Below, one piece after another: positions 1 through 64,000 of a stretch of DNA of 64,000 nucleotides (position 1 is its first letter; every line of letters begins with the position of its first letter). The notes beneath the pieces were generated by a model. That model worked only from the letters and a program-made list of their open reading frames with translations, had not been told where the DNA came from and searched no databases. The stretch spans positions 558,001-622,000 of the forward strand of contig NOWV01000016.1 in the NCBI GenBank assembly GCA_003344405.1. Direction: 5' to 3'. The stretch comes from Trichoplax sp. H2 (lineage: Eukaryota). The position numbers were made by a program, and so were the translations under genes.

Positions 1-175
1 CTAAACACATCTCTAGTGCTACGTTATCGTAACATGATAATTCGTATGTATAGGTAGGTGTTACGAAGCCTCTGAGTCATTTCATGTAAGACGATTCTAT
101 CAACCATGCTCTACCAATGTAGGCTAGATTATATTCCATTATTAAGATCGATCCTTCGATGACTATTCTACCTAC

Positions 176-3100
176 TTTCTATAAAATATCATTTAATAAA
201 AAATCAGTAACAATTAGTACTATCAAAACTAATAAAACAATAACTTTAAACGAGATTAGGGTGAAGTTCTAGTACCTGTATATAATAACTATCGAGGACT
301 TCTAAAAGTCCTCTTGAACTTATATACAGTATGACATAGTACACACTGTGATATGTAAATGTACATAATATGCAATGATGAAAACTGCCTAAATATCAAT
401 TTTTTACTTTAATGAACAAAAGCTTCAATAATCTACCACTGATAACGTATATTCTGTCAACGTCAATATAAGCTTACTTCCTAAAGAATTGCGTCCAATG
501 CCACCACGATTGCAATATTGCAATATTACGAAAATAAGAGCTCAAGATCAGTATACATTACTTAGGCCATAACATTGAAAATTGTAAATACAACAAATTT
601 ACTATTACGAACTTTGTACAACAATACAATCAAAGTGATTTTGTAGCTACAGAAGCTTCATTTTATATTGATTTGCCTTAATTATGTTAATTAAAAAAGA
701 CATAATGAATCTGAAGTATCTATTACACAAGATTACAGCATAGCTAGTCAGATATAGATTGACTGCTAATATCCTTTCAACCAGTCATCAAACTATAGTT
801 TTTGGCTATATAAATTATATAATATTTCGAAAGAATAACAGTAAATCATATAGTAATTAATTACTTACTTCCTAGAATTTCCAAAGGTGACGTTATTTAT
901 TAAAAGGGAATAAAAAAAGCATTCTGTTAGCTTGTATAGCAGTTAACGGATAAATCTTAAATAAGAATAGAATTACATATAATTTTGCAATCCTATCTAG
1001 ATTAAGTTTGCTTATTACAGTATGCTATGCATCATAAAACAATAAAAATAAATCATAAATTACAATATTTTACAAAAGAGGTATTAGACGTCTATTATAC
1101 AGTATTTAATCGTACAAGTACATTACAAGGTATCGCAGGAAGAAGTATAGAGGTTAATCAAATTGATGTTACGTATCCCATTGCAGATCTATTCTTTGTG
1201 AATTACTGCATTTCATCACATATCATATCCCATATCCGCATATTTATTCATAAATACACTATGCATACAGTATATCGTATTCACTTTCATAGATAAAATC
1301 TACTTACTTGCTGTTATGATTGCCCAAATTTAAAGGTAAGTAAACGGTTGATGTATAATTTATTGCAGAGACAGACACACAAAATAAAGTTAGGAATGTC
1401 AGTACAATACTTTTACATTAAATTATACCACATCCGTGAAAATCTTTGCCCAAAAAAATCAAATTTAGAATTCATTATAACTTACTCGCTAAATTTTCAT
1501 ATTCCATTAGTGATCAGAATTTCATAAAGGTAAAGGAAAGATAATAAAATCTTATCGTCAATATCAGTATTTATCAGCGATTGTACCACATAGTTTCAAG
1601 CGATTAACATAACACTATATTAACGATGATATCCACTTCAGGCGTTCAACTAGGCAACATATTACTTTCTACCAATGCAATAATACTACGGTAGATCCTT
1701 TATGACGTACTATTATTAAATATACAGTATAATATTGACTTAATAACAAATTTCAACAAGAAGATTCGTTAATCATTCGTGATATTAAATAATATCCAGA
1801 ATCACTTTATGTGCCCAGTGAAGTATTATCGCTCCACTTACAATATCGTATAAAGATTGTGACTGCAAGTCTAACCTAGTGATACTTAAACTTAAACATG
1901 TCGTTTAATGCTATGTATAAACTAAAGAGAAGTATGCTATAGATAGTCATCGTAGAGATGTAACGCAAAGCATTCACATGATCAACGATAGTACTTACGC
2001 ACTATTTCCCACAATCCAATGTTTCAATTTGCGAAATAAAAGTAAAACAGAAATTAGTTAAAAATTATATTAATTACTCAAGAACCTGTAACACTTTGAA
2101 GCTAATTAATTTAATTATAAGTCCTTCCTTTAGCACAAATACTGTAAACTTTCTATAATTATAATGTACTGTACTATATCCTGACCAAACTAATATAAAT
2201 GTACGTACATGCAATTTTTTAATGCTATATTAAATTATAGACTACTTGATATTAAGGCGTTGGACAATACTGATTGTTATGAAGGTAAAGCTTCGGCCTA
2301 GATCTTATGTACGTAATACTAGAATTTTTGCAGTAATATCTAGTTAATCAAGCAACTCGACGTGCCATCTTTGTAAGCCTAGACATGGCTAATCACTCTA
2401 CAATGGGTATATACTGGATGAAAATGACTACCTACAAGTAATGCCTTTTTAAAATATACTGTATTAAGAAGGGAGTTAAAATTAGCAGCACTAGGGTAAC
2501 TTTTTCCTATTGATATCTGCCTTATAAAGTTCAAAATAGCTATTAATAAGTCTATGTACTTACTTCCTGCATAGTTTGCATCAATAGGCGAGCATGACCG
2601 GTTACCAAAGAGGTAATATAAGGATTTACAATTAGATTTATAAATCTTAAGATCAATTAATCTAAGTACTCAACGTAAAATATCTGAACGCAATGTAACT
2701 AAATTTTAAATCTTGAAATAATATAATTTCTTAAAGCTAGTAGAGCAAATTTAAGTAACGGAAATGCACTGTAAACATTAAAATGAAACTAAACCCTCCT
2801 AAAAGAATATAGTACGGTATTAATTGTAAGCTAGTATTCATCGCGTTTTCTGCAGGTATTTATAATTTCATGTTTCGGAAAGCTTCATGTATGTATTTAC
2901 AGTATATTATAAATAAAAAAATTGTCTCATACTATTTTCGTATTTTTAACAGTTTTTTGACAAAAATTTGAAAATTTAGAATGCAATATAAAGATTTAGC
3001 AATACTAAACTTACGGTCTAAATTTTTTATTACGTATCCGAAGCCATTACAGTTGGGCGTCATTATAACGAAATATAATTAAAAGATAGAATTGATCAGT

Positions 3101-6100
3101 TTAAGTAGCATCGTCTCAAATAAATAGCCTTTTATTGAGCTAATGTCGAAGAATCTAGCGCTAGCTATGCCATATACAGCAAAAGGAAATTTCTATTGTC
3201 CTTTATAAACTAATGCTGTAATAAAAACATATTTATTTCCTTTCGTAATAAGTGATATTACTAAGCTGATTTTAAAGGCATTATGCCTACTTAATGAAAA
3301 TCTCTTATAATCCTCTAAATACGAGAAATGTATTTCTATTATGAGTCACTGGTAATTTGAAAGCTTCAGCAGCTTTTCACATTTAATCTCTATTATTAAA
3401 ATAATAATTTTAATAATCGTAGATCTAGTTTCTTTCGATTATAATTTGTGGGTTTTATATAATCATATAAAATTAATACAGTTCTGATTTTCTTCTATAT
3501 TCACAGGGAAGTGAGACATGTTTTGGGCACTATATAATTAACATTCGAACTTACTTGCTATAGGATTTCAATTTCATTGATATTAATCCGAAATAAAAGA
3601 GATGCCGAAGAGTAAAGTATACGAACAAAAATAACAAAAATTGATTAGAAAAATTTTAAATTTAAAAAGCACCAACGGAATATTATGTTCAGTATGTATA
3701 GTTGTTAGAAAGAAATGATAATTTCGATAATTATAGGCCTTTTTTGTATCTAATTTATGCTAAATGCATGATGCTTTTCAATTAATTGCGGTCAAAAAGA
3801 GAAATCTCCGAGAAGCATTAAACTTTCAGAGAGTTATAAAATATCAGATTAACTATAGCTGAAGAACGATATAGTACAACTAAAATTATATCAGAGTCCT
3901 AACTTTTGAACATTACGACAGTGTAATTTACGATCAAGCAACTAAATATCCGAAATTATTAATATAATAAAATGCCTTATAGGATGCTATTCTACAACTT
4001 TTTTTTATGGGAATTTTCAAGATTTTTTTACGTGAAATAATTCATACGTTACTTACCGACTGTAAAATCATTTTCAATTTCATGATTAGCCATCAGATAT
4101 TACAGTATCATAAAAAATTCAAAGATATCCAAAACTATTAGAGCTAATTTATCAGCATACAAGCAATTTTGTTGCATTTAATGTAGATAAATCAAACTAT
4201 ATAACCATAATGGAAATAAAGATAAGGATAGTACTGTAATCAGTAGCAGAATAATACAAGATTCTAGCCACTATATTCAGTAATTGATACTTACCAGCTA
4301 ATAAATATATAATTGTTGAAGGCACCAAGGTTAAATGAAAGAAAACATTACGCAAGGAATGGTTAGAAACAACAATAGGAAAAATTCTCAGAATTATTTT
4401 AATGAATTATCAAATACAACAAAATATTAGTTTGCGATAGTGCTACTTACAGTCTATTGCAATCACGGTTGTACAACGCAGTATAGCATGTTGACGAAAA
4501 ATAGACAATTAAAAACTAATCTACTTAAATAGCTTCCAAAAACTTTCATATAGGCCGAATATTAAATTACTAAACATAATTAACTATTTTACTTAAATCT
4601 CTTTCTACACAATACAGTATACAACGATTTGGTAAAGCTTAGATTAAAAAATCATCAGTTAATTTAAACAAGATGTTTCTTTTATAATAATGATATTAAA
4701 TTGATACTAATTACTGACCTCCTAATTTATTGCCATATCCGATCATAAGACATACAAGTGAACAAATTAGAACAGAAATAAAAAACGAATAGGTAAATTT
4801 TATCCTGAAACAGACTATATTAAATGCTCATCTACCATTTATCGCCGATAAGTAACAGAATTGCATTTAGCAGGCTATATCTTAAATAATAATCTACGCT
4901 TAATATGATCATAAACATCATAATAAAAATGCCGACTATCAGTATGATCTCTACGAAAGCAGGGTAGAGCAATATAATAAAAAGAAATAAATACTAACCG
5001 GCTATAAAGATCACAGAACCGTCCGAGATTCCATAAAACGAGATGTGATGAAAAGATAGATGCACATTTTCATTAGCTTCTGAGACGTTTAAATTTTTTT
5101 AAATATCAACGCAGAAAGATCTCTATAGGTACTATATTCCTTTTAAAATGTCCCACTCAAACTGTTATCAGTACATGAAACTGGAAACTACTACACCTTT
5201 AACCTAAGAATATTTACTTAAAATTTGAAAGATGTCAATATCAATCTGAAATTTTATGAAGCTTAAGTATGCGCAGATAATAATACAACTACTATCAGAT
5301 AGAACATTTTTTTCCACATTTTAAATATTATCCGTAAAATAACGTAATATTTCAAGGTTGATTTAAAGACATGCGAGCAGTTTCATGACCACTAATTAAT
5401 ATAGTGTAATTTACCGAACTATTGAAGTTTGAATCGTTAATAACCATAATTAGTATATACTTAATTATAAAACTAATATTTTACGGCATATTCAGATTGC
5501 AACGTAATTCGGATATCATTAATACTGTACTTACAGGCTATTGGTTGCCAGTACAGATCCAGTAGGTAAGTAAAGGATGAGAACATAGATAAAAGTCAGT
5601 TTCAATATAAGTACCGCTGTATATCGAAAACAATTTTGCATGACATATAGAGTATTTACTAGGTATTTCAACAACTATCTAAAGTTATATTAAATTGATA
5701 CTATCATAAAAATTAATTGCTAATAATTCAAATTTCTTACCGTCGATGAGTCCTGGCACTAATACTGTTTGAGTTGATAGCAAAGATCATAATGGAATCC
5801 AAGTATTAAACAGATATAATACAACTCACATTATAAAGAACAGCCTTTAATAAATCGATCTTATTCAATCTCTCAATCGACTTACAGTATATCTATCCTA
5901 TATCGTCAATAAGTAAAATTGTAAATAATTAGTAATAAGCTGAAAGCGCATATCCTCTTTAGTATACTGGGGATTAAGATAATTAAAAATATCAAAAAGA
6001 TTTCAGTTTAACTTACAAATCATCGATACTATGTTATGAACCAGAAAATTGTGAAGCAAGATCCGTAAAAGTTAGTATTTTCAGATTGAACGTAAAATCT

Positions 6101-9100
6101 CTGTATAAATTCCTAGGCTTACCTATCATCGATCCTAAAATAGATACAAAAGTAGTTAAGAATTAGTTAAGAATTGGTACTACAAAATATAAAATTTACG
6201 GCTAAGTTGCCGTAAAAATCAACGGGTCATTGCCAACAGGTGGTAACTACCCGTATTGGTATTACTAAAGAAATGTAATGAAAATGCAACGATAGTGATT
6301 TTAAAGTATTTTAAAATTTTCCTCTGTGGTTGTAAACTTAGTACTTGTTAAATACTCCGTATACTTTAGTTTATATGTTAAGATTGTACTTACTGATACT
6401 ATCAAAAGTACCTTAAATGTATATGCGCAGTTTGTAGCATTATAGGTTTACAGCTTACAATAAATAGCGATTTTAGCTCACTAAGATGTGAGCATGAATC
6501 ATAAACTTGTAGTAAACTTATAAATCATCTATTAGGCTAATATTTTATTTGTATCCATACTTACGGCATGGAAATCCTGTTGTGTTTGGTCGTTAAAAGA
6601 ATACACGAAAGCCAGTATTCATATTAGAAATTTTGCGTAATATCACTCGTAAATATATAACATCAACAACGAATATTCCGACTTACGGTAAGTCCAATCT
6701 ACGAAATAGTTATTTAGGGTGTAGAGGGAAGATGTAATAATCATAAGTTCGTTTCTAGTCATTGAAATCTATCAGGCCGTACAATATCGCATTAACTTAC
6801 GGAACTTCAACCCTAGTAACGATAACAGAAAGCGTACAATTATTTATTGTTGAAATGACCGTTATGTAATTGCAAAATTATTGCTTATACCAATCTGGTA
6901 CTATTTTAGCAATTACATACTTAAGGTAAAACGATTTAATGAATGTAACAAATAGTTTTACAGCTAAATATGCGATAATTATAAAATACAAATATTAGAC
7001 ATCCCTGAGCTGCTTAACTTATGAAAATGACTATGATAAATTATAAATATTTAGACATGAATTTAAATCTTAATGTGAAGTATTTCAATTCTGTGATGAC
7101 AACGTTATAGAAAGGTGCAATTATTTGGTATTCAGCCACAAATTATAATTTTTATAATAAAGCGCGATAAATTAACTACCACGTATTTTATATTAAAATA
7201 TTTCGTATACTAACGGTGCTTCGTCAATAAACATCTCGCTGATGTTTTCAGGAATCCAAAATAATCAGAAAGATATATAAGCCATTACATAAACTGAGAC
7301 CAGTAATCGCGGTATTAAGTTAATTTTCAACTTACGATAATTCCACTCTGCGAGATATTAATAATGAAGAACTAATTATTTGCAAACATAGCAGCTCGAT
7401 TCGTACTGAAAGTCATTGGAATGTTATTTCTTAACTTACGGTGCTCCGATCCTAATGACAATGTTAGAAATTTAGAGTTAATTTGTATATAGAAATAACC
7501 ATATAGCAGAGCAATCTTAAAAATATATCAATTCTATTACCACAGTATCTACATTTACAGGCTATATATAAGCTATAATAACGTGTAGAATATAAGATTT
7601 GGAATAACTTACGATGCTTGCAAACTAAACGCAGAGCAATTAGTACCACAAATTGCAGAAATAAGATGACATAATTTTCATTAGTAATCAAGTAGCTTTA
7701 ATTTCTTAGGTTTACTTTCAAATAATTGGCTTACTAGGCTGCGATCCTATCAGCAAAAACAACAAATAAATAATTACATTTGAAGAACTTGCAAATTTAC
7801 CTTACTTTAATTACTAACAAAGTCAAGTAGTTACTATTCCTTATTAAAAACTTACGCTTCATCCATCCTAATAGGTTAGACCAAAAAACGGAACCATTTT
7901 AAAAATGACACATACCATTAGTGAATACGATTATCTATTTCCTAGCTGTTATTGTCTTCTATTATTCCAAAAATACCAAGCACTACTTACGTTGTATTAA
8001 CCCTACCAGTACAACGTCGAAAAAATTCAATTACAACTTAGAACTACTCCGATCTTAGCAATATGCAATGAAGATAAAACAAATTTAAATCTTACGTCTC
8101 TTTCTCTCTGGAGTTCAATTAATAAGAATGGAAGAAATTGAAAAGTATTACCAATAAATTTTGTAAATGGAAACCCATTGATAAGGGGGCTACAGGTATA
8201 CGTAGATTCTATCTTAACTTACGTATTATTAACCCTAAATAAGCAATCAATTTAGAAGTCAATTTTTTTTGACTTGAGATCATAGAAGGCTTACAGCAGT
8301 TAGCAAACAGTTTAAACCTATAGCAGTTCAACTTACGGTGCTGTCGCTCTAAAATTGGGCGATTAAAGGAGCAAAAATAAGATTTAAAATAATGTTGAAG
8401 ATGTTACTAATCATTGCTTGCAAATAAGAGGAAGTCGGTCTATATTAATCATTAACTCACGGATCTTCAATCCTAAATATAATAACGATTTCCATTAATA
8501 AATTAAAAAATATCTTAATAAATCCTAAGATAGCTACGAATTGATAACATACCAGCTCAATGCAATAATAATAACTAAAATGTAAATCTCTTTGTAAAAT
8601 ATTCATTCTACGTTATTGATATCACTGTAGTCAGTCCATAAATGATTACAGAGCACTGTTGTATTCTCGTCTGTCTAGTGTCATACTGATATGTGGAAAA
8701 AATCTAGTAAGCACGAGACAAGATCACAAAAGTGAAAACTTACATGGTGCTGAGAAATTAGTATCCACGATGAATAGTATTCCAATTAGTGATAAGAATT
8801 AAAGGATAGCAGGTAGTATTAAAGCAGAGAAGACATAAATTAACTTCTAGGACAATTTAAGGTTATAATTTGGAATATATCCAACTGCAAATAGTTGTAG
8901 ATAAAGCGATCAAATTTGCTAACTAGAAATAATGACAAGCTAGTTTTTGCCTAGCCATGTAGTAACACTATTGTAATAATAATTGTAATAATAATCGATC
9001 TTAACATAAATAAAATTATGCAAGTAGTAATACCGTAATAGCTACGTTTAAGGAATTCCACATCATACTATTGCAACATAACTGAAGCAAAGCTAACAAG

Positions 9101-12100
9101 ACAGAAATACTATCTGAGAAATAGCAACTTACGAAGTTCCATTCCTTCATATTTTATTGTTTCGGGCATGAAGTCAAGAAATTGAGAATTAAATTAGTGA
9201 TCAAATTTCATTTTTACTACTACTGCATTTTCTAAAATAAAGCCACTATTTGCTATTAGATAGATCTTAGGGTCAGCTTAAACTGACATTTGAAATATAT
9301 CAAATATTTATTTAATTTGTAACCAATACGTTTAAATCTACTATTAGGTTTCTCCAGCCCAGCACTAATTGCAGCAGTTATTATAATTAAAAATTAGCTC
9401 ATAATAAAAGCCCTATCTAACAACTATTTCAGAACCGTCATTTCAAGTTTACAACCACAAATTGCCTAGCTAATTGCAATCATTATAGGTGCGAGAAAGC
9501 AAAAGCTATTTTATTCATAATTTAAAATTATAAATAATTAGAAATCTGCTACAGTATACAGCTTCATCAAACCTAGTGCTAAGAACTGATTCCAATATTG
9601 CATATCATCGTAAAGCAAAAGCTAATTATTTTTTATGTATGTTTCAAAATTGGTCACTTAAGATAATGGGTACAGCAGCATAGCTTTGACTTTTGAATTT
9701 TATGTCTATCAAAGTATCGCTTGTAACAAGAATACTAACTTTGATGTCTCCACTTCAAAGAAATGATGACTTCAAGGAAGAGACGCCAGCGGGAATGCAT
9801 CCAATTGTAGTATTGTGAAGGAATGAATTAATAACCAGAGTAATTTTGGCATATTTATAAAGATAATTATAATTGAAAGCAAATAATCTTTAAGATGAAC
9901 TAACGCTAATCAGAAAATAAAGGCAATAACAGGAAATAGACTAAGTTGTACTTGTTTAAATACACTTAATTGGAATCAGACTACTATACTCGTATGTGCA
10001 ATAATATTGAGAATTTGTCTTAACTTACGTCTTTTTCGTTCTAAAAATAAAAAATCAAAGAAATACGAGTACAATTAGTCTCAGTGATTAGAGGAAAATA
10101 TTTTTAGTACTTTTCCTCGAAATATTATAATTTCACTACATGAAAGCTTAGCAGCAGGTCAAAAATATTAGTAGTAGCAAGTCGGCATTAAAATTAGTTG
10201 TATACGCGGGACGGAGTAAGAAATAGTCTTGCTATTACGTCGACGGCATACGCGAATCGTAAAATTACATAAAGTAATTTTATCGTCGTGTGTCCTATCA
10301 TAAACTTTTAGAACTACATCGTTCTAGAGGGCCTTGGTCCTGATCATTTGCGTGGACAGTATTGTATACGTTATTACTGTATTTTATACTGCGATTTACC
10401 AATAATTATATAAGTACTGGTGATACTACTTCCCTTAATTAAGAAGGAGTTAGTATTATTAATACGCGGTTTTAAACTACGGATAATATTGGAATCATTC
10501 TACTAGACGATGGTAGGAACTAAACAGGAATAATCAGAGTTTTTTCTACTATACAGTCTACAATAAAGGATAAGATTAGTCCTTGAAATCCGATGGCTAT
10601 GGACGATCACTTACGTTGCATTTGCCCTAAAAAAGAAGCAAAAAAGATGATGTATTTTACTTTTACATCTTACCAATAGCACTATCACATTTTCAAGACG
10701 CTCAATCTTCATTCGATAATCAGCAGTAGTTTTTACTATTCAATTTTGAAAGTTTACTTTGTTGTAAGCTAACATTTAGTTTTAACTATAGCCATGAATA
10801 ACTTACGTATCTTCAATTCTATGCACCCATGTTACAGTACATTTTTGGAAGAAATGAAAAAAGTATTAGTAGTCCAGAATAATCACGGATAACTTCTAGT
10901 GAAGCAAATAGAATCATTGGACAGCTTACTCATCCAATTCGGAGCTAAATCAAAGAAAGAAAAGCAATTTTAATGATCATGATAGTGTTCCGCCATTACC
11001 CTCTTTGAGAAGATTTCTGCTGATTAATATCATATACGCTATTAACGCTATTAAATTACTGACTTACTCTGCGTCAATGTCGAGCCAATGACTACAAAAA
11101 GTGGCAAAGAAAGATAGACAAGTTATTCATTTTGAACATATAGACGAATGACCATAGATAAATTTTTGAAAGTTATTGCTATACAATATTGCTTATAAAT
11201 TCTACAATGAATTCATTTCAGCTTGAGTTCTAGTAAATAACGTGTAGACTGCATTTCAAAGACAGTTTTTGAAGGCCTACTGTGTAATATAGCATGAACT
11301 TGTCAATTTCAAAGAGTAAAATGAAATATGCAAAATATCAGTTATGAATATTTGCTTGTCGAGTGATTATCTTACATGAAGTATAATGTTTAGTCAAGGA
11401 TATTGAGCAAGATAGCAATGCGAATGACCATAGATAAATTTTTGAAAGTTATTGCTATACAATATTACTTATAAATTCTACAATGAATTCATTTCAGCTT
11501 GAGTTCTAGTGAATAACGTGTAGACTGCATTTCAAAGACAGTTTTTGAAGGCCTACTGTGTAATATAGCATGAGCACGTCAATTTCAAAGAGTAAAATGA
11601 AATATGCAAAATATCAGTTATGAATATTTGCTTGTCGAGTGATTATCTTACATGAAGTATAATGTAGCCAAGGATATTGAGCAAGATAGCAATACGGTAC
11701 GGAATTATTCATTAATTATTTAATTAGTGAATTTTTCGCCATATTGAATTGCCGCTAGAACTGACAGAGGTCAATTGGCTTTCAATTGGCTTGCTTATGT
11801 ATGGTACTGTACAAAGTAAACTGTTCGTGAGTAGTGAGCACGTGTTAACTAGACTTGACCCACGGAATAGACGTGTGGTAGCGAAGTGTCATGCACGAGT
11901 CACGACATCATTGGATTGACTTCTAAGACCGTAATTGTTTCAAAGCAAGTGGTGTCAACGTGTCAACTCTGTCACTCAAGGCATGACGCGACGAGAAAAA
12001 ACGCGGGATCATACCGGAATTGACAATCCACAGGGAAGAATAGTATAGAAACTATAGAAATTACAAAGTAGAAAAGCGAAATTCCATACAAACGTATTTG

Positions 12101-13164
12101 CGCCGTCTATCCGATATATAGAATCCCAATAACTTTTCTATGATGGCGCTCTATGCATTCAATGACGAACTGGAATTGTATCCATTTAAATGGATAGAAA
12201 AAATAAAAACATTCAATGCTATCCTTCTGCTAAAATTATCCTGTTGTCGCACCGTATTCGACAACGACTACAAAGTCTGTAGTCCATATCGTAAGAAAAG
12301 AAACTAGAATAAGTCCTGCCGCCCCAAGGTTACAGTAGAATAGGCTAAGGCGCTTTTTTATGGTGCCGCTAATATGATAACCGTTGTGCTCTAAAAGACT
12401 AAACTACTATTCATTTAAAGCAAACAGTAAAAATAATGTTATACAATTCTTCGGATAAGTTATCATGATGCTTTAAATTACCTTCGGTTTCCCCTAAATT
12501 ACACAGATAGAAGGAAAGAAACGGTCATTTGATTAATATACAATATAACGGCAAAGTGTGCACCCTATACGCGCACAAAATGGAGACAAATATTCTCATA
12601 TATCAAGATAGATAACTTACGATCGTTTGCTTTCGTATCATTAAAATTGGATGGAAAATCATTTCATGGATTCATTCATTACTAAGTCGAAATTGTATGA
12701 AATATTATTAAATTTTATTAACTATTACAACGAGTTTCCAGTGAATAATGTCCAAAAATTGACTTACTTTTTCATACGATTTCAAAGAGTTGAACCATCC
12801 GCCAAAGTCACATTGCGGAAAATAGCACAAAAGTAAGATTCACCATTCCGTCAATATAATTATTATAATAATGTCGGTTATGCGTGCGTATTTGCTGAAT
12901 ATGATTGCTAATAACCTACCTCAAGATACCCCTAGATAAAAAGATAGTGACAAAGTCAAAATTATCATTTTATTCCTGATTAAATTTTAAATTTAGAACA
13001 AGTCTATCGGTATTAAATTCTCTAACTCGGATTTAAAAAAAGTGCAATTGAATTCTTTCATCGAAAAGATAAAATGACAAATATAATTACATTTCAACTG
13101 GTGCCATGAAATGGCAGACAAGAGCGATCGTTAAACTGATCGTTATCAATTTCATCGATGTCAT
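176..13164 (-). CDS. Micro-exon gene encoding a putative secreted acidic/Thr-Pro-rich protein with a basic C-terminal segment (about 45 exons; 3' end beyond window start)
   Basis: Exon 1 (13164-13091) encodes MTSMKLITISLTIALVCHFMAPVE+AT followed by GTAAT. Plus-strand left coordinates of the AG-exon-GT units follow. 12 nt: 12920,12482,10807,10615,10029,9133,8461,8337,8223,8096,7991,7856,7735,7613,7440,7336,6801,6687,6565,6123,6017,5886,5741. 9 nt: 12621. 24 nt: 11068 and 7215. 15 nt: 10930. 6 nt: 8744. 3 nt: 5535,4999,4719,4451,4295,4057,3555,3015,2564,1999,1666,1486,1308,869,478,176. Joined translation: MTSMKLITISLTIALVCHFMAPVEMGILSKRSGNRSHWLDIDADSELDEIEDTANATTKKTNGTSTMIEDPATAPVNNTEKETVNTTMDEAIAAYLQASIGAPVELSEMFIDEAPVEVPLDLPISMPIDDSIDDLIDILTHRRLRRLCRKPNANDKKK... 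(no stop). The exon inventory is manual and may have omissions. Confidence 0.8.
11145..11693. repeat. Near-perfect direct tandem duplication, period 276 bp, in an intron of the micro-exon gene
   Basis: CGAATGACCATAGATAAATTTTTG...GCAAGATAGCAAT occurs at 11145 and again at 11421 with only a few differences. Confidence 0.95.
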
Positions 13165-16100
13165 CTTGATCGAAAGAACGTTAGAAAGTTTAATTTTTTG
13201 TGCTTCAGATATCAAATTCTTCACTCCTTCACCTAAGATGGCGCGACGAAATTTTTCAAACTCTGAAGAGAAAGGGATTAGGCTTAAATAGTATCTCAAT
13301 TTATAATAAAAATACCTCGATCGGTCCTAAATAGATGCCACTAATGAATGCATTGTCCTTTTAGTGATATTAAAGATTCTCAATTCGACCACCCGCTAGC
13401 TCATTCTAAATTGAATTAAATGTCAAGGGCTCCAAAGCATTCAAGCGAATACGACAGATACATTGAATATTCCTCTGATTATATTTCTATCACTAGATTA
13501 ATTAAGGATAATTCGTTTTAGCAACAGATTTGCCCTTACAATTCGATGAGTCTCTCATTCATTTTTTTATTTTAATCTCCAATTTAATATGATACCGGTA
13601 CTAATGCAAGCCGGTATGAAATAGATCTTAGACATGAAAACAGTTGCAATTTATCATTAATTTCCCTTATTAATCTTAATCCTAACTATTTAATCCAAAT
13701 ACACGAGACTTTTTTTCATATTTAAGATCCATCTTGCATTACCGGTAATTTATCCCACTCCAGATGTTCATAAACCATGACAGACTATATTGCAGTTACG
13801 GATAAGTGCAACCCATTATTCTCTAATTTTAGCCTTTTTTAAAAATACCTAATTATACGACGTATGTACAGGGATTATTTTTTACTAATAAATAGCATAA
13901 AATAGACAAAACATATGATTAACAATTCTAATCATAGAATCTATTTATACTCAATCGTAAATAAAGTATTTACCTACTTACGTTAGCAACGACCGTTACG
14001 CAATAAGAGTTCCGCTTAATTTTTGCCTTAATAAAAATTATCATACTTTTTTAGCCGTATTGCAATTTTATTAAAGGTTTCAGCTTATTTCGATAACGAT
14101 AATATTCGTACATTTTAAAACCGCACGAATAGTAGATATAAAATTTTGGTACAATACTGGTACAGCTCTTCTTTAAATATATCACAGTATCTCATAAATA
14201 TTATACATGGATATAGGGTACCATAGGCAAAGTTAGAATTATCCTTAACCACAGTGGAGTAAATAGCTGTAGAAACATGATAATCAAAGTATTTAAAGCT
14301 TCTTCCACACTACTGAGTGATAACTTCTAATACCCTAACCCTGAAATTAGACTTAACACAGTGTTTCACATATGTGTCTTTTGACCAATTACTGTACAGT
14401 GCTCGGTTAATGATGTGACTTTTATTGTAGAAAAAGTGCTATTTGAAAAGCAAATTATTTATGATATATAAAAAAATCGATTACGCATATCAACAGATTA
14501 GCCAAGATTTCCTGATTATGACGAAATTAATTTCATAATAATTTGTTACAGGTAATAAAAGGAACCAGATTCAATTTTTTGTGATACCTTCTCAGAATCT
14601 TGTAGCCCATCCATTGTTGCCAAATTGATGATGTAAGGCTAAATAAATGCTACCATGTTAACCTAATTAAAATATTAATTATTACTGAATGATGAAATGG
14701 CCATGTTCATATGTTACTAATAATTCAATTTATATCTTATGATTATCATCTCTTCAAATCGGTCAGGTACATGTTCTATTTATGTAAGCATGAACGTCAT
14801 GGAATAATTTCTTCAATTCAGCACCTGATAATCTGTCATACTATACATATTCCTACTCTAACAAAACAGGATTCTAAATTTAACGCATAGCTTCAATTCA
14901 GCTAGCTCTGAATTAAGTAATACCACTAACAACTACGATATCTTACCCTCATGCACTAAATCATATCTTTAATTAACTACCTAAGACACTATCCCAGTTT
15001 ATACTGACATTAATCTACAAATAGGTAGGAGTAGTGCTTTAATACATTGATCAAAATAGGATATCGGTAATTTGACAATCCATTAATTGTACAATACTAT
15101 AATAACAGTAATGAAAATCGACAGTAACCTCGTATACTAAGTATTAAAGCTTACGCCATCGTAAATGCTTCAAAATCACTTAAAATATTAGATCAAATTA
15201 GATAGAATGCTTATAAATTCACAGACGCTTTAGTTTCTTGTAGATACTCGTGTTGAAGCCAGATCTATCTTGCGTATTGAGTGTTCAACAGATAGGAAAT
15301 GTTTTTCAAAAAAGTGCTATACATTTTCATAGAAATAGAATATCCCTAGACCTATTAGATAGAACTCTTAAAAATTTAGCAAACGATTCCGTTTCTAATA
15401 TTGATACCAAATTCATCTTACTTATCAAGCTTCCGGTTAGGCAAAATATATTTAGAATGCTTATTGCCTTGTAGCTATATACACTTGGCATAAGAAATAC
15501 GAATAATAGACGTATATTGCGACAATGTCAAAAAGCAATAAATCTAAAAAGATTCTAACTTACAATTACTACAATCTATACGTTATTTAGCAAATACCCA
15601 TTAATTGTTGTATTCCTTTTTGTGGAGATCATTTATATTTTTCTTTCCAACCTACCGGCTACTCACAAACAATCTATTATAAGCTATATGAAATGAAACT
15701 GAGGAAACAGGTTCAATATACTGTACTGCACAGCAAGCATAAAGTATCGTACTGCAGTAGCATTATAAACTATGTAAATTTATTATACCTAAGAACTAGA
15801 TAGTAATACAATTATTCATATCATGATATTCATTCGATCATAAATGAGTTTACTTGTAGGTAGAAGAATTATTCTTACATGTTATATATCTTAAATTTTC
15901 CTATACAGGTATACGAGTATTTACTAACTTTGAAGACTCCTTCTGCTCTTAGGATCATGTGAAGATGAGATAAACTGCGTAGGCAATCGAGCTGTTTACT
16001 TTTAAGTAGAATCCTACAACCGTAGAAAAGACCATTTAGATTAATTACTCGTAATTTTATAATTTATCATAGGCAATAAACTATATCGTACTCTTCTCTT

Positions 16101-17492
16101 TAGACGCTAGGAAACTGGTTTAACTGATTAATTAGTGATTTATGAATTTACCGTGATGGTGTGTCCCAACTAAATGCCTATAAACTCATGGAAAACCACA
16201 TAACCCACTAAAAAAATTTAAACATAACTTTTTAAATCATTTAACTTTATCTGTATGCATCAAAAATAGAGGATAATTTAAGACTTCTGTTGAAAGAAGT
16301 TTACGCCATATAAAATTTTACAATCCAAATACGAGAATAATGGTATAATGGAATCATGCAGTGCAGTAATCTGTTTTACATTCATGTCATCATGATAACA
16401 TCCGCATTTATAGTAGCTCAAAGAATCAAGATGTTCATTATAAGTAAATTTAGATTATTTTAATAAATAAAACTAATCGCATACGACAAAAAAAAGATAA
16501 CTTCCACTGGGCATTACAATAATTATCAATAACATACGAATAAATAGTGCTACACATTATATGGGATCTTTACCCTTTTCAGTGAAATGAATGTTTTATC
16601 GTTTGCATAACCTTTAGCTAGTCAATAAGCTAATCGCACCTTAGTGCTATTGCTATCTTAAATTAATAATTATAGTAAAATTGTATTTTAGTATACGGAT
16701 AGATATTACTATTTTACACGTTGAGAAATCTATGAGAAGTAAGTAGTCTGCAATTTATTTTAATTTTCAGATATTGCTTTATAGTTTATATTGTTTTTCA
16801 GTATGAGACTACAAATAATATATAATATAGTCGTTAGCGATCATAGACTCCGCATCACGCTGATATTGCTGTATGTAAGGGTACATGTATATTGTATCAG
16901 TACATTAAAAATTATACAGTTTATCACGACAGGGATTCCCTTTCTGTATCCGTTGCCACAGCTGCATTGTAAACAATTTATAATGCAGCGATGCCAAAGA
17001 ATAGAAAAATAGAACCTTCACCGGGATAAACTGAATAATATACTGGTGTGGTATAGGGTTTTATTATTTTATTCTACACAAATATATCAGCAGGGTATGG
17101 GATTTATAATGGCTAACGTCTACATTAGTCATAGATTTACATTAAGAAAAAGTAACAAAATCTTAAATGTTGAAATACAAGTATAAGATCACGCTATCAA
17201 TACTGGTGTCGGTAAATGCTCGTATGTATAACTGTACAGCACTGTACAACAACATACAGTAGTAACATTATCATTTCATTACGACAACCTGTAATGCTCC
17301 ATCTCTAAGATTAATAAGAATAACTCTTGTTAGTTCAACGCTTTACGATTATATACATTGCTTCGATCGAATTAAGTTAAACAAGTTGGATTACTGTGGA
17401 AAGATTACTTATTACTCTGCAGTCAAAGATTAACACGTAATATAAAGTTTATGTGTAGGAAGATCGATACTTTTACAGAACAAGCTCCCAGT

Positions 17493-20400
17493 ATGTTATC
17501 ATGTCAACAATCTCTTCCTCATTTACCTGTACCACAGCTTCACGAAACATTGGCGAGATATTTACGTTCATTACAGACACTGATAGATGATAATGAATAC
17601 GAATCAAACAAACGAATCGTTCAAGAATTTGGCCGAGCTGGAGGTGTAGGAGAGAAATTAACAAGAATAATTCAAGAAAAAGCAAAAACACATGACAATT
17701 GGGTAAACATCGTATAATATATCGTGTGAAAAACACGTGTAGTTATGGTTTAAAACTGTCAATAAAGCATAGCGTGAACTAAACATTGTTGTTGTTTACA
17801 TTACCCCCAAAACATAACACTCAGCTTTCCTTCTCTAGCAATTTAAGTAAAATGTTAAGCCTATAACCGAAAAATTAGAGTAATGTAAAAACTGAGTAGT
17901 ATGCTATATCTATTAAACCCATTGATCAGCTACTTTCATGATACTCAATACTGTATCCCTCAAATATTTATTTTTATTTTATTTTAGTTGTACGATTGGT
18001 GGGAGCATAGTGTTTATTTGAATCAACGGAGTTCTGTTTGTCTGAACAATAGTCCAGCATTTCTATTCCCGAAACGCTCATTTCGAGATAGGGGCCAGCA
18101 AATTAAGTAAGTAAATGTATTAAAATAAATACAACCCATACGTAACTAGCCTTGACTAAATACATATATTCTTTATTTTATTTATAGTGTAATTAATATT
18201 CATACAGTATCGAATCGAACTTTAAATGTTGCATCAGTAGCTATAACTTCTTAATATGACACTAGTAAGAGTCTTGTACTTCATTGGATTTTCGTGAATA
18301 ACGAAGATCGATATACATAAAATTACTTGCTTTTATTCCAAATGATAGCCTTGATTTCTTCTTATACAGATTTGCCGCTAAGTTGATCATAAGTATCGTC
18401 GAATTTTATTACAAAATCAAAAGGTTAGTTCAATTTTTTGCTTAGAACTTATGATCGAGCTTGGATAGGACTAAGTAATTATTGAGATTCAATAAAAGGA
18501 GATGCCGCCATATTTGAGAAATATTGCAGCACTCTCGATTAAATCAACGACTAAAATAGTTATTAGTAAAAAGTAAATATTTGATAAGTTACATTAGACG
18601 AATCCTAGCAGTTGTCATGATAGAATCAACATACGCTATATAGTATCACTCAACTGAAACTGAGTTTAATAACTATGTTTGTACGATAATTATATTTAAT
18701 TACTAGCGGGGATCTACCTGTGGATAAAATTAGTAATCAGCCAGCATGTATGATGCAGTACAATAAACTATTCTATTCCTGTCGCATTCCGGGAAAAACT
18801 GTCGATAGTATTGCTCAATATTCTCCAGAATGTGGGCAGCCAGACTTTATCGCTATAGCACATAATAATCACGTAAGTACAAGCTACAAATAGTAATACT
18901 ATGACTTATGCCAAAGGTTACTACAGATTATTACTCTTTATCATATAATGTATAGCAATATTTATAATTCTTTTGGATAGTTTTTTGCGATCGAGGTAGC
19001 GAAAAACGATCAAATCTACAGTCGAGAGACGATTGAACAACAGCTTAGTTATATATTTCAAAAATCATCGAGGCCTGTACAGCCTATTGGTGTGCTAACA
19101 ACATCAGATCGAGATTCATGGTTCAAGTCTTATGAGCTATTGATGAAAGGTGAAAACACAGACATACGTATAACTAATAAAAACTGCTACTGTCATAGTA
19201 ATATACGATGTAATCCTGATGCTCGACTTCTATAATGCCACTCTATAGATGTATTCTAAATGTTAATTATACTTATTCCATAGATCAGACAAATGCTCAG
19301 TCAATTAAGAAGATTCAAAAATCGATGTTTATGTTATGTTTCGATCAAAATAATTCTGGTTTAAATACTGTACGATCGCATCTCTTCTTGGATGATGGAG
19401 ATGGTAGCCGCAATGCTTCATATGGACAAATGCTGCATGGAGGGGGTAGTACAAAAAATTCAGCCAATCGTTGGTTCGATAAGACCCTGCAGGTAAGTAT
19501 TTTCTTTAAAGTTAAATAGAATTAAATTCGCCCGTATTTTGGTATTAAACTATTCAATATTAATTTATAGTTTATAATAAACTCTAATGGCGATAATGGT
19601 TTAATTTATGAACATTCGGAATGCGATGGAGCGCCAGTCATGAATTTGGTCGATTACATGCTTTCCCGGTGGTAAATAGAATATGCAAGATATTCAGTAA
19701 ATGATAATCAATCACCATTTAATTATTTATTGAAGAATTGATGATAATTAAAAGCCTTTTTAAGATTTTCGTATTTGATTACGGTTATAATAAACAATGT
19801 GTATGTTATTTAATAATAAGTACTGAGTCTTATTGCTTTATATTCTAGTGATAATATGACTAAAAATGAATATAAAGACACCGGTAGTAATAATGTCGCT
19901 GTAAAAGATTTAAATTTCAATATAAGCAGTAATATCATCGGGCCTATCAAGGGTTCTATTCTGAAGATTGATAAGTACGTTGTATTTGTAGAGATGTATC
20001 GCTGAATATGGAAAGTTTAAGAGCTCATGAATTATATGCTTTACTACTATTTTATTTAGACTGATTACCAACTTGAATTTGCGATCAATTAATTTTAAAG
20101 ATTTTGGCGAAAACTTTATAACATCGCAATCTTTGAGTCCTGATAGTTTCTTTCAAATAGCAATGCAAATAGCATTCTACAGGTGAGACTTTCATCTGCC
20201 TAAATTACAATCCATTATAGAAATTAGCAATAGCAAAGTATCGTATAAAGGAATACTTCATCTGTAATATAATATTAATGCTTTCCAATGTGCATTAGAA
20301 TTCATAATCGGATAGCCTGTGCACACCAAATTGCATCAACTAGGCTATATCTTCTTGGTCGAACTGAAACTATACGCCCTAGTACACTGGAAGCTAAGGC

Positions 20401-21111
20401 TTTTGCTGAAGTAGCTTTTTCTAATAATGTCGAAGTAACTAGATCATAGCCTGTTAAGTTGTTTTACTTTAGTATGCCACTCTGTTAATTAAAATCAATA
20501 TTGTTAACCTTTTAAATGAAATACTGCACCTTATTAGATATCAGTAAAACGTAACTTGTTAAAGCAAGCAGTTATGGTACACGAAAAATTCAAATCAAAA
20601 GTAAAATGAATACATATTGCCCTTAAATTATTTTTAATTTGCCCATGTCGGCAATATGATGTATGATATTTTTTGTAATTACAGGCTAATCAGGGGCAGG
20701 GTTGGGATAGACACTTTTTAGGAATGCAGATGGCAGCCAAAGAAAACCTATCTAAAATGCCGAAGTTGTTTACAAGTTCAGGATTCATTAGGAGTTCTTA
20801 TGTTGAATTATCGACAAGCCAGGTAATTATTTAAAATTAATTCGATAGCGCGATTAACTAAATGGTAAGAAATTTTTATTGACAAGGTTCATGTTATTTA
20901 TTATTAGATACCTTTTAAGCATCAAGTATGTTCGAGTGCTGCTCCCGTGAACCTAGATTGCTATAACGTTGGATACAACTTATTTCCCGGCAATATCCTA
21001 TTTGTTTGTACATCTTTTAATGATTCCACAGCAACAAATCTCTTGGACTTTGTGGAAGTTTTGCAATTAAGTCTAGCAGAAATGAAGACAATTTTGATCC
21101 AAGAAAAATAA
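17493..21111 (+). CDS. Carnitine/choline O-acyltransferase family protein, copy A (multi-exon; true start may lie slightly upstream)
   Basis: Motifs LPHLPVPQLHETL, YSCRIPG, NRWFDKTLQ, catalytic-His motif YEHSECDG (about 19608-19630), LSPDSFFQIAMQIA, GRTETIR, GWDRHLLG and LSTSQ. GT-AG introns; stop TAA at 21109-21111. Confidence 0.9.
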
Positions 21112-22867
21112 TTAAAAAAAAGGATTTACGAATTACATTTTACGGTGCAGTATCGGATCATTGTTAGTTTCGTTAGTCTATACGTGAAAACGATTTAGTA
21201 AGCAATCTCGGATTTGTAGCGTTATAAGTGGTTTTATCAATAACTGGATTTTTAATTCAATTAATTAATTAATTTTATCGAAAATGGTAAAGATTACGTA
21301 TAATTTCTAACGTTTAATTTATTACTAATAAATAATGTCGACTGAAGATATAGTTTTTATGCTTTATGCAGTTAACTTCATTCATATTGATGTAATTTCC
21401 ATTGTGTTAAGCTAGTGAAAATCAAAAAATTCAATACATTAATAAGTTGTTATCGAAATTTGCTTGTAATGTTGACTTTGTATTTTAAGTACCGTAATTA
21501 CGGGCTATTTGAATACTATTTGAGTAGATTTTACTAATTTATGATAAATTTAGTTTTAAAGCTATCAGGCTAAACCGAGGAAGCTATAATTAGTGCGTGG
21601 TCTGTAATTCATCAAGTTAATGAATAAACTATCACTTTCTCTATAAATCACATTCCGAAGTTGCACATTAATTAATGGGTTATGCAATTTACTATTTACT
21701 GTATTATACTGAAATGGCATGTGCTCAAATCGAACTTTTTTCTCGAAATCTCGTAGTGTAGTGATTCATACGATTAAAAATTGCTTCCAGTCTTTTAATT
21801 TGGAGATTTATTTCTTTAATTAGATAAATAGATTTTTACGCAACTTTAGTGACTGTCTTACATACTAGGCAATATGCAATACCCTTATATGGGTATTACT
21901 CATGTTCATTCCAGTGTTTTACTAGTACATATCTAAGAAATACAATTTTGATGCATGCAATAAATTATGGGTAACAAAACATTCACTGCTTAACGTTCTT
22001 TGAACCAAAATTTAGCAGTAAGGCTATATAAACTAAAATGATACCAAAGTCAATGTACTACAGAATGTACAAAATATCAATTTTGATTTAAAAATTTCTA
22101 TTGTTATCAGAAGCGAGTAATGAGACTCGATGAACTAGGCAGCTACTTGAGTAGCTTCCTTTATTTTAACTGAAACGCAGTAAATAGTGAAAGAGACCAC
22201 TCGAGATTTATGCTTATGAGTCTATATTTCATAAGAGATAAGAGATGCTTGCAAATTAATTCATTAATGATGTGTAGCAGTGAATCACTTTCGTAAAGAT
22301 TGTACCATTATAGCTTGCGTTAGCTAAATATCATCTAAATTGATTATAAGGCTAAACAAAGCGGTAAAATAGTAAAATATGAACTTGAAATTATTTCGCT
22401 CTAAGTGTCAAAATAGAAACTAGTTTTGACCTTATGTCGAAAAATCTTATATCACAAAAACTGTTCAAGCACAAAACATTGGCTTTTGAGTACAGCACTT
22501 TGCTATAGTACTGTGTATACTATTGCAAGAAAATTTTGATAACTAGCTACAAGTGTATTGAATTTTTGATTTTCATCATTTTAACATGTTGGCAATTACA
22601 TCAATATGAATGAAGTTGACAGCAAAAAACAATAAAATTATATCTTCCATTCAACATTATTATCAACAATAAATTAAAGTTTTCGAAATTATACGTAATC
22701 GTTACCATTTTCGGTGAAATTAATTAATTAAATTCATTGCCCTATTATTGGTTAAGGCCTAAGAAAATCTATGCATTCGAAATCGTCTTCAAATCACCTT
22801 CGCGCAGGTTAATGAAAAAACTTAATAATTTGATACTGGAAATGCAAAATACAAAATCGTGTTGAAA

Positions 22868-25800
22868 TTAAGTTTCTTGGGTCAGAATTTTCTTCATTTC
22901 TGCTAGACTTAATTGCAAAGCTTCTGCAAAGTCCAGGAGATTTGTTGCTGTGGAATCGTTAAAAGTTGTACAAATGAATAAGATATTGTCAGGAAGTAAA
23001 TTATATCCAATACCGTAACAGTCGGAGTTTACTGGTCCAAAGCTCATACAAATTGGATGCTTAAAAGGTACCTGATAATAGATAACGCGAACACAATTAA
23101 TCAAACATATAACCTAACTATTATTCGACTAAAATCTTACGTATTTATGCTTTAGTTACCGCCATTATCGTATTTTACTAATAACCTGGCTTGTGGACAA
23201 CTCAATGAAGAAACTCTTAACGAATCCTGAGCTTGTAAACAATTTTGGCATTTCAGATAGATTTTCTTCCGCTGCCATTTTCATTCCCAGAAAGTGTCTA
23301 TCCCAACCCTGGGCTACATTGGCCTGCAATTGCAGAAAAGGGCAACAAGGTTATGCATGCTAGTTAAATATAACTGCTGATAAAAAGAGTCGATATAACA
23401 TAACCAGTCACAGTTTTTTGTTCGTATACCTCTGACGCAAGTTTTTTGTGTGCCACAATTGCTTGTTTTAATAAGTCACGCTTTACAGAGACCTAATAAG
23501 ATGTAGTTTCAAGTTTTAAGGTAATAGCATTTTTATTTAACAGAACCGTACAACTACAGCACAATATACAGTGAATCGACTTTGTTATATTCACAGTTGC
23601 ATTTGCAACATATGCAAAATAATAAAGTAGGAAATACCTCAATATCATCAGAAAAGGCTGCTTCTGCAAACGCCTTAGCTTCAAGTGAAGCAGAACGTAT
23701 AGTTTCAGTTCGACCAAGAAGATATAGCCTAGTTGACCCACTTTCATACGTGGAAGCCATCCTACTATGAATCCTAATGCATGGAGTAATATTAAAGATA
23801 AATTATTCCTTTATACAATACTTTGTTCATACTATTTCTATAATAGATCGCAATTTTGGGTGATCCCTTTCTTACCTGTAGAATGCTATTTGCATTGCCG
23901 TTTGAAAAAAACTATCAGGACTCAGAGATTGCGATTTTATAAAATTTTTACCATAATCTTTAAAATTGAGTGATCGTAAATTCAAGCTGGTAATCAGTCT
24001 AGATGAAAATAATAGTAACGCAGATAATTTATGAGCTCGTTATCTTTCATATCCAGCTATATATTGCTTAGATGTAACATACTTATCAATCTTCAGAATA
24101 GAATCCTTGATAGCCGTTATAGTATCATTATCTACATTGAAATTTAAGTCTTTTACAGCAACAGTATTACTACTGGTGTCTTTGTACTCATTTTCAGTTA
24201 TATTGTCACTAGAATGGAAAATAGAAAGTTTGCAGTATCAAAGGAGTTAGGAATATAGGTAATTAGAAGCTTGAATAAATAGAGATCTCAATATGACTTC
24301 TTAATTGTCATCAATTGTTCAACAGTTAAATAATGATAGATTATCTTTTATTGAAGCTCTACGCATATTTACCACCGAGATAGAATGTAATCGACTAAAT
24401 TCATAACTGGTGTTCCATCGCATTCCGAATGTTCATAAATTAAGCCATTGTCACCATTAGAGTTTATAATAAACTGTAAATTAACATTGAATAGTTTAAT
24501 ATTGAATATGCTCTTAAGTTAATTTAAATTAATGACAATACTTGCCTGCAAGGTCTTATCGAACCAACGATTGGGTGTATTCTTTGTACTACCTCCTCCA
24601 TGCAGCATTTGTCCATATGAAGCATTGCGGCTACCATCATCATTATCCATGAAGAGATGTGACTGTACATTATTTAAACCAGAATTATCTTGATCAAAAC
24701 ATAACATGAACATCGATTTTTGAATCTTCTCGATCGACTCAGCGCTCATCTGATCTGTAAAGTACAGCAAAATTGATACTTATTATCTGGGGTACCATCA
24801 ACAGCCTGGCATTGTATTGCATACTACGATTACAGTAGCAATTTTTATTAATTATACGTATGTATGAGTATTCACCTTTCATCAACAGATCATATGACTT
24901 GAACCATGAATCACGATCTGATGTTGTTAGCACGCCAATTGGCGGCGCAGGCCTCCATGATTTTTCAAATACACAATTAAGCTGTTGTTCAATCATCTCC
25001 CGACTGTAAATTTGATCGTTTTTCGCTACTTCGACTGCAAAAAACTATCCAAAGAAAGATAATTATTTGGTATAAATATACGATATACTGATGTAACCTT
25101 ATATCGAAAAGTAGTAATCATATTTACGTGATTGTTATGTACTACAACGATAAACTCCGGCTGTCCAGGTTCTGGAGAACATTGAGCAATACTATCGGCA
25201 GTTTTTCCAGGAATGCGACAGGAATAGAAAAGTTTTGTGTACTGCACCATACACACGGGGTGCTTACCGCTTTTATCCACAGGTAGATCCTCGCTGATGT
25301 ATAATTGTAAATATCATGCAAACAGAAAAATTGTATATTCATTTTCAATAATGGATACAGACTACATAGAATAAGAGCTTTTTGAAGATGGTAGTTGCAA
25401 TCTATCGATTAGTATATTCTGAAGAGAAGAAGTATTACTTTAATTGTATCAAAGTGGCAACTAAGATTTGTCGATTGCATTTTATCAGACATTCACTGCT
25501 TAATAATAAGTTATCCATTAGTTTAATTGAGTTTCCGTTATTCCATAAAAGTAATCATATTTATTGTGGTGCACAATGACCTAATGTTATAGAACGTAAT
25601 CACAAACTTTAAACAAAATGGAACTAACCCCTTGATTTTATAGTAAAATTCGATTATAGCTATAATCATCTTGGCGGCAAATCTATAACACGAATCAAGG
25701 TCGTTATTAATGACAGAGACAAGCAGTTTACGGTAAATTCATCCATATAACTAAACATGAAATTGAGCGAAATAAAAAAATATTTTAAAATATTGATAAT

Positions 25801-26574
25801 ATAATATGAAAACTAATGACATCCAATGTTAAATTTATGTTTAAAGTTTGATCAGATAGGAATATTTAGGTAAGGTTGAGCAGAGATAAGTAGCGATAAT
25901 TAATTAGATCAACTTTCATTGCATTTACTCACTCAATTTGCTGGCTCTTTTTTCGAAATGAGCGTTTCGGAAACAGAAATGCCGGACTGGTATGTACACA
26001 TATGGGATACCGTGGATCCAGGTACTCGCTTTTCATCCACCAATCGTGTAACTGGTATAAAAGATGAATAAATATTAGAGGAATAGAGCATTTTAATTAC
26101 TAAAGAAATGGAAGGTCAATTAGTTCTTCATCAAATATCACATCCAGTTCAGTCGTTATATTTACCACTACAATTCCTTGCACACATAAGTTTTACTTAA
26201 TTAGTATTGCAGAAGAGAAACTGAATACTAACTATATCGCACTTCACCGTAGATAATTGCAAGCACATTGCATTGGTAGTCTATTTCATTTACTCTTTAA
26301 TGGTCGAGCTTTAAACGTATGGTATTATCTAATACAGTATAGCATACTATACGATTCTTACCCAGCTGTCGTGTGTTTTTGCTTTCTGTTGAATCATCTT
26401 TGTTAATTTGTCTCCCATTCCTCCAGGTTGACCAAATTCCTTAACAATATTATCATTTGATTGGTATTCATTATCATCTACTAGAGCTTTTAATGAACGC
26501 AAGTACTTGGTTAACGTTTCTTGTAGTCGTGGTACAGGTAAACGGGGAAGAGATTCTTGATGTGCTAACATCAT
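22868..26574 (-). CDS. CRAT: Carnitine O-acetyltransferase-like protein, copy B (multi-exon)
   Basis: Motifs LPRLPVPRLQETL, YEHSECDG, TYESGSTRLYLLGRTETIRS, LSTSQ and CMSFGPVNSDCYGIGYN. Same exon structure as copy A. TET (not the VDN of ChAT) indicates the carnitine type. Exact orthology within the family is uncertain. Confidence 0.85.
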
Positions 26575-29090
26575 TTTGTAGACCTATTTCGCAAAAATAT
26601 CAATCGTATTCGATTTAATGTCATATCGTACTAAACGTTAAATTCTTCATTTGTACATGCAGTAGTGATACGCTTTCAAATCCTGCTTTAAAGTGGCAAA
26701 CTTCATTATTTCTATCCACTTTATTTGGCAAGACAAGCCGTATTAATTGAGTGATTTGAAATCTTGACAGAAATTTCTATGTTGAGCACCGCAATAAGAG
26801 CTAATACGATATATCAATATTACTTGTAATTATTTGCTGACGGAGCGAGTTGATCAAATGAATTAAAGATTACAATTTGGTTTCCGATCTATAACTTGGA
26901 GTAGTGAAGTAGTTGGTATCGTCGATTTCGTAGTGTACAGTATTTGTATTTTCGGAGGTAAAGCAATCCATAAGTTTACTGTACTATAGTTTTTTTCACA
27001 GCAGCGATTCTATCCGCTAGTATGCTGTATTAACAGGTATGAATTTATCACATATTTTATTGATTAGTTGATAAATGATGACAACAATTATAGCAACCAT
27101 AGTAGTACGCTGTTATTGCACTATACAAACAATTGCATGGACGTTATAACCGAAATAGGGCTGAAAAAATGGTAAAATAAAACGATTTTATCCTAAATTA
27201 TTTTCTATGATCAAGACTAGTATGGATCGATTACAGAGCGCTATCCTGTACGTATACTGCAAGAGACACTTAGTACTTCAACAGTTCAAATTTTATTATG
27301 GAGTCCACCTTGGATCACAAATTAAAAATATAAATGCTCCTAAGAAGCAAAACTGTCTAAATAAAGCTGCCAATATTACATTTTTGTAATAATTTCGTTC
27401 GAAGGAATAGCTTGACAACTATACTGTAGGTGCTCCTCATTGCTATTGCAATGGATATATTAAATCATCGCTGGCAATTTATATAGTAATTGTTGTATTC
27501 TTATCATTTTATTGTTGAAACGAAGTGCTCTAAACTCGATAGGAGGCTAACTTATCCTTATTCATGTACTCATGTAATGCTATTAGTCATTCAACGTATA
27601 ATCAACGTCAGAACACATGGATGATTTGCAGTGAAAAGTCATTAAAATCAGCCAGAAGACGAATAAAATGATACGTCGACATCAGCATGACCGTATTTGA
27701 TATGATGAAAGCTTAGATCTGCAATTAATCCTATTCAGAAATTGCAATTTTTCTAAAGGGCTAAAGAGTATCCATAAAATTAAATTGGATCTATCAGTGA
27801 ATGGTAGTAATCGACAGATACGGATACTACATTCAAGATAGGTATTTGGGATGCAACTTTAATTCTAAAGTTATTTTGTAAGAATGGTTCAAAATGTACT
27901 GTAAATAATAAAATAAATGAAGTTGGTGTTCATGTAGAGCATGGCATGGCAGCGATCCTTTACTACTTTTTTTTAGGTAACCGATTCTACGCCTATACTA
28001 TTGATATATTATCACTTTAATATTAAGCATATTGATTAACCTTATGGTTGATCCAGGCAGAGAAAAATTAACACTTGTTCAAAATCAACGTACGTAGGCT
28101 TTATAAGTTTGGAGGTTTTATCCAATTGAAAAATTCACCATCATGGCGAATTACTTTTTAGCAATGCATCATACTACTGTTAACAAGAGACTGCCTCGTC
28201 CAAGGGTCAATATCTCATCTATTTTTGCTGTACGAAAGGATTTTACAAGATTTTTCAACACTTTTAAATCAATGAATTAAGTCAGAAAATGACCACATCT
28301 ACGATATAACTTGAAGTTGTAAATAACGCAAATGAATCTACCTAGACAGCTGTACAATCGGAGTATCTGATCGCTAGGCTGGCTATTTTTATGCTTTACT
28401 TTACCTTGTATCCAGTTGCAAGCAAGCTGAGTATAATCTTTCAAGTGAAATGTACTGTATAAATCGTTGTGATCACCAGGCAATTTTGAACTGCAATAGC
28501 TATAACAAGTGAAAATATCTGGCGATGATCCAATCCTTTTACCGATTGATTGATTGATATACAAGGAGAAATGGAGGTTAAATGAAGGTAGTGTCTGCCT
28601 TGATGAATAGGAAATTTTAATTCATACGCAGTCTATTGACATAAAAGGCAACTTTCCATGTTGCTTCGGAATCGTGTCTACTCTATGCACAGTCTTGTAT
28701 TAGTTTTTGCAGGTTAATGTCGCGTTGTTGTACTCTACATGTGGAGGTGTATAGCACGCTAGATATGATGCAGCTTGAGTAAATAAATAAAAGGCAAAGA
28801 TTCCATGCGATCTGGACGTTTTTTGTTGCCGATTCTATTTGTTTACTTTCCTGGATTTTATTAACAAATTGAATCGGTTGCAAGTCGAGTTGCATACAGC
28901 CCAATCGAACTATGGATTAGTATTGCGTTTGGACAAGAAGCGTTGCACTAAATGGTCCATAGTGACGATAGTGTGATCCATTGTCGAGCTGCAGCCCAAA
29001 CAAACAGTAATGGAAGAAATTTAGAAAGAGAAGAAATACAACTGACAAGGCAAGCAAAAGCATTCCTTTTACAGTAGTTGTAGTCTTGGT

Positions 29091-30529
29091 ATGTGTACCA
29101 AGATACAAAAAATGATGATGAAATTGCATCAAATGAAGAAATCTGAGTTTGGGCTAGCAAATAAAGTAAAATGGGATCAATAATAATTAATTAATCAGAT
29201 CATTTGCAACAGGGTACAACACTCTCTCATTCATCAGTCATATTGGAACATTTTTAGCGAGACTGTATAGAGTCATGAACTCGATGCCCGTGATATAGTG
29301 AAAGTGTGAAAGACAGATTGTTGTCACGAGGTGATAGAGTACGAAAACGGCATATATGGACAGAATATTGGGAGTGATTTTACTCTATCCAAGCCTTGGG
29401 ATATGATGATGACGATAGAGAAGTTTGCCCTACGAGAGATTACTAACTATAAAGAAATACACTAACTCTACCCTCTGTATACGTGCATTATTGTTATCCA
29501 ATTTTTTGTTGCTTTTTCCACTGTAGAGGCAGATGGAGTAATGCAGTTGGAAAAGTTTTATTCACTTTATTGCACTGTGAGTGCAAAGGGGGATAGCATG
29601 GACAACTGCATCTGGCATCGTTAAGGCATTCTTGTAATAAACCAGATGTGCTTAGCGGCGATAGTGACCAACTAATCGTCAAAGGCATGTCTACTCGTAG
29701 TAGCCCATTCTATTAATACACCTTAAGCTCCAATACTTCCCTCAAGTTACTCCATCAATTTTGAAATACATCTACAATTACAATAGTGCAACGAATGGGA
29801 TAGGATGTGTTATCATCCAAGTATAAAATCCAGTCCATTGGCTAAATGCCTAGTCAATTTGCAAAATGCCATACATCTTGTATTATTAACCGATGGCAAT
29901 GTTTTAATGCTAATGTTAAGTGTAGCAGTAAATGTCATAATCAGAGAGCTTGTAAAAATAAANNNNNNNNNNNNNNNNNNNNATGTGTACCAAGATACAA
30001 AAAATGATGATGAAATGGCATCAAATGAAGAAATCTGAGTTTGGGCTAGCAAATAAAGTAAAATGGGATCAATAATAAGTAATTAATCAGATCATTTGCA
30101 ACAGGGTACAACACTCTCTCATTCATCAGTCATATTGGAACATTTTTAGCGAGACTGTATAGAGTCATGAACTCGATGCCCGTGATATAGTGAAAGTGTG
30201 AAAGATAGATTGTTGTCACAAGGTGATAGAGTACGAAAACGGCATATATGGACCGAATATTGGGAGTGATCCCATTCTATTTATACACCTTAAGCTCCAA
30301 TACTTCCCTCAAGTTGCTCCATCAATTTTGAAATACATCTACAATTACAATAGTGCAATGAATGGGATAGGATGTGTTATCATCCAAGTATAAAATCCAG
30401 TCCATTGGCTAAATGCCTAGTCAATTTGCAAAATGCCATACATCTTGCATTATTAACCGATAGCAATGTTTTAATGCTAATGTTAAGTGTAGCATTAAAT
30501 GTCATAATCAGAGAGCTTGTAAAAATAAA
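29091..30529. repeat. Duplicated sequence flanking a 20-N assembly gap (29963-29982)
   Basis: 29091-29378 matches 29983-30270 and 29704-29962 matches 30271-30529. The segment 29379-29703 is absent from the second copy. Confidence 0.9.
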
Positions 30530-30532
30530 TAA
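29860..30532 (+). mobile_element. Decayed transposase/integrase C-terminal Cys-rich remnant (two copies: 29860-29962 and 30427-30532)
   Basis: A frame not shown in the ORF track reads (C)KCHTSCIINRWQCFNANVKCSSKCHNQRACKNK*. This resembles the CxCxxxC..RCxC......CxSxCH....CxNK tail that I recall from KRBA2/SCAND3-like (Ginger-type) integrases. It has a frameshift before it and an in-frame TAG in copy 2. Confidence 0.45.
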
Positions 30533-32481
30533 TAATTTTCATAATCAGAATATTATCAATTCAATAATAACTACTTCGATTATAATAGTATCTCTAAATG
30601 TTTGGCAATTACTTCAGTAATTGCAAGTTACCTATGTATTGATTATTTGAATTAATCTATTATAATTAAAATCATCCAAGAAATAGAGATTTTCTGGGTT
30701 TTTTATTTAGTAATATTACTGCATGAAGAAAGATAATTTCTCTGATTTATAAAGAAAGACGAATTTACTGATGGACGTGTTTTGCTATTTTTGCAGTTTG
30801 CGAACTGACTATAGCACTGTAGGTAAATCTACGCTTACAGTAACCCTAATCATCTTACTGCATTCATTCATTCATTCAATGTGGACATGATAACTGTAGA
30901 TTACAGTAGTTGTAGATCTCTTGTAAGAATCTAAGACCACTTTTACAATAACGAAGTAGAAAAATTAAGGTCGTAAAGTACTTGTCCGGATGCTAGTCGT
31001 GATTCTATAGTATGCGCAAACCGTACTGGTACGGACTACGAGTAGATATAGCACAGTAGAAGGAATGAACGATATAGTAGCAGTAATTCAAACTTGCTTG
31101 AAGCAGAGATATTCAGTGTATTATTGTATAGGAACTGCATGTAATTTACTTTTCCATGGTTATACGGTATGTTGATATTTACTTTTACATCAATGAGCGA
31201 TTTTCTGATAGTATTTCTCTTATAATAGACGTCAAAAAAAGGCTTTAAAAACAACTTCGAAAAAATGAATTAATTGGAAGCTTTGTCAGCTTTCCTTCTA
31301 GCAGTCTGTAGAATCAACCTGAATGTCCGATGCGCATGCACAAGCCAAATTACCATGGTTTCCTTTCAACGCTATCTAATAACGTAAAGTTAAACGGAAA
31401 TTGCTGCAAGCTCTTATGATTATCAAATCGATTCAATTATCCATACAAGTATTCTAGGGTAGAAAATCACTGTAATTCATAATAATATACATGACTTCGT
31501 ATACTGGAAATCAAAAACATACTACTAGGCTAAATTGACTCTTGATACAGTAATCTTTTGCATCAAGCGATACTTGGATGAATTTGTACTGCGGTGGAGT
31601 TATAGTCGATAAGATGCACTTTAATACGTACATATAGGAAGGATAGTTATTCAATTCTTAACTGTACATGTATATCAAATTAGACAGTGGTACGCAATTT
31701 TTTTCAATATCTTATATGCGTAGATGCAGGCTTTCACTTCTTTTCCTCTACGTTATGATCCGACAAACGTCGGTAGTCGGTAGTTAGGTTATTTAGCGTT
31801 CACTTGGACTCGATGATTGGTTTGCAGCAGATTGGCCATACTCACCTTTTCTCCACTGCCACAATAATACAATAATTATTTTACTCTAATCGATTAGCAA
31901 AGAGTAATCAATTGCTCAGTAAATTAAAAAGTGATGCAAATATCACTACATTGATTGGCAATCTCAAATAGGCAATTATACGCTTATGCCGGTACTTTCA
32001 GCAGCTGTTAGAAAATCAAAGGTAAATACTAATTTATTATAGATATTTATTAAGTAACTAATTGTATCTGCTTCTTTCAGACGACAAAGGCTTTAACAAA
32101 TTCTATAATATCGTTATTGATTTCAGTAATAGTCTCTATTATTCATTTTTAAGATACTTGTAATCTAAAACCTAATTTAATCCAGACATTGTAGTAATCA
32201 TAAATATCAGTAAAGTATTAATACATCACAACCGACTGTGAACAAGAATAACAATTGAGTTATATCCTTTACACAACGCTTAAATCTATCCATACGGATT
32301 TTACAGGTTTAAATTTTTAAAATTCGCCGTAAAGTTATCGTTCTAGTCAGTACTTTCTAAGTGTCAAGTTTTATATTAGACTACAGTTAAGTTTTCTATG
32401 ATTCGTTGTTTATTACGATATAAAATGAAAAGAAATTAATTGTGCCATGGTGACAAAATAGCTTATGTATTTTCATTACAG

Positions 32482-35400
32482 GAAGCTCCAAGAAAAGTGT
32501 TCCAAATCTCAACATTTATGTCACATTATGGAATCATTTAATTTATTAGAAAATCAAGACAGTATTATTGCTAACTTTCACAACTATATCAAACTCTTAA
32601 ATGATGATTTTGATGATGGAGTCTTATACATCGACAATATTACTAAATTGTCAGCAAATTTGTGCGGTATTGAACAAAAGTTACATATATATGGTAATAA
32701 ACTAAAGTAATGCTAATTCTTAATATAAAATTATAAAAATTATTGAATAATCCTTCAAATATGCTCACATCTTTTTCAATTTTAATCATAGCAACAATTG
32801 AACGAGATATTCTCTGGAGGCTGGTAGTGATTGTGTCGACTTTACTGGAATGCAATCACAAAGATATAGCATTAACCCTCCTTGACTGTATTGTTGAGCA
32901 TGGTTCAATGTATAATCAGTATAGCTATGCTATGGCTGTTCATATGCTAGCTTCGACCCATCTTAAGAAATCTGATTACTCTAAGGCTTTGCCTTTATAC
33001 GATTCTTGCTTAAAACTTGTAAACGATCTTAGCATCTATGATATTGAAATCAAATGTCACCTTGATTTAAGTCGCGCCTATATTGCCATCAATGATACCA
33101 AAATGGCTATTTTACATTATGAAAGCGCGTTGTATGTTGGAAAGAAAGGTAGTAAAAATTATGACAATAAGAAAAATTCGGATGAAATCAGTAGATATGT
33201 ACTTAGCAAGCTTAATGCATCGCATGATAACGATTCAAATACGCCCAGCATCACTAGCAGTTCAATTCAAGATTGGACAGTGGAATTTGAGAATGAAAAT
33301 CTAGCAGGTAGCTCTCAATATGTCTTTAAAGTTTTAGGCAGCAATGATAAGTTGACCGGAGAACATTGGCTTCATAGTGAAGAAGAAGTTATAGGAAAGC
33401 TAAGTGTAATGTATAAAGTTCTTGGATTATATAAAGAAGCTTTAAAATATGCTACATCGCACATCAAGGTCTTGAATACTAGAGTAGGAAATCATGACGC
33501 TAATTTACTACTTAAACAAAAGCTCACCAAAGAAATAACAATTCAATCTAGTGGTGAAAATCATGAAAAGAAAGTTAATAATAGTCAATTGAAACATTCA
33601 TCGGACGAAGTAAATCAAAAATGCGAGAGCCATGACCTCACAGAATCAACAATAAAAAATGATGACGATAAGAGTAAAGATACTGAGGGAGAACCTGGCG
33701 ATTCATTACAAATTTTGCTGTTGGAGGCCCACGCTAATCTTGGATCTATTTATTTATTATTACAAGAGTATAAACTTGCTATCGCTGCATATGAAGCTCT
33801 AGCTGTTTTAAGCAGGAAAGCCAACAAAACTCTAATGCTTGGTACCGCATATGGAAGTATTGGTGTAGCGTACTCTAAAATGGGCAATTATAGTTTAGCT
33901 TTAGCTTACTGCGAGCAACAGCTACATTTATCTATGAAAGCTGCCGATTCATCATCACAAATGGATGCTTTGCTAAAACTAGGAGATATCTGTCAGTCGT
34001 CTGGTGAATTATTAAAGGCTATAAATTATTACGATAAGACATTAACTCTTTCACTAAGAACATATAGTATCCAATACGAAGCTTGTTGTAAATTGACTGC
34101 AGTCTATTATACCATGAAACATTATCGACAAGCGCAAATTAGTGCCGAACAAGCTCTACGATTAGCAAAGCAAATGTTGGATTATGATAAAGAAATGATC
34201 AGCAAATATCATCTATCCTATTTGCATTGCCTTCAAAATAATTACGAACAGTCTATTGTTTTTCTATATGAAGTTGTTTCATATTTTGAAAATGACTTAT
34301 CGCGTTATGAAATTGAATTATTAAATTCTTACCGTTATATACAGGAAGTATTGATAAAACTAGATAGAGTAGATGAAGCATTAATGTATGCTGAGAAGTA
34401 TAATTCCTTTCGTTTAGTAGAATTTGTTAAATTGAGGGATCAATTTCATGGATCACGACGTGATAATTACTCATTATCATTAGAGGAAATTTTAAGTGCT
34501 ACACAAAGTATGTCATCCGATTCCATGCTTCTCTACTATTCAGTGGTTCATGGATATATCTACTTGTGGTTAATATCACCTACACGAGACATTATTCGAT
34601 TCCATCAAGTTAAATTGAAAGGCATCGGATATCTATGTAATCAGATGCAAAATTTTAGTAACATAGGCAGATCTGCAGTGTTGAGAAAAAAACGTACCAC
34701 CTCACCAGAAAATTCCGACTCCAAAATTATTCCTAATAATGCCGGAAAATCTGAAATGCCTTCAGCTAGAAGCGTTCTTGAAGATAAAGATCTGTTCAAT
34801 CAAAATGATTTGCAAAGATTATACTATCATACGGAAAATCGAAAGTTGTTTGATTATCGTCAAAGTCATTCAGTCCGTGATGATCCAACATTTCTTCATG
34901 AATTATATGAACGTATCCAGTGCAGTAGTGTGTTATCGGCTCTAAAAACCCTGTATGCTAAACTTATCTCACCTATTGAAAATGATCTCAATCTAGCTAG
35001 TATCGATCATTTAATCATAGTTTGTGGAAACCATTTAGCCTTTGTGCCGTATTATACATTATGTGATGCCTGTGGTACAAGTTTATATCAAAAATTTAAA
35101 GTCAGCATTTTCTCGTCTCTTCTAACACTGCAAATTGCCAATAGTAATGCTATGAAACATTCAATGTATAACTATGCTACTAGTTATCAAAAACCAAGGG
35201 TTCATGTTTACCCATACGATCTATCATTACAACAGTTTAAGGAAGGCGATAAAAAGGAAACTTCCGATAATATCATTCAATCTGAATGCATCTTAGTAGC
35301 TGGTAATCCTGTTTTCAAGCAAAAACTAGCAAGCAATGAACGTGTTTGGAAATCAAAGAATCCGTTATCAATGTCGTTAGACGAAGTTAGGCAAATTGGA

Positions 35401-38400
35401 TTACGACTGAATACAACGCCTTTAGTAGGCTCGATGGCAACCAAGGAACGGGTACTCCAGGAATTAACCAAAGCTTCAGTTGTCCATCTATCAACATTAG
35501 GCTGTTTATATTATAACTGTTTAGCATTTACTCCCAATCCTTATCGATTGAATACGGATACAGCGGAAGAAGATTCCTATTTAGTGACAATGGATGACTT
35601 GAAACAAATAAAATTAAAAGCAAAAATTATCGTTCTCAGCTCGTGCAGCCAGAATAGCTATAGCGATAAAAATGCTCTACATCAGTTAACTTATCATTTA
35701 CCCAATATGCTACTGGCTTGTGGAGCATGTTCTGTTCTTGTACCGCTATGGCCGATACCTGATTTGGCATCTGATGCCTTTTGGTTCCATTTTTACAGTC
35801 ATCTTTACAAACATCAACGATTAAGTCTAGCATTAAAATCAGCATTAAATAGCATTCGAGAAGATAATCGACTGGTCGAACCCGTATGCTGGGGATCTTA
35901 TGTGCTCTTGGGACAAGATATGGCTATAGATATTAAACAGATAGAACATCACATGTTGAATAAATCTATTGATGAACAAAAAATGCGAATGGAAACATTA
36001 CTTACCAGTAAACAGACATCATCACCCCGCGATAAATCATTCGAGGGTAATAAATTTCACGTAGTTACCAATTATGAATTGCAGAATAAGTTTGTGGCAG
36101 TATGCAAAAATAATTTGAATTTTTATATATCAAACAAACTCATCAATTGATTTAATTCTATAGAAATAAATGTCGTACCCTCTGTGAAGATGAATGAATT
36201 ACAGAAGTTATTAGCTGAATTATTTAAATGCTATAAAATGCCTGATTTTATTCAGATTGTAAAGGAAATGTTGCAGCTGGTAAGAAACTTCCATTTAGAT
36301 CGAATTTTGTATAGTACAGTAGCGTATGAGAAGGTTTACCTCTTTAAAATAGTGTTTTACAATTGTGATATCTTTTCGTTCTGACCACGATAATAATTAT
36401 TTGAAACTCACCATGTTTTCATTTAAGATTGACCGTGCAGTAGCATATGTGCAAGATTTACAGCAAAATCCTGATACGATGCAGCTATCGACCGAAATGG
36501 CAGAAATACCAGCATGTCGAAAATTATTGTCTTTGATTGGTTTTAACTTTCAATCTAATCCAAATCAGTTGGACAATAATTGTGTTATATTTCCACATTG
36601 GGACTATGATAGTCTCCTAAGGCCATGTCAACTAGCCTTGAGATCTATTAAGGGTAAGCTAGTAGTAGTATTTCAAGGCTTCATTGTTATTGAATCATTT
36701 CAGAACTTTTTCTCAATTTGGAAAACTATTGATGCGCATAATCTAGTTAGAAAAATTACTTATAAGGACTCAATCGTTTTCTATATTTTTACCTAAGGAA
36801 TAGTGAAATTTCCGTCCTGCCTCTTTGCAATTTCCAAGTTATTGCCGTTAGATGATAAACTGCATAAATATTTGATTAAACTGGTATATATAACTAAACT
36901 ATATGATATCCTGTTCAATTAAATTGTTCTAAAATCAATTTATATTAACATCCAAGTAATATACTTATGATTTAATTAAATATTTACTTGATAGTTACAT
37001 GCGACTAATTCAAGCTACATCGACATTACGGATTCCTATGTTCATAATGTTTGGCAAGTTAACCCTAAGTCCCGGCAGCTATTGATAAGCCTAGGATATC
37101 ATCAAGCAGGAACTTTATTGATACCAGATCGAAATTTAAATGCCCAAGTGAGAGATTGTTGCCAACTTTTACTAGCACTACTTGGTAAGACTTAAGTACA
37201 GAAGCTAAAAATTTCATTCGATAATGAATCATACTGTAGACAGCGTATTTATCATCTTCCTATTATGGTTGATAAAGTCTATATGTGGTCGATATCATGT
37301 ATTAATAATTGTTATTAATACTATGCATGAATCAGCTAGTAGTTTAAAGAATTAAAATATGCTAACTGTAATATTCAAGTAGTTGTGTCATGTTATTTAA
37401 TTCATAGGCATGTGTATGATTTCACTGTTCTTAATATGCCATAATTTTAATTATCTATTTTAAATTAAAAAAAAATGTAGCTCCGGAATCTAATTCAATT
37501 AAACCTAAGCGTAACAGGACCAAATCAGCTCCAGAGTCAATGCTGAACGAACAGAAATTTTCATCTCGTCCAACAGCGTTGACGCCGGTAATATAATTGT
37601 TTATGTGAAATATGAGTAACTATTTCTTTTATTCGCTGAATTAAATGCTTGTAGCGATGAATTAAACGTCTATAGCATTATTAGGCTACAATAGCTTTAG
37701 CATTGTTCATACGTTGACCGAAGTTAAAGGCTGAAAATATTTAATATTAATTTAATGCAGAAAATGATACATTCAGATAAGACTGATTTTATTTGAACAA
37801 CCTTCCAATTACTGATGAACAATATTTTTACGCGGTTTTAAACAAGTTTGATTAAGCTAGATTTATAATCTAACATTCATTTTTTACAAATTAATTTGCT
37901 TAGAAGTAATGTACTATATCATGAAATCGTAGATCATCACTAATTACAGAAGTATTTGAGATAAAGTATAAATGATTTAAGCTTGTTTGCCTGCCATAAT
38001 GGGATCGTGTATATATACTACGACAAACAGAGCAATGGTACTCTCTTGTAACGCGTAGTGTGAGATGGATTTTCTCTCTATTATATTTTACTCGTTCATG
38101 AAATTGGAGAGAAAAAATAAGCTAATATACTATAGCAATGCTTTATGAAGAGTTTTATAAATTCTTGTATTAGACTTGATGATAAGTCAACGGAAATTGT
38201 AACCGATTATTTATATTTTACTAGGAAATGAGCGACGCATCATCATTGTCATCTTTTAAACTTCCGCCTTTGAATGATCAATCCAGTGACAGGGTATCGT
38301 TTTAACACCTACGACTGTTATTTATTTTCTAAGAACTTGCTAGCACAAGGAAATTGACCTATTTTATCATCTTAGGTTTTGATGACCTCAACTTGGTCTC

Positions 38401-39266
38401 CACGAACATCGTTCAAAACTAGCTCAGGGACTGTTAAGCTTGCCAAGAGGTAACCACGCCGCTGTTATCAACTTGAATACATTTAGAAGTCTTACAACGT
38501 ATTGTGAATTAACTATATTTGTTACATAGTTGTAGAAAGATGTATCTAAGCATTTCTACTTTTGCATATCAATTGTAGTTTAATAGAGTAAGCAGGCTAC
38601 ATGTATGATTACTCGTGAGCGGACATGATTTACATAATACTAGTTAGCAATACATTCACACAATACACCCACAATCCACTAGATGCTGGATATTAAACTT
38701 TCGCAGTTTAACATACACCTATTATAAAAGGATGTCATAACAATTTACAGTAACTGCTACAATATATACTGTATATACAATGCGTAAACGGAATGTATTC
38801 CTTTATGATTGAAAAAAAACAAATTAATATTTCTAGGGTAGAGTCTGTGTTAGAGCAGTGTACGATACGCAGATTATATATTTGTGCCTATACGTGAATA
38901 AAATATTTTTTTGAGGATCTTCTTTTATACCCCTATAGAATGGATGCCTTGAATACAGGATTCTCACATTATGCAATCGATGCTGATGAATGGCATCAAA
39001 AGCAAGTTGGAAAGCAGGGTATCAGCAGTGCTGCGGCAAGCAATGATCTCTCATTACCTGCTGAAGGTGTGGTTAAGGTTAAATCCGGTAGTTCACCTTC
39101 TTGTCCACGAATACCAATTAATTATAAGCCAGCCATGACGTCCACGACAATCTTGCAACAACGACATCGAGGTCATCAGGCTTATAATGAGCAGCTGAAG
39201 GACGTTGCTGATCATAAAGACTATACAATTGATCAAATGTATCACATGTCAGAGAACGAATTGTAG
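32482..39266 (+). CDS. TPR-repeat + CHAT-domain protein, TTC28-like (5' end unresolved)
   Basis: The 3255-nt exon 32792-36046 encodes TPR repeats (AHANLGSIY, AYGSIGVAYSKMGNYSLALAYCEQQL) and CHAT motifs (LYAKLISPIE, VAGNP, ATKERVL, HLSTLG, IVLSSC, GACSVLVPLWPI, WGSYVLLG). Further exons run to the stop at 39266. Confidence 0.75.
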
Positions 39267-39346
39267 TCCTGCATGGTTTAATAACATAGGTGAAAACAGC
39301 CAATTCATAAATCTCAGTGACATTTTCATATTGAATACAGACATAG

Positions 39347-39505
39347 TAATTTGTTGCTGCCAATTTTATAATGTATCTAATGAATCGACGTGATAGCTAG
39401 ATGTATCCATAATCATATACGTGTATTAGATATCCTAATTTGTTGCTGACAATTTTATAGTGAGTGTATCTAATGGATCGACGTGATAGCTAGATGCATC
39501 CATAA
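39347..39505. repeat. Short imperfect direct duplication (about 66-70 bp units) downstream of the TTC28-like stop
   Basis: TAATTTGTTGCTG-CAATTTTATA...TCGACGTGATAGCTAGATG-ATCCATAA occurs at 39347 and 39436. Confidence 0.85.
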
Positions 39506-41689
39506 ACGTGATAATTTTTGTGTACATGTACACTACCTGCAAAAGCTTATGATATTACCACGCTTAATTAAACGCGAGACAAGTTCGTAACATACATATA
39601 AATACCGGTAAATAGTATCTGTCTAGTTGCTATTACTATTCTTATGTTATCCTATACGAAATCTTCTATACCACTACAGACTCCACCAATACGCTACGTC
39701 CATATAATGATTGAGTTATACCCATAAAAAAACAAAGGTAATGGGATGAAAAGAGAATTTATGGAACTCATTAAATTACCGTCCGTTAATTAAATTAAAT
39801 TAAATTATATTATATGCAACAATAAGGCTGATGCTTTAACTAGCAAGTAGACGCAACAACACGCGTATATCGAAAATTTATGATAAAGATTATACGGTAT
39901 AATTTTACAAGGTGATAATCGTATTGTCGATTTTACTCTGTAATTACAAAGTAATTGAAATTAAGGCTGAATTATTGATCTGCTGAATTTCTACTAAGTA
40001 TTGACCTACTGTACTAACATATGCATATTATCATGTATGACGTGCAGTACTGCATGTTTACGTCAATATTGTAAGATACGAATAAAGTTTGTTCGGTTCA
40101 AAATCAATATAGCATTGGTAAGGTTTTTAAGGTAAATTGTTTTACTTGGTGTCTTTGAACCTTGCATTTGCGGCTATCTATGTCAAGTGTTTGCACTGTT
40201 GATTCAGTAGAAAGGAAAACTATTGAGGAAACGACATAATTTGTTCCATGATCCAGGTAGAGTATTCCGATGCTACACAGTAGGATACCGTACCTCCCAC
40301 ATTCCTTCCAAGGTTAACTCCAAAAATAGAGACGTGTCTCTCTCCCTTTTTTAAGCCATTCCTACAAAATATCTAAAATCCAATCAGCATATAACTTCTT
40401 TACATTTTTATGCTAAAAAAGAATGCCAGTTCTGGAGATTTAGCGCTACAGCTTGTATCGTCTTTACCAGAGCTCAGAGGGTCAGAGTTTTGAATGCACT
40501 GGCGCCCCGCGGGTGTTGTATAACTTTTACTAAAGTATATTGACTCACGGATCAAGGGTTAATGACGCTTGTAGCATATTAAAGCGATCACGGTTAGGGC
40601 TCTGGTCCGTACTCCGTATTGAGTTTTCTTGACCTTTACTGCCTGCAAGTCTTGCCAGGGACTAGACAACAAAAAATTTTCCCCTCCTGCCCGCAACTGA
40701 ATTTGTCTTGGCTCTCTCTCATTTTGTCTTGATTCTCTCTTATAATACTTGATAGGAAAATTTTTTTTTTATGATTATAAAACGGGCAAATTTCAGTTCC
40801 TGTCTGCAGCACTGCATAGCGGGCTACAACCTTATCACAATGTCATTTTGCAAAGTTGCTGAAATTCAAGCATTGGATATAAATTTGCCATTTGTAAATT
40901 ATTATGTACCAGTAAATGTGGAGAACTTAGTACCGTACACCGTTCATTTGAATTGATAATTATATATATATATAATTAGTTGATTACTGGTGCTTATGTA
41001 TCTCCATTATACAGTACGAGTATGGACAAAGAGCCCTGAATTATTCAAAGTTCTACATTACGAATATACCGTAGTATACAGTATGCTTACAAGAAAATGT
41101 TATCCAATTAGCGACTCTTCCATTTTAGTTTTAGCCAAGAAAAAACTCTCAAAGTGCCAGATAAAATGTTTTATAGCTGTGATATGTTGTACAGCAAGTG
41201 GACTTTCAATGTCTATCTGAACAGTACAGTACTGTATACTGTTCATTATTATTATTATTATTATTATTATGAACTCGGTGTTGTGATCATACGGACACTC
41301 GGACAGAACACTGGTACAGGACGGTATTACGTAATTCTCCTAAAATACAACTGGTAGAAGCGTCGAACTGAAACATGACATTATGTAGAGTACAGACACC
41401 AGGGCACAGCTGAAGCCTGAGTGGCTGACGTTTCACCGTCCTGTCGGCTTGGTCTCGCGTGCTACCTGCCTACAGTACGTCCAGGACGATACTGTACACT
41501 GTACACTGTAAACTACAGTCAAAACACTGTAGTGGAGGATCGTAGTCCTCGCTCGACGGCACGGTAAAACGTCACCCCCTGGGCGTCAAATCACTGAAGT
41601 CAACTCGATCAAGATTGTGTCAATCTCATATTGACGTTGGCAGTAGAAAATTCATTGGCAGTGAAAAAATCTTCTCCAAAGAGATCAAC

Positions 41690-46818
<5,129 letters not shown>

Positions 46819-47175
46819 CTGACGAATATGCAAGACTTGCTTTAGCTCCAGTAGTGTCTACTGTTTTAGGTTAACGCATATTTGCGATTTTGCATTTAGC
46901 TGCTTAGTCTGATATAAAATTCTAAAACATTGCCATCATGACTCGTAATGTCAAAAATAAATTGCATTTGCGCGCATCATTTTATAGCAAACGTACTTTA
47001 TTTTAATCTTTATACATGATAGAATCTAAAACAGTAAATTTCAGCAATTGGAATAATTTCAAAATCAGTTTGAAATCAAGTTCTTTACTCATGCTTTATT
47101 TAGGCAGTTAGAATTTTCGCTTTGAATTACTTAAGTAATTTACAGTGATTTACTTTAGAACAATTAATAGCAATG

Positions 47176-50100
47176 TTATCTTGTCGCATAGATTAATCTT
47201 GGTGAGTTCGGTTGAGCGTTTCGTAAATGCAGACAACAATCACTATTCAATCCTCGAATCCAGAATTTCAAAACATGTACATCTTGACCATTTACACCTA
47301 ATATCTGTAAAAGTCTGTAGGACAAATTCGTTAATTGGATTGCAATTTGCTAAACGTAATGATGAATATATCTATATATATTTATATATATATGTTTACT
47401 TTTTGGTTTCTTGTTCCGTATGATATTCTGTCTTGATAAATTTATAGAATAGTTTTGCTTTACTGGATTTATTGTACATTAAAACAAGAAAGCTTTTTAA
47501 TGAACGGTGTGGTCGCAATATTGAAATATTTTATGATAACTGTACTAACTTCATGTATTCTTGCTTAACGGCTAAAAGGAATTGATTTATCACAGCGGGG
47601 GATGTATTTGTGTCAGATATTAATGTCCCTAGCTTTATTATCAAATTTGGAGCTTCAATGCAAGAAAAATTTTTATTAGTAAATTTACTAATCTATACGT
47701 ATATAGATAATACTCGTATAGTGATATTCCTTACTAACAATACCAGAAAATATGAAATTTAAAAATGCTTTAGTACGCTATACGCGTATCAAGTCACCTT
47801 TATCTTTCCATTTTGAGCAATGAGTAAGATTTGTATGCAAATTAAATCCGGCACTATTAGTGGAAAGTTGTAAAATATCAATTAGTATCGATTACAAATT
47901 AATGTAGCAATTCTTAAATAACATATTGACCCGGATTTAGCAGAGTTATCCACTTGGTGAGCCAATGGAATAATATCTAAGAGGGCGTATAAATCGGAGG
48001 CGAGAACATGTTGGGGGATTTCAGTACATAAGTTTAATCCTAGAAAGTTACATTTCCAAGAATCCTAAACAGTAGGTTAACAGCATTTATGAGATAATTT
48101 GAGATAAAATTCTGATGTTACAGCTAACATCATATCTCAAGTAACCGGCTTTCACATTACCTGGTATTCAGTATTCTTATATATTACTTTACAACAATCA
48201 CTAGGTAATAAAGACTAATATAAAAGTAAAAGATAGGTAATTAGAATCTTCAGAGTTTACAACGTTGTTTCTGTATGCTCTTAATGAATAGGGATATAAA
48301 AGTCGTTGGCGCTATATGACAAATAAAATGTTATTACGAATATAAACATAACAGTTATAGCTTCTAATTAACTTACCTGTAAAATATCGATGGCAGAAGA
48401 AACCAGAGAGTCAACTGATGATCTGATAATGATTTGATTGCCAAGGATGACATGTTGACATAAAGTTAAAAAATCTTCCCTATTCATAGTCTAAATATCA
48501 ATCAATTAGAGCGTAATAAAACATATATAAATCATACACTTAATACCGTAAATATAATAAGCATCTTTAACAGTGTAGACTGTATTGTATTACTCTGCAG
48601 CATGTACATTACTAGCAATATTTACCTGCGACAACTGAAGTATTGAATCGAAATGTGCATCTATCGTGTATTTCTTGTCTAACGATAAAATAAAGTATTG
48701 ATACTTGAAATACAGGTACAATGCAAACGTCGAAGGGTTCAGCTTTATATCAGGTATTAAAAACTTTACATTATCGTTGTTATTAATGATACGGTCAGCA
48801 TACCTATATCTATGATATTGTTATCAAAATTAAGAGAAGGACCTTCCAATGATCTTTCTGTAAAATGGCGAGCACCTTCTTTAAGCATCCACGTAAAGTA
48901 GGAATGTAATCGAGTAAAGATATCCTACAGTAAGATGAATATTACCTTTCCATGAGTTCGGTCTGTGGTGTGCAATTCAGTACTATTTAGAATACTAATA
49001 GTTCCGTTTACTTACCGAATCTTTTAATATATCGGTAAGAGAGCGAGTAGCTCTACCGGTACCGCTTCTTTTGCGTGAAAGTGGGCCTAAGCATAATATA
49101 CATGTATTATCTCGTTTCATAAGCTATCCTGAATTATTATCTACATTACAGTATACCAATATATCCACATCTGAGAGAAATTTATCAACTAATAAATTAA
49201 TTTACCTAAATCGAGTGCAATAGTTCTATAAGGATTTCTTTTTACTTGCTTTTTCTCACTTTCATAAACTTTTAATGCCTTTAAAATATTAGATTGCAGC
49301 AAGATAAAGTATTTAAGTTTGTAACTTGGTCATCGATAAATAAATATAATAGGAATTTCTATAGAATGAAATATAATCTTACCTTAGATTGTAGATCGCT
49401 AGTCACTTTCTGAATGTGGCTATATTATGTAACGATAATAAATATATTCAAGATATTGCTTATCCATTAACTAGTATATATAGAAAAGTTATGAGCAGAT
49501 ATCTATGACTGTCTTTCAATCGTCGTCAGGAATTAAATGAACTTACCTAGTGAAAAAGTTCCAGGAATTGATTAAAAAAATTTTATCCTTGCTTACTATT
49601 ATAATGCTATACCTATCAATACAATAATCATATGCAAGTTATAGAAAAGTTGATCGGGTCATGGAGTCCTTCAATCATTCTCTTTATATCTATAGTACAA
49701 CATGTATTTAATTTATGTTTGAACAGAAAAACTGACCATTTTTGCTGTCCTCTAGCTTCAACATCTTTCAAGGAAAATGTATAACTAAAAACATAGCCTT
49801 TGAAACTATCGCCGAAGATAACTGGTCCTTCTCTACCAGGGCAGATTTCACAACTAAGGCTAAAATAGGATGAAAGAGAAGATTCAAGAAAAATCCAGTG
49901 AATAGTATCTATCCGCTGTACATTGTACTTTATAAGGTGATATAATCTACATGGAAGCTGAGCTTAGAATAATATATCTCGTTAACACTTAGTCATAGTA
50001 GAACTAACCTTCGAATACAAGCATGCCTCAGAGCAGTGTATAATTCAGGACTATCAGGATCATGTCTACTAACATAAACGATATCAGCGCTTTTATCAAA

Positions 50101-50672
50101 GCTAACTAAGCCACGTTGACCGACAGGTATTGATCCACAGGCATCACAGGAATCGACTTTTGAAGACGAGCTATTACTCGACGCTTTACTTTCATTATCA
50201 CTAGAGGAAGAGAAGATGTCAATAATGTGTCAACATTGGTGTAATCCTAGACTGTCGTTCTCCACTTTAACCTTTCAAGCATAAGGGTATAAGAATAACG
50301 ACGGTCCTATTTTCTACTCGTTTATGCTACCTATTCTACCAAAGTGCTTCTTCTACTGTACTGTATCATTCATTAATTCTACGTCTGGATATATATCTAT
50401 AATGTACAGTGTAGACGTAGCCTATGATGGTGCGGTATGTCGCAAAAGCCCAACTTACTGGTTATCGCCATTGGGTGTTGTTGCTTGATGTTGCTTTGCA
50501 TAACGATCGATATCGTGAAATACCTAACGAAAATGAATGAAATTTCAACATCGCAAATGAGATCTATCTAAGGATGACTTCCTACAATGATAAATAGGCT
50601 TACCTGTGTATAAAATATGATTTTAGGTCCATGAACTTCACAGAAATGGCATAAAGCGACAACAGCATTCAT
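47176..50672 (-). CDS. FLCN: Folliculin
   Basis: Exon 1 (50672-50604) encodes [23 protein letters not shown]. Internal motifs [26 protein letters not shown]. The last exon encodes [22 protein letters not shown]...IYATR*. Confidence 0.93.
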
Positions 50673-51420
50673 GTTGATTTCCTCGATTCCAACTATGTGT
50701 AGAATGCTAACGTCACGCCAGCGTCTCTTCTACTACACACTGTACACTGTACAGTGTAGAGTTCTTTGCTCCTGTGTGGGTGTCATGTGACTATCGAGTC
50801 GTCGCAGTAAAAGGATCTGTAGTAGAAGAAAACCAGTAGTAGTCCATGACCGTGGGATATTCATTCTGTCTCTTGTTGTCTACAGTACGCAACATTATCA
50901 AAAAGTACTACAGTATAGTAGTGCCTTACAAGTTGCGTCTTCTTCACTGGGAAATCAGAAAAATTTCTGCGTAATCCTTGATCATTCCAGTGTTAATCCA
51001 ATCCAATCCGACCAATACCGTTCTTTTAGTGTGTACTATACGGTAGTGTAGGTACTGTACGATACTGTAGTGGATAGGCAAATGAGTGGTCATACAGCAC
51101 AGTACAGCGACTGCGCAGTAATGCACACTAGCATGAAATTACATCCCGATTTTACAACCGTTTACAGTACATTGTACAGTGAGTGTACAGTACATTGCAC
51201 AGTGCAAGCCTCTCAAGACCTGGACTGGAATCGACTGTACTGTACTGTACCGTACCGGACCAGACCGGACCGGACTGTACCAGTAGGAGTGACTTCATTT
51301 TTTCCACATTAAAACGCTGCCAGTGCATTCTTAGAGATTAATTAAGGTTAAAGGGGTGGAAACGAAAACGAGCTCGCAGGACTGTACTACGGGCAAAGAA
51401 GACGAAAGAAAAGGTCATTT
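50673..51420. promoter_or_regulatory. Probable bidirectional promoter region between FLCN and ARPC5, rich in ACAGT/ACTGT units
   Basis: Lies between divergent genes, is GC-richer than the introns and carries many TACAGT/ACTGTA units. The ARPC5 ATG directly follows a TAG acceptor, implying an upstream 5'UTR exon. Confidence 0.5.
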
Positions 51421-51936
51421 ATTTTCCATGTCGACGATTGAAAAGCATTGAATACAGTATACGCATATTGATGATGTTTTAAGAATGATGATGGAGTTAT
51501 TTTATATAGTTGACGATAACAGTCATGTTGTGGAAATGTCGCGTTCGTAACTTCTTGGTCGGTCCTTTCTTGAAATCGACAGTAGTACTAAATTAATCGT
51601 GAAGAAATAGCTGCTTGCTGTCTTTTATACCAGTACACATCTTTTTTTGTTAGACTGATGCATCATTACAATACCCAGTACAATGGATTTTCCCATAGAT
51701 TCTTAGAAAAGATGGATACTTTAGCTTTTTTAACATCCATGTCTAGATTAGACGTTTTCAGATCCATACTGTTGTGAAGTATGACTGTCCTCTTCCACCA
51801 TAAACTGGACTGGACTATCAATTATACTTTATTATTGTACTCGTATAGATATATACCAGGATAGAGTACAGTATATTGTTAGCTTATTCAACACTTTATC
51901 TTATCTTTTTCCAACTTGTATCTTTTGCTACGATAG

Positions 51937-53122
51937 ATGTCTAAAAATACTTTAAGCGCTCAATTTCGGCGAGTGGACGTCGATGCCCTAGACGAAAATA
52001 ACTTCAATGATGCTGATGCTGATTCGTCCACTCCTGTTGGACCTGATATCTCAGCTGCCACTAGTTTACTACAAAGATATCCTTTCAACAATAATTACTA
52101 TAATAGATCGCTATAGTAGCGATGGCCTTTTCAAACTGAATACCTTTAATGGTGAAATTTTCTCCTGATTTATTACTGTACGCGAAGATGATGGAGTATT
52201 AGCAGTTACCTAATGTATAGTAAACAAATACTCTTGCAACAATTTCTAACAGCTCATTTAGAAAATTATCATAATTAATTGGTGCAGTATTGGATAAAAT
52301 GGAACATGTATATATACATAATTTGCCAAATTTAATGTGTTGAGTTGGCCTTAATAACACCCTACAGGAAATAAAGCCGAAGCTTTGAAAACTGTTCTCC
52401 AAAATCCGCCATTAGCAAATTCGAAAGATGTAAAGGTATCTTAAAAAAAATGTCCTAGAAATAATCTATCGATACCATATAGTGTACATGGAACATACGA
52501 ATGTAGTGGATAGGATACAAATATTACAATTCAACAGAAATTTGATTATAGCATCATCTTTTATTTTTATGTAGGATCAAGTTTTTACTGCTGTCCTAAA
52601 AGTTTTGACATCACACAGAAGTTCTGATATAGAAAAGAGCATCCAAGGATTGTCGCAACAAGAAATAGATACTTTGGTTAAATATATCTATCGAGGATTT
52701 GCAGAAGCCAAAGATAGTAGTTGTGCTACCTTACTAGCATGGCATGAAAAGGTTAAGCTAGTTTATTACTATTTCGATTTGTTCGTTAGCTTTTCCTTAC
52801 TGTATTACAAGATAAAATGAAAATGAATTATTCGCAGCGTTACTTTACCAAGAAGATACCACTTTCATACCGATTCTAATATTCTTATCAACTGATATAG
52901 AAATGAGTAATTTTACTCGGTTGTTAATGAATATGGTATAAATTAATATCGTACTGTAATTAGATATACAATTGCCAAAATTGATCGGATGTTTAGTTTT
53001 ACTTCAATCGTAAATCCTATCAATTGCATTAATAATTATCTTTTCTATCTTCTTGACAGGCTACTGCTGCTGGAGGCTTAGGCTCAATTGTCAGAGTATT
53101 GACAAGTCTTAAGACTGTTTAA
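51937..53122 (+). CDS. ARPC5: Arp2/3 complex subunit 5 (p16-Arc)
   Basis: Exons 51937-52076, 52366-52435, 52575-52751 and 53060-53122 give MSKNTLSAQFRRVDVD...DTLVKYIYRGF...[27 protein letters not shown]. Confidence 0.96.
52077..52365 (+). other. U12-type (minor spliceosome) AT-AC intron in ARPC5
   Basis: Donor ATATCCTT at 52077, branch-like CCTTAAT at 52349-52355 and terminal AC at 52364-52365. Splicing gives in-frame LLQRGNKAEAL. Confidence 0.9.
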
Positions 53123-53863
53123 ATATAGGATACATCCGTTTATAAATTCTAGAACGTTCTACGAGAGTTCATTGTGCATAGCTTTTATATCGTAAACTGA
53201 TTGGACAATAATTCGATTGTAATTATCAATGTTGCCTCTTCGTTGTACCGTTTGTGATTATAATCTTCAAACTATACTCATCTTTCTTTAAAAAAACACC
53301 AAAAATGTTGACAATGTAATTTAAATAAATTCACACATTGAAAATTGAAACTTTATTGTGATGATTGTTCATCAAGCCGTGTACGAGATGGTGTAATAGC
53401 TACAATTACAAGTTAATTTAAGTAATTTTGATAGCAACTGATATCATTGAAAGATACTGCAAAAACAAATATCCTTTGATCCAGTGATGCAATGCTTGAG
53501 ATCTACCATGAATTCAGGTTACTGCAATTTTGTGAACATCGCACAACACCTATCCGTTCATCAATAATTCTGTATTAACACAATACTCTAGACTATGCTA
53601 TAATATAATTCTTAATACGAACATGTCGTTCTACGTAAAAATTGAGCAGTCTGTATATTAGTGTGATAATTGGATAGATCTTCCCATACGTAATATATAC
53701 TGAATAATTTTAAGTCAACGCTATAACAACTACAAAAAGGTAGGAGAAATTAGATAAAACTTTTCAACTGATATTTTAACCTATCAAATACTTTCAACAT
53801 GGTCAAATGGAACTGTTATCATCTAACGTACAGAACGATATTAATACGATACATTTCTTCATC

Positions 53864-56800
53864 TTATTCATTAGAGTCGAGATTCCTTAACGAATTTAAG
53901 AATAGTTCCGGCGTCAGCAAATGAGTTGAACCTGTATATAAATAAATAAGGTATAATGAGAATGATAAGTAATTTTTGCTAAAATTAGAAAGATCAACAT
54001 CTCTAACGGCTTAAGCACTTTATAAATCAGGAACATACCAATGATCACTTCCCAATCCTTTTTAGCTTTGCTAACTTCATAAGCAGCTCTCATCTCTGAA
54101 TAACTCATTCCACCAATAACAAAGATAATCAATCGCGGACCAGTTCTATTCTCCGCGCTTTTATCCTTTCCCCAACCATATTTTTTAGGACGGGCACTAC
54201 ATTAAGATCATAAGTACGCATGTTAATAAGGAGTTACAATAACAGTCTTTTGAGGTAAAAATAATTGACGTTAAGGCCACTCTCAGGAATTAAGTTTCAC
54301 CTTCTAACTGATGGCATACCTAGGACATAAGTTAAGAATGACTTTAAATAAAATTGCATAGTAATATACTAAAGTACTATACTTAGAGCGATATTTAATT
54401 GCAATGAGATAGCGATACATACCAACTCCAGTACTTTGCTGCCCCGATATGAAAGGAAATGCCTTCGTGTCTAATTTATCATCAATCGCATCCTAAAGCA
54501 AGCAAGGCAACAAACCACATAGAATATTAAATCAATTCTAAATATCTTATTCATGATAAGCAGCTTGTAATAACTACACAGACAGGCGCGAGAGCCAAAT
54601 TAACCTGCATAACATCTGTTATTAGTGGTATCCAGCGCGAACTTTGATAAGTAACTTGGCCAGAACGATCACGTCGCTCAATTTTCGATCTTCTAGAACG
54701 ATCTTTGTCCTATCAATAATAACTAAGTTTAGAAAAGACACCATCTACTATTTTACTATCAGCTACTGTAAAGATAAGTAAAATAATACAATCATACATC
54801 GATTTTTACTCCGAGACGGCTCATTTTCGTTATGATTTCACTACAAAGTATAGAATATTAGTTAAGATATTAAAGATAACATGCTATCTAGCAAAACTAA
54901 TCAAGAAATATTTTACCGATCAACAGTTGGAATATTTGCGTGCTTAATTAATTTTTCTCGATTCTCCTCCGATTGACCTAAACGATTAAATAGTAAAATT
55001 TAAATATACTGTTAATGTCTACATAGAATGTCAATTGTACTCAAAATTTGCAAATTGGATGGACGACTAACCATTTTTAGCAAAGGTCAGCAGCAAAATA
55101 ACCCTTATTTTGTCCAATGGGCTAAAAATGGCATAGATGATCAGAAAATGGTGCTTCAACTTAATATAAAATTTCTTTTATTACCTAACATCTTGATCAA
55201 GCATAATAGGTACTATATTCTTCATAGGATCTTTTACTCTTTCTCCGTCAGCGTCAGTACCAGTGGCTAAATCCTTTATTTTAAAATTGTAGTAAAAACA
55301 ATTTTCCTAATGAATATAACTGCATACGAGTATATCAAAATCCAAACGCATGACTTAAATACTTACTTGTTCAACTCTAACTAGTTTATCGATTTTTTCC
55401 TTAAAACGTTTCATACAGTCTTCAGCCAGATGCAAATAGAGGGAGTACTGTATAAAAGGGGTTTATAAGTAAAATTTTTAAGAAATTATTTTTTTAATCT
55501 ACAGTTCATTGCATGGCAAAACGATAGCATCGACATACTCTACTTAATTCCTTTTGATACTGTGGCATCTTTTTCAACATCTGTGATAAATCTCTCATAG
55601 AAGCCTGACGAAAGGTATAAAATCTTTATTACGATGATATACTTGACATAATATCATAAATAAAAATTACTTACCCTATCTTTACCAGCCATCCTCTTGG
55701 TATCAGCAAACTTTTTAAGCTCTGTCGTTACATTTCTATGGGCATAAAGTACAACATTTTAAAGTATGCAAATTTAACATTTTTGCTAGTTTAGCACTAC
55801 TACTACGAAATTTTATCTACCATAGAATATAATGCAATGTATAAAAAACTAGCTACGTACTGTGAAACAACGGCAATGTGTTCATGGCGAAGTTTAACCC
55901 ATAATTCATTGCTTTCTGTAAGTGAAAATTAACACAAATTATAGCATAAATAAAATCTGATTCCTGATCAACATAAAGCTAGTAGTATTACCGTCAAGAA
56001 GAGCCTTTTTTTCCATTTCGGTTTGTGCCGGACCGGAGTTTGTTGCGTATCTAAAAAAATATCGACCCTTCATTAGACTGTATGAGCAAAGATCATAATA
56101 ATAATACGTATAATAATGTACAACCTATAAACATCATTTTCGATTGGGAGAAGATCGTAAGCCATCGCCTGTAATGCATAAAAGTAAAGTTACAGTACTC
56201 CTGAAGCAACATTCTATTTTATGCTTGTCGATAAAATACCTTATAAAATAAAGTAAATTGTCAATAAACTAGCAATGCACACTTACCTGAAAGTAGCATT
56301 CATGGAGGATTGGCGATACTGGATCAAATCCCCTATTTAACAAATAATAATAACACAATAAATTGAATATTGAATATAGGCTTTCTTATGCATTACCAGT
56401 CTAACCTGTCAAGGATTACCAGCTGTGATTTCAACTTTTCAGGAGTCTATTATTTAAATGAAAGGCGATATTATATACCCAAATACCAGATATACAACGA
56501 CAGCTAAACTACAACTACCTATACAAGCTACTATATCGTTCGACGTTTAAAACAATTGTTTTATTATGATTTCAATTTGATAAAAAAATACGACTAATAC
56601 ACAAAATAATTATTACATCGCCCATTGATGGATCATCAGCTTTATAAGCGTCTAATTTGCCTTGAAACATCTGAGTAAATTCCGCGACAGATTCGTGGTC
56701 CCTGAAATAGTTCAATTCAAAATATTATGTCCTCTATAACGATTTCATTAAAGTATATGAAACGATCTTAAACTTCAGTATCACAAACTATAATGCATTT

Positions 56801-59800
56801 CAATCCACTGATTGCTATTTAGTCACAATTAGTATTACTTACCTATTATATCTAACTATGGGATACTCTCCAAGGGTAGCACACAAAGTTGCTAGTTGCT
56901 CTGCCATTCTCTTTAGTTATACAAAAATAAAAAAAATGTTACTATGAAGTAGCCCAATTAAAGAGCAAGCTTTAAAAAGGAAATTTTACAGTACAAATAA
57001 TGAAAACGATCACTTTAAAACATTCAGCAATTTTCTTCTACTGTACTTACCTCCATGCATTTCGTTCGTGATTGAGCAATACTACCGTAAAAATTCGGTA
57101 AAATATCCGGATAGTCCAGACTGAAAACCTATTTAGTAGAGTAATTATCGGTAAATACAAATAAAGTAATGTTCAATAATCATATAATCGATAAATAGTA
57201 ACTTATTAGCTCAGCAATACTATTGCCTACTTGCGATTCAATAGGTAAAAATGATATATTGATTTCTTTCAAAGTCTTCACATCTAACCAACAAATTCAT
57301 GAAACGAAAATACATTAATGTTACATATTTTGAGATATATAATATATGGATATTCTATCTTGCGCATAACAGTAACACATGAGAATATAGCCCTAACAGT
57401 GCCATCTAGTTATAATCATGATATCCATAATTATTTGTTTACTGTCACTCTAGATTTATGCTTTTCAATATCCTTTTAATCTCTACTATTTAGATTGTTT
57501 ATCTTTTCCAGCTTGGCTTACATTTTGCCGCAGGTGACTTGGAAAATTTTTGAAATAATTCATCTGGACACGCTATTTAATCCAAAAAGTAATAATATTA
57601 GTGATTAACGTTATTACAAGAAACAACGTCAATTATTGCACAAAATTTTAAAAATGACTGTAATTGCTTATACAGTAGAATACTTTATGATCAAATCATG
57701 AGATGAAATAACATACGCTTAAACGATGCTAAGAATAGCTCTTACGAGCATAGCCAATAGGGATAATCTTACCCTCAGTATAAAAAACGTGAGCACACTT
57801 ATAATGAGGTTTGCTTGATTCGCTGAAATCCGCGATGATTTTATCGATAGACTACAAGTTAAGAAGTAATGTTATGACTATTTGAGAGAGATATTAAAAA
57901 TTATACGACATAATTAAAAATACTTTAGAATTGAAAGTTATACTAAAATTAATAATGTTTAGCCTTCATAATTATTTTCGCACTATCATTACACTGAAAT
58001 CAATAAAGTATAGTATAGTTTTGATCGAATACAAACAATAGCTCAATTTAGTACTTAGTAATGAAAATATAGCATATTGAACTTTTCGAAATAGAGAGCA
58101 AAAAAACGCCTTTAAAGTAGCACTACAAGAAACAAATACTACTTAATTATGTCAAGAATCGTGATCGTGATATCAACTATGACAATTATTATTACTGACT
58201 GCCTTCAGCTAGTCAGTTCGGACATAGTTTTGACTATATTGTACAAGAACGCAAAAAATATGCAAAACGCTATTGTCGCCTAACTTTATAACATAAAAAC
58301 ATGACGTTAAACAGAAGCAAAGGCAATAGTACACATTGTGATTACGTTACCATAAGTGTAAATTATTCGTTTTAGAAGGACAAATATTCCATTATTTCTT
58401 ATTATATATACACGTAAGATAATAACCATCATTTACAAATGTATTACTGTAATGTAATTACTTTAAATTACTGTAAAGTATGTATTGTAGTCATCTAATA
58501 TTCGTATGTTATAAGAAATTGTATATTGAAAATCTTCTAGTTAATATATTGTAGGTCAACGAACATTCTTTAAAAGCTCGTTAAAATCTATGTTATTGCC
58601 TGTGTTGAATTACTAGGTCTCGTAGTAAGTTAAGGTCTATTCAATTTATGATGATACAATCATCGTCAGTTTGATATAAACAACAGTTATGAATAGATTA
58701 TACAAGGATTTGCATCGCTGTGGAGTAGTTTAAATATTATTTGCAATACGTCATATTGGATTAATATCTATATATATATGTGTTTACCTCTTCTGTTGGT
58801 GTAATTAAATAGATAGATTCCATCTTTGATAACGGTTGACGAACTCTAGATAAGTTTTCCACCACTAGTATTTTGCACAGTGAGGTATTAGAAACAAACA
58901 ATTAGTAAAAATTTCTAGCATTGGCTAGAGATTCTGACAATATACTGTACTTACAATGATATTACAGCTTAAAATATTAATAGTGTACTATACTGTATAT
59001 TGCTATCATTGTTACATATCTCACAGAACACGGCAGTTTAATGTCATTTAGCATACGCGTATAGTAAACTTGACTGTAACGTATGAAGATATTATGAGAG
59101 ATCAATATCATGGTATTGCAGACTATTGGGAAACAATTAGTTCTATAAAGCGATAATGTGGCTGAAATAAATATAAAAAAAACTAAACTAAAAAATAATT
59201 TAAAGAAAAGTAAATCTTTAACATCTTCTGATTATACAATAATATTACATTTTAATGGAAGTTACCTAGGTACACACGTATATGTCTCTTAACCGATTGT
59301 AAAATTAATATTTTACCTCAAGATACGCATAATTATTACCACTACTATACAATGTACGATAAGAAATATTTTACCAGTTATGCCTTCATTGACTAATTCG
59401 TGCATTTTACAACAAGCTGACAAGATTCGAGTGCCAAGATGATCAACTATTAAGACCTACGATAGAAAATCGTGATGTGAACGGATTAATTATAGTCAAT
59501 GTTATCATTTTTATAGTGGCACTGTATTAATAAGACAATCCTCATTTTTTGATCGAAAAAGACAATGTCGTTGACAATAGTAATATCAACTATTTCAAAA
59601 TTATCAGGCTATTACAAAAAATTTGTGAAGAAAGACAATGATATAAAATGGCATTTGGCACTGTTGTATTTTATAATGTTATCCACGTATCGAAGATATG
59701 AAATAGCTTTCTATCATCATTCATCTCAATAAATAAGAAAATAGAGGTCATATCTATGTATACAGTGTGACGTGCAAAACAGTGAATACGTACATAGTAA

Positions 59801-61600
59801 TAGTCCTACTCATGGAGGAAGTGATGATAATAATAAAAATGATATACTGTACTTTTACTGTTAATTACGGAGACTTTTTAACTTTCATTTTTGAAATGGT
59901 GCTATCGGAACGGTGTGTCAGAAGAACTGTACTGTATACGCGTACTTTATCTAAATTATTGTGGATCTTCTTAATCTATTATTATTTTAGTCTACTGTAC
60001 CATTTTATGAATTGGATATTAGTCCAACAACGATATGAGTGTACAAATTTAACGTATAAACATTGGCAGTTTGATGTCTTTATGATGGTTACTGTATAAT
60101 CATCGTAATAGAAATCAATTATAATTATTCTATCATTTATAGACTGTCTTCCAAATAAGATGTAAGAGGATCGTTTAATCCGATGGATAATTAACATTTT
60201 GCATGTTGCCTATCCAACATAATGATTGAAGTATACTATATTACAATACGTTAAACTATGATCGAGTTGGGTATAAAGTCTGCAATTTCTACTACTTTCC
60301 TCAATATGTGCGAGGAAGTTGAGCAATATGATCATTCACGATTTCATTTTACACTTACAGTATTGTAGAAGTACAAGACTGTAATATCTCACTTGGACAA
60401 TAGTGCTTATACAATATACAGTACTGTACTGTAGTATATAACTGTACTGGGTGATCAGAGAGTGTGATCGAAAGGTGGAAATTGGCAATCAGTCACAGAT
60501 TCGTTACGATATCTTTTTACAGTACAGTATAGTAGTTTAGAAGAAAAAAAGAAATAGAAATAACAGATTAAAAATTACTAATTACAGCTATTATTAAGAA
60601 AAATCGATATACACTACTAGCGATGGTTCGAGTGTTGAAAGGCAGCGAATGAAATCTTGATATCCAATATATAGCATCCAAGTTCGAAAATCAATATTGA
60701 TACCTTAATGTCAACTTGTAAAAAAGTACGTGTATGGTACAAAAATGTCCATGAAAGTAAGACTATAGTAGTAAAGGAACATTTGCAATTGCAACATCTT
60801 GTGTACTCATTATTTCACTTTTCCATTCTCATATCCAAGTGCAAGGAATATGAGATCCATTCTTCATCTCTTTAACCCTGCGGATTTAATATGATCCCTC
60901 ATCATCATACAGTCATTACCCCCAAAAAGGCGAGTCATAAGTTATCGTCAGCCCTTCTCCATTTGACTATCTATCAATACAAAATGGCCGATCAAGGAAA
61001 AGGTCATAGCAGCTTATTCTACTGTCTAGAGAGAGGGGGTTATACGTTGTTGGTTATTTTCATCTTCGTTACGTAAAAGATGGTTTAAATGATGAGTAAA
61101 GAGTGTTGATTATGGCTTTGATTGGTGACTAAGCTGTAGTCCATACCGTCGACAAACTATTTACAGTATACTGTTTAATGCGGCCACCATAGACTGTACT
61201 GTACAGTATGAAGACATACAGTATTTGATCAACGATAGTTATCTTAGTAGGCGACGTTCCATTTTGGGGGATTACATTCTACGTTTCCAATTTATCATGG
61301 CATCATTTGTATTGCTAAGGTTTTTCTTACCTTCCATTCTCGAGGTTTCTTTAATGGACGCAAAACGTCTTCAATAATTCCTAAAATCATGGATAACGGG
61401 CGTGTCCGCCAAGAATACAAATATTCACAATTTAGTGACGAATCCTATCGGTCGCCAGTGAATGGCGAATGATATCATTTCAAGTCGTTGTGCACTGCTG
61501 CAAGTTAACTTGTACCCGTAGCAGCTGCATTTATTTTTTATCTGTGTCCATTGGTAATAGAGTTAGACTTACTTTGCCAAACGATTTCTTTCAAGCCCAT
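53864..61600 (-). CDS. STXBP1: Syntaxin-binding protein 1 / Munc18 (Sec1 family)
   Basis: First coding exon 61600-61573 encodes MGLKEIVWQ; the next encodes [16 protein letters not shown]. Further motifs [75 protein letters not shown] and GSTHLLTP...NE*. Confidence 0.96.
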
Positions 61601-61964
61601 CCTGTAATCACAGTATGGCAATTTTTGAATAGAATAGCAACCAAAGGGAAACGACTCCTGTCAATGATGTCAACAAGAGTGCAAGTCGGGACTGATTCTA
61701 GCTCTTTCTTCCTTCACTGCAAGTGAATCTGGGTCGAGACTACGCGTATTTATCACAGTCCAATAGCGCCAATGAATGAATTGCAATCCGCTTTTGGTAT
61801 TGAACAAGTATACACTCAATTGCTGTTCAGCTTTTTCGATCACACTCTTTCGTCTTCAACAGCATCGATGGATGTTAGTTACTTTGAAAGGTAAAATTCA
61901 TTGGGGATTGTGCTAGTTGTTTTTTTTTTCTCCTTGATTTGGACAAAGGTTCAAGTCACACGAT

Positions 61965-62402
61965 TTTACAGTACTGTACCTACGCTACTTACTATAGGGT
62001 ACCATACAGTCCTACAGTCCAGTACTGTCCTGAGTACTGTACAGGTCTTGCCAGTACAGTACTGTAGTTGGACGGACGATCCAAGTGGGTACGTACCAGT
62101 GTGTCACTGTACACTGGTGTCAACGTCCAGATACCATCAACTCTTGCAATTCCTTGATTTGCGAATGCGCACAGTAAAACTATGCACGCTACAGTACGCA
62201 GTACTGTACTCAGTCCGTGACAATACTGTGCTTTATTACTGCATTCCCATGGGGAAAAAGACTAGAGTCCAGTTAAGACCAGTGTCACTCCCTTCTCCGA
62301 CTGTACATTACAGTACTGTACAGTACTATACAGTACTGTACTGTACTGTACTGTACTGTAGATAATTCCGCTGTAGCAGGCATGACTAAAGTACAGTACT
62401 GT
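61965..62402. repeat. (ACTGT)n/(ACAGT)n pentamer-rich tract upstream of STXBP1
   Basis: For example CAGTACTGTACTGTACTGTACTGTACTGTA at 62331-62360, plus many dispersed units. Confidence 0.85.
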
Positions 62403-62637
62403 AAAATCATCAAATCAAATTACGTAGTCTTTTGGGGGATAGACTTGCCCTACAGGATGCGCAGCTTCTGGTCTAAGCAGATCGTCACTGGACAACTGCG
62501 AGAACCAAAGCAGGCATGACTAAAGTACTGTAACATCGTCAAATCAAATTACGTAGTCTTTTGGGGGGATAGACTTGCCCTACAGGATGCGCAGCTTCTG
62601 GTCTAAGCAGATCGTCACTGGACAACTGCGAGAACCA
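62375..62637. repeat. Direct tandem duplication, about 130-bp unit
   Basis: AGCAGGCATGACTAAAGTAC...GGACAACTGCGAGAACCA occurs at 62375-62507 and 62509-62637. Confidence 0.95.
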
Positions 62638-64000
62638 TCAGCACCAACTACAAGGAGTTCGTGGTTGTAAATTGTCACCCAGTGATCGATCGGAGTGAAA
62701 CGTCACTCACGACTCCGAGTGACGTCCAGTATAATACGATGGAGGGCGTGTACGAATACGACTCCAATTTGCGCTTTCGTCATGTCCGTTATCCGCTACC
62801 ACAGAATCCAATTTGCCTTTCTAACCATCGAATAGTATCTACCTGCTTGTTGTCATCGCGATGAGAAGAACAGTTGTATGATCAAACAGGTTTAATCGTT
62901 GAACTAGAATGGACAGAACTTGCGGCACCAGGAGACACTTTGCTGCCAGCAATGAGTAGTACTAAGTAGTACCGTGTGTATTGACTCGATAGTATCGTGA
63001 GAGTAGATTGATCGAATCATGGTAGTATATCACAACTAGACTTGATATTCTCATGGTAATAATAATGCACAAAAATAGGATAGTGGTTGATACATCTACA
63101 CTGGACAACACTGTGCAAATCGCCGACATGTATAATATCATCAGTATGGGCTAGCCCTAACCTTTGGTAATGGAGTAGAACAGCCTAGGTCAAAACTGCA
63201 TTGTCAAAAGAATACTGCCAATTATTTTAATTATCCAACTTATCGTCATATCATAGATATCGATCAACTATAGAATCATCAATACGTAAATGAGCTGAAA
63301 TGACTTGTTCAGAAAAGATTCCCATCAGCCGTATAGATCACGGTAGAGCATATTTAAACACAATTTAGCACAGAAAGATTGATACTGATATTTTCATTGC
63401 ATTGTCGTTAGAAAATGGACTACGTTATAAAGTTAAGAGAGCTTTTTTTATTATTGAAACGCTATCAATGGGTGATTAATAACTAACACACCATCATTTT
63501 CTCCTACATTTCCTATGTGTACAGCATAACATAATATACAGTAGACGTAAACAATCGTGTTAAGTAGATAACAGATATTCTAGAATAGCATCATTAAATT
63601 TCGGTCAAATTGCAATTTACATACAGTATATTCTACGGAGAATCACATAGCATCGCACACCAACATGAATCCTGTTCAGTTTTTCTATTATACTGTACGA
63701 GTATTATTGATTCCAGGCGATTTCAACTTAAACTAGAAAGAATGAATCTTTGTAGTCGACATTAACAATATTACGCTGTTTCATGAATGAATAGGCTTGG
63801 CAAATACAGTGCAGGACATGTTTTTTTACATACATTGCAAAAGCCTGTTCATTTAGATACACTGTTACAGTATAAAATGTAAGCATATTATAAAATAATA
63901 ACATACGACTATTACATTACATATTATGACAATTTTTTCTCCCCACTTTCAATCAATGTTAAATTGTTATCTTTCTTTTGGCTTTATATCCAATGATAAT

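Follow-up and report, generated by a model that had tools for sequence, protein, structure and literature searches.

Small exons in known genes and in a Trichoplax locus

Micro-exon genes (MEGs) are known in Schistosoma mansoni, Echinococcus multilocularis and Hymenolepis microstoma (10.1101/2020.04.08.031872, PMC4350168, PMC10526429). As described in the consulted parts of these papers, their coding regions consist mostly of tiny symmetric exons divisible by three, the first exon encodes a signal peptide, and the product is small and secreted. PMC4350168 states, in its consulted part, that MEGs "appear to be restricted to platyhelminths" and that their proteins carry a signal peptide and are either secreted or anchored in the membrane. 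Olson et al. (2020; 10.1101/2020.04.08.031872, consulted in part) define a micro-exon as an exon of <70 nt that is divisible by three.

We analyzed a window of 64,000 nucleotides of Trichoplax sp. H2 DNA (the whole stretch under study). Its minus strand carries a previously unannotated gene that runs from about 13276 to below position 1, spanning about 13.3 kb in about 44 exons (Table 1). All 42 internal exons, together 423 nt, are 3-30 nt long, divisible by three and in one phase. Each of them is a micro-exon by the size given by Olson et al., and the gene also qualifies as a MEG on the other features used in that study, with 42 of the 44 model exons being micro-exons in one run of 42. The likeness to flatworm MEGs includes automatic annotation missing the gene and RNA-seq reads failing to align, and it may extend to the first exon, which looks signal-peptide-like by eye, and to a small, putatively secreted product. 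The host, however, is a placozoan. The exons number 44 rather than the 10-20 reported for flatworm MEGs in the parts consulted; the commonest exon is 12 nt rather than 15 bp; and 15 exons are of 3 nt, whereas the smallest size in the consulted text of PMC10526429 is 6 bp (3-81 according to its abstract). The introns are also unlike those of flatworm MEGs, being short (92-574 nt, with two exceptions). The relation between the two is likely to be one of convergence. Our literature search found no paper on placozoan micro-exon genes and none on runs of 3-nt exons; supplementary MEG tables, which lay outside the search, might hold short ones.

Isolated 3-nt micro-exons have been reported in Drosophila homothorax (micro-Ex8; PMC7392893) and human MAP4K5 (PMC8632122), and RPS24 has micro-exons of 3, 18 and 22 bp (PMC12207440). 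There, as in Trichoplax, the effect of a 3-nt exon is to add or alter a single residue. According to the consulted parts of these reports, though, the micro-exons are single or at most three adjacent ones between normal exons and are usually alternative, while the Trichoplax locus has ten or more consecutive 3-nt exons, uninterrupted by a normal exon. Plant ultra-short micro-exons (1-15 nt) and micro-exon clusters likewise consist of very short, constitutive coding exons missed by annotation, and have conserved GTRAGT donors; in the consulted part of that study at most two are adjacent (5 and 12 nt), in conserved housekeeping genes, whereas the Trichoplax gene is almost wholly micro-exons (PMC8831610).

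Drosophila recursive splicing offers a further likeness, as far as the consulted parts of 10.1101/006163 and PMC8605326 go: its ratchet points also place an acceptor directly before a strong GTAAGT-type donor, and it proceeds stepwise, each product being the next substrate, as we propose below for Trichoplax. Ratchet points of this kind are ruled out here, with 3 nt between acceptor and donor and the triplets present in RNA; because they are kept in RNA, the triplets are not zero-length points. Drosophila ratchet points comprise zero nucleotides and leave no trace, whereas the triplets remain in mRNA as coding sequence. Moreover, 15 sites in 5.4 kb, with segments of 153-562 nt, do not match the long introns, of tens of kb, in which the Drosophila sites lie. 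The gene is a natural test case of the splicing machinery facing exons far smaller than itself.

The triplet array in genomic DNA and in RNA

A preliminary description of the 3' part had reported at least 16 consecutive YAG-NNN-GT sites. In a motif scan, all 16 were found at the same minus-strand coordinates and with the same donors (11 GTAAGT, one GTAAGC and one each of GTTAGT, GTCAGT, GTAATA and GTAGGT), and the introns preceding the triplets do measure 153-562 nt. Twelve of the 13 minus-strand GTAAG between positions 1 and 5600 have a YAG exactly 3 nt before them; the thirteenth, at 1841, is the single misfit already noticed, with its CAG 21 nt upstream. YAGNNNGTAAG matches 15 times on both strands of the window, and 12 of these lie on the minus strand of 473-5540. 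By chance, 100 dinucleotide shuffles of the whole window (both strands) gave a mean of 3.23 (sd 1.77, maximum 8), and none reached 15. With twelve matches on a single strand of 5.1 kb, where 128 kb would be expected to give 3.23, the array lies beyond chance, as had been claimed. A repeat comparison found no repeat family of >36 nt common to the introns around the triplets. Since these introns are not copies of one another, the triplet motifs sit in otherwise unrelated sequence. The proposed frame, RLRRLCRKPNANDKKK, is the sole open one through the triplets, and computing it confirmed that each codon of this part is divided between two exons.

Are the triplets present in RNA? We used assembled contigs (k=31) from three public runs, X4, X5 and X14; X4 and X5 are RNA libraries on record, X14's RNA label is a guess, and rare variants are dropped in such contigs. 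A 30-letter overhang exactly matches the first ten triplets in order in X14 (study P6) and X5 (study P2). It stands directly behind exon 5764-5741 in X14 and as a loose end at 1709 in X5. Because a k=31 assembly holds this string, the reads must contain it. X4 places the three letters of triplet 6 between 3557 (triplet 7) and 4295 (triplet 5) and has GT..AG ends there; in X5 record 10, splicing has used the donors at 1485, 1307, 868 and 477. We conclude that the triplets are genuine exons, each of which contributes 3 nt to the RNA; contigs from two studies join ten of them in succession. The preliminary description had set as its counter-test an mRNA that jumps from the 5741 exon past the triplets; the opposite is seen. 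Triplets joined in one RNA string number ten of 15, and the depth of the contigs that carry them is 2.9 (X14) and 11.1 (X5).

Other details required revision. The exon preceding the triplets had been assumed to be 12 nt and is 24 nt (5764-5741); a loose end at 5617 in X4 reads this exon with two letters changed. Positions 1-3 had been suggested as the next acceptor, but the X5 contig continues unspliced from 178 to 1 and then for 388 letters past the window start. The terminal exon most likely starts with the three bases of the site at 178-176 (TAG-AAA-GTAGGT, minus strand), which reduces the 3-nt exons to 15. An in-frame TAG lies at 174-172 in this probable terminal exon, and the 3' UTR leaves the window. 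AAA at 1668-1666 was never seen spliced in the RNA contigs; X5 record 10 joins TGC to 1709 (acceptor TAG, 1712-1710) and passes unspliced through the AAA site to 1486.

RNA contigs show at least one side of 40 of the 44 exons. Exons 8472-8461 and 1668-1666 come from motifs, and 6698-6687 and 6812-6801 from loose ends. At the 5' end, an X4 contig with a depth of 270.5 extends over 13214 and 13242 (34 letters from its end) and links 13090/13091 to the exons that follow. Exon 3 has a longer form, 12681-12621, from joints 12681->12768 and 12492->12620 (X4, X5). The 71 letters between 5764 and 7214 in X14 record 1 fit exons 22-27 (6 x 12, with a one-letter overlap at 7214). Further small exons are possible between 9739 and 8472 (9144-9133, 8749-8744), and the frame would stay open.

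Table 1. Exons of the Trichoplax gene in transcript order (window coordinates)
Feature	Position	Strand	Evidence
Exon 1: 5' UTR + ATG 13164-13162; 24 codons + 2 nt, donor GTAATT at 13090	13091..13276	-	X4 contig, depth 270.5
Exon 2, 12 nt	12920..12931	-	within 30 letters between 13090 and 11093 (X4)
Exon 3, 9 nt, acceptor AAG	12621..12629	-	X4 contig matched to window
Exon 4, 12 nt, donor GTAATT	12482..12493	-	X4; joint 12492->12620 (X4, X5)
Exon 5, 24 nt	11068..11091	-	joints 11093->13090, 9769->11068 (X4); X14 record 3 piece 11068-11091
Exon 6, 15 nt	10930..10944	-	X14 loose end at 11068
Exon 7, 12 nt	10807..10818	-	loose ends: X14 at 11068, X5 at 9769
Exon 8, 12 nt	10615..10626	-	X5 loose end at 9769
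Exon 9, 12 nt	10029..10040	-	X5 loose end at 9769
Exon 10, 30 nt, donor GTTAGT	9740..9769	-	joints 9769->11068 (X4), 7238->9739 (X4 depth 270.5, X5 depth 503.2)
Exon 11, 12 nt, donor GTGAGT, predicted	8461..8472	-	motif scan, in frame; in none of the listed RNA joints
Exon 12, 12 nt	8337..8348	-	donor in joint 8233->8336 (X4 record 8)
Exon 13, 12 nt	8223..8234	-	acceptor in joint 8233->8336
Exon 14, 12 nt	8096..8107	-	donor in joint 8001->8095
Exon 15, 12 nt	7991..8002	-	acceptor in joint 8001->8095
Exon 16, 12 nt	7856..7867	-	donor in joint 7745->7855
Exon 17, 12 nt	7735..7746	-	acceptor in joint 7745->7855
Exon 18, 12 nt	7613..7624	-	joint 7450->7612 (X4, X5); X14 loose end at 7238
Exon 19, 12 nt	7440..7451	-	joint 7450->7612; X14 loose end at 7238
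Exon 20, 12 nt	7336..7347	-	X14 loose end at 7238
Exon 21, 24 nt, donor GTTAGT	7215..7238	-	X14 record 1 piece 7214-7238; joint 7238->9739 (X4, X5)
Exon 22, 12 nt	6801..6812	-	loose end at 7214 (X4, X5)
Exon 23, 12 nt	6687..6698	-	loose end at 7214 (X4, X5)
Exon 24, 12 nt	6565..6576	-	loose end at 7214 (7/12 letters); donor in joint 6133->6564
Exon 25, 12 nt	6123..6134	-	acceptor in joint 6133->6564
Exon 26, 12 nt	6017..6028	-	donor in joint 5896->6016
Exon 27, 12 nt	5886..5897	-	acceptor in joint 5896->6016
Exon 28, 24 nt, acceptor CAG 5767-5765	5741..5764	-	X14 record 1 piece 5741-5764, ten triplets directly behind
3-nt exon 1, CCT	5535..5537	-	30-letter overhang of X14 (at 5741) and X5 (at 1709)
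3-nt exon 2, CCG, donor GTTAGT	4999..5001	-	30-letter overhang, X14 + X5
3-nt exon 3, GAG, donor GTCAGT	4719..4721	-	30-letter overhang, X14 + X5
3-nt exon 4, ACT	4451..4453	-	30-letter overhang, X14 + X5
3-nt exon 5, CTG	4295..4297	-	30-letter overhang, X14 + X5; X4 joint 3557->4295
3-nt exon 6, TCG (TCA in X4)	4057..4059	-	30-letter overhang; three letters between 3557 and 4295 in X4
3-nt exon 7, CAA	3555..3557	-	30-letter overhang; X4 joint 3557->4295
3-nt exon 8, ACC	3015..3017	-	30-letter overhang, X14 + X5
3-nt exon 9, GAA	2564..2566	-	30-letter overhang, X14 + X5
3-nt exon 10, TGC	1999..2001	-	30-letter overhang, X14 + X5
Candidate 3-nt exon 11, AAA, weak donor GTAATA	1666..1668	-	motif only
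3-nt exon 12, CGA	1486..1488	-	X5 joint at 1486, GT..AG ends; donor side only
3-nt exon 13, CAA	1308..1310	-	X5, there as 6 letters = 1313-1308
3-nt exon 14, GAA	869..871	-	X5, there as 12 letters = 880-869
3-nt exon 15, GAA, donor GTAAGC	478..480	-	X5 record 10: three letters between 880-869 piece and 178
Probable terminal exon; its first 3 nt formerly read as a 16th triplet	1..178	-	X5 record 10, unspliced 178-1

Competing readings of the array

The reading we hold to be very probable is that the array is the 3' part of a real, expressed micro-exon gene whose triplets are ordinary spliceosomal exons retained in the RNA. Perhaps the triplets are instead cassette exons, skipped independently to generate a family of tail peptides with single-residue differences, as has been suggested for schistosome MEGs? 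Because every internal exon is symmetric and of the same phase, the frame survives whichever of them are included, and flatworm MEGs are said to vary their proteins by exon skipping (DeMarco et al. 2010, as given in the consulted parts of 10.1101/2020.04.08.031872 and PMC4350168). X5 also holds alternative forms, namely the 1709 acceptor and versions of two triplets with 6 and 12 letters. However, both contigs that cover triplets 1-10 contain all ten, albeit in assemblies that lose rare variants, and no triplet-skipping joint occurs among the 15 listed of 20 joints. We consider such a peptide generator unlikely.

A second possibility is that the locus is young and fast-evolving and its splicing largely non-functional, the triplets being tolerated remnants of shrunken exons in an unimportant tail and much of the output being mis-spliced and degraded. 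Cryptic upstream acceptors are used at 5616 (X4) and 1709 (X5), and early stops would result; because two contigs use them, some transcripts are mis-spliced or alternative products. The two triplets that are longer in X5 differ in length from the window, which has no AG where the longer forms begin (AA at 1315-1314, GG at 882-881), and X4 has substitutions in two triplets (5536 G>A; TCG>TCA). The pyrimidine tracts are weak (the mean share at -23..-4 is 0.46 before the triplets, compared with 0.67 before exons 2-28), and taken by themselves the 15 triplets have an open frame that lacks significance, since 5124 of 20000 random sets are stop-free too. Several observations weigh against this account. 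Twelve of the 15 triplets have a near-perfect donor amid otherwise unrelated introns, and GC is 0.51 in the triplets against 0.30 in the locus. The reading frame of 167 codons is open from ATG 13164 to TAG 174-172, with the stop 6 nt into the last exon; for this whole frame, none of 20000 sets of random same-length pieces of the locus was stop-free. Finally, spliced contigs of the 5' part have depths of 270-503, whereas unspliced contigs from this locus reach 5-37. Largely non-functional splicing is thus a doubtful explanation, improbable on balance.

An artefact (mis-assembly, processed pseudogene, cDNA contamination, or recursive or ratchet sites that leave nothing in mRNA) is very improbable: although the evidence consists of contigs and X14 is RNA by a guessed label, ten separate genomic triplets are matched exactly and in order over 30 letters in two studies, the X14 string is contiguous with the upstream exon, X4 and X5 are recorded RNA libraries, and partly spliced intermediates share the same junctions.

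Splicing and the predicted product

How might ordinary spliceosomal exons of 3 nt be handled? The preliminary description had raised a special sequential splicing mechanism. None is called for: at the listed joints the ends are the usual GT..AG, and partly spliced contigs reveal no set 5'-to-3' order. An X4 contig has lost both introns flanking triplet 6 while retaining both outer introns, and in X4 record 8 six of 16 introns have been removed, none of the six adjacent to another. Because the introns measure 92-574 nt with two exceptions, recognition would be by intron definition. The GTAAGT donor, present at 11 of 15 triplets and near-perfectly complementary to U1/U6, may offset the missing exon-side consensus and the weak pyrimidine tracts. 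Since a 3-nt exon is smaller than the spliceosome footprint, the two introns that flank a triplet would have to be removed at different times, and the junction made in each step would become a splice site for the next. Such a process would resemble recursive splicing with a 3-nt footprint, its order along the gene not being fixed. More speculatively, the triplet exons may have arisen from longer micro-exons through in-frame sliding of the acceptor.

With exon 1 alone as query, no protein of 85-2000 aa sharing this exon was found in a large protein collection. The protein would begin, in exon 1, with a short polar stretch that includes one lysine and continue with about 12 hydrophobic residues. 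After this signal-peptide-like start come an acidic middle that bears sequons, for which 12-nt exons mostly code, and a polybasic C-terminal tail. Again more speculatively, the product may be a secreted pro-protein in which the cationic tail is masked by the acidic part. Residues 26-146 carry a net charge of -20 and residues 147-167 one of +10, and most codons of the polybasic tail are assembled from 3-nt exons.

Ten triplets joined in RNA

Reading the minus strand over 1-6600, we found in place all 16 of the YAG-NNN-GT sites from which the preliminary description had built a series of 3-nt exons, here called triplets; a motif scan gave 15. Its account of the donors likewise held (11 GTAAGT and one GTAAGC, then GTTAGT, GTCAGT, GTAATA and GTAGGT), and so did its remark that minus-strand GTAAG is nearly confined to these sites: 12 of the 13 occurrences in 1-5600 have YAG exactly 3 bases upstream, that at 1841 being the sole misfit. 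Over the whole window and both strands YAGNNNGTAAG has 15 matches, and 12 of them fall within 473-5540 on the minus strand. Shuffles that preserve dinucleotides gave an expectation of 3.23 +/- 1.77 with a maximum of 8, and 15 was reached in 0/100. The GC content of the triplets is 0.51, versus 0.30 for the locus and 0.28-0.29 for the AT-rich sequence around them. In a repeat search the introns between triplets shared no repeat family above 36 nt, and we rejected an origin of the triplet units by tandem duplication on that ground. As the units are not copies of one another, the splice-like motifs sit in otherwise unrelated AT-rich sequence.

Are the triplets joined in RNA? Our evidence consists of Logan contigs from four sequencing runs (X4, X5, X14 and X6) aligned to window 1-14500. 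One study supplied X4 and X5, both RNA libraries made with random primers; X14 and X6 come from two others, and their RNA label is a guess. Contig depths, and parts without contig cover, were left out of any ranking of expression between genes. All 22 contigs of X6 were unspliced, and this run may be DNA. The first X14 contig alignment covers 5741-5764 and carries 30 extra letters on its low-coordinate side; the same 30 letters adjoin 1709 in an X5 contig (record 10). They are exactly identical to a script-built string of ten triplets, 1999-2001 to 5535-5537, ascending on the plus strand. In transcript order they read CCT, CCG, GAG, ACT, CTG, TCG, CAA, ACC, GAA and TGC, and in X14 they lie directly behind the upstream exon 5764-5741. 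Contigs made from 31-letter words hold such a string only if the reads do. Hence, we conclude that in each of two studies single RNA molecules contain all ten triplets joined. The preliminary description had staked its proposal against an mRNA lacking triplets after the 5741 exon, and the outcome is the opposite.

Further joints were seen within the series and beyond it. The X4 joint 3557->4295 encloses three letters, TCA on the transcript strand where the window has TCG; its ends are GT..AG, and intron is left unspliced on both outer sides. In X5 record 10, TGC is joined to 1709, behind TAG 1712-1710, and the contig then runs unspliced to 1486. There follow 21 letters corresponding to 1313-1308, 880-869 and 480-478, then 178-1, and finally 388 letters past the window start. 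The donors at 1485, 1307, 868 and 477 are thereby used, and GAA 480-478 is a 3-letter exon. CAA(1308) is represented in X5 by 6 letters and GAA(871) by 12, and the window has AA and GG, not AG, ahead of these longer versions. That the triplets are genuine exons following one another is thus borne out directly for ten and in part for four more; no spliced form of AAA 1668-1666 was seen in the contigs of the four runs.

The proposed count of 16 or more has to be reduced. We saw no splicing at the sixteenth donor (175) in X5 record 10. Because an in-frame stop lies 6 nt inside and the contig is unspliced, the exon starting at 178 is probably the terminal one, which leaves 15 triplet exons.

Structure and predicted product of the gene

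A far longer chain of micro-exons ends, on its 3' side, in the triplets. Strong minus-strand donors from 10.9 kb to 5.7 kb each have YAG 12 (or 15, 24 or 30) bases ahead. We checked joints and loose ends (unaligned contig letters beyond an aligned piece) letter for letter against the window, and the resulting gene model has 44 exons. The lengths of the 42 internal exons (423 nt in sum) are all divisible by three, and the phase is the same throughout; the introns measure 92-574 nt, with exceptions of 1390 and 1267. The exon ahead of the triplets, earlier taken to be 12 nt, is 24 nt: the X14 piece spans it, and an X4 loose end at 5617 repeats its 24 letters with two changes, right behind the end of exon 5897-5886.

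Features of the micro-exon gene, in window coordinates
Feature	Coordinates	Strand	Evidence
Exon 1	at least 13276 to 13091	minus	RNA contigs
Micro-exons	12931-12920, 12629-12621, 12493-12482	minus	inside 30 letters between 13090 and 11093, X4 contig depth 270.5
Micro-exons	11091-11068, 10944-10930, 10818-10807, 10626-10615, 10040-10029, 9769-9740	minus	contig joints/loose ends
Possible extra small exons (two candidates)	9144-9133, 8749-8744	minus	
Motif-only exons	8472-8461 and AAA 1668-1666	minus	motif alone, as for no other exon
12-nt exons	8348 to 7336	minus	contig joints/loose ends
24-nt exon	7238-7215	minus	contig joints/loose ends
Six 12-nt exons	last at 5897-5886	minus	contig joints/loose ends
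Exon before triplets	5764-5741	minus	X14 aligned piece, X4 loose end
Sixteenth site, TAG-AAA-GTAGGT	178-176	minus	direct reading and motif scan

The GTAAGT at 1841 has CAG exactly 21 nt ahead, and the candidate 21-nt exon so bounded (1862-1842, minus strand) is open in the gene's frame; it is absent from the RNA contigs of the four runs over window 1-14500.

An open frame of 167 codons runs from ATG 13164 to TAG 174-172. Random sets of the same exon lengths drawn from the locus were stop-free in 0/20000 cases. For the 15 triplets alone the figure was 5124/20000, so that the triplet frame adds little by itself. Judged by eye, the product of exon 1 reads like a signal peptide. Residues 26-146 have a net charge of -20 and four N-x-S/T sequons, and the last 21 residues have a net charge of +10 and one cysteine. 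This order of acidic pro-region and cationic tail might, speculatively, be likened to that in precursors of cationic secreted peptides. A search with exon 1 (query including 24 codons of 5' UTR) found no match among proteins of 85-2000 aa in a 5.8-billion collection; hence, the gene seems unannotated. Inside two triplets X4 departs from the window (CCT to CTT at 5536, TCG to TCA at 4057), and X5 has the window's letters. These X4 differences are strain-level amino-acid changes in the tail; the two runs share one organism label.

Several observations concern the upstream part. The sole long repeat is a tandem direct repeat of 245 nt and 98% identity (11145-11389 / 11421-11665) inside intron 4, each copy with a GTAAGA donor (11375 and 11651). 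In X14 record 3, a piece at 11781-11652 is spliced from donor 11651 to exon 5 (11091), and no ATG in frame with the main open frame is present in this alternative 5' piece. Extra joints (12681->12768, 12492->12620) mark alternative upstream pieces at about 12849-12768 and 12681-12621. Contig depth over intron 4 (11617-12849) is 46-80 in X4 and X5, far above other introns, and may reflect a second promoter or a stable RNA made from the intron; Rfam gave no match in 1-14500 at E <= 0.1, and 11000-14500 holds no open reading frame of at least 62 aa. In one X4 contig (depth 37), 9918-10594 of the plus strand is joined to minus-strand sequence from 12849 downward; this opposite-strand 10594 / 12849 joint is probably a chimera of assembly or library. 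Contigs at two unrelated places, 2471 and 9357, one from X4 and one from X5, are preceded on the plus-strand side by an identical stretch of 10-11 unaligned letters, which could stem from an adapter, a repeat or something leader-like.

Splicing of the triplets

The joints have canonical GT..AG ends, the triplets are kept in RNA, and partly spliced forms are present in the random-primed libraries. Drosophila ratchet points share with this gene an acceptor beside GTAAGT. However, as those sites are described, zero nucleotides separate acceptor from donor and the introns are very long; here the spacing is not zero and the introns are not very long.

In X4, both introns flanking triplet 6 are removed while the outer two are still there. 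Within the 12-nt block, X4 record 8 (depth 20.2) has lost 6 of 16 introns, no two of them adjacent, and the seven introns between 8336 and 7452 strictly alternate between removed and retained. By our own count, six non-adjacent introns among 16 arise by chance in ~6% of cases, and the contig is possibly a mosaic beyond about one word length; hence, the alternation is a hint only. Two contigs also splice to a cryptic acceptor ahead of a triplet, 5616 in X4 and 1709 in X5, and their products would reach early stops. These acceptors (CAG 5616-5619 and TAG 1709-1712, minus strand) lie 79 and 41 nt upstream of the triplet, and in both contigs the sequence through and past the triplet is left unspliced.

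What might direct the splicing machinery to three nucleotides? The exon-side donor consensus is nearly absent from the triplets, only GAG ending in AG, and the pyrimidine-tract mean is 0.46 for triplets versus 0.67 for exons 2-28 (our own means). Since the introns are short, recognition is probably by intron definition, and the near-invariant GTAAGT would probably be the main carrier of triplet recognition. The footprints of U2AF, U1 and the assembled spliceosome are too large to share a 3-nt exon at once. Because a triplet cannot host acceptor and donor complexes together, the two introns flanking it would be removed successively, each ligation making the substrate for the next step. Such a process would work like recursive splicing with three bases left behind, and the order of intron removal would not be strictly 5' to 3'. 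The triplets themselves might derive from longer micro-exons via in-frame acceptor sliding, a speculative origin suggested by the 6- and 12-letter versions in X5.

Comparison with micro-exon genes and the wider locus

An operational definition of micro-exon genes (MEGs) counts as micro-exons those < 70 nt whose length is a multiple of three, and asks that a gene have 7 or more exons, half or more of which are micro-exons, with 4 or more in a run (10.1101/2020.04.08.031872); the gene falls within this definition, which has been applied to tapeworm and schistosome genomes. MEGs of flatworms are described as signal peptide-bearing, with tiny symmetrical exons, and as genes that 'appear to be restricted to platyhelminths' (PMC4350168). 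In another account they have 10-20 exons, 15 bp being the usual size; its text puts the minimum at 6 bp, and its abstract gives a range of 3-81 (PMC10526429). Single 3-nt exons are reported from Drosophila hth and human MAP4K5 and RPS24 (PMC7392893, PMC8632122, PMC12207440), and exons of 1-15 nt, two of them adjacent, from plants (PMC8831610). Our literature search returned no paper tying Trichoplax or Placozoa to nuclear micro-exons or micro-exon genes and no description of 3-nt exon runs, of which flatworm supplementary tables might hold short ones; among the 40 of 123 matches listed, micro-exon-gene papers from 2018 on dealt with flatworms, plants or fungi. We file the gene as MEG-like in working rather than as a relative, a likeness of architecture. 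It represents a new and extreme variant of this architecture, in a phylum where such genes were not expected.

Exons shorter than ~50 nt are held to be difficult for the splicing machinery, and those of 3 nt have been known as isolated rarities. Here at least ten, and probably fourteen or fifteen, consecutive 3-nt exons are correctly joined, in RNA from two studies. The spliceosome is thus able to define and join a long row of exons, each below its own footprint, and handles it with little beyond YAG and GTAAGT. The locus opens several questions to direct testing: the order in which neighbouring introns are removed, what substitutes for exon definition, where exon-junction complexes sit with ten junctions inside 30 nt, and how micro-exon genes originate. 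MEG architecture reaches from parasitic flatworms to a free-living placozoan, which argues against immune evasion as its only role. The gene class has been overlooked by annotation pipelines and read aligners, and the locus is a striking natural substrate for splicing research.

One joint reading goes further, and we would sooner bet against it than for it: that placozoans independently evolved MEGs to the limit of one codon in length, with stepwise splicing, strain-to-strain in-frame acceptor sliding (12 or 6 versus 3 nt), and regulated skipping of single triplets that tunes or diversifies a secreted cationic tail peptide. Were it true, the locus would give studies of exon and intron definition a natural model at the minimal exon size, and would add a new way of varying peptides in an early-branching animal.

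Elsewhere in the window, the assembly has a gap of 20 N at 29963-29982, and a dynamin exon (41693-41857) matches a named Trichoplax adhaerens protein with 100% identity; hence, the window belongs to a nuclear scaffold, either of that placozoan or of a very close relative. On the plus strand, 1137 codons at 32737-36150 form one unbroken open frame, in a region that is otherwise rich in introns.

Follow-up and report, generated by a model that had tools for sequence, protein, structure and literature searches.

A probable micro-exon gene in the placozoan Trichoplax sp. H2, with twelve-nucleotide exons that look like diverged copies of one unit

A chain of micro-exons on the minus strand

The window, a 64-kb stretch of Trichoplax sp. 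H2 DNA, carries a minus-strand gene of which 45 exons were placed, 44 of them no longer than 30 nt. By length they are 23 twelve-nucleotide, 15 three-nucleotide and two 24-nt exons, single exons of 6, 9, 15 and 30 nt, and exon 1, with a coding part of 74 nt. Every intron is in phase 2 and all micro-exon lengths are divisible by three. The frame remains open through the 45 exons, giving 167 codons from an ATG and hydrophobic leader, and exons of at most 30 nt hold 429 of the 503 coding nucleotides seen. The gene extends beyond the window start, in its 3' direction.

RNA evidence was taken from assembled contigs (Logan), not reads, of the runs X4, X5 and X7, with the DNA-like run X1 as a comparison sample. 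The organism label of the three RNA runs differs from that of X1; they diverge from the window by approximately 0-2%, and their splicing may not equal that of the window strain. For most mature contigs the visible letters are the 30 at each loose end, and the 7238-9739 stretch of a mature contig is marked 'between: not known'. Contigs of this kind lose rare isoforms and give no inclusion levels.

Exon 1 (13091..13275, minus strand, as are all exons below) comprises the 5' UTR and the coding start, with the ATG at 13164, a phase 2 end and the donor GTAATT. Its translation begins with a 24-residue hydrophobic, signal-peptide-like N-terminus. In RNA, 13090-13275 is covered at a depth of 270 (X4) and 408 (X7) and is joined to downstream micro-exons. 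High-depth contigs of the X4, X5 and X7 set link exon 1 with 12920..12931 (12 nt, donor GTAGGT), 12621..12629 (9 nt), 12482..12493 (12 nt, donor GTAATT) and 11068..11091 (24 nt), the last being an aligned piece of high-depth contigs with joints on both sides. The letters of the other three appear in RNA contigs (X4 and X7 for 12920..12931) within the interval 11093-13090. A 61-nt alternative form of the 9-nt exon, 12621-12681, is found in lower-depth contigs, and the joints 12492->12620 and 12681->12768 are present in X4, X5 and X7. The following 15-nt exon (10930..10944) is in frame with AG/GTAAGC borders and its own letters lie outside the visible contig ends; by arithmetic, a 431-nt X7 contig needs 15 letters besides three 12-nt exons to pass from 9769 to 11068, which matches the length of this exon.

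Further contig-linked groups follow. The first contains three 12-nt exons (10807..10818, 10615..10626 and 10029..10040), the letters of which are found in the X5 loose end at 9769, and the 30-nt exon 9740..9769 (donor GTTAGT), an aligned piece of high-depth contigs. The second is formed by 9133..9144 (12 nt), 8744..8749 (6 nt) and 8461..8472 (12 nt, donor GTGAGT). The two 12-nt exons are read in the X7 loose end at 9739 with six letters between them, which differ from exon 8744..8749 of the window at one synonymous position. The third group consists of the 24-nt exon 7215..7238 (donor GTTAGT), an aligned piece of high-depth X4 and X5 contigs, and the 12-nt exons 6801..6812, 6687..6698 and 6565..6576, all three of which are read in loose ends of X4 and X5 at 7214.

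The remaining 12-nt exons are supported mostly by joints: 8337..8348 and 8223..8234 by 8233->8336, 8096..8107 and 7991..8002 by 8001->8095, 7856..7867 and 7735..7746 by 7745->7855 and the X7 loose end at 7855 (which holds the letters of the latter, the sole TA-ended exon), and 7613..7624 and 7440..7451 by 7450->7612 (X4, X5). Exon 7336..7347 was placed by its splice sites and reading frame. Towards the 3' side, the joint 6133->6564 connects 6123..6134 with exon 6565, 5896->6016 connects 5886..5897 with 6017..6028, and 5741..5752 is marked by a contig edge at 5741 and by letters in the X4 loose end at 5617.

The first-pass annotation had described 23 twelve-nucleotide exons at 5741-12931 (-), all of which are present with AG/GT borders; 22 of the 23 have RNA support as spliced exons, in the form of a junction, a contig edge at the boundary or letters in a spliced contig. 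It had also given the start-to-start spacing of the ten-exon run at 7336-8472 correctly as 104-173 bp. Introns among these ten neighbours measure 92-161 nt, and the median of the short introns is 123 nt.

Beyond exon 5741 lies a chain of approximately 15 three-nucleotide exons (176..5537, minus strand), which is in phase 2, in frame and stop-free, with introns of 153-562 nt. They start at 5535, 4999, 4719, 4451, 4295, 4057, 3555, 3015, 2564, 1999, 1486, 1308, 869, 478 and 176. This chain is partly RNA-supported. Contig edges fall within it at 3016, 3557, 4295, 4998, 1486 and 178, and between 3557 and 4295 the RNA has three letters, of which two match exon 4057. At the joint 178->1486 there are 21 letters, which include exon 478 and longer forms of exons 1308 and 869. 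Exons 4719 (donor GTCAGT), 4451, 2564 and 1999 are assigned from splice sites and frame.

The splice-site patterns are strongly concentrated at the locus. AG-N12-GT[AG]AG has 26 minus-strand and 0 plus-strand matches in the 64-kb window, with 21 of the 26 within 5741-10818, and AG-N12-GTAAG on both strands has 24 matches, compared to 6.23±2.23 (max 13) in 100 dinucleotide-preserving shuffles. For AG-N3-GTAAGT there are 12 matches vs 2.28±1.55 in shuffles, 11 of them on the minus strand within 863-5539. The donor GTAAGT follows 16 of the 23 twelve-nucleotide and 11 of the 15 three-nucleotide exons, and was read at none of 8 donors in a neighbouring TTC28-like gene (boundaries taken from tblastn).

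Transcription and exon skipping

Contigs of mature mRNA join exons of the gene at a depth of 270-503 (X4, X5 and X7; bulk RNA). All listed splice-type joints at exon borders read CT..AC on the plus strand and hence GT..AG in the direction of the gene. Micro-exon joints were looked for in the contigs of the DNA-like run X1 and none were found; its depth is approximately 50-80 and even over all 30 bins, except for one peak of 125 at a repeat. There is no RNA cover in X4, X5 and X7 over, for example, 13801-17400.

The first-pass annotation proposed that the 12-nt exons are interchangeable modules diversified by skipping. Expressed in full, they would be cassettes whose four-fold-degenerate ends make skipping safe and so yield protein variants, as for schistosome micro-exon genes (MEGs). 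Symmetric exons in a single phase keep the frame after any skip, and the architecture resembles that of flatworm MEGs for which skipping is reported in the available text of PMC4015677 and PMC7653826. High-depth contigs also break inside exon 5886 (X4, X5) and exon 7613 (X7), and such a break can mark a branch of the graph. Against this, the high-depth contigs of all three RNA runs hold consecutive exons in strict genomic order wherever letters are visible, and cassette skipping was seen in none of the 15 joints listed (of 20). The 12-nt exons therefore behave as constitutive in the major mRNA where letters are visible; since contigs lose rare isoforms this applies to the dominant form, and minor skipped isoforms may exist.

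Some alternative splicing exists, as the cassette proposal would also expect: a contig of low depth has alternative acceptors at 5764 and 5616. The 5764 acceptor is 12 nt upstream of that of exon 5741 and gives a 24-nt form, 5741-5764. The 5616 form leads to an in-frame stop, and the 3' end of the coding sequence is therefore provisional.

Exon ends and the safety of skipping

The 23 exons end in the dinucleotides AC (six), CC (six), TC (three), GC, CT and CG, with AG (three), TA and TT making up the rest. The earlier count of 18 four-fold-degenerate codon prefixes is thus exact, and the bias does exceed codon-usage expectation, at 18/23 compared to 0.355 in a neighbouring ORF (p=3.5e-5, binomial values being overstated if the exons are duplicates and so not independent) and 0.347 in the internal codons of the gene itself, approximately 35% in both.

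That this bias makes skipping any safer was not supported. Skipping could create 378 junctions, of which 8 would give a stop and 76 would have an altered junction residue. When ends were drawn from ordinary codon prefixes the means were 20 stops and 101 changed residues, but 28% of these null sets were equal to or better than the gene for stops and 15% for changed residues. There is no extra safety because most of the exons begin with a purine anyway.

In 15 of the 23 modules P, T or S stands at the junction, 15 of the 23 exons begin with G, and NCG makes up 10 of the 18 NC-prefixed junction codons vs 6-17% in the neighbouring ORF. The end bias is better explained by a residue preference together with an acceptor-favoured G at the first exon base. 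NC ends would reflect a preference for P, T or S at module position 1, and the free third base after an NC end would leave the first base of the next exon open for this G; they would then not be an exon-skipping device. The G-rich first bases and NCG junction codons indicate a splice-site cause and argue against the cassette proposal. Its immune-evasion rationale, formulated for schistosomes, is on general grounds not transferable to Trichoplax, which is free-living. We consider diversification by cassette skipping unlikely, and constitutive inclusion in the major form is the preferred reading.

Order of intron removal

One 1729-nt contig of X4 (depth 20) has 6 of 17 introns removed, none of which are adjacent and each of which is flanked by retained introns. 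The exon after the intron starts with G for 6/6 removed and 4/11 retained introns (Fisher p=0.017; one contig), and the chance of non-adjacency for 6 of 17 introns is p=0.075. The alternating pattern may be favoured by the assembler, which works with 31-letter words (from the run index, assumed to be the word of the Logan assembly); a piece of three joined exons, at 36 nt, exceeds this word length and would therefore merge into the path of the mature mRNA. The exons would be recognised by intron definition, aided by short introns and by donors near the U1 consensus GTAAGT, and, as the pattern suggests, adjacent introns would be removed sequentially and not at once.

Origin of the twelve-nucleotide exons

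The 12-nt exons encode a common tetrapeptide profile, [P/T/S]-[I/V/L]-[D/E/N]-x, and none of 2000 random sets were equally alike in position-specific similarity. Three of 253 exon pairs have two or fewer differences (0.4 expected from column shuffles, p=0.007) and seven have three or fewer (2.4 expected, p=0.016). The exon families that had been proposed are therefore real, with close pairs above the column-shuffle null, and the exons look like diverged copies of one unit.

As had been noted from inspection, the introns show no obvious mutual similarity. Local alignment of 19 short intron cores gave a mean of 11.15 vs 10.87 for shuffled cores. The repeat families that connect different introns within 5600-13300 are D2 and D3, which are the exons with their splice sites; D1 and D4 are a 276-nt tandem duplication within one intron, and D5 is a 28-nt two-copy match. 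Since no similarity remains between introns, the duplication would be old. One exon-plus-intron unit would have been multiplied by serial duplication, with the intron sequences diverging under drift and selection preserving exons and splice sites. The suggestion of four-residue modules made by exon duplication accords with the symmetric phase 2 exons, their diverged-copy profile and the excess of close pairs.

A different origin would be recurrent intron gain at a proto-splice site repeated along a single ancestral tetrapeptide-repeat exon, so that the unit was never duplicated together with its intron. This accounts for introns that have no sequence in common, for the profile common to the exons and for the identical codon phase of all introns. 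However, duplication with later intron drift is more parsimonious than dozens of independent gains in one gene, the alike lengths of the short introns between the ten neighbours suit copies of one unit equally well, and an introner-like repeat was sought in 5600-13300 and not found. Repeated intron gain is quite improbable, and old serial duplication is preferred.

Predicted product

The first exon would encode a putative signal peptide and is followed by at least 44 exons of 3-30 nt, so that the core of the product would be a run of the four-residue modules. The translated product is predicted to be secreted and acidic, and is probably disordered. The exon 1 translation (40 contiguous residues) gave no match to longer proteins at E<=10, which is weak evidence, and an Rfam scan of 1-18000 gave no RNA family.

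That the locus is a chance or non-coding set of splice-like motifs, or an assembly artefact, with no translated gene is extremely improbable: the search with exon 1 gave no protein homologue and the locus is without Rfam or Pfam support, but the motif enrichment is strong and specific to strand and place, a 167-codon frame starting from an ATG and hydrophobic leader is open over 45 exons, and precise GT..AG joints occur at high depth in three RNA runs with none in the DNA-like run. It is probable that the exons are real coding exons and belong to a single, highly expressed placozoan gene on the minus strand, a micro-exon gene by architecture, whose twelve-nucleotide exons arose by old serial duplication and are constitutively spliced in the major form.

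Comparison with known micro-exon systems

In the available text of PMC7653826 the term micro-exon covers exons of <70 nt whose length is a multiple of three, and a MEG is recognised operationally by its micro-exon content and by consecutive micro-exons. At this locus there are 44 such exons (3, 6, 9, 12, 15, 24 and 30 nt), which constitute 44 of the 45 exons and 429 of the 503 coding nucleotides and form a run of 44; over most of the 12-nt part, RNA letters or joints confirm that they are adjacent. In this operational sense, as applied to flatworms, the locus is a micro-exon gene.

[quoted passage not shown] The signal peptide of schistosome-type MEGs (PMC4015677, PMC4350168) may have a counterpart in the 24-residue hydrophobic leader after the ATG, known from translation. 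Their variants by skipping have none among the joints listed or the visible letters, in contigs that miss rare isoforms. Schistosome-type MEGs are also characterised by expression in glands or epithelia that face the outside; for the present gene, expression was seen in bulk RNA. The likeness described here is one of architecture. According to the available text of PMC4350168, MEGs 'appear to be restricted to platyhelminths', whereas the host here is a free-living placozoan. In S. mansoni, MEGs comprise 10-20 exons that range over 6-81 bp and mostly measure 15 bp (bioRxiv 10.1101/2023.06.21.545858, available text); in contrast, sizes here are uniform: 23 exons have exactly 12 nt, and the approximately 15 that follow have exactly 3 nt.

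Plants and animals have ultra-short constitutive micro-exons (1-15 nt), which are often absent from annotations according to the available text of PMC8831610 and PMC4674806. As in those cases, exons of 3-12 nt are here accurately spliced by the ordinary GT-AG spliceosome. Those exons are single or in small clusters inside conserved domains, whereas here approximately 44 are consecutive and form nearly the whole coding sequence.

The size range is also that of bilaterian neural micro-exons (3-27 nt, SRRM3/4), as far as these are covered by the text available, and the kept frame and the steric crowding of two splice sites are common to both. The exons of the Trichoplax gene are included in the dominant mRNA, have near-consensus donors and belong to an animal without neurons. 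Bilaterian neural micro-exons, in contrast, are regulated switch-like cassettes in neuronal genes, which depend on a splicing factor domain found in bilaterians.

A literature search found no paper on a micro-exon gene in placozoans. The MEG layout has so far been regarded as a flatworm peculiarity linked to parasitism and immune evasion, and a clear example from an early-branching lineage with a free-living habit would demonstrate an independent origin without that rationale. Correct splicing of long runs of 12-nt and 3-nt exons at high expression tests the lower limit of exon size, and the gene is a natural system in which to study intron definition and the succession in which introns are removed. 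Standard gene finders and aligners do not see genes of this kind, which are therefore probably missing from the secretomes and cell atlases of placozoans.

Taken together, the observations allow a wider reading, which we offer tentatively and regard, as a whole, as possible but doubtful. Placozoans would have evolved MEGs independently and beyond the flatworm extremes, with obligatory stepwise splicing, acceptor shifts and variable secreted peptides. An abundant secreted protein would be made from approximately 23 twelve-nucleotide and at least 15 three-nucleotide exons; pairs of micro-exons would be ligated first, as both flanks of a tiny exon could not be occupied together; acceptor shifts between strains would convert 12-nt and 6-nt exons to 3-nt ones; and occasional skipping or alternative acceptors would give a variable peptide family in a free-living, nerveless animal.

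Additional observations

Two RNA contigs carry identical 10-11 non-genomic letters before 2471 and 9357. A spliced leader added by trans-splicing was considered and rejected, as both sites are without a preceding AG, the string is absent from the window and literature matches to it are unrelated; the letters are probably a library artefact. The sequences of the loose ends at 13576 and 7701 (255 letters each) were sought in the window and are absent from it, and the contigs ending there were left out as coming from elsewhere in the genome (repeats or paralogues). Near the micro-exon gene, the ORF at 32737-36150 has 99% identity to a named Trichoplax adhaerens protein.

Gene model and predicted product

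The locus at the start of the window is a micro-exon gene, exceptionally extreme for its kind and unexpected in this animal. It lies on the minus strand, reads from exon 1 (13091-13275) towards position 1 and extends past the window start. When the exons were joined by their coordinates in a script, the resulting model had a 167-codon open frame beginning with the ATG at 13164, and intron phase was 2 throughout. The window holds 45 exons; exon 1 contributes 74 coding nt, and the others are 23 of 12 nt, 15 of 3 nt, two of 24 nt and one each of 30, 15, 9 and 6 nt, so that exons of ≤30 nt hold 429 of the 503 coding nt. Residues 1-24 form a hydrophobic leader of the type that signal peptides have. 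In the model without the 15-nt exon, the 124 residues that follow include 24 D+E versus 9 K+R, and among them the N-x-S/T motif occurs five times and dibasic sites occur at several places. No relatives were found with exon 1 used alone as the query.

The G+C content of the window is ~30%. The product of a 1137-codon open frame at 32737-36150 shares 99% identity with one that NCBI names as Trichoplax adhaerens, which places the micro-exon gene in placozoan nuclear DNA.

RNA evidence for splicing

Contigs assembled from the reads of the RNA runs X4, X5 and X7, which come from one study under organism label B, and of run X1 were compared with positions 1-18000 of the window. In runs X1-X3 (organism label A) >80% of the stretch is present, introns included. 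The depth of X1 is ~50-80 across all 30 bins save at one repeat, where it peaks at 125, no splice joints were found in it across 1-18000, and it behaves as DNA.

The micro-exon contigs of X4, X5 and X7 have depths of 270-503. In the RNA contigs exon 1 (13090-13275) is bridged to 11068-11093 by 30 letters, which are exactly exons 12920, 12621 (9 nt) and 12482, and the high-depth contigs continue to 9740-9769 and to 7215-7238. Loose contig ends carry further exons joined without gaps: 10029, 10615 and 10807 in X5; 8461, the 6-nt exon and 9133 in X7; 7613, 7735 and 7856 in X7; and 6565, 6687 and 6801 in both X4 and X5. Direct joints were present in a lower-depth X4 contig (depth 20) at 5896/6016, 6133/6564, 7450/7612, 7745/7855, 8001/8095 and 8233/8336, with 7450/7612 also present in X5, and every one is bounded by CT..AC when read on the plus strand, hence by GT..AG on the minus. 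Exon 7336-7347 is the sole twelve-nt exon without junction letters of its own. One X7 contig has a length of 431 nt, equal to its visible parts plus 15, and this surplus led to the 15-nt exon 10930-10944, whose splice sites are good and whose frame is correct.

Presence and enrichment of the twelve-nt exons

Reading the sequence of 3800-13500 revealed a recurrent minus-strand motif of AG, twelve bases and GTAAG. A regular-expression scan of the whole window for AG-N12-GT[AG]AG gave 26 minus-strand matches and none on the plus strand, with 21 of the 26 inside 5741-10818, and the stricter AG-N12-GTAAG form gave 24 matches versus 6.23±2.23 (maximum 13) in 100 shuffles. The 23 twelve-nt exons listed in the first-pass annotation are reproduced once two exons with weaker donors, 12482-12493 (GTAATT) and 12920-12931 (GTAGGT), are added, and the RNA strengthens the list. 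Its spacing of 104-173 bp for the group of ten between 7336 and 8472 is also correct.

Relatedness and origin of the twelve-nt exons

The 23 twelve-mers follow a common position-specific profile. Pairs of them are on average 7.4 apart, a distance that rises to 8.8 between random twelve-mers matched in composition and to 8.5 between twelve-mers taken from the introns, and none of 2000 random sets was as similar in either comparison. Close pairs are also in excess of a column shuffle, with three pairs at ≤2 mismatches versus 0.4 (p=0.007) and seven at ≤3 mismatches versus 2.4 (p=0.016); the exon families named earlier are among them. In translation the module reads P/T/S (15/23), I/V/L/M (15/23), D/E/N (13/23) and then a variable residue. 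No similarity between introns was found beyond the splice sites, which agrees with the earlier statement that they lack mutual resemblance.

The simplest account of these sequences, which the shared profile and the excess of close pairs support, would be that a unit of exon plus intron was serially duplicated long ago, and this part of the first-pass interpretation is supported. Recurrent intron gain into a repeat would be a less parsimonious explanation. As a separate observation, a tandem duplication of 276 nt, with 98% identity between its copies, occupies 11145-11696 inside a 1390-nt intron, where the depth of X1 is 125 versus ~70.

Exon ends and exon skipping

The first-pass annotation also proposed that the exons are interchangeable four-residue modules which can be skipped to diversify the product, as most end in the prefix of a four-fold-degenerate codon. 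The tally of these ends is as it claimed (AC 6, CC 6, TC 3, and one each of GC, CT and CG, 18/23), and the bias does exceed the codon-usage expectation of ~35%: the p-values, which are overstated if the exons are duplicates and so not independent, are 3.5e-5 against the codons of the neighbouring ORF (35.5%), 2.5e-5 against the gene's own internal codons (34.7%) and 0.005 against a flat 50%.

Skipping was examined across all 378 skip junctions that the 29 internal exons between 12920 and 5741 allow. At eight of these a stop arises, in every case through the TA end of 7735, and at 76 the junction residue changes, versus means of 20 stops and 101 residue changes when ends were drawn from ordinary codon prefixes. 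Null sets were equal or better in 28% of cases for stops and 15% for residue changes, so skipping gains no safety over expectation; the main reason is that a purine begins 21 of the 23 twelve-nt exons regardless. The data in view lend no support to reading the exons as interchangeable modules for diversification, a less likely but still viable interpretation. Among the 18 NC-prefixed junction codons the third base is G ten times, and NCG makes up only 6-17% of the corresponding boxes in the neighbouring ORF. From sequence, the end bias may be read as a preference for P/T/S at the first module position together with freedom for the first exon base that the acceptor prefers.

Splicing of the tiny exons

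In the twelve-nt class 16 of 23 exons have a GTAAGT donor, and in the three-nt class 11 of 15 do, versus none of eight in the neighbouring TTC28-like gene (boundaries taken from tblastn), and 35 of the 49 minus-strand GTAAGT in the window are in its first 16 kb. The median intron in the twelve-nt part is 123 nt, and such short introns fit splicing by intron definition.

If steric crowding kept both sides of a 12-nt exon from being used together, as argued for vertebrate mini-exons, intron removal would be expected to alternate. A 1729-nt X4 contig (depth 20; 5741-8477) has six of 17 consecutive introns removed and never two neighbours (p=0.075 for non-adjacency by chance), with a strict alternation of removed and retained introns from 8472 down to 7440; this is one contig from one run, and assembly itself may promote paths of this kind. 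The exon that follows begins with G for all six removed introns versus four of the 11 retained (p=0.017). The alternation may reflect introns being removed stepwise, or it may come from the assembler.

The chain of three-nt exons and the 3' end

Downstream of 5741 the pattern AG-NNN-GTAAGT has 11 minus-strand matches between 863 and 5539; the whole window has 12, versus 2.28±1.55 in shuffles. Together with four sites that have slightly weaker donors, the eleven make a chain of ~15 three-nt exons (176-5537, minus strand) in phase 2, with the open frame kept and introns of 153-562 nt. If anything, this chain is more surprising than the twelve-nt part.

RNA support for the chain is partial. Contigs end precisely at the predicted exon edges 3016, 3557, 4295 and 4998; three letters lie between 3557 and 4295 in RNA, two of which equal exon 4057-4059; and an X5 contig joins 1486 to 178 via 21 letters. 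These 21 letters include exons 1308 (1308-1313) and 869 (869-880) as 6-nt and 12-nt forms, which are contiguous in the window DNA and preceded there by AA and GG respectively, not AG. A single base change per site would create AG before each form, and we suspect that the label-B strain carries the longer exons whilst the window strain would use the next in-frame AG. Loss of acceptors between strains may shrink exons 869 and 1308 to 3 nt.

A low-depth X4 contig (11.3) has another 3' end, in which exon 5741 is joined to an acceptor at 5616 and a stop follows after 27 codons; it also uses an alternative acceptor 12 nt upstream of exon 5741 (5741-5764). The coding three-nt chain is favoured over this form as the 3' end, as each of the 15 small exons has a length divisible by three. 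The 28 loose letters of this contig have two exon-position differences from the window, both A-to-G on the transcribed strand (5535-5616, 5741-5764).

Comparison with known micro-exon genes

Every clause of the operational definition of a micro-exon gene (MEG) in PMC7653826 applies to this gene. Schistosome MEGs, as described in PMC4015677, have in common with it a signal peptide and a small secreted product, both predicted here. The MEGs of S. mansoni are described in bioRxiv 10.1101/2023.06.21.545858 as comprising 10-20 exons, mostly of 15 bp within a range of 6-81 bp (3-81 bp in its abstract), and MEGs appear limited to platyhelminths according to PMC4350168. Full-text searches outside subscription journals and supplements turned up no description of a nuclear micro-exon gene in placozoans; on micro-exons in Trichoplax or Placozoa they gave only a paper on the mitochondrial cox1 micro-exon and otherwise unrelated work. 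The likeness to flatworm MEGs is probably architectural and convergent.

Neighbouring genes and other transcripts

The plus strand carries a TPR/CHAT (TTC28-like) gene at 31065-39263, with a 3.4-kb exon and 99% identity to a named Trichoplax protein, and an exon at 17376-17717 whose translation resembles what we take to be the N-terminal part of a carnitine/choline acyltransferase. An assembly gap is marked by a run of 20 N at 29963-29982.

The minus strand of 11636-12847 is transcribed at depths of 21-75 in X4, X5 and X7. Its RNA is contiguous over 11636-12492 and is then spliced to alternative exons at 12621-12681 and 12768-12847, and in X4 and X7 the contig next continues into 10594-10596 on the other strand. 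An alternative transcript, a nested element or strains that differ in structure could each explain it.

At 2471 and 9357 on the plus strand, RNA contigs from two runs have an identical 10-11 non-genomic letters before both positions. Spliced-leader trans-splicing was considered and rejected, as no AG precedes either site and the window has no copy of the letters.

Other RNA contigs match the window only up to 13576 (13540-13576; depth 145-164) and ~7701 (depth ~30), and their 255 further letters are absent from the window. These contigs may be paralogues or dispersed repeats, and the twelve-mer at 13540-13551 resembles exon 5741.
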